Source: Octopus sinensis
Lineage: Eukaryota
NCBI RefSeq assembly: GCF_006345805.1
Contig: NC_043009.1
Span: 47,368,001 to 47,432,000 of the forward strand
DNA: 64,000 nt
Direction of reading: 5' to 3'
Every line of letters begins with the position of its first letter. Within the stretch, counting starts at the first letter, position 1. Shown here one piece after another: positions 1-64,000 of the stretch. The translations under genes were made by a program, and so were the position numbers. The notes beneath the pieces were generated by a model. That model saw nothing but the letters and a program-made list of their open reading frames with translations, ran no database searches and was not told the origin of the DNA.

Positions 1-251
1 AGTGGGACTGAACCCAGAACCATGTGATTGTTAAGCAAGCTACTTACCACACAGCCACTCCTGCGCCTATCATTTATAATAATATATATATATATATATA
101 TATATAGTTAATCCAAACAAGAAAACAAAAAAACACAACAACGCAAGGATGTGGAACAAATAAAGTATTATTGGACACTCAGGAAAGAAGGGAAATTATA
201 AACATACATGCACACATATATATTATGCATGCACATAAATACATATGTATT

Positions 252-302
252 TAAGCCTTGTGAGTGGATTTGGTAGACGGAAACTGAAAGAAGCCCGTCG
301 TA

Positions 303-358
<56 letters not shown>

Positions 359-560
359 TGCGTGTGTGTGTTTGTGTGTCTGTGTCACCGATGCTGGTGT
401 GTTTATGTCCCCGTTACTTAGCTGTTCGGCAAAAGAGACCGATAGAATAAGTACTGGGCTTACAAAAGAATAAGTCCCGGGGTCGAGTTGCTCGATTAAA
501 GGTGGTGCTCCAGCATGGCCGCAGTCAAATGACTGAAACAAGTAAAAGAGTAAAAAGTAT
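252..560 (+). mobile_element. SINE family A, 5'-truncated (a minus-strand head fragment lies at 1-66)
   Basis: Central and tail modules present. Confidence 0.85.
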
Positions 561-1614
561 ATAAATAGACACAGACACACATGCTCAAAGGCATGTTCAA
601 ATTATTTGTTATTCAATACAGTGGTGAAATTATTACCTTGCTTACAAACAGACGAGGGTTGGCATTTACAAAGGGAATCGGACCATAGAAAATTTTGTCG
701 CAAAGAAGTACTATCTAACCCATGCAAGCATGTAAAAGTAAGATGTTAAAACGATGATGATGATATAAGATATGATATAGGTATACATAGTATGTATTGC
801 CATTTGCATAGAAGCTTAGGAAGTTCAGTTACAGGCAAATGGTTTCATGTGACACATTGATAATATGGACAGCGTGATAGTGATATGAAAGCGCATGGCT
901 TAGTGGTTAGAGTGTCGGGCTTACAATCATGAGGTTGTGAGTTTGATTCCTGGACCAGGATGTGTGTTGTGTTCTTGCACAACACACTTTATTTCCCATT
1001 GCACCAGTTCACTCAGCTGTAGAAAATGAGTTGCGATGTCACAGGTGCCAAGCTTAATTTGCCTTTCCCTTGGATAACATTGGTGACATGGAGAGGGCAG
1101 GCTGGTATGCATGGGTGACCGCTAGTCTTCCATGAACAATCTTGCCAGAACGTGTGTCTTGAGATAGTGATTTATCTCAATAAGATGATAAATGTACCTA
1201 GGGGCATAGCTAGGGTGGGGCAAACTGGGCACATGCCCTGGGCACCACTTTGAGGTTGATGCAATTTTGGCCAACATATTTTTCTAATTAAGCCATTAAA
1301 AAAGATTCTAAAACCTTTTCAGGCATGGTTTGTTTTGCTTATCACCATCCATGCCACTGAGCAGAATAAGTGTTCTCACTTGACTTCACGAAATGCATGC
1401 GCTGCTTTTTGGTTGGGATAGGGGAAGGGCCACAGTTTTGATGCTTGCCCTGGGCACCATTTACCCAAGCCGCATCCCTGATTGTACCCCATTACATTAC
1501 TGGCACAATGATGTACCATTGTAACACTGTGATATGCAGCAAGAACTTTGACATTATATGTGAATAAAAGAGACTGATATGCAATAACGTTGACATAATG
1601 ATATTTATACTTAC

Positions 1615-1760
1615 TTGAAGACTGGCAAAGCAATATTATCTAGAAAACTAATTTGTTGTTCTGGGATCTTTGCACGTTCTCTGTCCATCATTTCTATTGG
1701 TTTGTGACCCAGAGCTTTTTCAAGGTCACCCTGAGAGAAGAATTCCTGGTAAATCAGTCC
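1615..1760 (-). CDS. PDE2A: PDE2-like exon E13: [48 protein letters not shown](K)
   Basis: Acceptor cttttctag, donor gtaagt; 146 nt, phase 0 to 2. EFFSQGD motif and invariant purine-binding Gln. No following exon found in 1-1614, so the gene continues off-window. Confidence 0.97.
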
Positions 1761-1959
1761 CTAGAAAAGACAACATAATATTAACCCTTTAATATTCGGA
1801 TTGCTTTGTCAAATATAATATCTATCTATTTATATTGTTTTGAATTAATCATGCATTATCTTGTAGAGATTTCAATGATGTGATTGTTTAGTGTTAGAAT
1901 GACATTGTAGAGTTGAGGTGAGAGGCTGGATCTGGCCAGTTTTGACATAAAACAGGTCG

Positions 1960-2288
1960 AGCAAATTGACCCCAGGACTTATTCTTTGCAAGCCTAGTAC
2001 TAATTCTATCGGTCTCTTTTGCCAAACTGCTAAGTTACGGGGATGTAAACACACCAGCATCGGTTGTCAAGCGATGTTGGGGAGACAAACACAGACACAC
2101 ATATATATATATACATATATACGGCGGGATTTTTAGTTTTTAGTTTCCGTCTACCAAATCCACTCACAAGGCTTTGGTCGACCCGAGGCTATAGTAGAAG
2201 ACACTTGCCCAAAGTGCCATGCAGTGGGACTGAACCCGAACCATGTGGTTGATAAGCAAGCTACTTACCACACAGCCATTCCTGCACC
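1960..2288 (-). mobile_element. SINE family A copy
   Basis: Revcomp match to family A. Confidence 0.85.
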
Positions 2289-2632
2289 TATATATATATA
2301 TATATATACACACACACATATATAATGCACTCTCCTATCAGTTTCCACATATGAGGATCTGACAATCTACTCTTTCTTTGTCAGTCACAATGCTTATGTT
2401 GAATGTGACATTTGCAAAAGAAGCTGCCAAATGTTGTAGGTATGAGCATCATGGGTCAGTGCAGGTGGTATATTTTCAGCTGCTTTTCTCCTTTGTCTTG
2501 CACCCCTAAACCTGTTAACGCTGGTTAAAACAAAGTCTCTTATACCATTTTGAGACGACGATCTCCATTGTGTTTGCTCCAAGGATGTCTGCTCCAAGGA
2601 TGTCTGCTCAAAGGTATTGTGAGCTATTGTAA

Positions 2633-2862
2633 GGTGGCGAGGTGGCAGAAACGTTAGCAAGCCGGGCGAAATGCGTAGTCGTATTTCGTCTGTCGTTACG
2701 TTGTGAGCTCAAATTCCGCCGTGGTCGACTTTGCCTCTCCTCCTTTCGGGGTCGATAAATTAAGTACCAGTTACGCACTGGGGTCGATGCAATCGACTTA
2801 ATACCTATCTCTGTCCTTGTTTGTTCTCTCTATGCTTAGCCCCTTGTGGGTAATAAAGAAAT
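2633..2862 (+). mobile_element. tRNA-derived SINE family B
   Basis: A box tggcagaaacg, B-box-like gagctcaaattcc, gtcgactttgcct..cctttcggggtcgataaattaagtaccag domain; 16-bp TSD aggtattgtgagctat (2612-2627 / 2863-2878). Confidence 0.9.
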
Positions 2863-3161
2863 AGGTATTGTGAGCTATATTGACTGCTGAGAGGTTACTC
2901 TTCAACTTGACCTTGTATCTAAGCTATGGTTGACCAATATCCCTGTGCCCACTATGAAGCTGGCTGTGCATGAGAACTTTAGGTTTTCTTTCATCACTCA
3001 TTCTGACAGCATGGCCAGCCCAGCACAATATGTGTGTGTGTGTGTAATGTAATTTTCCAAAATTTGTATGTGTATATACCAAATCACTATGAACTTTTAT
3101 CTGCTGGATGTTCTTGGTTTCTGGCTATATTTATATAATTTTGTTCTTTCTCTTGTATAAA

Positions 3162-3420
3162 TCTATTATATAAAATCCGTTCTGTCTGTCTGTGTGTGTG
3201 TCTTCTAGGATCTTGGGCATCCTCCATCCGATTGTGTTCAAATTTGATATGTAGATATCGACGGTGTCAGGGCATATATAAGCCTTGATAAAATTACAAA
3301 ATTCGATTTCAGGTGAGAATGCAATTGATAAAGCCGTGGGAACGTGCATTTGTAAAATCGTTTTTCTTGGAATAGAAAAAAAGACTATCTTTATTTCTTC
3401 TTTTGCTGGTGTCTCAAATT
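3162..3420 (+). mobile_element. Helitron-like 5' fragment
   Basis: A|TCTATTATATAAAATCCGTT(CTGT)n start; 3' end not identified. Confidence 0.5.
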
Positions 3421-3766
3421 TAGGTTAAATCAGTGTTTCTCAAAGGGGAGGCCTATGGGGTGGTCGGACAAGTTGTTTTGAGAAAATTTGGCTTAAATGT
3501 TTGACAACTCAGCACTGTCCAATGGACGGGGGAGCGTTTTGCTCGTATGGTATAAATGACTTGATGCCTTGCAACAGCCTCTTCATATCCTATTCCATTA
3601 TACCTACATACTAGCTCGACTACTACATTGCCTATAGCTAATTATCACTTCTGTAGATCCTGTATCCTGGCAGTTAATATTTGAGTTTAGACACTTGGTT
3701 TGATCTGAGCACCTATTGTATGTGCCTATTTTATTATATGTCTTTTGACATTTTCCTATCCATTAC

Positions 3767-3862
<96 letters not shown>

Positions 3863-3864
<2 letters not shown>

Positions 3865-6800
3865 CATCATCATCATCATCATCATTTAACGTCCGCTTTC
3901 CATGCTAGCATGGGTTGGACGGTTCAACTGGGGTCTGGGGAGCCCGAAGGCTGCACCAGGCCAGTCAGATCTGGCAGTGTTTCTACAGCTGGATGCCCTT
4001 CCTAACGCCAACCACTCCGAGAGTGTAGTGGGTGATTTTATGTGCCACCGACACAGGTGCCAGACGAGGCTGGCGAACGGCCACGCTCGGATGGTATTTT
4101 TATGTGCCACCGACACAGGTGCCAGACGAGGCTGGCGAACGGCCACGCTCGGATGGTGTTTTTATGTGCCACCGACACAGTGCCAGACGAGGCTGACGAA
4201 CGGCCACGATCGGATGGTGTTTCTTACGTGCCCACAGCACGGAGGCCAGTCGATGCGGTACTGGCTACGGCCACGTTCGGATGGTTTTCTTGTGTGCCAC
4301 CGACACTGGTACCACAAAGATACAAATTCCATTGATGTTCATCTATTTTGATTTGATTTGATTTGATTTGATTTTCACTTGCCTCAACAGGTCTTCACAA
4401 GTGTCACAAGAAGGAAGGAAGGTATGCACAGGTGAACTGACAACGTCCCAGGTAGGGGCCACGGGTTATGGCCTGACTAGTCTTGTCGGGTCTTCGGATG
4501 ATGTTTTTATGTGTCTCCGACACAGGTGCCAGATGGATGGTGTTTGTTACGTGCCCACAGCACGGAGGCCAGTCGATGCAGTACTGGCTACGGCCACGTT
4601 CGGATGGCTTTCTTGTGTGCCACTGGCACTGGTACCACAAAGATACAAATTCCATTGATGTTCATCTATTTTGATTTGATTTGATTTAATTTGATCACTT
4701 GTCTCAACAGGTCTTCACAAGTGTCACAAGAAGGAAGGTATGCACAGGTGGACTGACTACGTCCCAAGTAGAGGCCACGGGTTATGGCCTGACTAGTCTT
4801 GCCGGGTCTTCGGATGGTGCTTTTATGTGCCACCGACACAGGTGCCAGATGAGGCTGGCGAACGGCCACGATCGGATGGTGTTTGTTATGAGCCCACAGC
4901 ACAGAGGCCAGTCGATGCGGTACTGGCTACGGCCATGTTCGGATGGTTATCTTGTGTGCCACCGGCCCTGGTACCACAAAGATACAAATTCCATTGATGT
5001 TCATCTATTTTGATTTGTTTTGATTTGATCACTTGCCTCAACAGGTCTTCACAAGTGTCACAAGAAGGAAGGTATGCACAGGCGGACTGACTACGTCCCA
5101 GGTAGGGGCCACGGGTTATGGCCTGACTAGTCTTGCCGGGTCTTCAGATGGTGTTTTTATGTGCCACCGACACAGGTGCCTGATGAGGCTGGCGAACGGA
5201 CATGATCGGATGGTGTTTGTTACGTGCCCACAGCACGGAGGCCAGTCGATGCGGTACTGGCTACGGCCACGTTTGGATTGTTTTCTTGTGTGCCACCGGC
5301 ACTGGTACCATAAAGATACAAATTCCATTGATATTCATCTATTTTATTTTGATTTTCACTTTCACTTGCCTCAACAGGTCTTCACAAGTGTCACAAGAAG
5401 GAAGGTATGCACAGGTGGACTGACTACGTCCCAGGTAGGGGCCACGGGTTATGGCCTGACTACTCTTGCCGGGTCTTCTCACGCACAGCATACTTCCATA
5501 GGTCTCGGTCCCTAGTCATTTCCTTGGTGAGACCTAAAGTTCGAAGGTCGTGCTTCACCACCTCGTCCCAGGTTTTCCTGGGTCTACCTCTTCCACAGGT
5601 TCCCTCAACTGCTAGGGTGTAGCACTTTTGCACACAACTATCTACAGCCATTCTCGTCACATGATATGATCACTTGCCTCAACAGGTCTTCACAAGTGTC
5701 ACAAGAAGGAAGGTATGCACAGGTGGACTGACTACGTCCCAGGTTGGGGCCACGGATTATGGCCTGACTAGTCTTGCCGGGTCTTCGGATGGTGTTTTTA
5801 TGTGCCGGATGAGGCTGGCGAACGGCCACGATCGGATGGTGTTTGTTACGTGCCCACAGCACGGAGGCCAGTCGATGCAGTACTGGCTACGGCCACGTTC
5901 GGATGGTTTTCTTGTGTGCCACCGGCACTGGTACCACAAAGATACAAATTCCATTGATATTCATCTATTTCGATTTGTTTTGATTTTTTTGATTTTTTTT
6001 TTTTTTTTTTTTGATTTTCACTTGCCTCAACAGGTCTTCACAAGTGTCACAAGAAGGGAGGTATGCACAGGTGAACTGACTACGTCCCAGGTAGGGGCCA
6101 TGGGTTATGGCCTGACTAGTCTTGCCGGGTCTTCGGATGGTGTCTTTATGTGCCACCGACACAGGTGCCAGATGAGGCTGGCGAACGGCCACGATCGGAT
6201 GGTGTTTGCTATGTGCCCACAGCACGGAGGCCAGTCGATGCGGTACTGGCTACGGCCACGTTCGGATGGTTTTCTTGTGTGCCACCGTCACTGGTAACAA
6301 AGATACAAATTCCATTGATGATCATCTATTTTATTTTGATTTTCACTTTCACTTGCCTCAACAGGTCTTCACAAGTGTCACAAGAAGGAAGGTATGCACA
6401 GGTGGACTGACTACGTCCCAGGTAGGGGCCACGGGTTATGGCCTGACTACTCTTGCCGGGTCTTCTCACGCACAGCATACTTCCATAGGTCTCGGTCTCT
6501 AGTCATTTCCTTGGTGAGACCTAAAGTTCGAAGGTCGTGCTTCACCACCTCGTCCCAGGTTTTCCTGGGTCTGCCTCTTCCACAGGTTCCCTCAACTGCT
6601 AGGGTGTAGCACTTTTGCACACAACTATCTACAGCCATTCTCGTCACATGACCATACCAGCGCAGCCGTCTCTCTTGCACACCACAATTGACGCTTCTTA
6701 GGTTCAACTTTTCTCTCAAGGTACTTACACTCTGACGATTATGAACACTGACATTACACATCCATCGGAGCATACTGGCTTCATTTCTTGCAAGCTTACG

Positions 6801-7547
6801 CATATCCTCAGCAGTCACGGCCCATGTTTCACTACCATGTAGCATGGCTGTACGTACACATGCTTCATACAGTCTGCCTTTTACTCTGAGCGAGAGGCCT
6901 TTTGTCACCAGCAGGGGTAAGAGCTCTCTAAACTTTGCCCAAGCTATTCTTACTCTAGCAGTTACACTTTCAGCACACCCACCCCCGCTACTGACTTGGT
7001 CTCCTAGGTAGCGGAAGCTATCAACTACTTCTAGTTTGTCTCCCTGGAACGTGGTAGAAGTTGGTCTCTGCACATTTCCAGTGTTTATTGCTCCTGAGCA
7101 TCTGCCACAGACAAAAACTATTTTCCTAGTTAGCCTTCCTTTGACATTGCTGCACCTCTTATGTGTCCATAGCTTACACTTGGTGCACCTTATAGAGTTT
7201 CTACCTACACCTTTTTTACAGATCGAGCAGGGCCATCTACCTGAAGTCGTTTGTGATTGGTCCACCTTCCTACTTATTAGGACTTTGGTTTTGGCTAGGT
7301 TGATTCTAAGGCCCTTCGATTCTAATCCTTGTTTCCACACCTGAAACTTCTCCTCCAGTTCTGATAGTGACTCAGCAATTAGAGCAAGGTCGTCAGCATA
7401 GAGGAGCTCCCAGGGGCATCCTGTCTTGAATTCCTCCGTTATTGCCTGGAGGACTATGATAAATAGGAGGGGACTGAGGACTGAACCTTGGTGGACCCCA
7501 ACCTCTACCCGGAATTCTTCACTGTACTCGTTGCCAACCCTCACCAT
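3863..7547 (-). mobile_element. Young 5'-truncated RTE-clade LINE: RT C-terminal half, rearranged tandemly amplified 3'UTR and (ATG)n tail
   Basis: Uninterrupted ORF 6447-7547 with GVHQGSVLSP, YADD, FRYLG, ETW and GRGRPRKTW motifs. A second ORF-end copy lies at ~5460-5664; 3'UTR units repeat; (CAT)n tail at 3863-3884. Flanked on both sides by (TA)n. Confidence 0.93.
6447..7547 (-). pseudogene. RTE LINE ORF2 fragment (reverse transcriptase with embedded PHD-type finger)
   Basis: ORF track 6447..7667; residues upstream of MVRVGNEYS are just translated (TA)n. Confidence 0.9.
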
Positions 7548-7609
<62 letters not shown>

Positions 7610-7616
7610 TATATAC

Positions 7617-7657
<41 letters not shown>

Positions 7658-8452
7658 TGGTGTACAATGTTTTTCTCCAGGCACAACTCTATATTTCAAA
7701 AATTGCATGTTTTCCTTTGCTCTGTTTGGCTGCAATATTTTATGGTAGTACCTAATGGTATGAGACATGTTTTATTTGTGTTTGTTGAATACTGTTTATC
7801 ATTGAACAGCCTGTAAAAAATTATAGCTGTTCAAACATAATATCGATGAAATATAGAGCTTTGCTTCCCAAAGGACAAATGCAAAGAGAAAAATATAAAA
7901 AGCTTTTGTGTGGATTTTTTTTCCAAAATTCAAGAGACATTCCATAATCTAAAATTGATTGGTTTCCCTCTTTTTTATCTTTTTTTTTTAATTGTAAAAT
8001 AAAGGTATTGTGAAATGGATATCATGAAAATGAGTTGATGAAAATGATAGACAGAGAAAATATAAGACTAAAATTTCTGAACTGAACTGATGTTAAAATA
8101 ATGAGCAAGAATAGTGAAATAAAAATAGAAAAAAGATGGTAGTGGTGGTGGTGGAGATGATGGATTGACAGTATTTGTCCTGATTCTTTATGTTCCAATT
8201 TCAAATCTAAGGTCAATTTTGTCTTTTGTTTATTTAGGATTGATGAATAAAGTACCAGCCTAGTACTGGGATTGATGTAATTGACAAACTCCCTCCCCTC
8301 AAAACTGTTGACCTGATTATAATCAGGAAGGTGTTGTAATTATGATAAAAGAAAATAACTTGAACCCCCCACCCCACCCCCAAACACCCTAAAAACAGCA
8401 GAAACAAAGCAAGATGGTAATGTTATTATTCTGAATGATGTTGTGTACTTAC

Positions 8453-8565
8453 AGCGATATGTTTAGTCACTCCCCAACACTTGGTTTGATCAGATAAGTC
8501 ACAGGATGTCATGAGTAGACAGAGTAACATTTTGTGATGCTTACGACTATTTTTATCGTACCCTT
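8453..8565 (-). CDS. PDE2A: PDE2-like exon E12: [37 protein letters not shown]
   Basis: Acceptor tattgtag, donor gtaagt; 113 nt, phase 1 to 0. Metal-binding Asp in SCDLSD. Confidence 0.97.
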
Positions 8566-8762
8566 CTACAATAGAAAGAAAGACACAGAGATGTAAAAGT
8601 TAGTCATTGAGGACATGGATGAACAAGAAATACAGTAAAATTTTAGAAGCTATCCAGAACAGAAATATTACGGGGCACTAAACATGCAGCTCGGCATTTT
8701 TAGCAGTCTAGTAGTGTATGAAATTTGTGAGCTGCCTACAAGTGTTCAGTTTTACAAGCATA

Positions 8763-9157
8763 TCTTTATATATAAAAGTAAGGTTGTGTGTCTGTCTCCT
8801 ACGATTTAGATTCCTAACTACTCCCACATTTTGCGGTGCAGTTTAACCAAAACCGGGTATCTTATAGTCGTGATTCATATCGAGCCCTTCTGGGTATTAG
8901 CGCATCTACGATGAGTCTACGATTTTAAAAATAATTTACCATCATTTTTTCCATTTTAACGCATTTTTTCGCTATTATATAAGGGAAGTAACTCTCTAAA
9001 AATGTCTACGATGAGTCAACGATTTAAAAAAAAATTTACCATCATTTTTTTTCCATTTTTAATGCATTTTTTTGCTATTTTTTAGCTATAACTCTATAAA
9101 AATGCTTATATAGTTATTTCCCTTACAAACCCAAGCAACGCCGGGCGATACTGCTAG
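8763..9157 (+). mobile_element. Non-autonomous Helitron-like element
   Basis: A|TC start (tctttatatataaaag), gtgtgtctgtc microsatellite, subterminal ccc..ggg hairpin, CTAG|T end, no TSD, internal ~100-bp duplication. Confidence 0.8.
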
Positions 9158-10099
9158 TTTTTTTTATAAACTTCAAACAAAATCTCCATTTCACATAACA
9201 AGGATATTTTTTTTTAAACAAAGTACACACAAAAAACATACATAGATATGCACAAGCTGTTAGATGCATTACTAAACTTATTCTTCACCATTATGCTTTT
9301 AACCCTTTTGATATCAGCCCATTGGTACTATGATACAAACTTCCTGTATTAGAGTGATATAAATTAAAAGCTCATGTTACAGCATGTTTCAAATGCCAGC
9401 TTAATAATGGTTTCAAATTTTAGCATGAGGTCGGCAATTTTGGTGGAGGTGGTAAGTTGATTACGTCAACCACAGCAAGGCCGGATTAAGACCCATTGAG
9501 GCCTTAAGCACTTAAGAGATTTTGGTGTCCCAGTAAAAAATTATGTAATTCAATGTAAACAATAACAAACTATAAAATAAATTTTTATTTTTCAAAATGA
9601 AACAAAACAGTAAGAGGGAAAATAAAGTTTAATTTTGTATACTTCCAATTTATTTATATTTAAAAAGTTTCCTCCTACTTTTTTGAATTGCAGAATCTTT
9701 GATCAGATCTTCAAAAATTAATCTTAGGTAACACATCTCCATCTATACTTAGTAGAAATAAAGGCATCCTGAATATTATTTTAGCAAGTTTAAAGTGATT
9801 TCTTTTCGTGCCATAAACCATTTACCATTTCTGTGGTGCTTATTTTGCTTAATGGTTAATGCAGAATGTGAAGTTGAATGAAATGCTGCTAAACATTTCA
9901 CCCAGTGTGCTAATGATTCTGCCAGCTTGCCGCCTTAAAGGCCAGCTAAATAATGACAAAATGTTTGTCTTAATTCTTCATCAATTGAAACAAAGGCAGA
10001 ATGTTTCAATGGAAATATGGTAACAAAAAGTTAAGCAATGTTGATCCTAAGCAATGTCAACATCCCTAAAATTAGATAGCAATATGATGTGACGTGACG

Positions 10100-10405
10100 T
10101 GATGTGACTGACCAGGCTATCAGATGTTGCTACACATTGCTGGTCACAATGCGCTTCGCATTGTTTTAGCCTTCAAATGATGCCACCCTGCTGGCTAAGC
10201 GAGCAGGCCAACAGAAGAAAGAGTGAGAGAAAGTTGCGGTGAAAGAGTACAGCAGAGATCGCCCCCAACCCCCGCGCTGCCAGAGCCTCGTGGACCTTTA
10301 GGTGTTTTCGCTCAATAAACACTCACAACGCCCAGTCTGGGAATCAAAACTGTGATCCTACGACTACGAGTCTGCTGCCCTAACCACTGGGCCATTGTGC
10401 CTCCA
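10100..10405 (-). mobile_element. SINE family D head with a different tail ending in (tcacg)n
   Basis: Head and central part match 26800-26988; tail unrelated. Confidence 0.8.
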
Positions 10406-11235
10406 TAGATAGCAATATAAAAAATATTAAACAAGTAGATGAAACCAACTCGTAGATATATGATCGAGTATTAAGAGGGTCACTTCCTGTTTAATTTAAC
10501 TGTTATTTTGTCACTGAGTGTACTTTACTAAATAAATATGTTATTTATTTTATGCTCCATCCTTCTTGTTATTTCTGGATGATGTATTTCGTTTCAATCA
10601 GTCATTGGACTTGGCTCAGCTGGGACTACAGCTTTTATTTTAATTTATTTCTTTTTAAGCTTTTCATCAGTTGTATTCAATACAAAAATATATACATTTT
10701 ATGTAAAGGATTTGTTATTTTAGTTTTACATTCTTTTGCAATGTAAAATATTCAATAAAGAAAATCTTTTCTATTTATCTATGTATCTAGGTTACTGTTC
10801 TGTTACAAATTACAAAAACGAGTAATTTTTGAAGACTTGACATACATACACATACAAAACACACACAATAAAAAGGTGTGCATACTTGAGTAGAAAATCA
10901 ATATACAAGCATGGATACACCTCCACATCAATATATATATACACACACACACACACAATCATATACACAGACAGACAGACACACACACAAACACACAGAT
11001 GGACAAAGAAAGACACGTGCTTAAGTGTGCAAGTCATTGAAAAGGATTCCCCAACACACACAGATACACATTTACAAGAACAATCAGTCAAATATACACA
11101 GGCTGACAGCTGAACTCAAAATGCCAGCTCTTTAATCAGGGAAATATGGTGCAAGCTCATGTCTTAAACTAGTTTTCAAAAGCAGAGTAAAACCCGCCAC
11201 CGATGGAAGTAGTGATAACAACTAGTGTACTATAC

Positions 11236-11335
11236 CTGTGACCATCTTTTCAAGATCTTTCAGAATCCGAAGGTGATGAGCCAAATCTGTGGCAAGGATA
11301 ATGTCCCTCATCAAGTCTAACACTCTGGTGTATTG
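11236..11335 (-). CDS. PDE2A: PDE2-like exon E11: [33 protein letters not shown](E)
   Basis: Acceptor ttggccag, donor gtatag; 100 nt, phase 0 to 1. ILATDL motif. Confidence 0.97.
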
Positions 11336-11904
11336 CTGGCCAAATGAGAAAAACAACATATTAGAGGATCAGAAGAAATAATTATCACTATAACAAAGGC
11401 AGTGGTCGCCAGCATGGTCTTCATCATGATGGATGCAAATAAATTAAAGAACTTTAGTACAAAAGGGTCACTTTAATGACAAAAAAATGAAGCAGCTACA
11501 CAAACGATGGTTGCCTATTTCCCTTATTAATTAAACTAGGCCATAATTTAAAGTTGAGTGAGATACTCTATTGAAGTGTAGCTTACCATCAGAATTGAGT
11601 ATGATCATCTGCTCAATTCTCTGATGGTCTTAAAAACCAAGCATGATTCTACTTCAGTTTGATTTATATTCTGTTTCAGCAGGCATGGCTATGTGGTTAT
11701 AAAAGCTCACTTTGCAACCACATGTTTTCAGGTTCAGTCCCACTGAGTGGCACTTTGGGCAAATGTTTTCTACTATAGCCCCAGGGTAACCAAAGTTTTG
11801 TGAGTCAACTTGGTACACAGAAACTGTGTGGAAAGTCATTGTATCCTTAAATCCTTAAAAATGTTTTAGCCCGAAGGCCGCAGCCATGCTGGGGCACCAC
11901 CGCT

Positions 11905-11939
<35 letters not shown>

Positions 11940-11941
<2 letters not shown>

Positions 11942-12179
11942 CTTTTTTCTTTTATTTGTTTCAGTCATTTGACTTCAACCATGCTGGAGCACCATCTTTA
12001 GTCAAACAAATCGACAGGACTTATTCTTTGTAAGCCTAGTATTTATTCTATTGGTTCTTTTACTGAACCGCTAAGTTATGGGTTCGTATATACACCAACA
12101 TCGGTTGTCAAGTGATGGTGGTGGTGGTGAGACAAACACAGACACACAAACACATACATACATACATACATATATATAT

Positions 12180-12234
<55 letters not shown>

Positions 12235-12368
12235 GCTTCTTTCAATTTCTGCCACTCACAAGGCTTGGTTGGTCTGAGGCTATAGTAGAAGATACTTGCC
12301 CAAGGTGCTGTGCAGTGAGACTGAACACAGAACTATGTGGTTGGGAAGTAAGCTACTTACCACACAGC
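11940..12368 (-). mobile_element. SINE family A copy
   Basis: Revcomp match with expanded microsatellite. Confidence 0.8.
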
Positions 12369-13463
12369 CTCTCTCCTTACTTTATCTTTTTTTTCTTTCA
12401 CCTTTTACTTGTTTCAGTTATTGAACTGTGCCCATGCTGGAGCACCACCTCGAAGGGTGTAGTCAAACAAATCAACCATATACATATATGTGTGTGTATG
12501 TGTGTGTGTGCATATGTTTGTGTGTTTGTGTTTGTCCTCCCAACATCACTTGACAACAGATGCAGGTATAAAAAAAAAAAAAGAAATGAATCGTCAATTG
12601 GTGACCATTATGGAGCAAGTTATACAACTAGACCAGAAGGTGTCCCAGACAGAAATGCTGCAGAAATTGGGACATCCTCAATTTTAAATGTCTAGAATGC
12701 CCCTGGAGAAAAGAGAATTAGGGTAACCTATCAATCAAATGCCAATGCAAATAGAAAAAGGCAAAGATATTCTTTTATATGTTTCAGCCCAAAGGTTATG
12801 GCCATGCTGGAGCACTGGCAAAGATGCTAGTATTGAGGGGTTATCACCCCAATGGTTCACAAGTGTTAGGTTCAAAGATATAACAAAGAGGTCAACCCTA
12901 CAAATAGGTGGCTGTTATATTGGAAATTAAGTAATAATATTGGATGCAATAGGATTTGTGAAGATGGCATCAACAATGCAGACAAAAAACTGAGATGTAC
13001 ACCTGAGCCATCCTCTTAATCTCAAGATAAGCATAAATTGCAAAGATAGAATTAAAATAACTTATTACTGACAATGAATTGAAATCTTATAATTTATTGC
13101 CTATTATGCCAATTTATTTTATTGTATAAGAATTTCAATTACAAATCAATGCAAATACGTGGAATTGATTGCAATAAGTTTGGTAGAGTAATACTCTTTA
13201 GTGTCCTTTAGCTATCAAAGATAGTATCATTGAATTTTCTCATGTCCCATTATTGACAATAATATAATTTCCTGCCAAGTGTTTCCTTATATGGTAGTTA
13301 GCCTTATGAAGTAAAAAAAAAGAGATCTTTGAAAAAAGATTTTTGTTATCGCTACAATATGAAAAAAACATTGTAAATGAGATATGATAATAACTATGTT
13401 CACAGACTGTTAGAGCATATAATACAAATATAAACTGTATAATAAAAAAGAAACCAACTATAC

Positions 13464-13538
13464 CTTGCTGGGTAAGTTTTCAAATATATTACAACCCTCT
13501 GTGTTCAAAATACACATTGATTGAGCAAAATGATGTCT
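13464..13538 (-). CDS. PDE2A: PDE2-like exon E10: RHHFAQSMCILNTEGCNIFENLPSK
   Basis: Acceptor tctaacag, donor gtatag; 75 nt, phase 0-0. Confidence 0.96.
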
Positions 13539-13995
13539 CTGTTAGAAATAAACAAAGGAGGAAATGTTCAGACCATTTTTGAAAATTTCTTTATATTGTA
13601 TTTTACAACTAAAAACTATAAAGCTAAAATGAAGTATGATACCATTGTCATTTTATTAGCATTATTTTACAACTGCTTTCTATGTCGGCATGGGGCTTGG
13701 AACTGTTAATAGGGTCTGAGTTAGTTCTTATTTTGAAATGCTGCTCTCTTAGAAGGGTTAGCGGATCAGGTCTCACTTGTGCGTTTCATTCTTGGCTTGG
13801 TTTCAATGGCTGGAGCAAACACCACAAAACATTTTATCGAATATCTAATGACTCTGATGATTTATTGGTTTTTAACTATAAAATAATGAGGTGTGTGAAT
13901 TGAGGTCGATTTGGGAAGCTTCCCTACACTTTCTTGATGAAGATCCACAGTATCATAAGATATAAAGAGGTCATGAGTGTGTGTGTGTGTGTGTG

Positions 13996-14073
<78 letters not shown>

Positions 14074-14555
14074 TTCTCTTTGAAATGGGCTGCATTGAAT
14101 AATGTAACCCAAGATATACCGTGAAGAGAAATAGAAGGAATACTTTTGATGATAAGTCTATTGAGTAAACTTGCCTGGGGCTGAATAATGTATCAACCAC
14201 TAGCTGTAATCTGATTTTGACCCTTAAATATTTTAATGACAATGGGGAATATAATATGTGGTATCTTAAGTAGACTGGAGAAATTACTAAGTGAACTGTG
14301 TCTTGGAGGTTTTACAAGATGTCTTTGAGATTTTCTAAGAGAGCTAGAATCGTATAATTAATATAAAGGATGAGTTAATATAAAGCTAGTCAACTAGCTG
14401 CATATCCTGACAACCATAGACTTGGGTGTCAATGCAGAAGTAATTAGGATGATAATGATGACAACGACGATGATGCTGGTAGCTATGGTGATGATCATGA
14501 TTATGATAAAATTAATAACATCATAACTGAAGTGGAATGAATAAGTGTAGCTTAC

Positions 14556-14603
14556 CTCCATTACTGAGCCTTCAGAACTGTAAAGAGCAGCTAGCACAGA
14601 TTG
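14556..14603 (-). CDS. PDE2A: PDE2-like exon E9: QSVLAALYSSEGSVME
   Basis: Acceptor tttcag, donor gtaagc; 48 nt, phase 0-0. LAALYSSEGSVME is PDE2-diagnostic. Confidence 0.97.
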
Positions 14604-14989
14604 CTGAAATGAAAAGATATTGCCTTAAGTTATTATGGAAGCATTGGGTGTTGGATAATATAATTATGTTAGAAGAAGCATAGGGGTGTAAAAAAAAAAA
14701 TCTTACAGCAGCTTATTAGGGAGTTGTGAAAGGGGCTTTTGCTGGTAGGCATATATGTGTATAAGGAGTGATATGAATGTATTAAGTACCATATGAATTC
14801 TAAGTGATAGTTGAAAATATATGGATTATAATGTATAATAATGTAAGGAATGACTGACTGACCAACTGTCTGTCTGTCTGTCTATCCATCTATCCATTCA
14901 TTTATTCATTGATTTTTGCAACCAGCTAATCTGGGAAGGGTTGTTGGGGTAGAGTCCTCCAGTATCTCTTCCAAAGGATCCTATCAAAG

Positions 14990-15320
14990 GTAACCACCAT
15001 TACACTTTCCTGCTGGATTCCTGAGTGTAACCAACAAAGACTATGGATATCAACTAACCATCTCGCCTTGGTCAGCCCAGTTGGCTTGGATTGAAAGAAC
15101 CATCATGCAGCCCTTTCCTATGGCATTCCAACCACACGTCTGTAGTGCTGGAGCTGTGATTGCTCAATGCCAGAGAAGTAGCAGCATGGCCTAGAGAGAT
15201 ACTTTGATTTCTGTGCTATGCAACATGTCGAGTAACATTATTCCAGGAATCCTACTGAGGAATCCCAATTTGGCTGCTTTTATTTATGATTGCGTTCCCT
15301 TGGTCAGAACCCAACATTTA
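14990..15320 (-). pseudogene. Decayed RTE-clade ORF2 C-terminal relic (different lineage)
   Basis: CWVLTKG..IKAAKLGFLSRIPG resembles the RTE WVxT..IQAAEMxFLRRIxG motif; contains stops. Confidence 0.55.
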
Positions 15321-15334
15321 TGACCAGGTAAACC

Positions 15335-15908
15335 CTTCTTTTACTTGTTTCAGTCATGTGACTGTGGCCATGCTGGAGCACTTCCTTTAGTCAAGCAAAT
15401 CGCCCCCAGTACTTATTGTTTGTAAGCCGAGTACTTATTCTATCGGTCTCTTTTGCCGAACTGCTAAGTTACGGGGATGTAAACACACCAGCATCGGTTG
15501 TCAAGCAATGTTGAGGGGACAAACACAGACACACAAACACACACACATATATATATACATATATACATATATACTACACTCTCGGAGTGGTTGGCGTTAG
15601 GAAGGGCATCCAGCTGTAGAAACACTGCCAGATCTGACTGGCCTGGTGCAGCCTTCGGGCTCCCCAGACACCAGTTGAACCGTCCAACCCATGCTAGCAT
15701 GGAAAGCGGACGTTAAATGATGATGATGATGATGATGATGATATACGACGGGTTTCTTTCAGTTTCTGTCTACCAAATCCACTCACAAGGCTTTGGTCAG
15801 TCCGAAGCTATAGTAGAAGACACTTGCCCAAGGTGCCACGCAGTGGGACTGAACCTGGAACCATGTGGTTCGTAAGCAAGCTACTTACTACACAGCCACT
15901 CCTATGCC
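15335..15908 (-). mobile_element. SINE family A copy split by an RTE tail
   Basis: Tail 15335-15560, head 15743-15908. Confidence 0.85.
15574..15742 (+). mobile_element. RTE 3'-tail fragment inserted into the central microsatellite of a SINE
   Basis: Matches the revcomp of 3863-4030; ends in (gat)n; SINE halves lie on both sides. Confidence 0.85.
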
Positions 15909-16553
15909 TATATACTTCACACACTCAACTGTTTCAGACCTACTTTAGTAACTAATAGTTATATTTGAATGGAGAAAATGTTCCGAGGGCAGTCCCCTAC
16001 CATGGCCTTGATAGTAATAGTATGCTTCCTGTGATTTTGACCATTGCTTATGTTATGTCAACATCTCATAGGATGCAAGGTGGCAAGTTGGCAGAATGTG
16101 CTGGGCAAAATGCTTAGCAGCATTTTGTTCTACTTCACGCTCTGAGTTCAAATGCTACCAGGGTCGACTTTGCCTTTCATCCTTTCGGGGTTGATAAAAT
16201 AAGTATCAGTTGAACACCAGAGTTGATGTAATTGACTTACCCCTCCCCCCAAATTGCTGGCCTTGTGCCAAAATTTGAAACCAATAACTTATATTATAGA
16301 TCTATGTCAGAAATGGCTAAAATATCATACTAAATTACAAACAACAGCAAAGTGTGTATGCATGTGTGTGCTTTTTGTAAAATCTTTGACCTGGTGGTCA
16401 GATCATTGTTATTCATTCATAGAACACATTGGCTGAAGGTAAACATTAACAGAATATGTTTACTGATTGACAGTAAACAAGATTTACAAACAGTGAAGTA
16501 GTGAACATTATGAATATGTGATGAACAGAGATGAGTAGTAGTAAACAACTTAC

Positions 16554-16641
16554 TGAAGCTACTTGGAAGGAGTTGTTGGTTCCCCTGTGGTCAATGTCAT
16601 GGCATAAACAGGATACAAAAAGAGCAAATATTTCCAATTCA
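16554..16641 (-). CDS. PDE2A: PDE2-like exon E8 (HD signature): [29 protein letters not shown]
   Basis: Acceptor ctttcag, donor gtaagt; 88 nt, phase 2 to 0. HDxxHxGxxN PDE signature, nearly identical to PDE2A. Confidence 0.98.
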
Positions 16642-17110
16642 CTGAAAGAAAAATACAATGATAAAAGAAAAATTAATTGCAGTATTTTCTACTCAATAAA
16701 CATTTCTCTGCTGTTTAACTGCGTGTATACAAATGTAAAAATTGTATATACACACACACACATTCATATTTATGCATATACACACAGAACATCTACTCAA
16801 TATTTAACTGAATAAACAATCTACCTGTTAGTGTTTAATTGCTGAGACAATGAAAATATCATAGCAGCTAACTGCCTTTGATTTACATATCAAAGGGATG
16901 GACAAACGGAGAGGAGATATACTGTCATTTATACAAATAGACTATACTATACATTTTACATTTAATGATGCCCACTTACTGTAAAATACAGTATGAACAT
17001 CTTGTGAGACGACTGCAGTAGTATGAAACCAACCATACAACTGCTCAACGAGAAGTGACATGAATAACAATAAGAGCAGCAACAACAACAGAATGAAAGC
17101 TTCAACTTAC

Positions 17111-17233
17111 TCCAAATATTCATGTAACCGTGCATTTTTTACCATGACGTAAGCATAATGAGCCACTGAGAACGCATGAATCCAGTTGTGATAAGGAGGG
17201 TTGCGATAGCCTTTCTTGACCATTAATATGAAT
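17111..17233 (-). CDS. PDE2A: PDE2-like exon E7 (catalytic YHN..H motif): [40 protein letters not shown](D)
   Basis: Acceptor ttgatag, donor gtaagt; 123 nt, phase 2-2. Class I PDE motif YHNxxH. Confidence 0.97.
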
Positions 17234-17382
17234 CTATCAACAAATAATAATAGAATGATAAATATGGCAAAATCTAAAAATACAGGAAAAATCTGTTACT
17301 GTCAGCAGCAGCATTCAGTGTTACTATTAAACACATATACCTCACACACTCAACTGTTTCAAATCTACTTCAGTAACTAATA

Positions 17383-17931
17383 TTGGGCCGTCTGGAAAGT
17401 TTGTGCCAATTTATAGTAGCTTACCTTTCGACTTATTTTAGAACATGGTTGAGTCCATAAAATAGGATTTGAGCACAGTTTAAGGTATCTTTTCGTGGAA
17501 GAAAATTTATGTTCCTATAACCTGTGTTAATTTTGTAACCCTTTAAAATGCAAGATAAGAAAGTTCATTTTTGGCACATGATGCTTTGGGAACCAGACAA
17601 AAATTGCTGCAGCTCGGCTGGTATGTGTTATCCCACCCTCCATATTCTCCAGATATTGCTCCTTTGGATTTCCACTTATTCAGGTCTCAGCAGAATAGTC
17701 TTAATGGTAAAAATTTCAATTTCTTGGATGACGTAAAAAGATACCTTGATGAATACTTTGCCATGAAACCACCTCAATTCTGGGAAGAGGGTATTTTCAA
17801 GTTAAAGGAGAGATGGAGATGCATTTTTCAACAAAATGGTCCATATTTGGTTGATTAAAAATGTAATGGCAAGTATTTATTGACCTTTTCCTCTCCTTTA
17901 AAAATCGGCACGAACTTTCCGAACAACCCAA
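17383..17931 (+). mobile_element. Internally deleted mariner (Tc1/mariner) element, 549 bp
   Basis: TIRs ttggg(c/t)(c/t)gt...gaaagtt..tgcc.attt, TA duplication (17381-82, 17932-33), transposase C-terminus HPPYSPDIAPLDFHLF. Confidence 0.92.
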
Positions 17932-18754
17932 TAGTTATTATATTTGAATGGAGAAAATGTTCCTAAGGCAGTGCTCCAGCATGGCCTTAATAGTAATAGT
18001 TGAGATGCTTCCTGTGAGTTTAAACATTGCTTATATTATGAAGATCTTGAATGATGAAAATGTTAATACAATATTGTATTTCATACCAGTCTCACCTACA
18101 CATATACCCAATAATCAAAATTTTAATAATTTAATTGCCTACTAAAATATTGATTAATTAATTAGAGGTGCACCAGCAGTGTCAAATAAAATATAGTCAT
18201 GTACAGCCACATTTAACATGTTTATGTACACTCGGACATGGAAAGATTTCTTCTCTTGAGGCAACTTCTGCAGCATATTGTCTTTCCATGTTCAAATGTA
18301 CATGAACATTGTAAATGTGACTGTATATAACTATATTCATTAATTACATAATCCACCAATTTCTTCTACTCCATTCATAACTAGGATACATTATAGGAAT
18401 ATAAACTGACTTGGTACTTGATTGGTACTTTAGTTTCTCAATCTCAAAGAGAATGAAAAATAAAATAAATCATATCAAACCAGTAATTGGCTGGTTCTGT
18501 TTTATCAAGCCTAACCCTGGTGTGGTTTGAACTCAGAATGTAATGTAACATAACTAAATACTGCTAATCATTTTTTTCCGGCACTACCAATTTTACTAAA
18601 TTATCACCACTTTGTACTTTAGAATATTGAAAAGAAAAACTTAAAGAAATATTCCAAAATCTGTTCTTTAAGTTTGAAGCATTTTTATGAAATCAGCATA
18701 TATAAAAATTTCCAAACAAAATATAATAAATTAATGGCAATTAATTAGACCTAC

Positions 18755-18825
18755 CTCACTAAAGAATCTTTTCTAATACGCCATCGGGTGGTGAAGCCTA
18801 AATCTTCAAACATAAAGGCGACAGC
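18755..18825 (-). CDS. PDE2A: PDE2-like exon E6: AVAFMFEDLGFTTRWRIRKDSLV(R)
   Basis: Acceptor ttttacag, donor gtaggt; 71 nt, phase 0 to 2. Confidence 0.92.
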
Positions 18826-19314
18826 CTGTAAAATAATAATATGCATTAGAAGTATTATATATATGTATGTATATGCAAGTAGTGTATTTTGTGGCATGGA
18901 AGATGATCTCTTTCTAAAAACATTTGAAAACTACTGTGCATCTTCCATGATGCTAGTTGAGAAATTGTTGCATTATTTAACACTACAGCTCATAATAGAT
19001 GTAGAAAAGGTATGTTATATTAAAAATGTCCATTTCTTTTATGGATTCTTTTAAAAAGTTAATTACATGATGACCTATAAAGGACTGATGATGCTTAAGG
19101 CCCAACCACACAATGAAGCAGTGTCCAGCAGTGTGCTGTCATACATAAGGGGAGGCTTTCCATAGAGGCGTTATACGCCCCAATATTAGACTATTTTCTT
19201 CAGTCAATATGCAGTGATTGCTTATAAGCTTTAAGCTTATAAAATATTATTATTATTTACAGAATAATCATTGCAGAAAACTCACATGCTTGTTTGTTTA
19301 AAAGACACTATGAA

Positions 19315-19503
19315 CACGTAAAAAGCACCCACTACACTCACGGAGTGGTTGGCGTTAGGAAGGGCATCCAGCCGTAGAAACACTGCCAGATTTGACTGGG
19401 CCTGATGAAGCCTTCTGGCTTCACAGACCCCAGTAGAACCGTCCAACCCATGCTAGCATGGAAAACGGACGCTAAATGATGATGATGATGATGATGATGA
19501 TGA
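19315..19503 (+). mobile_element. RTE 3'-tail fragment
   Basis: aaaagcacccactacact...ggaaaacggacgctaaat(gat)n. Confidence 0.85.
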
Positions 19504-19505
19504 TA

Positions 19506-19855
19506 CATGATGCTATATATAACACTATGAAAAAGATACTATGAAATATATATATATATACATGATGCTATATATAACACTATGAAAAAGATACTATGAA
19601 ATATATATATATATACATGATGCTATATATAACACTATGAAAAAGATACTATGAAATATATATATATATACATGATGCTATATATAACACTATGAAAAAG
19701 ATACTATGAAATATATATATATATACATGATGCTATATATAACACTATGAAAAAGATACTATGAAATATATATATATATACATGATGCTATATATAACAC
19801 TATGAAAAAGATACTATGAAATATATATATATATATATATACATGATGCTATACA
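19506..19855. repeat. Minisatellite, 55-bp unit x6 (starts 19506, 19561, 19616, 19671, 19726, 19781; last unit 61 bp)
   Basis: catgatgctatatataacactatgaaaaagatactatgaa(at)n, read directly. Confidence 0.95.
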
Positions 19856-20282
19856 TGAGTGTCTAATGAGACAATCTTTTGATTAAAAAAAAATCATTAA
19901 CTTTCTCTTTGGAAAGTAGTGGGAGTTACTTTGTATTATAATGAACTGAAAAAAAAGAAAGAAAACCTTAGGTAATGTAAAGTTTACTTTGTGACTAATT
20001 ATCATGTTTATTTATCATGGTTAATATCACAATTTTATCTTTAAAAGGTTCACAATTGTAGTTTTGGTATCAAATGCTATTAACAGGATCTTAAGAAATA
20101 GATAGCATACTTATATAAAAATAAACTCTAATGCTTCAAATAAAATACAAGAAACTACATATATACCTCCTTCACTAAGGGGGTATATATGTAGGTTATT
20201 AGGGTAACACTTCAATATTTAATAGCATATTAAAATCTAACGAGGTTTAAAAATGGAATATTTATTAAATCATCTGTCTTAC

Positions 20283-20402
20283 CTTACAAGTGTCATTTTC
20301 GGGTACCCAGCGAGGAGCAAAGGTGAATTTATCAAAATCCAGAGAGAAATCAGTTAATGTATCAGTTTCACACACCAGTTGACTGGTCTCTTCAGGTGAA
20401 AC
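20283..20402 (-). CDS. PDE2A: PDE2-like exon E5: VSPEETSQLVCETDTLTDFSLDFDKFTFAPRWVPENDTCK
   Basis: Acceptor gtgctag, donor gtaaga; 120 nt, phase 0-0. Aligns to recalled VSDDEY...FTYTPRSLPEDDTSM. Confidence 0.9.
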
Positions 20403-21689
20403 CTAGCACACACAAAGAAATCCTTGTAACAAACATAGTTAAATATTAATTTCAAATTTTGGCTCATGGCCCAGCAATTTCAGGGGAGGGAGTAAGTCGA
20501 TTACATCAACCCCAGTGCTTGACTGGTACTTTTTTTTTCTGTCCTGAAAGGATGAAAGGCAAAGTTGACCTCGACAGGATTTGAACTCTGAATGTAAAGA
20601 TGGATGAAATGCCGCTACGTGTTATGCCTGGTGCAGTAATAATTCTGCCAGCTGGACACCTTTAATATTAACGATTATAAGTTGGTTATTAAAATTGATT
20701 TTCAATTTAAGAGTAATGCCACTCCTTTTGAAGGAGTGAACACTTGGCTATTTCAATCATAGCATTCGACTGGCATTTTGTTTAAAGATGAGCAAAAGGC
20801 AAAATTGATTTCAGTGATACAAGGGGATGAAAGTGAACACCAGAAGTTATTTTGTCTGGTACTGCACCAATTTTGTGAGTCAATTTGCAAGTGGATTTAT
20901 TCATCAGATAACTAAATTCATTCCTTGGAATATATTTACTACTGATCAAATGTTTAAAATCCCCTTGATCCCAGATGTGCTCAATGAAAGCATATCTGGG
21001 ACTAAAAAAACAACAGCAACAGAGAAAAAGAAACATTTGAAGATTATACAAAGCAGACATCTGCAACAACAACAACAACAACAACAACGACAAGATTAAC
21101 AATAACAACAATAATAATAACGATAATAGGAAAGCAATCAGATAACTAGCTAAGATATACACAAAACAAACACACACACAAAAAAAAGCCTTTATCGAAG
21201 TGGTGTTGAAAATAGAAAAAAGTGCTTCACAGAAAATTCACAAAGAATACAAGAAAGCCAGTGAAGTGAAATGAGATTAAAAGAAAAATTTTTTTCCTGA
21301 ATTCCACTGTTTTATTAACAAAAAAAATCACCTCAAAAAAACAAAACAAAACAAAACAAAAATCATCTCCACTAATTTCCTGTTTATTATGTGAAATATA
21401 ATTAAATTTACAATAACTGATTTTCAGTCAATTCAATAAATGTTCAGCTTTTGACCCTTGGTGTGCACCTGTATGAGCGTGTCTTAATAAATATGCATGT
21501 GTAGAATGAGGTGTCAACTAGTGTACAGCACTTTCACCAACATTGCCAGCAGGCGGTTGCAAAGGGTTCACACATTAACAAAGGCTGCAGAGTCTGTTAT
21601 TGTGTTAATGTGTAAAATATTAGTTATCAATTGATAATCAAATTACAAAACTGACACACACACATACACACACAGGTACTCGATTACAT

Positions 21690-21744
21690 GTTTATACATA
21701 TGTGTGTGTGTATGTATGTGTGTGTGTGTGTGTGTGTATATATG

Positions 21745-21828
<84 letters not shown>

Positions 21829-21934
21829 TATATGTATGTTTGCACATACACACACACGCATGCATACAGGTACATGTTGATACATATATGTGTATATGTA
21901 TGTGTATATATATATGTAAATATATATGTTCATG

Positions 21935-21992
<58 letters not shown>

Positions 21993-22075
21993 CATATAAC
22001 ATATATATATATATATATGTTTGTATGCACACACATATATAATTTATACATAATATACATGCACACATATAACAT
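21690..22075. repeat. Compound (TA)n/(TG)n/(CA)n microsatellite block, representative of many (e.g. 3770-3862, 7546-7650, 32935-33110, 45130-45330, 48190-48430, 51910-52215)
   Basis: Direct reading; these blocks produce the spurious YI/CV ORFs. Confidence 0.95.
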
Positions 22076-22282
22076 TATTAACAATCATTCTAGTAAATTC
22101 CATTAATTTTCAGACATTCTGATTTTGAAAGTCATAGAACTTTCTAGATATTGGTTATTATTGTACAATTGAGTAATGACTGCCAATGTATGTGTGAGTT
22201 ACCAGAGGTGACTAAGTGAATGCATCTAGAGAGATCAACATGGAGGATTTGGTTAAATACAGGTGTAGTAATTTTGGTTAGT

Positions 22283-22520
22283 GGGAGTGCATGGCCTAGT
22301 GGTTAGAGCAGCGGACTCGCGGTCGAGGGATCGCAGGTTTGAATCTCAGACTGGGCGATGTGTGTGTTTATGAGTGAAACACCTAAGCTCCACGCAGCTC
22401 TGGCAGAAGGTAATGGCGAACTTCAGCTGACTCTTTCGCCACAACTTTCTCTCACTCTTCCCTCCTGCATCTTGCAGCTCACCTGCGACGGATCGGCATC
22501 CCATCCAGGTGGGGAATCTA
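22283..22520 (+). mobile_element. SINE family D-like head with a third tail
   Basis: gcatggcctagtggttagagcagcggactcg..acacctaagctccacg..caactttctctcactctt. Confidence 0.75.
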
Positions 22521-23383
22521 TAGCCCAAGGAAACCAGGCTTTATGAGCCAGGCATGGCTTGAGAAGGAACAAACAATTCTGGTTATCGAACTGGTGAGAT
22601 TGTTGAATACAGAAGACTGGGAAAGATTGGCTGCAGATAGGCTTTACTCTTCTAAGAACAAGGGTATAGTATCTATCTTTAGCTGTTTTAGTTGTGATCT
22701 TGCTGATCAGGAATCAGCCATGTTTGGATATCATTCCAAAGATGCCCAAGATGCCACGCAGTGGGAATGAACCTGGAACCATGTGGTTGGTTAGCAAGCT
22801 ACTTACCACACAGCCACTCCTGCACCTACATTCAGGAAAAACAGATTTTAGTGCATTAAAGCATGTAATTTTGGCCTAACTTTGCATATAGGACCTGGGG
22901 TAATTTTTTGAGGAAAACAAAGTGTCTCAAATACCATCAAATATGTTACTTAACTACTTACATATCTATCCATCTAGCTATCTAACCCCCCACCCCACCA
23001 CCAAATACACATGCGTATATGCACATATACACATACGCTTACAAATATATCATGCCTAAGGAAGAAGTTAAGGAATGTTTCCATAATGTAATGAGTTTAG
23101 AGCTGGCCAATTTTCAGACGCACAAATGTCTGTGATTAACTGACAGAACAGGCTTTTGTGTCTATGTTTTCACCGTGATCTGTTAACAACTAATGTGTGC
23201 AGACATGCGTAATTGCATTGCATATGTTTACGCATATCTATTGTTATACAGAGACACACAAACATGCCTGCCTGTGTGTGTATGCATAAATACACACACA
23301 CACGCACATATATATACAAACACACACATATAAGTTTATTACATATATGAACACAATACATGTGCACACACTTATACAAACAA

Positions 23384-23415
<32 letters not shown>

Positions 23416-24325
23416 CTGCTCTCCTGCATGAAATTTCAAGTGTATTTTAGAAAGATTGTATTTTAGAAAGATCTAGAGCATTTTACATTTCAAAATGACA
23501 AACCAGATTCTAAGATTAGCTTTTAAAGATCAACCAGAATAAAGACAAAATCAAAAAAACAAAAACCCAGAAAAACAAACAAAAATCTTGACGTTCCAAT
23601 GTAATTACTATGGAACATACAAAGCTAACAGAATGATGGCAGCGCCACACCATGATTCACATATACCTGCTACGATCGTGTCACCACAAATATCACATAC
23701 ATATTTGTTGTAAGGCTGACCTCACTAGATCTTCTACACATATACATTTGTATTCATTGTAATGGTAGAACTACAAAAGTACCACTCATTGTTAGGAGGC
23801 ATGACACGCTTACACACACAAATTCAATCACAATGCTTTGGTTGGCCTGAGACTATAGCAGAAGACACTTGCTCAAGGTGCCAAGCAGTGGGACTGAACC
23901 CAAAACCATGTGGCTGGGAAGCAAACTTCCCAAGCACACAACCACTTATTATAATGGTAATACCGCATATTATTTACCATAGTTTTTAGGTCAGTATTGT
24001 CCATGCTGTCATGGGTTTGACAAAATTTTTACAATAATTCCAGGTCTTGTGAATGAATTTGGTAAATAGGAACACTAGAAATTTTATTGTATCTTGGGAG
24101 GAATCAATATGTCAGTACGAAACACATGCACTGGTTCCATTTCACTTTTATCATTATTAGTCAACTAGTTAACCTTTTAACCAATTAGCTAATCAATGTT
24201 TGATTATCAAGCAGTCAATCAATCAATTGGCTAGGTTCATCAGATTCCTTTCATCACCATCTGTGACCTCATCAATGACATTACTCTTTTAACTCCAAGT
24301 CCATCTCTGTTCTAGTTTCAGATTT

Positions 24326-24835
24326 TATCATCATCATCATCCTTTAACGTCCATTGTCCATGCTGCTTTGACCAGAGCTGGCAAGCTGGGGATCTACACC
24401 AGACTCCAGTCTGATTTGGCATGGGATCTATAGCTGGATACCCTTCCTAACACTAACCACTTTACAGAATGTGCTGGGTGCTTTTACATGGCACTTCACA
24501 GGGACTTTTTTTATATTTATATCTATGGGCCTCACGAAGGCAGTGACAAGTGACCGAGATCTTTGGTTATATATTATGCTTGAGAAGACTTGTCAAGCTA
24601 AGTGAGGTCATAGTCGTGGCCAATACCAGTGCTAGGTAACTGGCACTAGTGCAAGTGGCATGTAATAAGCACCTACTACACTCTTGGAGTGATTGGTGTA
24701 AGGAAAAGCATCCAGCTGTAGAAACCATGCCAAGTCAGATTAAAACCTGATGCAACTCCCCACTTACCAGTTTTCAGTCAAACTGTCCAACCCATGCCAG
24801 CATGGAAAGCAGATGTTAAATGCTGGTAATGATGA
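24326..24835. mobile_element. Two diverged RTE 3' tails in inverted orientation (minus ~24326-24500, plus ~24640-24835)
   Basis: Both match the tail consensus, on opposite strands. Confidence 0.7.
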
Positions 24836-25510
24836 TATATATGTGTGTGCATGTTTGTGTGAATTTATATGAGTGTGTGAATGTTCAAGATTGTGAGTGC
24901 AAATGAATACAAATACTGATATCCCACAACTTCACATGATTGAAATGATGATTTGATGTTGGCATTATGACTGTTTTCTCAGTGCTTTCAAAAGCCTGCA
25001 GAATATGAAATCCCTTATTCGAAAAACAGGCAACATTTGGTAACAGGAAGAGCACCCAGCCATAAAATCTTGCCTCATGTAAGAAGCCCCTGCCCAACTA
25101 ATGCTAGCTTGGAAAAACGGATTTTAGCTCTCTGAACATGGAAAGCTGATATATCTACACAAAATTTTATTACTGTTAACTGCAGAGAGGTTTTACCTCA
25201 CAGCTTTGAAACAAAAAAAAAAAGCCTCTCCTTATGTTGTAAGAAGCAGACACACCTCAGTGACAGTTTACGAAAGACAATTTTTCAGATTTTCTTAATT
25301 ATTTTTTTTCCACATATTTCATGAAATATCTCTTTCCAGAACAAGAATCAAATACTTTTAGTGGTGGAGATGAAAACAGTAACTTACAGGAAATACTAAA
25401 AATATATTGCAGAAAGCGAAAATATAAAAACCTATTTTTTCTTTTTGTGGAAAATTAAGAACATTGCAAGAATTATGATGAAATTTAATTACGCAGTTAA
25501 AGGGTTAAAA

Positions 25511-25833
25511 CAGTGATTCTCAACCAGGGTCCATATAAGATTTTTGTGGGTCCGTACAAACAAAATAAACTGGGACCCACAGTGGTATATTAAGGATCCA
25601 TGAAAAAATTAAAATTTTGCTTTAGATGTATTTATTACAAGATACAGCTAGGTTTCTTTCTCTAACATTTTAGATAGTTCAATCTATAGAAGTTAATGTG
25701 TGTAAAACAAAATAAAAATTTTGAAAGAAGAATCTATAAAACTAGTTTTTAAACACTGAATAGCTATAGGGGTCTACCTGAATAAAATAGTAATCAAAGG
25801 GATTCACAGATAAAAAATGGTTGAGAACCCCTG
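25511..25833. mobile_element. hAT (Charlie-like) MITE
   Basis: TIRs cagtgattctcaacca / tggttgagaacccctg; degenerate 8-bp TSD ggttaaaa/ggtcaaac. Confidence 0.75.
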
Positions 25834-26594
25834 GGTCAAACAAATAAATGAACATATATTTAAAACAACTTACACTCAAACTTTCTAAAAATACAACTTT
25901 GAATGGAGACAATAAACTATAAATAACATATTAGGGAACAATAGCCCCAGAGAATATATGTTGTCTAGACTAGAACTGAACTTACAAACAGGAACACAAC
26001 ATAAAGTATGGAAAATATGAAAAGCAAGTTATAATAACAAATGTTTAAAGGTTAAATACAGACCCGTGATTCTCTGTCTTTGGCTGTTTTTTGTTTTTTC
26101 CAACAGTTATCTTGAGAATATTGGTGGTTTTATAATCAAATTAATAACATAAACACTAAATCTTACTTAGAACAATAAGTGAAAAAAAATACAGAAAAAG
26201 GTGGGTGAAATAATGACCTAACTATGTACACAACATGCAACATCAACAACAGCAATGTGAAGAGACAAAACAACACCAAAAATAAAAAGCTGTGTCTATA
26301 TGAAGCAACAATATCAATGTAAAAACAAATAAAAATAAAAGTGCAAAGCGAAATGGTTCCCAGAATGAAGCTGAGTCGCAAACAAACCAGATTGAGCTTG
26401 AACAATCAGCTAGAATGGTTGCAGTTTATATTTTGTTAATTATTTTCTTGATTGTATTTCAAGGAACATGTCAGGTAAGATATATATTACATCAAAGACT
26501 TGTGTATATTAAACAAGGGTATAAAAAGTAAAAAAAGGGGAAAAGGGAGGAATTATTCCAATTTATTTAGACAGACACTGATTCTACAAGTACC

Positions 26595-26988
26595 ACCATT
26601 TATCATGGATGGGATGGAAGCACTCCGTCGGTAACGACGATGAGGGTTCCGGTTGATCCGAATCAATGGAACAGCCTGCTCGTGAAATTAACGCGTAAGT
26701 GTGGCTGAGCACTCCACAGACACGTGCATCCTTAACGTAGTTCTCGGGTATATTCAGCATGACAAGGGCGGCCCCTTGAAATACAGGTACAACAGAAACA
26801 GGAAGTAAGAGTGAGAGAAAGTTGTGGTGAAAGAGTACAGCAGGGATCACCACCATCCCCTGCCGGAGCCTCGTGGAGCTTTTAGGTGTTTTCGCTCAAT
26901 AAACACTCACAACGCCCGGTCTGGGAATCGAAACCGCGATCCTATGACTGCGAGTCCGCTGACCTAACCACTGGGCCATTGCGCCTCC
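26595..26988 (-). mobile_element. tRNA-derived SINE family D head joined to family C tail
   Basis: Head ggaggcgcaatggcccagtggttagg..gtttcgattccc; tail shared with 28490-28655. Confidence 0.85.
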
Positions 26989-28094
26989 ATACCAGTTATC
27001 ATATAACTTTCATCAAAGTCCAATTTCTTTCAAATACACTTTTCTCATCACTTTCCTTCTTCCTGTCCCCCCACCTCTCTCTCTGTATCACGCACACTCA
27101 CACTTACACAGACACAAAGCAGTTTTCCCCAAGTCATATTTTCATTTTAATCTATCAATCTATATATAGACACATCATGGCTGTGATGCACCAGCATGGC
27201 CGTGTGTTTAAGAAGTTCACTTCCCAACCACATGTTTTTCAGTTCAGTTCCATTGCGTGCTGCTTTGGATGTTTTCTACTATGCCAAAACAGACATCGGA
27301 GTATGACACAATCCTTGGACCTGTTTCACCTTGTCACACTCCTACCCATGACAGCATGGAAGATGGATGTTAAATGATGACAAAGACAATGACACATGCA
27401 CACACACACCTGTCTGTGTATCATATTTAATGGAAATACAGTGCAAAAAACAAACTTACAGTAGTATTTGTCTGGAGATAACATCTCTTATGTGTTTAAA
27501 AATACAATATGTATCGGAGGCAGATGAAAATTGTTTTAGCGGCAGCTGGATGTGCATTTCTGCCTCATTTAGCACTGTCAGCAGCATGTAGTCACAGCCA
27601 ACCCCATGCTAAGATGAAATGTGTCACCGCTGATATAGCAAAACAATTACAGTTGTTGCTAAAAGCTGCCTGGTTCAATAAAAATCCATTATATGCATTA
27701 GAAATGATATTAGATTAAAATATCCATCTGTATATTATACTCAATGTAAATACATTGCATAAAGTGAATTTACTGTGGTATTTGTTTGGAGATAATATCT
27801 CTTATGGATGTGCTGTATTTAAAAACACAATATATCAAGGATAATTGCTGTGATGCTAGAAATGTCTAACGATGTAGGAAATTCAATAGTTACTTGCTGA
27901 TCAATTACTACAAAGGACAAAGGTTGTGCTCTACAGATCAACTAATGAGAGTAATTAAGTTATAGCAGAATGAATTAGGAAATGAATTACATTACATGAG
28001 ATGCAGTTTGGGTTTTAGTCAGGATGAGAAACTACCTATGCCTTCATCTCAGTGAATCAGCAACAAGGGAAGATCTTAACCAAGAGGATGCCAC

Positions 28095-28975
28095 CATATT
28101 TAGCACTTGTTTACATGGGGAAGGCATTAGACAGAGTTCCACAATCTGCAGTCAGATAGTTGCTAGAAAAACTGGGCATAGATGAATGGATTGTGAAAGC
28201 TATGCAAATTATATATGAGGTTGCTGTCAATAAAATGAAAATTAGCAATGAATTCAGTAATAAATTAAGTGTACAGGTGAGTATCTTTCAAGACTTGGTC
28301 TCCAGCACCTAAAGTTATTTATATAGTTGTGAAGGTATGTGGCTTAGTGGTTAGGGGCATTCGGCTTATGGTCGTAAGGTCGTGAGTTCAATTCCCGGCG
28401 GCGTGTTGTGTCCTTGAGCAAGACACTTTATTTCTCGTTGCTCCAGTCCACTCAGCTGGCAAAAATGAGTAGTATCTGTATTTCAAAGGGTCAGCCTTGT
28501 CACACTCTGTGTCATGCTGAATCTCCCCGAGAACTACGTTAATGGTACACGTGTTTGTGGAGTGCTCAGCCACTTGCACATTAATTTCACGAGCAAGCTG
28601 TTCCGTTGATCGTATCAGCTGGGAGCCTCGTCATCGCAACCGACGGAGTGCTCCATTTTTTAAATTTTAGATATAGTCCTCATAGCAGAATCAGTTACAG
28701 AATCAAAAGAGAATTTCTTCCAAACAGGGAAGTCAATCCTAAAAACGATAAAAGTCTGAAAGCAAATCTAGTGGAGTTAAAAGCCTAAACAAGAAAGAAT
28801 ATAAAACTCTACTGTCAATTCAGAAGTGACCTTACTTGATATGCAGAAAATGTGTAGGATGAATCTCTATCTCGGATACCCAGTATAAACAATTGCTGCA
28901 CAAGGGATGCAACAGGATCATAGGAAAGCTAACAGAAGGGGGATTTGAATGTAAGAGATGCACAAGAATAGCACG
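28095..28975 (+). pseudogene. Old decayed RTE RT relic, interrupted by a SINE
   Basis: Translates to KALDRVPQ...LEKLGIDEWIVKAMQIIYE...EFSNKLSVQV, then LLHKGCNRIIGKLTEGGFECKRC. Homologous to the young element including its finger. Confidence 0.7.
28333..28655 (+). mobile_element. tRNA-derived SINE family C
   Basis: Head tggcttagtggttagg..gagttcaattccc, ttgtgtccttgagcaagacact box, ccagtccactcagctgg. Relatives at ~890-1160(+), 30130-30385(-), 60288-60520(+) and 62880-63080(+). Confidence 0.85.
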
Positions 28976-30851
28976 GTGAAACATGTTAAAATGATAATGA
29001 TGATGATGATTATTACACACCCACCCACACACATATATTCGTGCACACATGTACACTCACACCCACACACTGTCCAATCAGACAAAATGCTACAGTGTTT
29101 TTTTTTTTTTTCCTTAGCACTAAAATTATTTCCTAACAACTTCACTTCATGAAATAACATTGAATCATTGACGAATTAGTTATTCTCGGAGTTACAGGAA
29201 ACATCTTGGATATCCTAATAACTGATTATCGTGGTTGATAAACTTATTAGTTTGCATGAAATACTTTGGTTAAATGAACCTTGGAATATTATTGTTACGT
29301 TGCTTTCAATGACGAGAATATATTTACTACAGTACAATCTATCATAATCATGCAAGATAAATGCAAATACATGGTTTTCTGGAAGAGATTGCATTCCAAA
29401 TGATTATCAAATGATATGTAATTTACAATTTATTTCTGTTTCAGCATGGTATATTTCTGATTAATGCATTGTTTGCAAAAGAAGCATTTATGCAGAAAAT
29501 AAAGTGCATCCTGGTGTTGTCTCCTTTACTTGGAATATAGTATCATCTGATTCACTTGAAATGGATGACAGGAATATGAAGAAATCAGGCATATCTTTGT
29601 CTTGTGGTATATCTGCAGAGTTGAAATGACTGGGCTTATAGATTATTAAACAAGCTCTTGGATGTTTGTGTTCACCTAAAATTGCTCTGATCCTTTAATT
29701 CTACAGAGCTTAGATGTAAATTATGAATACTACAGATTTTGAGTAAAAGTTACAAGAGATTTATGTCTTTAATTGCTTGTAAAAAAAACCCAGCACACTC
29801 TGCAATTAGGAAGGCATTAGGAAAGGTATCCAACTGTAGAAACCATGCTAAATCAGACTGGAGTGTGGTGCAGCTTCTCAGCTTGCCAGCTCTGGTCAAA
29901 CTGTCCAACTCATACCAGCTTGAACAACCAACATTAAATGATGATGATGATGATGACTGGTGAAGATTAGTAGTCATAACCTTGAGGGATGATAGAAAAA
30001 GCTTTGTAAGGGAGACTGATGTCTAGCTCCAAAGTATTTGAAAATAGCAGTCTGAGGAAAAGTAATTTGAACTGTCATCCTGGAGCTGCAGTAAAGCTAA
30101 GGAGATGTTAAAGGCTATCTTCAGACTATCAGTTCATTGGCCAGAGCGTAACCTGATTTCTGAGGCTCTTAAGTAACTGTGAGTACAAGACTCCTCCTTG
30201 AACAGGACAGTACTTTGCTGCAGGATAGCTCACCAGATGCAGCAGGTGCTCATTCTCACCTGAGTAGACTAGGGCAGCATGGAGTGAAGTGCCTTGTTCA
30301 AGAACACAATATGAAGCCTGATCCAAGAATTGAACCCTTGATCTAACAATCATAAACCCATCTCACTAACCACTAGGCCATGCAGCTTCTAAGGAGGTGT
30401 ACAAAAAAAAAAAAAAAGACTTTCCCTAGTGTTCTGGATGCACATTATTGGTAATAATAATTTTTTAATAAGCCCACTGGATATTTGCACTACCAGGGCC
30501 TGTTTATGCACTGAGATTCCATGTATATCATCAGCAGAGATATCACTGCTATTTCCAGCACATGATCTAGTAGACTTGGTGGTGGCAATCGCAGGAGATC
30601 TCTCTCCCCAGCTATGTGAATAAAAAAATGTGATAACTATTGTAGTATCACTTGTTCTAACACAACGTCCACTTTTGGTATTAGTACTGTTTCTTTCACT
30701 AATAATTATTCAATAGTCTATTTTAGAAGTACTTTAGTGATTAAAGTGCATTTCTCCTCACAAAATATTTTAAATCCAACACCTGTGAAATAAAGATGCA
30801 GTATGGCAGGAGAAAAATATATAATTGCCATCCACTTAAAAACCACATAAA

Positions 30852-31019
30852 TACACTAGCATAGCTAGGGTGTGTGCTGTTTGGGGTAGCCCTTCAGTTT
30901 TCTGCCCCTGGGCTCCCCACAAATATTACATATTGCCTACAGCAGATCCAAAAGTGGTGCCGTTCCCATAAAAGTGCTGTGGTGGTGATGGGACCTGCCC
31001 CCTCCAGTTATGCCAGTGC
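30852..31019. mobile_element. Small MITE-like element
   Basis: TIR cactagcatagct / agttatgccagtg; GC-rich interior. A similar element lies at ~1199-1480. Confidence 0.45.
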
Positions 31020-31689
31020 ATAAAAATGGAGTTAAGACTACTTGTTTGACTTCTGTGTTTTGTGAAGGGTCAAACTTTTATGATAGTAGTTGCCAACTTC
31101 TAGAAAGAGAGAGATCATTGCAACATATGCGATCTATACATCAATGTGCATGATTTGCTTATTTCAATGGATTCATCTATGGTATGTGAGTTCAATCTGT
31201 ATGTAGTGGGTTCTTCTTTATCACTAACCACTACAGTCAAAAGTACCACTGCCACGAATACTGCGGCTATCACCCTATCACCAAACTACCATCAATGTCA
31301 CCAAAACCATTACCACCATCCACTACCAAGGCTACTGCCATCTCCAAGCCACCACCACAATCACCACAGAAACTAACTAGATGACTACCACCACTGCTAC
31401 CACCACCACCACCACCACCACCGCCACCAAGGCCACTATCATCACCAAACCTACACCACCACAACCACCACCAAAGCTAACTACAGTCCCCAAGTAGTTG
31501 GTTAACTTTGCTAGAAATAGCAGCTGAATTTCTTTATATCATATCATACTATCTTGAAAGAAGAGTAAGAGAGATTGGCTAATGCAATCATAGTTACACT
31601 GTTTAAATAAAAGATGGGACGGTCATGGTTGGAATACTTTCGATCACAGATCTGGTTGATTATTGTTGAAGTGGAGTTGAATATCAGGC

Positions 31690-31946
31690 CGTCTGCCAGC
31701 CTCGTCTGGCACCTGTGTCGGTGGCACATAAAAAACACCATCCGAGCGTGGCCGTTCGCCAGCCTCGTCTGGCACCTGTGTCGGTGGCACATAAAAGCAC
31801 CCACTACACCCTCGGAGTGGTTGGCGTTAGGAAGGGCATCCAGCTGTAGAAACACTGCTAGATCTGACTGGCCTGGTGCAGCCTTCGGGCTCCCCAGACC
31901 CCAGTTGAACTGACCAACCCATGCTAGCATGGAAAACGGACGCTAA

Positions 31947-31985
<39 letters not shown>
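31690..31985 (+). mobile_element. RTE 3'UTR fragment with 58-bp subrepeats and (GAT)n tail
   Basis: Near-identical to the revcomp of 3863-4150. Confidence 0.88.
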
Positions 31986-32743
31986 CCAGCCATGATGAGG
32001 ATGAAATAACAACAACCAACTACCCCTAAAAATAAATGCATGAAGAATTAAACTGGGAATAACAATAATAATGATAATAATAATGATAATAGTAATAATA
32101 ATAATAATAATAATAACAACAACAAGGACTCAAGTTTATTTTTAGATTGAATGGTAGTTAAATAATTGATAAAAGGATGATGGTAATGATGATGAAAATG
32201 ATATTAGTAGTTAGGACAATAATGATGATGATGATGATGATGATGATGAGGATGATAATAATGGAAATTAAAAATAGACTGTAATTAAACAGACATCAGA
32301 TTGTTTCTGTGATGCTGGTGAAAATTAATCTTCATATCAGAACAAGGGGATTTTTATTTGGAAAAAAAAAAAAAATGTTATTGTTTCGCTTAACTCATTC
32401 AAGCATGATGGAAAAAAAAAGACAAATTAAAAAAAAAAACACTGACGTCAAATGGAATGAAATGTTGTTGTTGATGATGATGATGATGATGATGATGAAG
32501 GACTTATGACGACAATGATGACGAAACCAGTGATAATGATTTGCAGTATTCATTCACTGACGTTGAAAATCTCTGTAAACATCTCCCAAGAGCGAGTAAT
32601 CAGTTCTGCAGTCCTATTTACACATCACAATAGAATTAATGCCAAAATAGGATTGAATTGAAGATATTTATAAAACTGATATTTATAAGAATCTCATATA
32701 TTTATATAAAACAGCAGAAGCAATAACTAGATTTGCAATGCCA

Positions 32744-32800
32744 GCAGCGGCAGCAACAGCAGCGGCAGCAACAGCAGCGGCAGCAACAGCAGCAGGCGGC
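32744..32800. repeat. 15-bp CAG-type tandem repeat (cagcagcggcagcaa)n; (ACC)n, (GAT)n and (AAT)n tracts nearby at 31250-32260
   Basis: Direct reading. Confidence 0.85.
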
Positions 32801-32934
32801 ACAAGGAATGGCAGTGACAGTAATTACAGCAACAATTGCAGTTGCTTCAGCATAAAGTGTTCATGTGGCAATGATATTCAGACTTAAGAGAGAAATATTA
32901 AATTTTGGAAATAAATACACACGCGCACAAAAAC

Positions 32935-33021
<87 letters not shown>

Positions 33022-33053
33022 CATACATATATGTATATATATATATGTATATA

Positions 33054-33106
<53 letters not shown>

Positions 33107-33121
33107 GTATACAATAATATA

Positions 33122-33501
33122 TTCTTTTACTCTTTTACTTGTTTCAGTCATTTCACTGTGGCCATGCTGGAGCACCGCCTTTAATCGAGCAACTCGACCC
33201 TGGGACTTATTCTTTTGTAAGCCCAGTACTTATTCTATCGGTCTCTTTTTGCCGAACCGCTAAGTGACGGGGACATAAACACACCAGCATCGGTAGTCAA
33301 GCAATGCTAGGGGGACAAACACACACACATACATATATATATACATATATACGACAGGCTTCTTTCAGTTTCCGTCTACCAAATCCACTCACAAGGCTTT
33401 GGTCGGCCTGAGGCTATAGTAGAAGACACTTGCCGAAGGTGCCACACAGTGGGACTGAACCCGGAACCATGTGGTTGGTAAACAAGCTACTTACCACACA
33501 G
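33122..33501 (-). mobile_element. SINE family A copy
   Basis: Revcomp match. Confidence 0.9.
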
Positions 33502-34649
33502 CTATATATATTTATATATACACACATACATATATACATATATTGGTTTCAAATTTTGGTATAAGGCCAGCAGTCAGGGTTGGTGGGGTAAGTTGATTAC
33601 ATTGACCCTAGTGTTCAACTGGTACTTATTTAATTGACCCCAAATGGATGAACAGCAAAGTTGACCTTGGTAGAATTTGAATTCAGAATGTAGAGACAGA
33701 TGAAATGCCTCTAAGCATTTTGTCTGGCATGCTAATAATTCTGTTAGCCTGCTTTATATATATATATAAATATCTATAATATAAATTGGGCATGGGTGAT
33801 CGTAGTATTCTTTCTTGACTTGAGGTTCACAGCCAAACGGCTGGGTGGATTCGCGTGAAAAATGGCACACATGTGGGGACGGGTGCATAGATTGGAATGC
33901 GGTTTGTATTTTTTTCCTAGCCCTCATAGTTACTGAGAAAATCCATTAAAACATTTTCTAATGGAATTCCCCTGTTTGTTCTGCCATTAAAACAACCAGT
34001 TGATGACACAGCCAGCATATACCATTTCACTAGCAACAAGAGTACACAATGACAGTCAGTCAAAACTTTCGCTATGCTGTCTCTCTTCTTCCACCTCTTT
34101 GTAGGGTTAATAATCATAATCTTTAGTTACAGTTTCTCATTCAAACTACATAAAAGGCAGAATTGTCGGATTAAGACAGTAGGGTGTTTTGAGTGAGATT
34201 TGGCTGCTATTTCTACCAGCTCTAGCTACTATGTAGAGGTCTGAACTTAATTTTCATTCACATATTTGCATTTCAAAAATTTAATGTAATCTTTTCCATA
34301 AATCAACTATCGTAAAAATTTTATATGATGACCTCGCATTTTCTATGTATGTGTGTGCACCTTAAAAGACGTCAATCATCACGACACACACCTTCTCTCA
34401 CTCACTCTATCTCTCTCACATACACACGAGCAAGCATGCACACACACACACATATATATATAAAATGTATAGTATTATATATCCATCACGGCTGATCTTA
34501 CCAATCAGTTTCACACAAGCAATACAATGGAGTGTTAGGTAGCAATCCAATTATATAACCTTACGCTCATCATGGTTATCTGATATGGAAGAGAATATGG
34601 TGACTGCTATATACCCTTATACACATATAAATATGTATATACACACACA

Positions 34650-35942
34650 CAGGGTGCAATGGGTAAATTGTTGCCATTTTATATTTTTAATTTCATGCAT
34701 GCGCATTGTTTGTTTTTGATTTTGTCAACTATACAGTATAGTAGGGTCAGTTGGGCATTGTCTGTGAGAAAAAACAGCACCATGACACAATTCATTCTGC
34801 CAGAAATTATGAAATGACATGCTGTACTGCTTGGCATTTGCACCAGAAGCTCCAATACAAACATTTCAGAGTGTTTGGGTGTCAATCTGGGGACAGTACA
34901 GAGGATTTGGAAAGAGTTGGATGAGTCTAATGGTGATTACAAAGGTACAGCAGCTCTGAAAACTCACTCTGGGCATTGTGATAAGAAAAGAACTCCTGAA
35001 TTTGTTGGTGAGATCCAGGCCATGATTGACAATGATCCCTCCAAGTCAATCAGATCCATCGCCAGGATCATAGGAGTGTCTGAGTTTCTTATCAGGCAGG
35101 TAGTGCATGAAGACATTTGATGTTCCTCATACAAGAGGAGAAAGGGGCAATTTTTATCCTAAGCCATCAACGAGAAGAACAAAGACCATGCTGTGAAGCT
35201 TTTGATCAAACACAAGCATCCCCTTCAACAGAACATGCTTTGGTTTGTCTCAAATGAGAAAAATTTCTGCTAAGATCAGATGGTGAACATACAGAATAAC
35301 CACTGACTTGCCGTGTCCCCAAAACATGTACCAAGAATAATAAAAATCAACCAACCAGTCAACATCATGGTGTTTGGAGTGATCACTAGTGATGGTGACG
35401 TCATGCTTCCAGTCTTCTTCCCACATGGCCTCAGACTCAACACAGAAGCTGACATCAAGTGACTGGAGGAGATAGTGCTGCCTTGGGTCAAGTGGGTAGC
35501 TGCTACTGGAAGTCCCTATGTCTGGCAACAGGACTCTGCACTATGCCACACAAGCAAGAGAACTCAGTCATGGCTGTCAGACAATTTCTGCAACCACACC
35601 ACTCCTAACATCTGGCCACCTAACTCCCCAGACTGCTTTGATTATTATGTGTGGAGCATAGTTGAGCGAGAGACCAACAAAACTCCTTGTAACACCAAAG
35701 ATGAACTCAAGGCAAGGAATACAGCAGCACTCACCAACTTAAACAGGGAGATTGCCCAGTAGAGCTGCAGGAGATTCCAAAGTTGTCTGGTTGAAGCTAA
35801 AGGCGATTTTATTGAATAAATTTACTCTTTAGTATTTCAAGGTATTTTTATGTAATTTTGGTAAATATATCTGTTAAAATGAGATGTCAGTGTTATTTTC
35901 ATTTTTGCATAATTTAGATGACAATATATTCACTGCACCTTG
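34650..35942 (+). mobile_element. Full-length but decayed IS630/Tc1/mariner element, probably maT (DD37D) type
   Basis: About 1.29 kb with degenerate TIRs ca(g/a)ggtgca. Transposase has stops but retains an HTH region, WFVSNEKNF, WQQDSALCH and WPPNSPDC-FDYYVW. Confidence 0.85.
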
Positions 35943-35946
35943 AATT

Positions 35947-35992
<46 letters not shown>

Positions 35993-36618
35993 ATATTCTT
36001 TTATTTGTTTCAGTCATTTGATTGTGGCCATGCTGGAGCACTGCCTTTAGTTAGAGTTTAATATCAATATCTAAGTTTTATATATACATATATGCTCTTA
36101 CATCTCTACCATAGTTCCCCTGAGCCACTTTTACATCTCTCACCACCACTTGTTATGGTCACCTCCACACCATCTCTCCTTACACTCTTATGAAACTTCA
36201 CCCTTTATCCTCATGCCTACCAACCCTTTCTAATCCTCTCTACCATTTCACTTATATCCACCCTGCTGCTGTACCTTGAGGGTATGCTTCGACACCATTT
36301 TCCTCTCTTTCTTTTTCAACTTAGGTAGCCGTGTCTCTCCTCAACAGCAAGATCCCTACCTCTAACCTTCTATTATATTTTTTAATTGCTCATCAACTGG
36401 TACAAAGGCACTTTCCTCAATACTGCACCCTCTCCCACTCAAGGGTCCTTGTCTTTCAAGTTACTTGGTGACCCCACTGGTGCTGGTGCTATGTAAAAAG
36501 TACCCAGTACACTCTGTAAAATGGTTGGTGTGAGGTAAAGCATCCAGTCATAAAAACCATGTCAAAGCAAGCAACAGAACTTGGCAAAGTCTTCTTGCTT
36601 GCCAGCTCCTCTCAAACC

Positions 36619-36841
36619 TATTTCTTTACTACCCACAAGGGGCTAAACACAGAGAGGACAAACAAGGACAGACAAACGGATTAAGTCGATTATATCGACC
36701 CCAGTGCATAACTGGTACTTAATTTATCGACCCCGAAAGGATGAAAGGCAAAGTCGACCTCGGCGGAATTTGAACTCAGAACATAACTGCAGACGAAATA
36801 CGGCTACGCATTTCGCCCAGCGTGCTAACGATTTTGCCAGT
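36619..36841 (-). mobile_element. SINE family B nested in an RTE tail
   Basis: 12-bp TSD tcctctcaaacc. Confidence 0.9.
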
Positions 36842-37074
36842 TCCTCTCAAACCATCCAACCCATGCCAGTATGGAAAACAGACATTAAATGATGATGATC
36901 ATGATGCTGTATGTGTGACTCTATGTCTGTATGTGTATGCATGTATGTATGTATTAAACAATAAAACATGTTAGTTAAGCATCCATTACTGCACAGTTTC
37001 ATTGGTTTGGATTTTTCAAATGGTGCACATCGAGCTGTTTATAAATCACAATATTTAAAAATGGCAGTATCTTG

Positions 37075-37480
37075 TGTCATCATCATCATCATCATCATCA
37101 TCATCGTTTAGCGTCTGCTTTCCATACTAGCATGGATTGGACGGTTCAACTGAGGTCTGGGAAGCCAGAAGGCTGCACCAGGCCCAGTCTGATCTGGCAA
37201 TGTTTTTACGGCTGGATGCTCTTCCTAACGCCAACCACTCTGTGAGTGTAGTGGGTGCTTTTTACGTGCCATACGAGGCTGACAAACGGCCACGATCGGA
37301 TGGTGCTTTTTACGTGCCACCGGCACGGGGGCCAGGCGAGGCTGGCAACAGCCATGATCGGATGAGGCCAGTCGGGGCAGCGCTGGCAACGGCCATGTTC
37401 GGATGGTTCTCTTACGTACCACTGGCACTTGTATCACAGCTGCAATTTCCATTGATGTTGATCGATTTCAATTTTTATTT
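37075..37480 (-). mobile_element. RTE 3'UTR fragment (related subfamily)
   Basis: (cat)n tail plus tail consensus and subrepeats. Confidence 0.8.
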
Positions 37481-37879
37481 TTTGTCATACACACAAGAAC
37501 CTACAAGGGAAGTAACTTATGAATAATTCTAAATGGTAGCTTCACTTGTATATGGTTTTGCAGATGTATTAATGGACTGCGTTTGAAGGATGATTGAGAG
37601 GCTTGAAACTTTCTTACAATGAATTTTGTACAGCCTATCTGAATACAGATACTGACATCCTTTGATCTGTCATTCATAAATGCTACAAATCCACTGGAGT
37701 ACGCTCACCTCATTTCTTTCCAGCTTTTCTCGGCATTCGGTGTCTATTCTACTCTTACTAAGCAATATTTCACTTCATACAAACACACTATATGACTTGC
37801 CCTCAGAAAGAGAGAGAGGGAGAGGGGGAGAGAGAGAGAAAGAGAGAGAGAGAGAGAAAGAGGGAGACCTGTTGTTGGC

Positions 37880-38110
37880 AACAGAATTTTTTTCCGTTTT
37901 CCCACTCCATCCTTACTCTTGTTGCTATGCTTTTGGAATACCCATTTCCACTATTCGTTAGATAACTGAGGTACCAGGAGCTATGATCAACTTCTAGCAA
38001 GCCTTCTGGGTAACTCAAAGAACCCATTTCTTTTGCATTCTTACTACTAAGTACTCCTGTGCATCTTATGCATACCAAAGCCTTCTTTTCTCTCAATCTG
38101 ATTGTTATTC
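37880..38110 (-). pseudogene. Old decayed RTE RT relic
   Basis: RCNRITIRLREKKALVCIRC...LLEVDHSSWYLSY...SIATRVRMEW aligns to the young RTE ORF. Confidence 0.7.
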
Positions 38111-38370
38111 TATTGCACCTTTTGTGCAACTACAGCTTATATTCAATGCTCTGTACAGAATTCTTATCTCATACGCTTCTGCATAATGAGCATGGCAACT
38201 TACCAATTGGCAATGTGGTTCCGTATTTATTCTTGCTTACTAAAACTTTTTGTCTTTGCTACATTTACTTCAAGTTTTATCCCACCCCCACATCATCATC
38301 ATCATCATATATTTGTGATTGTCTGTGTATAATTAATTCAGGATTGACTGAATTATCGTTGGCATCAGAG

Positions 38371-38414
<44 letters not shown>

Positions 38415-38964
38415 GGTAAACAGATAGATAGTCAAAGTAAGAGAGAAAAAGATAGGGTCTTTGGAAGAAAGCGGGAAAGAAAGATCAAACAACTTTTTTC
38501 CAGCACAAAAGAATTATATATATATATATATATATAAATAAATATGTATATATTCCGTGTGTACACATGTATATGTACACTGAGGAAGACTGTGGTGTTG
38601 ACATGTATACAGTTTGAATGTATATACACAGTGTGTGTGTATATTCAAAATGTATATGCTTTGATACCAGACTTTCTCCCTGCTCATATGTGTGTGTGCG
38701 CATTGCAAATAATATTGATATATATTTTTTTTAATGTAAATAAATTACTTTGTGATATTCATTCACTACAACATTAATTTCCAGAATCTTTATTTTCTCA
38801 GCCACACCATTTACATATGTATATCATGCATACATATACATACATTTTTATGTGACATGACATGTATTGGTGGGCCTGTGTTCTGTATGCATTGCGATAA
38901 AATAATAAAATAAAACTAAAAAAAAAAAGTATGTGAATACACACAACTCATACATATATATATA

Positions 38965-39322
38965 TATATCTTTTCTTTTTACTCTTTTTCTTGTTTCAGT
39001 CATTTGACTGCAGCCATGCTGGAGCACCACCTTTTAGTACTTATTCTATCGGTCTCTTTTTGCTGAACCGCTAAGTGACGGGGACGCAAACACACCAGCA
39101 TTGGTTGTCAAGCAATGCTAGGGGGACAAACACAGACACACAAACATATACATATATACGACAGGCTTCTTTCAGTTTCCGTCTACCAAATCCACTCACA
39201 AGGCATTGGTCGGCCCGGGGCTATAGCAGAAGACACTTGCCCAAGATGCCACGCAGTGGGACTGAACCCGCAACCGTGTGGTTGGTTAGCAAGCTACTTA
39301 CCACACAGCCACTCCTGCGCCT
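38965..39322 (-). mobile_element. SINE family A copy
   Basis: Revcomp match with internal deletion. Confidence 0.88.
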
Positions 39323-39526
39323 ATATATATACATGTTTATATATGATCATATAAGCATATCCTAGGTCTTCAAAAAACTCTCAGCAGATCTGAGTCTGCT
39401 TCAATGTCTGACTGACAATATTCATAACATCTATATAGGAACATAGATTTTTCTTCACTGTCCCAAAGTGTTCTTAGAAAACAAATTAAACTGATTAGGG
39501 GTTGGTGCCATCATCACCCCACCACC

Positions 39527-39945
39527 TTGGTCTCAAGAATTTGTCTTATGAAGAAAGGCTGAAGATGCTCAACCTTTATTCTCTAGAAAAATGACGACGC
39601 CGTGGTGATCTCATTCTTGCTCACAACATCATAAGCGGAAAGTGTAACCTCTCGAAAGAGCTGTTCTTCACTCCTGCTCCAGAGCGTCAGCTGCGGGGTC
39701 ACTCCGAAAAGCTCTATCTGCGACGATTTCATCTCAATCGAAGGAGAGGGGCTTTCTCCGTCCGGGTTGCAGATCCGTGGAATAAGCTGCCGGACGAGAT
39801 GGTGAAGATGCCGACAACCGCTCGGTTCAAAGTCTCCCTTGACCACAAGTGGCCTGACCTCTTTACATGAACACCACCCTGTACATAACTCCATGTCCCC
39901 CAACATGGCCTTGCTTTTTGAGCCAAACATTAACTAACTAACTAA
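39527..39945 (+). mobile_element. CR1-clade LINE 3' fragment with (CTAA)n tail
   Basis: Translates to LSYEERLKMLNLYSLEK*RRRGDLI...LRGHSEKL...FSVRVADPWNKLP (CR1 ORF2 C-terminus); ends taactaactaacta. Confidence 0.85.
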
Positions 39946-41331
39946 CCACCACCACCAGCACCTTTCTCGTTCATGCTGGCATGGTTCGGATGGTTTGGCT
40001 TGAATTGAGGAGACAAAATGGGCTGCATCGGGCTCCAATCTACTCTGGCATGATCACTACAGCTGGATGCTTTTTCCTAACACCAACCACTTCACAGAGT
40101 GTACTGGGTGTGTTTTTCACAGCACCAGTGTTGGTGAGGTCATCAAGTACCCACAAGACAATATCAGTAGCAAGGCCCAACAGCAAAGGCTGGTTTTACC
40201 CCCACCACTGCATCATGCTGGTTCTGTATCCTTTTGAGCAACATCAAATTCACTCATCCATCCACAAACACTCTCCAAGCTTTCCTATCATTTGTGGTAT
40301 CAAATTAAGTGAATTTAAAATCACACCTTATAATTTATAACATTAAATCACTTTATAACTGAAACATTCGAAAACAACAAGACTGTTTCAGTTATAAAAT
40401 GATTTAATGTTATAAATTATAAGGTGTGATTTTAAATTTACATAATTTGATATCATAGAATCTCATTCATTTCTATATAAATAAGCCTCTTCTTTTGAAT
40501 ACCAGTCATGATGTCATATGTATTTAGTCACAGAGTGTATTTAGGTTCCACAAGGACTTTTCAGTAGACTGGGATGAAGTGAAATGAGACTGGTTTCATT
40601 GTTACTTAAACACTTATTAGAATTCATTTACTTCTCTGATGCTGAGTAAAGACTACCAGTTAAAATGCAAGCAAAAGTATACATAGGCAAAGCTTGTACC
40701 ACGATTGGTATAACAGTCGAAGTTGGACGGTATGGCAATAGCAAATGATGTACCAATACAGCAGAGCTTATATAAATAGATATGCAGAATAATATTGACC
40801 CGTGTTTAGTTTACTTGTGAAACTAGAGCCTTGTAATGATTGAACTGACAGATCTGTTATTTAACAACTCATCAGGCTTGCTTACTACTTCTTCCAGGTA
40901 GGAACCATCATGAAAATGTTTTGTGTCTGGCACAATCTTGTTTATATTTTTCATGAATTATTTTCTGGAAATTACTACCCAGCATATTAGAAATAGGTAA
41001 ACCCTGAAGAGTTGTTAAATAATAAAATGATAAATTTGGTCCTCATCCTAATCTGCTAAAAATGCTCGCATGGGGCATAATTTCACTGAGACTAAACAGA
41101 TATTGTAAGACGTCTGTATATTTATGCATTCACTTATGTGTGTGGGTGTATGTTTATGTGTATGTGTGTGGCTGTGTGGTTAAAAGTTTGCTTCCCATTC
41201 TTGTGGTTTTGGGTTCAGTACCACTGTATGGTACGTTCGGAAAGTGTCTTCTGTTATGGGTCTAGGTTGACCTAAGCCTTGTGAGTGGATTTGATAAACA
41301 GAAACTGAAAGTATTTCACTACACACACACT

Positions 41332-41386
<55 letters not shown>

Positions 41387-43790
41387 TATATAAACACACA
41401 TATATACGTCTTTTGTTTATATGGATGAGTGTGAATATGTGTCTCTTTGTCTTGACATAGTACAATAATTGTAAGCAAGTATCACTGCCATATAAGCAGT
41501 GTTCTTCATCCCTAATCTTCTGTGTAAGCATATATAGCCTTTCTTGCATATATAATGCCTTTCTTGCAAGCAGTTAATGGTAGGTGACAGGAAAGGTACC
41601 CAGCTATAGAAAATCTGCCTCAACAAATTCTAACCCATGCAGTTATGGAAAAGTGAATGTTAAAATGAGGATTACGATTATATATATGTATAAGCTGTAT
41701 CTATATAAGAACCCACATTTATATAGTTACATATACAAAACTATATATTGGCACAAAAATTTATGTAAATGTGTGTGTTTAGAAATTCAAATAATTTGTA
41801 AATAAAAGTGAAAGAGAGTACTCAACATACTCAACATATGTGGTGGAAGATATTGTTTAACTTAACTGTTTTTTTTTCTTTTTTTTAGGGATTCAAGTTT
41901 CATGCATTTGCAATCTTCAGGCTTGCATTACATTTGTGAAACCTTTATATACCTCAGTCCATTAACTTGATTAATTAACAACAATGATGGTATAATGTGT
42001 TAACACAGTTTATTTCAGTTAACACTGAAACCACTCACAAATTGATGAGTGTTTTGTTAGCTTTTAGTACTTAATTCAGATGTTATCATAAGTATTATTG
42101 CTTTGGGAAGGAATGACATTGCCATGCTGAGTTCCTTTAATTGCACTGACCTAACATGAAATCTTCATATAGGATTCCAATCAACTTAGGGTTTATAGGA
42201 CATATCATATTAACACATTCCTTATAGACTTGCACCACATGTGTATAGGAAATTTTGCATGTCATTCAAGATATCTACACATGCACACGCAAGCGTGCAC
42301 ACACACATATATAATTGGCAGTGGTCGATTTTAGCATCTAAGGAACAGGCTTTCTGCAAATCCAATATTTAATTCTTCTGTGTTTCCATCTATGTCATGC
42401 CTTTCTGATTAAAAAAAAAGGCTAAATATGATAATGGTCTTAGTGATGATAATTACTGTAATGATGATAATGACAAAGATGATGTAATGGTAATTACACC
42501 TCTTTTGAAAGGTTAACAGCTTACATTAACATCGATCACCTCAGATCAACCCCTTACCCAGTGCTTTGTTAGCCTAAAGGTAGAGAATATAATTATCTTG
42601 CATCTGACCAAGCCGTAAAATGTATTACATGGAATTCCATAATTAATAGAATTAATAGACTGGTGGAAGGAGTAAAGTAAACGAGTGGAATGTAACCATA
42701 AGCAAGCATACACACACACACACACACACGCATGTACACGTACACACATTTCCATCTCCATTTATCAATAATCTTTATGAAGTGAAATATAATAGAGACA
42801 GCAGAATATGAGAAGAAAGGAGAGGAAAACCAGCACAAAGTATTGTTTGAGGTGATGAAGAAGATGTGCAGCTTCAAGCATATGCATTTAGATTTCTAGT
42901 TACCATTCTTTTGATAAGGGAATTCAGAGAAGATAGGTTTCACATTTGGTTGTAGCGAACTGTTGCATACCTCATGTATTGAGGTCTCCTGTGAAGGGTC
43001 ATGACAGAAGTCACTGACAAGCAAGATAAGGGGGATATCAGCTGTCAAGACAGAGTACATAGGGAGTAGAGTGTCAGATGACTAAACATGTCCAAAATCA
43101 TTGCAGCATTATCAAAGACAGACTCAAACCCAATACAAGCCTGCATTCAATTTTTAACTAATTTAAATTTTGGAGTAGTCACCCCTACATATCTTGACCA
43201 GAACTAAACATTAAGCTGATGATATCTTTTACTGCACTTTGGCTGCCTTTTTAATTATTTTATACGTAAAAGGCACTTGTGTTGGTGACACATAAAAGGC
43301 ACCCACTACACTTTTGGAGTGGTTGGTGTTAGGAAGGGCATCCAGCTGTAGAAATCAAGTCAAACCAGACTGAACCCTGGTACAGCTCTCTATCTTGTCA
43401 GTTCCAGTCAAGCTGTCTAACCCATGCCAGCATGGAAAACAGGCACTAAACGACAATGTTATGATTATTATTATTTTTCACTTTCATGTATAAGAATGTA
43501 TGAACATTCAAGGGAACATGAAACAATTTTTGGGGGTACAGACCAGTGATGTCAAACAGCAATGTTTAGCCAAGCCCCCAGTTCAATTTTATAGAAAAAA
43601 TAAATTTTAACTTAAAATATTCTCTAAAATATACATATCATGAGCATGTATTAAAATTTGGAAAACAAGAACATACAATGTTTAGTTCAGTCCCCTTACT
43701 CAAATTTTCAAAAAGACTTTTTAAATAATTTTTATATATATAATTATTACATAATTTAAAAATATTCTACACAATATATATTATATATAT

Positions 43791-44200
43791 AGGCGCAGGA
43801 GTGGCTGTGTGGTAAGTAGCTTGCTAACCAGCCACATGGTTCCGGGTTCAGTCCCATTGCGTGGCATCTTGGGCAAGTGTCTTCTGCTATAGCCCCGGGC
43901 CGACCAATGCCTTGTGAGTGGATTTGGTAGACGGAAACTGAAAGAAGCCTGTCGTATATATGTATATATATATATGTATGTGTGTGTGTTTGTGTGTCTG
44001 TGTTTGTCCCCCTAGCATTGCTTGACAACCGATTCTGGTGTGTTACATCACCGTCACTTAGCGGTTCGGCAAAAGAGACCGATAGAATAATTACTGGGCT
44101 TACAAAGAATAAGTCCCGGAGTCTATTTGCTCGACTAAAGGCGGTGCTCCAGCATGGCCGCAGTCAAATGACTGAAACAAGTAAAAGAGTAAAAGAGTAT
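43791..44200 (+). mobile_element. SINE family A copy
   Basis: Same modules as 56663-57065. Confidence 0.9.
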
Positions 44201-45206
44201 ATATACACATACATACATTGCTAACAGGCTTCAGATCTGGAACCTGTTTAAAGCTGTTATCAACAGCAATTTTGATTAGTCATATTAATGCACCACAGGG
44301 AATCTTTTGACTATTACTTAATAAAACTATGTATATACCATGTGAATGAGTAGAAATAGCATAAGCTTTGAGGAGCAGGGGACACTGTGTTTCAAATCAA
44401 ATGTGACCCCTGCTCTTCAAAGCTAGCTGACTTCATGCAATTTTGATTCAAATACTCCTGATCTCTCATTACACCTAGTGCGTCCCTGTTTCCAGATCCC
44501 ACTCTCGCCACTATGTTCAGTACAACTTCAACAGAACACTGAGCTTCAAGAACCCCCTTCTCTGTTCAGGAACATTAGCCACATTGATCACACTAGTCTA
44601 GGAGGGTCTTGCAAAGAAGACCTTTGACACAACCCTACTCATATCCAAACTATTAAATATATAAATAATGAAATAAAAATTGGAACAAAACAAAGCAAAA
44701 GCAATTTGTTGCTGGAAGTAGTGGACAATGTAGTAAGATGGACATATGTTATCCATGTTTAGCATGGGAGAGTAGATATTCAAATTGTATTGAGGATGTC
44801 AAGGTGGGGTTGGGTGGGTAGGATGTCAGGATATGTTGGGAGAAATGTTAATATAGGCACAGACATGGTTTTAGGGTTAAGAAGCTCGCTTTGCAACCAT
44901 GTGGCTGGGTGTGATCTCACTGTGAAGCACCTTGGGCAAGTTCCTTCTACTATAGCCTTGGGCTGACCAATGCCTTGGAAGTGAATTTGGTAAACAAAAG
45001 CTGTACGAAAGCCTATCATTTGTATATTTGTAAATATATGTATGTATGAATTGACAAGAATATGTTCTAGAATTGCAGCCTGCCCATGAACTGACAAAAC
45101 ACATACTTTGTGTATGTGTTTGATATTATTTTTATATATATATATACATATGTGTGGTGTGTTGTGTGTGTGTGTACATACATATACATATATGAATATG
45201 CATGTA

Positions 45207-45247
<41 letters not shown>

Positions 45248-45559
45248 CTATACACATATACATACATATATATTTATACATATCTATACACATATACATA
45301 CATATATATATATTTACACACACATATGTTTGCATGTTAGTGTGCTTGTATTTGCCAACAGTTGTTGGTTTGTTTACGTCACAGTAAGTTAGCAGTTTGG
45401 CAAAAGAGACCAGTAGAGTAAGTACCAGACTTTAAAACAAAACCGTACTGGTGTTGATATTTGTTTGACTAAACCTCTTCAATGCAATGCCCCAGCATGG
45501 TCACAGTTAAACGACTGTAAAACACATAAAATATAAATAATCCTTTCTCCTGGAAGCAC

Positions 45560-45940
45560 AAGGCCTCAAATTTGGGGAAGGGATTAAGTCGATTACATTG
45601 ACCCCAGTGCGTAACTGGTACTTATTTAATCGACCCCAAAAGGATGAAAGGCAAAGTCGACCTCGGCGGAATTTGAATTCAGAACGTAGCAGCAGATGAA
45701 ATACCTATTTCTTTACTATCCATAAGGGGCTAAACACAGAGAGGACAAACAAGGACAGACAAATGAATTAAGTCGATTATATCGACCCCAGTGCATAACT
45801 GGTACTTATTTAATCGACCCCAAAAGGATGAAAGGCAAAGATAACCTCAGTGGAATTTGAACTCAGAATGTAATGATGGGCGAAATATCGCTAAGCATTT
45901 CACCCAGCGTGTTAATAATTCTGCCAGCTCACCGCCTTAA
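45560..45940 (-). mobile_element. SINE family B dimer/nested pair immediately downstream of exon E4b
   Basis: Two tandem copies of the central domain. Confidence 0.85.
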
Positions 45941-46035
45941 ATAAAAGATAAATAATAAAAGGATATTTGGAAGACATAGAGAGAGAGAGGGTGGGTAGGG
46001 AGAGGTGAAACAAACAAAAGTGACTGCAAGCCAAC

Positions 46036-46113
46036 CTGCATGTGAAAAATCATAAGCTCATTGGCTAACTGGTTGCGACGCTGAGAAACATCCAGCTTCT
46101 GGTACATGACGCA
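46036..46113 (-). CDS. PDE2A: PDE2-like exon E4b (tandem paralogue of E4a, candidate mutually exclusive exon): CVMYQKLDVSQRRNQLANELMIFHMQ
   Basis: Acceptor (t)9cttgttacag, donor gttggc; 78 nt, phase 0-0, no stop. 14/26 identical to E4a. Confidence 0.85.
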
Positions 46114-46218
46114 CTGTAACAAGAAAAAAAAATGAAAAACAACAATATTGTAAGGGTGAGTGCAGGACATGCAAGCAAGAGCTAGTACAACAATGGGACG
46201 GGTTGTTTCCTGGGTTAC

Positions 46219-46296
46219 CTTCATGTGATACATCATCAGTTCGTTTATCAAATTGTTCCTGGCTTGCGAATCTATCACTTTGTTGTACATAAGAGA
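46219..46296 (-). CDS. PDE2A: PDE2-like exon E4a (GAF-B/catalytic linker helix, alternative copy a): SLMYNKVIDSQARNNLINELMMYHMK
   Basis: Acceptor ttttccag, donor gtaacc; 78 nt, phase 0-0. About 16/26 identical to recalled human [26 protein letters not shown]. Confidence 0.93.
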
Positions 46297-46756
46297 CTGG
46301 AAAAGATGACAATTTCGCAGTTAAGACCAGCTGAACGCATGTCATCTATTTTCACATCAAACATCTCCAACTAATGCAGTTTGGCTGTATCTGTCAATTT
46401 TTCACTGGGTTACTATTACAACAATTAACACATGAGAAACATAACAATTTAATAAACTATATAAGTAAACGAGAAAAAAATTCTATGTGACTTTAGCAAT
46501 TATTCGGACTGATTCGGTAAAGATCGATCTCTCTCTACCTTCATTTAAATTATTGAGATTAGACGATACATGGATATGGTAGACAAAAACAAACAAAAAA
46601 GTCAATTGGAATTAATCAATTGTAACAAATAAATAATTAGTAACGAACAGTACAAATAGATCAATAAATAACTGTTTGCGGGTTTGGATAAAATAGTAAA
46701 AACAACTGCATGTATCTGTACATATACATATATATACAAACATATATGTCTGTGTT

Positions 46757-46798
<42 letters not shown>

Positions 46799-46945
46799 AT
46801 ATATAATAAAATATTACTCATTATCTTTTATTAAATTTTTAATACTTTTGATATATATTTAAAATAATATAAATTAATTAATTTTATGTATTGGCTTAAG
46901 TTTTCATTGTTTGATTTGCCTAATAGTGGTTTTATCTCTAATTTA

Positions 46946-46993
<48 letters not shown>

Positions 46994-47642
46994 TGTGTGT
47001 TTTCACACACACATACACTTGGTGTTTATAATCTTCTTACAACATGGCCATATGTTATAACTCTCAATTCTTCAAATAAGACTCTTAAAACTCTTCTATG
47101 AAGAGATGAGAGGTATTAATATGTGCCAGGATTTTATCCAGCATTGAAAAATGTAGTGATGATCCAGCTGGCATGAGACAGAAAAGATCTGGAGAGGATT
47201 GAGTGATTAGTAATAATAACATGAAATATACAATATATATAATATATATATATATGTTGCATTTTGGGAGGGCCATATTGGCAATAAGAACACACACATT
47301 GGTTGCATTTCACTTCAGTTTTATTATGAGTTAATTAAACATTTAGTTATTCGATTAAATTAATTATTGATTAATTACTGATTAGTTTGTTAAACTTTAA
47401 TCACAGCCTTTCCCCCTTTTACACACTCCATGTTCTTTACTATGTGAGTAATGGTTAATTCTGAATTTTATTCAGTCAATTTTATTTACATAGTGTGTGT
47501 CTGTTGTTTAATTTTTAACTGGAGTGGTGGTGCTGCTACTCTGTGTGTGTGTTGTTGCATGTGATCATGAATGTCTATGTGTGGGGTGTTGTGAGTTGAA
47601 ATTTTGGGACTTTTGAGATCAGACAATGTTGCTTACACAAAC

Positions 47643-47675
<33 letters not shown>

Positions 47676-48207
47676 CATGTGTGTATGAGCATATGCATGT
47701 GTGAATTTATATGTTGTTTTTTTCTTTTGTTTTGCTTGAGACTTATAATTTGTTTTTTCCTTGTCCATTCAATATGTTCAATGCAACAACCCCCCCACAC
47801 ACACATACATCCATGCACAACCAGCACTACCAACACCACCTTGATCCCAATTTAAAAAAAAATATCATACACACATATCCACACACATAATATGAATATA
47901 CAAAGCAGAAGAAAATAAAAAATAGACTATTTGTCACACACTAAAAATTGCAAAGAACAAAGAATATGTGATATCAGGGAGAAAATGTAAGAGGAGCACT
48001 AATGCATGAAGTATGTAATCCATTGACAATAAAACTGAAGTGATCTACAACCAGTGTGTGAGGCTGTATTAGCCGTATGACCCTCACAAAATATAAAAAT
48101 ATTGGTTTCAAACATATAATTTCATATCTAGAAATTTTGCAAAACAAATACAAAAATGAAACAAGAAAAATTATAAATATAAATACATACATACATACAT
48201 ATATATA

Positions 48208-48238
<31 letters not shown>

Positions 48239-48326
48239 ATAACAGTAACAATAATAATGAGAATACACACACACATAAATTTAGACACATACATACACAT
48301 CAACAGATGCACATATATATATACAC

Positions 48327-48384
<58 letters not shown>

Positions 48385-48497
48385 GTGTGTGTGTGTGTGT
48401 GGTGTGTGTGTGTGTGTGTGTGTGTGTGTGACCGCATGTGTACCATTGGCGATTTTTTTTCTCTGTCTTCCCTTCTCTGGATCTTTCCTTCTCCGAT

Positions 48498-48532
48498 GTT
48501 TCCGACGAAGAGCTCTGCTCGAAACGTTAAAC
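48498..48532 (+). ncRNA. Minimal type I hammerhead-like motif with CCGA core variant, inside a short repeat (~48430-48610)
   Basis: GUUU-CCGACGA-AGAG(cucug)CUC-GAA-ACGU-U-AAAC. The same repeat family occurs without this motif at ~101-190(-). Confidence 0.6.
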
Positions 48533-49459
48533 TTTCCTGAGTGTCCAATAATACTATATTTGTTCCATGTCCTCACGTTGTGTTTTTTGTGCTTTCATGT
48601 TTGGATTAATTTTATATATATATATATATATTCATGTAGGCATGATTGATTGGTTAAATAGTTTGTTTCGCGATCATGTAGTCTCAAGTTTGTCTGTTGA
48701 TTACTTGGAATCCTTGAAACAAACTTCTTAATCATTGAGCAATGTGTAGGTGAATATGTATACATGTGTATGTGTTTATACCTGTGTATATATATATGTG
48801 TGTGTATATATGTGCACATATATATGATGAACTTACCATCAGAGTAACTGTATATCTGTATACATAAAATTGTTAACAGGGATCATTAATTAGTTTTAAA
48901 TATTTTTCATTTTTACCCAATTTCTAGCAAAGAGCTTTTAAAATATAAAACGTATCTAGAACATAGACAGTTTCAACACAACTTACTGAAGTGATTAAAA
49001 AAAAAAAAGAAACCCAAAAACATTATGTATGCTAAGGTATTGATTCTCAGCCTCAATAACCACTTAGAAAAATCACATCTGATTTCATTGGTATATACGT
49101 AGTAAACCTTGTAATTACCTATTTCTTTACTATCCACAAGGGGCTAAACACAGAGGGGACGAACAAAGACAAACGGATTAAGTCGACTATATCGACCCCA
49201 GTCCGTAACTGGTACTTATTTAATCAACCCCGAAAGGATGAAAGGCAAAGTCGACCTCGGCGAAATTTGAACTCAGAACGTAAAGACAGACGAAATACCG
49301 CTAAGCATTTCGCCCGACAATTACCCTTAATTGCATAAAATAATATAAAAACTGTAAGAAGTGAGATATAACACTACAACTACTAATGATAATAACAACA
49401 ACAACAGTAACAAGAACAACAAAAATAATAATAATGATAATGAATACCTACTGATGAAG

Positions 49460-49960
49460 TCTAAAGAATGGACCTTCATCAACATAGCTATTCCTGCAGA
49501 GCAGTATATTGTGAAGATAGAGAAAAAGTAAGTTAGGAAGTACCAAGATCTAGAACTGGAATTGAAAGGAATCCATAGAGTCTCAAAAGTGAGTGTGGTG
49601 GTGCCTATTGTGACCGGTGCACTTGGGGTGCCATCTCAAAGAGAGCAAATATTTTGGCATCAAAAGCTACAAATACCAAACATCAAACTTCATAGGAAGT
49701 ATTCAACTGGCAGTAATACTTGGAACAGTTTTGCCTTTCTAAACCGCAGAATGGAGCTAAGACATGACATAGATAAATCAGAAGAAGTTAAGTGAATAAA
49801 TAATGATGGTGATGATAATGATGATGATGATCACTCCTGTTTTGACATGATTGTCTGAAAGATTCTGCTAGTTGGCTGCCTTGATAATGAAAATAATAAT
49901 AGAGCTTCGACAGAAAATTTGCCTCTTTGGGATAGGAAAGATTATCAGGAAGGTTCTAAG
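49460..49960 (+). pseudogene. Decayed R4/Dong-type LINE relic (RLE endonuclease and C-terminus)
   Basis: FINIAIPAE..KYQDLELEL...VVPIVTGALG and QKICLFGIGKIIRKVLS motifs. Confidence 0.65.
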
Positions 49961-50131
49961 CAAGAATATTTGCAGTAGCCCTTCTTTTACTGAATGTTAG
50001 GAAAATTCCCTTTCGTAATATGAAAGGGAATTGACAGAAATGTTTAGATGGTGATCGTGGTAGTGGTGATAGTAGTTAGGACAGTGGTGATGATGATGGA
50101 GATGATGATGATGATGGTGATGATGATGGAG

Positions 50132-50164
<33 letters not shown>

Positions 50165-50572
50165 ATATTCTTTTACTCTTTTTATCTGTTTCAGTCATTT
50201 GACTGTGGCCATGCTGGAGCACAGCCTTTAGTTGAGCAAATCGACCCCAGGACTTATTCTTTGTAAGCCTAGTACTTATTCTATCGGTCTCTTTTACCGA
50301 ACTGCTAAGTTACGGGGACATAAACACACCAACGTCGGTTGTCAAGTAATGTTGGAAAGGACAAACAGACACACAAACATATACACACACATACATATAC
50401 ATATATATGATGGGCTTCTTTCAGGCTCCGTCTACCAAATCCACTCATAAGGCTTTGGTCAGCCCGAAGCTATAGTAGAAGACACTTGCCCAAGTTGCCC
50501 CGCAGTGCGACTGAACCCAGGACCATGTGGTTGGTAAGCAAGCTACTTACCACACAGCCACTCCTGCACCTA
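50165..50572 (-). mobile_element. SINE family A copy
   Basis: Revcomp match. Further diverged copies at ~44870-45530(+) and ~59685-60015(-). Confidence 0.88.
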
Positions 50573-50980
50573 TATGATTATGATGAACATGAAGAAGCTG
50601 ATGAGGATGGTGATATCGTTGACGATGATGATGATGATGATGTTAATGATGACCAACATAATGTGATTTGAAGATGTTCATTTCAACAAAGTGTTTTCCA
50701 ACCATTTTTTTTTTGCATATGAACCCTATTGATTCCTATTTCACTCTACAGGACCCTAATTGACATTCAATATCTAAAAAATCCTATTATATTTTAGAAT
50801 TAAATATTATTAAGAATTGTATGAAAAAAATTGTAAAAATATTTTGTGTATAGTAGCAGTATAACTAATTTATTGTGCAAGCTGGTGTTCATTCTTATCA
50901 GAGTGATGATGTTACATAATTGTTTTAGTGCACCAGAAGGAACATTTAAGATTAGATTGCATCACCAGGCATACTCTAGA

Positions 50981-51203
50981 ATTATTTCTTTATTGCCCAC
51001 AAGGGGCTAAACAGAGAGGGGACAAACAAGGACAGACAAAGGGATTAAGTCGACCCCAGTGCGTAACTGGTACTTAATTTATCGACCCCGAAAAGAGGAA
51101 AGGCAAAGTCGAACTCGGCAGAATTTGAACTCAGAACGTGACAGCAGATGAAATACCTCTAAGCATTTTGATCTGCACGCTAACGATTCTGCCAGCTCGT
51201 CTG
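50981..51203 (-). mobile_element. SINE family B
   Basis: 13-bp TSD ggcatactctaga (50968-50980 / 51204-51216). Confidence 0.9.
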
Positions 51204-51945
51204 GGCATACTCTAGACTTAGTCCTCAACCATTCTTTACTTATGGACCATTTTTGATTCCCATTTAATTTGGATGGACTCTCATAGCCATTCGATGTTTA
51301 AAAGAATTCTGTTATATTTTTATAACTAAATATTATTAGAAATTGTATAAAAAAAAATTTTTTTAATATTTTATGTTCTGTAGAAACATAACCAATTTAT
51401 TGCACATGAATTTTAACAACAAACTCATATATAGATCTCCAAGGGTCATATGAACCCTGGTTTACAACCACTGTTTTAACAGATCTAGTACCATTATTTT
51501 AACTCTGTTTTCCATATTTCTGTTGAAACATACAGCATTTATTTGAAAATAAAATGAAAAATTTAGTAAATTAACTCAGTCGTTATTAGTAAGCTGGCCT
51601 TGAGATTTTAAAATCAACATTGAAATTTTGGTTACAGGTCTAATTTAGGAAGTTTATCTCAAAGAATCAGGAGAAATCTCAGGCATGTTGATATGAAAAA
51701 TATTAAGAGTAATTTGCTCACTGCCAAAGCATTACTTGTAAGGAATCATGTACACATGATGGGCTTCCACACAGCCTCCATCAACCAAATTCACTCACAA
51801 GGCATTAGTTGGCCTGGAGCCATATAGCAGATGGTGTTGCACAGTGGAACTGAACCTGAAACCATATGGTTGTGAAGTGAGCTTCTTAACCTCAGAGCCA
51901 TGCCTGTGTCAATATACATACATACACACACACACATATATATAC

Positions 51946-51981
<36 letters not shown>

Positions 51982-52098
51982 GCACACACATATATCTATA
52001 TATATATATACATGTGTATACATATATATATACATATGTATACATACAGATATATTTATATGTATACATGTATATATGTGTATATATGTATGTATATG

Positions 52099-52144
<46 letters not shown>

Positions 52145-52145
52145 C

Positions 52146-52176
<31 letters not shown>

Positions 52177-52959
52177 GATATATATATATATATACACACA
52201 TATATACACACCCACGTGTAAATTTGACAGAGCATTTTAAGTCTGCATATCATTGCTACATGGAGTTAATGAAAGATGTGTGTTGTTAGAATTCAATGGT
52301 TTAAGTGAGGAGAGATATAGTCACTTTTCACTTATGTGCAGAAAGAAATAAAAAGAATGAAAGCTAAAAGCTTTTCCATAAAAAAAAAATGTTGTTGCTT
52401 TTTTGTAGAACATTTAAAAAAAAATGAAAATGAGAAACATGTAGAACAAATGTATATAAATGTATATAAATGTAGTGAAACTACTATGAGTGTAAATTTA
52501 TAAGTGGCTTGAATTCAAACAATATTTCCTAATACTTTTTATGTTTGGAATATCGAAAAACTTTTACGTTGTAAAAGAAAAAAGAAACAAAAAAAAACCC
52601 AGCAAAAACAAACTTTTTTTTTTTTATATTTTTAAACAAGGTAATGAGAAATATTCTATTTCTAAACTACGTTTTATGAAATCTGACTGTGCACGAAAAT
52701 AAACATTTGCTGAGATGTAACTGAAAAACTGCAAAGAAAAAAAAATAAATAAAATAAAATAAAATAAAAATATGTACCTGTATTAGCTTTATAGATTTTT
52801 CATTTATTTTTAGAGACTTAAAAATTTTTTTTATTTTTTTATTATAGGTTGAGTTCAGTGAATTTCAAGGTGGTGCATATTTCAGTGTAATTTATCAAGT
52901 AACAGCGAGCTTAGTGATTCAACTAGGATATATTTACTAAGAATATTTATAGTGTATTC

Positions 52960-52994
<35 letters not shown>

Positions 52995-53762
52995 TACACG
53001 TTTTTTTAATTAGGCATAATCAGTCTAGCAAGTGGTAGACTTATTAATCTAATTCAAGAACGGGGGGTCGATGATCAGATGCATGCCCAAGAAATCATCA
53101 GAATAGATAATCAGTGTATGGTTTTAGCTGTATGTTATCCACAAGAAAGGGATGAGTGAATAAAAGATTGCTCCCTTGATAAGTTTAGTGACTGTCTTTG
53201 AACAGCCAATGGCCTCAAACCTAGCATTTCCTCAATGGAGGACATTTATAAGATCTCTCACTGTTCAAGTTGGTGCAGGTTTTGAGTGAGATGTCTAGGA
53301 CTGCATGTGGATGGCATCTATGCACAGAATTTTAGGAAGAAATGAAGGATGGTATGATATGTATACTTAAATAGAAGACATTGTAGGCGTAGGAGTGGCT
53401 GTGTAGTAAGTAGCTTGCTTACGAACCACATGATTCCGGTTTCAGTCCCACTGCATGGCACCTTGGGCAAGTGTCTTTTACTATAGCTTCAGGCTGACCA
53501 AAGCCTTGTAAATGGATTTGGTAGATGAAAACTGAAAGAAGCCTGTTGTGTGTATATATATATATGTATAATAATAAATATTAGGGAATAAATCCAAACT
53601 TACAGGGAAAAGTCAGATTTAGGATTGAATCCAATTTATAGTAAAATATTATATTATATTAAATTAGAGACAAAACCACTATTATGCAAATCAAACAAAG
53701 AAAGACTTAATCCAATACATAAATTAATTCATATTATTTTGAAATTTAACAATTATTAATAT

Positions 53763-53826
53763 CCACTACGATCGTTTCATGTCTTCATTTCATCACATCT
53801 TTGAGTAGTAGACATTCTTCAGGTGG
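53763..53826 (-). ncRNA. Type I hammerhead ribozyme motif on the PDE2 sense strand
   Basis: CCAC-CUGAAGA-AUGUCU(25-nt loop)AGACAU-GAA-ACGAUCGU-A-GUGG: complete core, helix I 4 bp, helix II 6 bp, palindromic helix III, GUA cleavage triplet. Confidence 0.8.
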
Positions 53827-53876
53827 TTTCAAATCAGACTCAATATTCAAGTCTGAATATTGAGTCTGATTTGAAA

Positions 53877-53938
53877 CACCTGAAGAATGTCTACTACTCA
53901 AAGATGTGATGAAATGAAGACATGAAACGATCGTAGTG
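53877..53938 (+). ncRNA. Type I hammerhead ribozyme motif (mirror copy)
   Basis: CAC-CUGAAGA-AUGUCU..AGACAU-GAA-ACGAUCGU-A-GUG; helix I 3 bp. Confidence 0.75.
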
Positions 53939-54052
53939 GATATTAATAATTGTTAAATTTCAAAATAATATGAATTAATTTATGTATTGGATTAAGTCTT
54001 TCTTTGTTTGATTTGCATAATAGTGGTTTTGTCTCTAATTTAATATAATATA

Positions 54053-54089
<37 letters not shown>

Positions 54090-54989
54090 GTATATGTATA
54101 TATACATATACATATATATATATATATATGTATGTATGTATGTGTGTGTATGTGTTTGTGTATCTGTGTTTCTACCCCCTCCCAACATTGCTTGACAACC
54201 GATGGTGGTGTGTTTACATCGCCGTAACTTAGTGGTTCGGCAAAAGAGACCGATAGAATAAGTACTAGGCTTACAAAGAATAAGTCTTGGGGTCGATTTG
54301 ATGAACTAATGGCTACAGACAAATGATTGAAACAAGTAAAAGAGTATCTGTTTGTATACCCATGCCAGCATGGGAGGCGGGCATGAAACAACGATGATGA
54401 TGATGATGATAATGATCAAATCTTGTAGCTCCAGGTTTCTAGAACTGCTAGCTTGTACACCCTAAGTGTTTAGCACTTTGTTTAACCTCATGATAGCAGT
54501 TGTTTATCAGGCAACTAAGCTGCACCAATGGTAATTGTTGTAGGACCAGAAGAATTAACTGAATGTTTAGGAATCTGATAGGAAGACATGGTGGAAATGT
54601 TGGTGTAACTGCCAAAAGAACAATTTTCATTCTATTATGGTGATGAAACCTCAGACTGAGTTGGAAATATTTACATGAAGAATCTAACAAACCTTTCAGA
54701 TTCCATGAAATTTGCAAGGCCGATATTTACTTCAGCTGGTACAAAACTGGGGCAGATAAGACCATGTTTATATATGCCATCTGATTTAAAGCAAGGTTGG
54801 ATCAGAGTTTGCAAGTGCTTGCAAATTGGAGGAAAAACTATTTAGTATTTTAAATGATAATTTGAATCTATTTTGAATAAGAGAAAAGGATGGATTTGGA
54901 GGTGATGAAGTGATTAAAATGGAAAAGAATTCGTTCCAAGTGTAAAACAAAATGAGGTGATGTTAGGTTCACAATGTGTTATGTTAGTG

Positions 54990-55330
54990 CATCAGTTATT
55001 GTCAACCAAATACATCAGTTGGGGGAAGAAGATGGGTCACAGTGTGACTGGTTGTGGCTGATCAGTCTGATGTGCACATGGAAATCTCTGCCACAGGTTG
55101 AGGACTGGTGGTCTGCTGGAACTGAAGACAACAAGTTGATTTTGAATTTGTACAGATCGTGTTTTCTTTGTGCTCCCTGCAATCCTGTTCTGTTTCTAGG
55201 AGATGGCACCTCTGTTGGTTCAGCTTTGCCAGGCAGGGTGGTTTTGAGCTTGCATCAAATGGTTCACAATGTACTTATCAATGAACTACTGGGGTCAAAT
55301 GAAATGGATGGGGAGCCAGAAATAATGATG
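54990..55330 (-). pseudogene. Decayed RTE-clade C-terminal zinc-knuckle relic
   Basis: STCGRDFHVHIRLISH resembles the CxxCxRxFxAxIGLISH C-terminus of RTE elements. Confidence 0.55.
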
Positions 55331-55669
55331 TAAATTCTCGTGATGACCATTCATATTACAAATAAAAGAATGGTCCTCATGAGCATTACAATGAGCTTGG
55401 ATATATCCCTAAATTAATTTTAATTATCTAAGTATAAATGAGGCATAATTTGAATGTAGGTTTTATATATAGGAACGTCAGGATTTTATCAGTGAGCTAC
55501 AGTGGGGTTTAGGTATATTAATGGTACAAACAGTAAATTATATTTGAGGACTGACTCACAAAGATATCATAAATATCATAGGCTATAGATATTCTACATG
55601 CAACACAATCCCTTCTGTTGGGAAATATGATGAAGAGAAATATGATAATGACGATGATTTTGGTGATGG

Positions 55670-55707
<38 letters not shown>

Positions 55708-56662
55708 GTGATGATGATAAGGGTGATGACACTAATGACGATGGTGATTATGATGATGTTATCATATTGGTGGAAGGTGTAAAAAAATCAGTATGAGTGC
55801 AATTTCAGAGGGGATGAAGAGCTGAGGGGGTGATTCAAACAAACACAATTATTTCCAGGGATCTTTCCCAGAACCCTACAAACCAAAATAATAATAGAAA
55901 AATTAGAAACACTGCACCAGACACCATACAAATTTAATAGGGGAATTGACTCAGAAAATGTGACAAAGAACCTTGAAAAAAAAGAAAATTAGTGAAGAAT
56001 ATTAATACTATGCTAGGTAAACAAAAGAAAAACAAATCTCATAGATAAGAAAATCACACTAAACATACATTTACAAATACCTGGGAATCAATGAACTAGA
56101 CAGGTACAAAACACAAAAGAAAGTGATAGACATCCCTGTTTTAGCTGTCTCAGTAAGTTATAGTTGTAGCATTACCAGTTGATGCAGTAAAAGGATACCT
56201 ACCATGAATGCAGGGATATAGGGACATTATGTAACTAGAATAATTATTATAAAATATCCAGTGTTGGCCTACAAAACCGAATAGTAAAGGACAATGGAAA
56301 ATCAATGAAAATAGCTACAGAACACTAGCAAAATGATGGGAAAATAAATTCTTCTCTGCTGCCAAAGAAACCAAAAGTATATGAGAGGCTGAAATGACAG
56401 ACAATAGTGATGGGGAAAAAAGAGCTAAAATGTAAAAGAGATCGTAGGAAGTTAAAGCAAAGGCATGAAAAGCCCTAGAAAAAGAAACAGAAAAGGGTCG
56501 AAATAAACAAAACAATCATAACACTGGCACAGCTGTGACTGAAAGATTCTTGATTGTAGCATAAGATCAATGTCTTCCCATCAGAAAATAACAAAAGCAG
56601 GCAGGAAGCGAAATGTTTTAAGTCACAAAAGAATATGTGTAGGCTTGGAACAAACAATTAAA

Positions 56663-56827
56663 GGAGTGGCTGTGTGGTAAGTAGCTTGCTTACAAACCAC
56701 ATGGTTCCGGGTTCAGTCCCACTGCGTGGCATCTTGGGCAAGTGTCTTCTGCTATAGCCCCGGGCCGACCAATGCCTTGTGAGTGGATTTGGTAGACGGA
56801 AACTGAAAGAAGCCCGTCATATATATG

Positions 56828-56858
<31 letters not shown>

Positions 56859-57065
56859 TTGTGTTTGTCCCCCTAGCATTGCTTGACAACCGATGCTGGT
56901 GTGTTTACGTCCCCGTCACTTAGCGGTTCGGCAAAAGAGACCGATAGAATAAGAACTGGGCTTACAAAGAATAAGTCCCGGGGTCGAGCTGCTCGATTAA
57001 AGGCGGTGCTCCAGCATGGCCGCAGTCAAATGACTGAAACAAGTAAAAGAAAAGAAAAAAGAAAA
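56663..57065 (+). mobile_element. tRNA-derived SINE family A (head + CORE-like box + central (TA)/(TG) microsatellite + tail), young copy
   Basis: A box tggctgtgtggt, B box ggttcagtccc, ttgggcaagtgtc box, tail tgactgaaacaagtaaaaga. Confidence 0.9.
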
Positions 57066-57299
57066 GAAAGTTAACCAACTCTGGCTGCTCAGGCCTAGTC
57101 TTGGAAGAAGACATCTAAAGGCATGACAGAGTTGATGGCTTTCATTCACTGGATATTATGTAAGCATTATGAAATACCATCAGAAAAGAGGTGGTGGTAT
57201 AAACGTACACCAGAAATTTCTGAGAATGACAAAATGAAAATACTCTGCAATGTGTCAATTCACATGTATAAATAGAGAAATCAAGGATAATTAGACAGA

Positions 57300-57740
57300 T
57301 ATTGAAATCGAAATCAAAATCAAATTTGAGGACAGCACCACATAAGTGGCATCCGTGCCAGTGGAGCGCTAAGAGCACCATCTGAGCATGATTGTTGCCA
57401 GGACCGCTGACTGGCTCCCGTGCTGGTGGTATGTAAGACGCACCATTCAAGCATGATTGTTACCAGCCTCGCCTTACTGGCACTTGTGCCGGTGGCATGT
57501 GAAAAACACCATTTGAAGTGGCCGTTGCCAGTACCACCTAACTGGCCCATATGTTGGTGGCACGTAAAAGCACCCACTACACTCTAGGAGTGGTTAGCGT
57601 TAGGAAGCGCATCCAGCTGTAGAAACTCTGCCAGATCAGATTGGAGCCTGGTGCAGCCATCTGGCTCACCAGTCCCCAGTCAAACCATCTAACCCATGCT
57701 AGCATGGAAAGTGGACATTAAACGATGATGATGATGATGG
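57300..57740 (+). mobile_element. RTE 3'UTR fragment (related subfamily) splitting an older R4/Dong relic
   Basis: Subrepeats plus tail ending aaacgatgatgatg. Further tails occur at ~29775-29955(+), 36480-36900(+), 39960-40140(-) and 43270-43460(+). Confidence 0.8.
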
Positions 57741-58213
57741 TAATGATGTTATCAAAGACTAATGGGAATGGGAATGCTTCCGAATTGAAGCATCAGTCCC
57801 AGGAGATGAGAGCATATCATGGGTGGCAGGGAGAAGAAATTAAGCAAATATAAAGATCAGGAAATAGTGATAACCGGAATTTCTGGGGAGTGAAAATGGA
57901 GACAACCCTTATAATAATAGTTGCTTTGGGAATGATTAAAACATGCAAATGTGTATAACCATAATTTCAGGACTTATAAAAGTACATGACTTACAGAAAA
58001 TAACTCCGTTAGGCATTGAACATGCATATAGAGAAATGTTGATACAGCAGATATGATAAATCCAAAACAAAATACTACAAATACCTAAGACCTAAAGAAC
58101 TATGCTTAGCAGTGAAGTGGGAGCACAGAATTTGAACTCAGAATGTAAGGATGGATAAAATGCCACTAAACATTTTGCCTGGTGTGCTAACGATTCTGAT
58201 CAGTTCACCACCT

Positions 58214-58255
<42 letters not shown>

Positions 58256-58707
58256 CAACAACAACAGTAATACACCAGAAACAATAAACCAATTCCCACA
58301 AGAATACAAAAACTGATGTAGCATAGACAAAACCAAATCCAGCATTCCCGAAAGACAATGCTGTACACATCTCAGGAGCCACAAAAGTGCATCTGGTGTC
58401 GCAGAAGAAACTCAGATAAAATTGTTGGAAACATTATAAATGATGAAAATAAAAAAAATAAAAATAGCGACAGTGGTGCTCCAGTATGGCCACACCTTAA
58501 TAGAGTAAAAGTGTAACAACAACAACAACAACAGCAACAGTAAGAATATATTATAACATATTATGGCGATAATTATATTTAAATGATTGTGATTATAGAG
58601 TTTTCTAAGTGGATATTGAGGCTAATTAGGTATCTCTAATTATACATTTTTAGTTGTAAACGAAGAAGAAAAAGTTTAAGAATAATAAAAATGAAGCTGT
58701 AACTCAC

Positions 58708-58823
58708 ATGACTAATACTTATACAGCAGTAGACAGCAAAAGCTGAAGCGATAGCCTCATCAAATGCAGTAAAACAAGGGCCTGTTTTCTTGTTACATAA
58801 CTGGGCCACTCCAATCACACAAC
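58708..58823 (-). CDS. PDE2A: PDE2-like exon E3 (GAF-B, NK..FDE motif): (G)[38 protein letters not shown]
   Basis: Acceptor tctatag, donor gtgagt; 116 nt, phase 1 to 0. Carries the GAF NKFDE signature. Confidence 0.95.
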
Positions 58824-60555
58824 CTATAGAATATAAGAGAACAGCTGCCACTGAACATGGATAAACAACAAACATGCAATCCTTTATAATATTCTTTGCA
58901 AACATATATCAAAAGGGATAAAAATAAAAAGGAGTAGAAATATTCAAAAAGACATTTCTTAGCAATTTAAAAAAAAAAAAAAATATCTAGGATTCATTTT
59001 GCATGCCGTGCAATACATTCAGTTTGTAGATGCGGTCTTATAGAAAGGGAATGTCTTTCTTATCTGCAATCTAATGGGTCAGCTTGTCCTTTCAACTAAA
59101 TTTGTGTAGATGTGGTCTCATGGCAAAAGAATGTCTGTGATCTGATGGGTCAGCTTGTCCTTTCAACTACTTTAGCCCTAAGTTTCTCTTCATTTAGTAC
59201 TCGCTTAAACTTATAGGCTAGTTCACCTTTAAGGGTAGTGCCAATAAACTTTACTCCTTAGAATTTAACATTATTATCCCATGAGTCTACATAATCTTCA
59301 TTTTTATTATCTTTTACTTGAAGTAAAGACTATTTGCCAGCATAATAATGTGGCTGTCCTGGAAGGGACGATTGTTACTCTTGTTTAGTCTCAGGAAACG
59401 TCGTTTCCAGCTGGCTATACGACACATATCTGTGACCGATCCACAGATGTTGCATTGTGCTGGATGGGGGTGCCGAGTTCCCCTGTTTGAAAATATAAGG
59501 ACATAGATATTGTGTCGTAAAGCCATCTGGAAACGATATTTCCAAGAGCTAAACAACAGTAACATTCATCCAATCTAGAACTGCCATATTATGTTGGCAG
59601 ATAGCCTCTGCTTTAAAGAACTGTTACTGAATATATCTCTTTGAGAGATTTAGAAATAATAATGTTTCTATTTATCTTTTATTTGTTTTAGTTTTGCTGG
59701 GTTTAGCCAACAAATCAACTCCAGCGCTTATATTTCAGTTTTGTACTTATTCTATCAGTCTCTTTTTGCCAAAGCACTAAGTTACAGGAACGTAAACAAG
59801 TCAACACTGGTTGTCAAGCAGTGGTGAGGAACAAACACAAATTTGTACCCACGCACACACACACACGTGACAGGCTTCTTTCAGTTTCCATCAACTAAAT
59901 CCACTAACAAGGTTGTGGTTGCCCAGGGCTATAGTAGAAGACACCGATGATGCCATGCATTGGGACTGAACCCAAAACCATGTGATTGGAAAGCAAACTT
60001 CTTATTACACAAACGGTCTGTGCCTATTATTAACTATTTTCACATAGTTTTAGATCTGGTAGAGTCAAAAGTATTTGCTTGAATAGGCAAGTATTTATAG
60101 CTGGATGCCTAATATGATAACCAACAAATTGTAAATATTAAAGTAAATATTAGTATGCTACATATTAACTGTTATATATATAGCTCAACAACAATTTATT
60201 TGATTAATGAAGGTAATTGGCTGCAACTCTCTGAATCACAGATGGTTACAGTCAATTGCTTGCATCAGATGCTACTGTTATACTGAAAGCACGTAGCTTA
60301 GTGGTTAGGGTATTTCTATCCTTAAGCAAGATACTTTATTTCATGTTGCTTCAGTTCACTCAACTGGCAAAAATGAGTAGGGCCTCTATTTCAAAGGGCT
60401 AGCCTTGTCACATCTTGTGTCATGCTGAATTTCCGTGAGAACTATATTAAGGGTACGCCTGACTGAGGAGTACTCAAACACTGGAACCCTCATTGTTGTA
60501 ACTGACAGTGTGCCAGTTTACAGTCATGCTTCTATTACTTTGTCATCTTAATATA

Positions 60556-61095
60556 TTGGGTTGTCCAGAAAGTTCATGCCGATTTTTAAAGGAAATTAAA
60601 AGGTCAATAAATACTTGCCATTACATTTTTAATCAACCAAATATGAACTATTTTATTGCATAATGCGTCTCCATCTTTCCTTTAACTTGAAAATACCCCC
60701 TTCCCAGAATTGAGGTGGTTTCATGGCAAAGAATTCATCAAGGTATCTTTTTACATCTTCCAAGGAATTGAAATTTTTACCATTAAGACTATTCTGCAGA
60801 GACCTGAATAAGTGGAAATCCAAAGGAGCATTATCTGGTGAATATGGACGGTGGGGTAACACATCCCAGCTGAGCTGCAGCAATTTTTGTCTGGTTTCCA
60901 AAGCATCAAGTGCCGAAAATGAACTTTCTTATCTTCCATTTTAAAGGGTTACAGAATTAACACAGGTTATAGGAACATAAACTTTCTTCCACAAAAAGAC
61001 TGAGCTCAAATCCTATTTTATGGACTCAACCATGTTCTAAAATAAGTCGAAAGGTAAGCTACTATAAATTGGCACAAACTTTCCGGACTACCCAA
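60556..61095 (-). mobile_element. Second copy of the same deleted mariner, 540 bp
   Basis: Same TIRs and TA flanks; PYSPDNAPLDFHLFRSLQNSL; the deletion breakpoint appears shared with 17383-17931. Confidence 0.92.
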
Positions 61096-61448
61096 TATTT
61101 ATCCTGCCAGCAACTTTCACAAATTTCTCAATATTTATCAATTTGGGTGACTGCATCTCGATGCAGTTTCATTTCCTTTATAGAAATAGTGTATTTTTTT
61201 TTTTGCATATCAATATGGTATTTTTCCATGATGCAAAGTGAATACTTTCCAGATCAATTTATATAGCTATCTTCATATGGGAGACCTAACTCAGATACTT
61301 TCAACAGAGTGAATTCCATTAAAAGCATCTAAGGGCTAAGTGGTAGTGTTGAACTATGTGATGGATTAAGTGTAGGAGTAGGGAAATTATTACGCAGAAA
61401 AATCTATCAATATTGAGAGTGTTGAGGGGAACAATGGTTTGTAATTAC

Positions 61449-61483
61449 CTTTTTCATCTTGAATTGGAAAGCAAAGAATATTT
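61449..61483 (-). CDS. PDE2A: PDE2-like exon E2 (GAF-B): (R)NILCFPIQDEK(G)
   Basis: Acceptor tttcag, donor gtaatt; 35 nt, phase 2 to 1, joins E1 and E3 in frame. Matches RNILCFPIK. Confidence 0.93.
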
Positions 61484-61867
61484 CTGAAATTAAATTAAAA
61501 AATAAAATGTTGAAATTGAAATAAGATTTCCTCTTCAGAAAAATTGTATATATTTTTTCCAGCTGTTCTTATTAAATGTACTTTACAACATTTCATTTTT
61601 ATATATATTTAATTCCTTTATATACTTGCTTGAAAGAATTCATATATATACATATACAAAATAACATTTCCAATTCCTCATAATATTCTTTATATTATAC
61701 ATCAAAATCAAAAAGCAAAAGGAAAATAATTAAAAAATATTCAGCAACATTTAAAAAACATTATTTATTTACTAACAAGCTAATCCCTTCCAAATGAAAA
61801 AATTATTAAAATAGCAGGAGTGCTAAACTTTAGTTTCCAGTCATCAAAAGTGTAAGAATAAATATAT

Positions 61868-62088
61868 TTCTTTACTGCCCACAAGGGGCTAAACATAGAG
61901 GGGACAAACAAGGACAGACAAAGGGATTAAGTTGATTACATCAACCCCAGTGCGTAACTGGTACTTAATTTATCGACCCCGAAAGGATGAAAGGCAAAGT
62001 CGACCTTGGCGGAATTTGAACTCAGAACGTAACGACAGACGAAATACCGCTAAGCATTTCGCCCAGCGCGCTAACGCTTCTGCCAGAG
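61868..62088 (-). mobile_element. SINE family B
   Basis: Near-consensus. Others at ~16073-16290(+), 20452-20660(-), 33545-33750(-) and 49119-49318(-). Confidence 0.9.
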
Positions 62089-62661
62089 CACTGATATGGT
62101 CACATGAGGCAAAATGGATGATGAGTAGTGGATGAAAATATAGCCATGTGCTGACAATGAAAGGTACCTGTGGGTAATTGTAAATTGAAAAAAAAACAAC
62201 ATGAAGAGATATCTTGATGTATAGTCTCAATAGTGAAATGACAAATGCTGATGATGATTTGTGATATACAACAAGATAGACCTGTTCAACTCATTACAAT
62301 ATGGTTAAGTGGATATTAAAATGATGATGATGATGATGATGATAAAGCATTTCCCTAAAGCAGCAATCATCAATAGAACTTTGTAGAATTGATGTCAGCT
62401 ATTGACAGCTAATTATTTTGGCTAAAAGTGGAAAAGAATGGGTGATGGTTGAATGAAAAGAAAGTATCAATTTTACATACAACACATACATATGTTTCAT
62501 GACTGCAACAGTGGAGTTACACTTTGCCAAGCCAGATGATCCAGTCCATATTAACCCTAGGTACTAATAAATAGTGGGGCTGGACAGTATTGTTATTGGT
62601 GAGAAGAATCATTGCCATAGAATATTCTAACAGCATATAAATAGTCATCTTTTGTATAGAG

Positions 62662-62812
62662 CAGTGGTCCTCAACATTTTAACAATGTTTTAAATATATT
62701 CCTAATATTTAATTATAAAAATATAATAGGATTTCTTTAAACATCGAATGGCTATGAAGGGTCCTTCCAAATAAGGTAAGAATCAAAAGTAGGAGATGGT
62801 TGAGAACCATTA
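62662..62812. mobile_element. hAT (Charlie-like) MITE
   Basis: TIRs cagtggtcctcaac / gttgagaaccatta; 8-bp TSD gtatagag/gtctagag. Relatives at ~50690-50880 and ~51220-51473. Confidence 0.7.
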
Positions 62813-63349
62813 GTCTAGAGTGTGCCTAGTGATGTAAACAAGCCTTAAATATTCCAGCTGGAGCACTAAAACAACTGCGGAGTCATGTGATGTAGTGGTT
62901 AGGGTATTGGACTCATGATCGTAAGATTGTGGTTTTGATTGCTGGACTGGGCAATGCATTGTGTTCTTGAGCAAAACACTTCATTTCACATTGCTCCAGT
63001 CCACTCAGCTGGCAAAAATGAGTAATCTTACAACAAATCAGCATCCCGTCCAAGTGTGGAATATGCCGGGAAACTGGCCCTTATGAGAAGGTATGATCCA
63101 AGAAGGTAACTTTACCTTACTTTTTACCTTACTAAAACAACTATGTAACATCATCAGTCTGATAAGATTCAACGCAAACTCACACCTTGTTGTTTTCCAT
63201 GAAGAGGGTGAGAAAGTATAATGCTGAAATCTAAGCAAAGGAAAGCTAACACTCAAAAGTTCTGAATGGTGCTAAAGATGGAAGGAGCAAATGGATTTAG
63301 AGAAACTGCTTGTGTTTCCAAATTATATTGTAATGAAGAAACTGATTGC

Positions 63350-63500
63350 ATGGTCTGACTAAAGAGATGAGAATGGCATTATCTTATGATTGGATGATCT
63401 TCCTGTCACTAATCCTTATTTGCTTTGCAAGTACCGGATCTCTTATTACACATGTCTATGAAGACACAATTCCAACTGAAGATTGGTTCACAGAGGAATT
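63350..63500 (+). pseudogene. Possible very decayed Ty3/Gypsy RNase H relic
   Basis: ALSYD..LSLILICFAS.TGSLITHVYED weakly resembles LAHYDPxLPLILACDASxYGxGAVLSH. Confidence 0.25.
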
Positions 63501-63834
63501 GACAACAATGTCATTGCTTGAAGTCCATTGATTTTTGGAGAACCACAAATATAAATGAACATACAGACTTGTGCTTGCCTATGGTAGCATGCAGTGGGAA
63601 GGAATCCAAAATCACGTGATTTGGAAGTGAATTTCTTAACCACACTAAGAAATAATAGCAAGTAATTTAACACTGAAGAACAGAGTTTCATAAAGAATTT
63701 AGTAAACAGATTTCTCTTGCAGGCAATTTGATTTAAGATAAAAAGATTTGGATGGTTTATTTCTGTAAGATTTTAATATAGTTAGATTAATGAGAAAATC
63801 CTTTGAAAATGTTATTGGTCAGCATGTTACTTAC

Positions 63835-63916
63835 CGTGTCCTAAAGCCAGTATTTTCATCGATCACCCGATAAAAGAGTGGGTGAGAATATGCATCCCGA
63901 ATATTCAGCAGTTCTC
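63835..63916 (-). CDS. PDE2A: PDE2-like phosphodiesterase, exon E1 of this window (GAF-B): (G)[26 protein letters not shown](R)
   Basis: Acceptor ttcaacag, donor gtaagt; 82 nt, phase 1 to 2. Matches recalled PDE2A [28 protein letters not shown]. Upstream exons lie beyond the window. Confidence 0.95.
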
Positions 63917-64000
63917 CTGTTGAAGATAAAGTTTCATTACGATTGATGTATTAGCAACATCTCTATAGTTCTATTTATTTACTTTCTTTCTCCTTCCTCC

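What the first reader, a model, noticed from the sequence alone, without database searches (positions are those of the whole stretch)
46036..46296. Duplicated, probably mutually exclusive exons rewrite the allosteric GAF-B-to-catalytic linker of PDE2
Seen: two 78-nt phase-0 exons with canonical GT-AG sites lie 105 nt apart. E4a encodes SLMYNKVIDSQARNNLINELMMYHMK and E4b encodes CVMYQKLDVSQRRNQLANELMIFHMQ (14/26 identical). Eight of the 11 identical non-Met residues use different synonymous codons, so the duplication is old and both copies appear to be under protein-level selection. The pair sits between the two largest introns of the gene (12.4 kb and 25.6 kb). Established: in mammalian PDE2A this segment is, as I recall, a single exon encoding the end of GAF-B and the helix that links GAF-B to the catalytic domain and relays cGMP activation across the dimer. 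Inference: the animal can make two PDE2 isoforms (and possibly heterodimers) with different cGMP-to-cAMP coupling. I know of no description of such a switch in PDE2 but cannot search the literature.
Basis: partly seen in the sequence, partly recalled or inferred. Interest (0 to 1): 0.9.

Follow-up and report, generated by a model that had tools for sequence, protein, structure and literature searches.

The report
Duplicated alternative linker exons in PDE2
A mollusc PDE2 (cGMP-stimulated phosphodiesterase) gene carries two old, well-conserved copies of the 78-base exon for the helix joining its cGMP sensor to its catalytic domain, so it can probably make two enzyme versions, though use of the second copy in mRNA has not yet been seen.

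Summary
On the minus strand, two 78-nt phase-0 exons (46296..46219 and 46113..46036) with AG/GT sites lie 105 nt apart. They share 14/26 residues, and 8 of the 11 identical non-Met residues use different codons.

The gene is a PDE2 orthologue. The exon aligns without gaps to human PDE2A residues 551-576, the LH2 helix between GAF-B and the catalytic domain.

New evidence: the same a/b pair sits in six other genomic lineages. At least two are gastropod-like. All have intact frames and splice sites, and six positions always distinguish copy a from copy b. Synonymous sites are saturated while protein change is low. Two more distant relatives have a single exon. A decayed third copy in one species shows what an unselected duplicate looks like.

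One spliced RNA contig and one annotated snail protein join E4a directly to E5, skipping an intact E4b. No E4b-containing transcript was found, and no mechanism enforcing exclusivity was detected.

Verdict: this is an ancient tandem exon duplication, most likely alternatively (mutually exclusively) spliced. It is a new member of a known kind, at a mechanistically interesting site. The functional consequence is inferred only.

The parts
63835..63916 (-). Upstream GAF-B exon (…[28 protein letters not shown]), context only
   Evidence: tblastn with the L002 transcript protein; splice sites read (acag|GA… …CG|gtaagt). Boundaries approximate.
61449..61483 (-). Small GAF-B exon (NILCFPIQDEK-G), context only
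   Evidence: tttcag|AAATATT… …AAAAAG|gtaatt
58708..58823 (-). E3: last GAF-B exon, …[38 protein letters not shown], strong donor CAT|gtgagt
   Evidence: aligns to human PDE2A 514-550
46297..58707 (-). Intron E3 to E4a, 12,411 nt
46219..46296 (-). E4a: 78-nt phase-0 exon, SLMYNKVIDSQARNNLINELMMYHMK. This is the a-type LH2 helix (S1, V7, hydrophobic 8, A/V/Y12, M22, K26) and the copy closer to human PDE2A.
   Evidence: Orthologues in L001, L003, L004/5, L006, L009/10, L011. Used in RNA contig L002 and in Candidula protein P0033.
46114..46218 (-). 105-nt spacer intron between the two copies. In frame and stop-free here only. Holds a UGCAUG at +47 and a long pyrimidine tract before E4b. Candidate branch points lie 62-86 nt from the E4a donor.
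   Evidence: branch-point distances read from the sequence
46036..46113 (-). E4b: 78-nt phase-0 exon, CVMYQKLDVSQRRNQLANELMIFHMQ. This is the b-type LH2 helix (C1, L7, D/Q8, H/R12, I/K22, Q26). Its donor is weak (CAG|gttggc).
   Evidence: Orthologues with the same diagnostic residues in six other lineages. No transcript seen.
20403..46035 (-). Intron E4b to E5, 25,633 nt
20283..20402 (-). E5: VSPEETSQLVCETDTLTDFSLDFDKFTFAPRWVPENDTCK, the start of the helix-loop-helix that leads into the catalytic domain
   Evidence: aligns to human PDE2A from residue 577
18755..18825 (-). E5b: AVAFMFEDLGFTTRWRIRKDSLV(R)
1614..17235 (-). Catalytic-domain exons (PDEase_I). Exon-level matches at about 17235-17110, 16664-16527, 14624-14556, 13541-13464, 11338-11240, 8593-8453, 1757-1614.
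   Evidence: tblastn; Pfam PF00233 at 3e-76 on the spliced composite

Best explanation
E4a and E4b are the two products of an ancient tandem duplication of the exon that encodes the LH2 helix of a mollusc PDE2. LH2 links the cGMP-binding GAF-B domain to the catalytic domain and crosses its partner helix at the dimer axis. Both copies are maintained as coding exons. Each mRNA most likely carries one of them (alternative, essentially mutually exclusive splicing), giving two PDE2 isoforms identical except for this 26-residue helix.

The residues that always distinguish a from b (positions 1, 7, 8, 12, 22, 26) lie on one face of the helix. They flank the invariant positions L16 and E19, whose counterparts in a related GAF-PDE dock the partner subunit's H-loop in the open state. 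The inferred effect is therefore a change in how GAF-B occupancy is transmitted to the catalytic site (basal activity, gain or cGMP sensitivity), and possibly in dimer pairing.

Shown: the duplication, its age, purifying selection on both copies, the mapping to LH2, and E4a-only splicing in two other species. Inferred: use of E4b in mRNA, exclusivity, and any functional difference.
For: Anatomy.

The same a/b pair, always 78 nt with AG/GT sites, occurs in L001, L003, L006, L004=L005, L009=L010 and L011, with spacers of 147-2940 nt.

Six positions are completely diagnostic between a and b across 7 lineages, and 8 positions are invariant.

Synonymous sites are saturated (pS 0.4-1.4) while pN is 0.12-0.25 between orthologues. 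In the close pair L003/L006, E4b has 4 synonymous and 0 non-synonymous changes, and E4a has 4 and 2.

Both exons are conserved islands in otherwise unalignable introns, at 82-85% in L003/L006 and 90-91% in L004/L011.

A third, unselected copy in L003 has decayed.

RNA contig L002 is 98.8-100% identical to genomic L009 and splices E3-E4a-E5, skipping an intact E4b 375 nt downstream. The Candidula unifasciata model P0033 also joins E4a to E5.

Both E4 donors are non-consensus in all lineages checked, while the E3 donor is strong.

Both isoforms align without gaps to PDE2A 551-576.

The diagnostic positions cluster on one helical face (resultant 0.72, P about 0.01).

The H-loop-docking residues V446/E449 of 10oz_A map to exon positions 16 and 19 (PMC13199883).

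LH2 helices cross at the dimer axis and form an interface (PMC6392808). The role of this helix in PDE2 activation is still described as unconfirmed (PMC13095499).
Against: No sequence joining E3-E4b or E4b-E5 was found in two protein-collection searches or two metagenome scans. Those collections hold almost no spliced mollusc PDE2, so the negative result is weak.

Both exons are multiples of three, so nonsense-mediated decay cannot enforce exclusivity.

Spacers of 105-2940 nt, with branch points at least ~62 nt from the donor, argue against steric exclusion.

No significant competing RNA pairing was found.

The functional inference rests on homology to vertebrate PDE2/5/6 structures, not on any measurement.
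Confidence: 0.65

Rival explanations
1. E4b is an extra cassette exon spliced in after E4a in some or all transcripts. This would give a PDE2 with a doubled 52-residue linker rather than a swapped one.
For: Both exons are 78 nt, so co-inclusion keeps the frame. The 105-nt spacer is long enough to be spliced out. No exclusivity mechanism was detected.
Against: L002 and P0033 go from E4a straight to E5. Every related GAF-PDE aligned has one 26-residue segment here. A 26-residue insertion would change both the length and the heptad register of a helix that positions the catalytic domains. The b copy keeps the same invariant residues (Y4, Q11, R13, L16, N18, E19, H24, M25) as a replacement would.
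Confidence: 0.1
2. Both isoforms are made one at a time, but the swap does not change allosteric coupling. Instead it changes something else carried by the exposed face of LH2, such as dimer partner choice (a/a versus b/b sorting), a binding partner, stability or redox sensitivity (Cys at position 1 of E4b).
For: The diagnostic residues lie on one surface stripe. C1 is unique to E4b in all 7 lineages and is absent from all single-copy relatives seen. LH2 is a dimer interface (PMC6392808).
Against: Nothing speaks directly against it. It is a variant of the best explanation at the level of consequence. The proximity to the H-loop docking positions favours an effect on the catalytic gate.
Confidence: 0.15
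3. E4b is conserved for an RNA-level reason, for example as a decoy exon or splicing-regulatory element that controls E4a inclusion or intron removal, and is not translated.
For: No E4b-containing transcript was found. The donors are weak.
Against: The pattern of change is that of a coding sequence. Differences fall at synonymous sites and the reading frame is open in 7 of 7 lineages. Length is exactly 78 nt. The residues kept are those critical in PDE2/5/6 LH2. An RNA element would not conserve amino acids through saturated synonymous change.
Confidence: 0.05
4. E4b is a dead duplicate (pseudo-exon) that merely looks intact in this genome.
For: In the window alone, nothing shows that it is used.
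Against: It is intact with canonical splice sites in seven lineages whose synonymous sites are saturated. The truly decayed copy in L003 shows how fast an unselected copy degrades.
Confidence: 0.03

Closest known systems
Tandem-exon-duplication-derived, mutually exclusively spliced exon pairs (e.g. SNAP25 5a/5b, GRIA flip/flop, tropomyosin; human catalogue in PMC8373072)
   Same: Two adjacent homologous exons of equal length and phase. The duplication is ancient and both copies are under purifying selection. The substitution is confined to one structural element near a functional site.
   Different: Exclusive use is not yet demonstrated here. The exon length is a multiple of 3, so frame cannot enforce it. 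PDE genes are not mentioned in the main text of that catalogue.
Mammalian PDE2A splice variants PDE2A1/2A2/2A3
   Same: Same enzyme family, and isoforms arise by alternative splicing of one gene (PMC13095499).
   Different: The mammalian variants differ only at the N-terminus and set subcellular location. This event swaps an internal helix between sensor and catalytic domain and leaves the termini untouched.
PRKG1 (cGMP-dependent protein kinase I) alpha/beta alternative duplicated exons
   Same: A cGMP-pathway enzyme in which old duplicated exons replace a helical, dimer-forming regulatory segment. It is listed as an ancient tandem-duplication event in PMC8373072. From my own knowledge, the two kinase forms differ in cGMP sensitivity.
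   Different: In PRKG1 the alternative exons are at the 5' end and chosen by promoter use. Here they are internal and must be chosen by the spliceosome.
Drosophila Dscam1 / 14-3-3zeta / mrp exon clusters with docking-selector RNA pairing
   Same: Invertebrate clusters of tandem homologous exons used one at a time.
   Different: Here there are only two copies, and no significant intron-intron complementarity was found in seven species.
LH2 linker helix of GAF-PDEs (PDE2A 3IBJ/9LRN, PDE6 6MZB, PDE6C/5 chimera 10OZ)
   Same: The exon aligns residue for residue with this helix. Y4, R13, hydrophobic 16, E19, Y23 and H24 are shared.
   Different: In the structurally studied vertebrate enzymes the helix is treated as a single sequence (not checked here whether any has an alternative exon). 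Here a genome encodes two alternatives.

Membership tests
PDE2 (cGMP-stimulated, GAF-containing class I phosphodiesterase) | Class I catalytic domain (PDEase_I, HD-type metal site) | tested here: met
   PF00233 at E = 3e-76, 256.7 bits, on the spliced composite of window exons, for both isoforms
PDE2 (cGMP-stimulated, GAF-containing class I phosphodiesterase) | Closest to PDE2A rather than to PDE5/6/10/11 | tested here: met
   3IBJ/9LRN (human PDE2A) at E = 7.6e-54 over all 168 residues, against PDE5 at 2.4e-24, PDE6 at 9e-19 and PDE10 at 1.8e-8. A JGI relative, P0026, is named cGMP-dependent 3',5'-cyclic phosphodiesterase.
PDE2 (cGMP-stimulated, GAF-containing class I phosphodiesterase) | Tandem GAF-A/GAF-B regulatory domains upstream | tested here: inconclusive
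   The window holds only the last three GAF-B exons. These align to PDE2A 514-550 and to the GAF-B part of transcript L002. Pfam GAF did not reach threshold on this fragment. Related fragments carry PF01590.
PDE2 (cGMP-stimulated, GAF-containing class I phosphodiesterase) | cGMP binding to GAF-B stimulates cAMP hydrolysis | not testable with these tools
   Needs enzymology
Mutually exclusive exons from tandem exon duplication | Adjacent homologous exons of the same length and phase with usable splice sites | tested here: met
   78 nt each, phase 0, AG/GT, 54% protein identity, in the window and in six other lineages
Mutually exclusive exons from tandem exon duplication | Both copies conserved as coding sequence across species | tested here: met
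   pN 0.12-0.25 with saturated pS. L003/L006: dN/dS of 0 (b) and 0.08 (a). Conserved islands in unalignable introns.
Mutually exclusive exons from tandem exon duplication | Transcripts contain exactly one of the two, and each is used somewhere | tested here: inconclusive
   E4a-only forms: RNA contig L002 and Candidula model P0033. E4b-only and a+b forms were not observed, and the searched collections hold almost no spliced mollusc PDE2.
Mutually exclusive exons from tandem exon duplication | A mechanism that prevents co-inclusion (frame/NMD, steric hindrance, U2/U12 incompatibility, competing RNA pairing) | tested here: not met
   Length is a multiple of 3. All sites are GT-AG. The spacer is 105-2940 nt, with branch points at least 62 nt from the donor. 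Duplex z-scores are between -2.3 and +1.2. Regulation by trans-acting factors remains possible.
LH2 linker (signalling) helix of GAF-PDEs | Segment between the last GAF-B helix and the first catalytic-domain helices, helical, at the dimer cross-over | tested here: met
   Ungapped alignment to PDE2A 551-576 and to 10oz_A 431-456. No Pro or Gly in either copy. The helix and cross-over are taken from PMC6392808 and PMC13199883, not modelled here.

The most novel reading that the evidence does not exclude
Molluscs have kept, since before the lineages sampled here diverged, a genetically encoded two-state allosteric linker in PDE2. Splicing would choose between two LH2 helices that set different basal activity or cGMP gain of cAMP hydrolysis. 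Mixed a/b dimers might add a third state. That would tune NO/cGMP-to-cAMP crosstalk by cell type. It would also be a natural linker-swap experiment on the still unconfirmed mechanism by which GAF-B occupancy opens the PDE2 catalytic site.
Probability: 0.3. Interest if true: 0.75.

Novelty: new member of a known kind. Interest (0 to 1): 0.5.

Why it matters
How cGMP binding at GAF-B is relayed through the linker helix to open the PDE2 catalytic pocket is still described as a hypothesis that "awaits confirmation" (PMC13095499).

Here evolution has kept two versions of exactly that helix. They have the same invariant core and differ on one face, next to the residues whose counterparts hold the partner's H-loop in a related enzyme. 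Comparing the two natural isoforms would be a clean test of the relay model. It would also show whether invertebrates tune cGMP/cAMP crosstalk by splicing rather than by gene duplication.

For splicing evolution, it adds an old, in-frame exon pair with no obvious exclusivity mechanism.

Tried and rejected
1. Looking for E4b in transcripts. Two searches of the 5.8-billion-protein collection, one with a single E3-E4b-E5 peptide and one with a 9-sequence a/b profile, returned mostly single-exon read-through ORFs from genomic contigs. The only spliced mollusc products were P0001/L002 and Candidula P0033, both a-type. Two degenerate-pattern scans of JGI metagenome contigs for spliced E3/E4 junctions found nothing for either isoform, so they say nothing either way.

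2. Competing RNA structures. Duplex folding was run between the upstream intron, the two ends of the spacer and the downstream intron in seven species, against shuffles. No consistent signal appeared; the best z-score was -2.3, in the window only.

3. Steric exclusion. Rejected because spacers reach 2.9 kb in other species.

4. Rbfox-type UGCAUG downstream of E4a. Present in 4 of 7 lineages. This is suggestive but not conserved even between the close pair L003/L006, so it is recorded only in passing.

5. Intron retention. The stop-free, in-frame spacer is seen only in the window and is probably chance.

6. Naming the species. Run and assembly accessions were not found in the literature. The protein collection lacks named cephalopod PDE2. 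Only the gastropod affinity of L004/L011 could be inferred, from Candidula P0033.

7. Two failed look-ups. The Pandit 2009 PDE2A structure paper could not be retrieved. One look-up of a window ORF failed on coordinates.

8. Structure prediction. Not run. A monomer model of a fragment would not address the dimer interface.

Full report
**What is in the window**

The feature lies on the minus strand. Read as reverse complement, 46296..46219 is preceded by ttttccAG and followed by GTaacc, and encodes SLMYNKVIDSQARNNLINELMMYHMK. The second exon, 46113..46036, is preceded by ttgttacAG and followed by GTtggc, and encodes CVMYQKLDVSQRRNQLANELMIFHMQ.

Both exons are 78 nt and phase 0. The spacer is 105 nt. 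The flanking introns are 12,411 and 25,633 nt. Within the 64-kb window each exon finds only the other (E = 6e-6).

**The gene**

A tblastn probe laid out the gene, and reading the splice sites refined it.
- Three GAF-B exons at about 63.9, 61.5 and 58.8 kb.
- The E4 pair.
- E5 at 20402..20283 and E5b at 18825..18755.
- Catalytic exons down to about 1.6 kb.

The spliced composite matches Pfam PDEase_I at 3e-76. Its best solved relatives are human PDE2A chains 3IBJ and 9LRN (E about 1e-53), far ahead of PDE5, PDE6 and PDE10. It is therefore a PDE2 orthologue.

Both isoform versions align without gaps to PDE2A. In 9LRN numbering the 26-residue exon equals residues 551-576 ([26 protein letters not shown]). 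It lies between the end of GAF-B and the VS(D/P)… start of the catalytic-domain constructs. E4a scores a little closer to human than E4b (185.5 versus 178.1 bits).

This segment is the LH2 linker helix. In GAF-PDE dimers the two LH2 helices cross at the symmetry axis and form part of the interface (PMC6392808; PMC13199883).

**Is the second copy real? Cross-species evidence**

The protein collection holds prokaryote-style ORF calls, so most hits were read-through translations of single exons from genomic contigs. I used those hits to fetch the surrounding DNA. This gave orthologous loci from several other animals.

Six further lineages carry the same tandem pair, always 78 nt with AG/GT at the same boundaries:

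| Locus | Spacer between E4a and E4b (nt) |
|---|---|
| L001 | 147 |
| L003 | 2604 |
| L006 | 2940 |
| L004 = L005 | 503 |
| L009 = L010 | 375 |
| L011 | 793 |

The a copies read S[LM]MY[KNQ][KN]V[ILM]..Q[AVY]RN.L[AI]NELMM[YF]HMK. The b copies read C[LV][MI]Y[QRK]KL[QD][DV][ST]Q[HR]R..L.NE[LI][ML][IK][FY]HMQ.

Six positions are completely diagnostic:

| Position | a copy | b copy |
|---|---|---|
| 1 | S | C |
| 7 | V | L |
| 8 | I/L/M | D/Q |
| 12 | A/V/Y | H/R |
| 22 | M | I/K |
| 26 | K | Q |

Eight positions are invariant in all fourteen sequences (Y4, Q11, R13, L16, N18, E19, H24, M25). The duplication therefore predates the split of all seven lineages.

The E4a of L004 and L011 is identical to that of an NCBI protein from the land snail Candidula unifasciata (P0033). 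Those two loci are therefore gastropod-like. The other taxa, and the window's own species, could not be named.

Two more distant relatives (L007, L008) have a single 78-nt exon with the same boundaries. Its sequence mixes a-like and b-like states.

**Selection**

- Between orthologues, synonymous sites are saturated (pS 0.4-1.4) while pN is 0.12-0.25 for both copies.
- In the closely related pair L003/L006 (dS about 0.38), E4b has four synonymous and no replacement changes. E4a has four and two.
- In both close pairs (L003/L006 and L004/L011) the introns do not align at all. E3, E4a and E4b stand out as 82-92% identical islands.
- L003 supplies an internal control. A third E4a-like copy at 12461-12547 has lost its acceptor, its frame and its end. 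That is what an unselected duplicate looks like.

E4b is therefore a maintained coding exon, not a relic.

**Is use mutually exclusive?**

This is the weak point. One Logan RNA contig (L002) is 98.8-100% identical to the exons of genomic L009. It splices E3-E4a-E5-E5b-E6 and skips an intact E4b that lies 375 nt beyond E4a. The Candidula model also runs from E4a into E5. Co-inclusion is therefore not constitutive.

I found no sequence with E4b spliced to E3 or E5. The collections contain essentially only these two spliced mollusc PDE2 products. A control scan for any spliced E3/E4 junction in JGI metagenomes was also empty. The absence is therefore uninformative.

No enforcing mechanism is visible.
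- Both exons are multiples of three, so nonsense-mediated decay cannot police co-inclusion.
- All sites are GT-AG.
- Spacers range from 105 nt to 2.9 kb. Even in the window the candidate branch points lie 62-86 nt from the E4a donor.
- Duplex folding of flanks and spacer in seven species gave no consistent signal.

One feature does fit regulated choice. Both E4 donors are non-consensus in every lineage where I read them (window, L001, L003, L004, L006, L009, L011). E4a donors lack +5G (gtaacc, gtacca, gtatta, gtattt, gtaact, gtaaag). E4b donors are gttggc, gttagt, gtgggt, gtcagt and gttggt. The neighbouring E3 donor is close to consensus wherever it was read (gtgagt, gtaagt, gtaagc, gtaaga).

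**How it most likely works**

The helix keeps its core in both versions and changes one stripe. On a 100-degree-per-residue wheel the six diagnostic positions give a mean resultant of 0.72 (P about 0.01 against random position sets). Five of them (1, 8, 12, 22, 26) fall within 80 degrees.

E4a puts hydrophobic residues at positions 8 and 12, where E4b puts Asp/Gln and His/Arg. E4b alone has Cys at position 1.

In the cryo-EM structure of a PDE6C/PDE5 chimera, the H-loop that gates the catalytic pocket of one subunit is held open by LH2 residues V446 and E449 of the partner (PMC13199883). Aligning that chain (10oz_A; Y434 = exon position 4) places V446 and E449 at exon positions 16 and 19. Both are invariant in molluscan a and b, and E19 sits on the same face as the diagnostic stripe (positions 12 and 26 are exactly two turns either side of it).

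My best reading is as follows. The two exons give PDE2 isoforms whose LH2 surface differs next to the H-loop docking point and/or at the LH2-LH2 crossing. This would shift the closed/open equilibrium and hence basal activity or cGMP gain. That step is inference from homology. Effects on dimer sorting, partners or redox sensitivity are equally open.

**Comparison and novelty**

Old tandem-duplicated exons used alternatively are a well-known class (PMC8373072), so the kind is not new.

I found no report of such an event in PDE2 or any PDE. The known mammalian PDE2A variants differ only at the N-terminus (PMC13095499). That review states that the proposed relay from GAF-B through the helix to the H-loop "awaits confirmation". 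That open question is why a natural pair of alternative helices is of interest.

I rate it a new member of a known kind, of moderate interest.

Noticed in passing
window 46114-46218 (minus strand); ORF 46320..45940: The 105-nt spacer between E4a and E4b is in frame and has no stop codon, so intron retention would also stay in frame (E4a + 35 aa + E4b). The spacers of L001 and L004 contain stops, so this is probably chance.
   Followed up: partly
window about 46167-46172 (minus strand), +47 of the spacer: A UGCAUG (Rbfox-type motif) lies downstream of E4a and upstream of E4b. (U)GCAUG also occurs within 150 nt downstream of E4a in L003, L004 and L011. It does not occur there in L001, L006 or L009.
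   Followed up: partly
L003 12461-12547 and L003 9855-9923: A decayed third E4a-like copy (SMMYNQNSMVSHVQNTLSKQLMICNIMFL*, no acceptor) lies upstream of the functional E4a. A partial duplicate of exon E3 lies just upstream of E3. This locus seems prone to local duplication, or the assembly has collapsed or expanded there.
   Followed up: partly
L003 13158-13264 versus L006 14881-14983: About 100 nt of intron directly downstream of E4a is conserved between the two close relatives, and about 64 nt upstream of E4b. Conservation around constitutive E3 stops within 5-15 nt of the exon. The gastropod pair L004/L011 does not show this.
   Followed up: partly
window, e.g. 61973-62290, 51082-51297, 49227-49373, 45510-45704, and many others on both strands: A short interspersed repeat recurs throughout the introns (translated as ...RGRLCLSSFRGR... 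or, on the other strand, ...KDERQSRPRRNLNSE...). It occurs together with very abundant TA/CA-type microsatellites.
   Followed up: no
window 60656-60928 (minus) and 35463-35759 (plus): Open frames that look to me like Tc1/mariner-type transposase fragments lie inside PDE2 introns (identified by eye only).
   Followed up: no
L007 16812-18622 (minus strand of the locus): In the single-exon outgroup, a DSCAM-like gene (FN3_DSCAM, I-set hits) lies tail to tail immediately downstream of PDE2.
   Followed up: no
L002 (Logan RNA contig SRR4181786) around 1326-1490 and after 1984: The reading frame of the transcript contig shifts twice relative to the PDE2 protein. One 1-nt gap against genomic L009 was seen. 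This is probably assembly error or partial intron retention, and it does not affect the E3-E4a-E5 junctions.
   Followed up: partly
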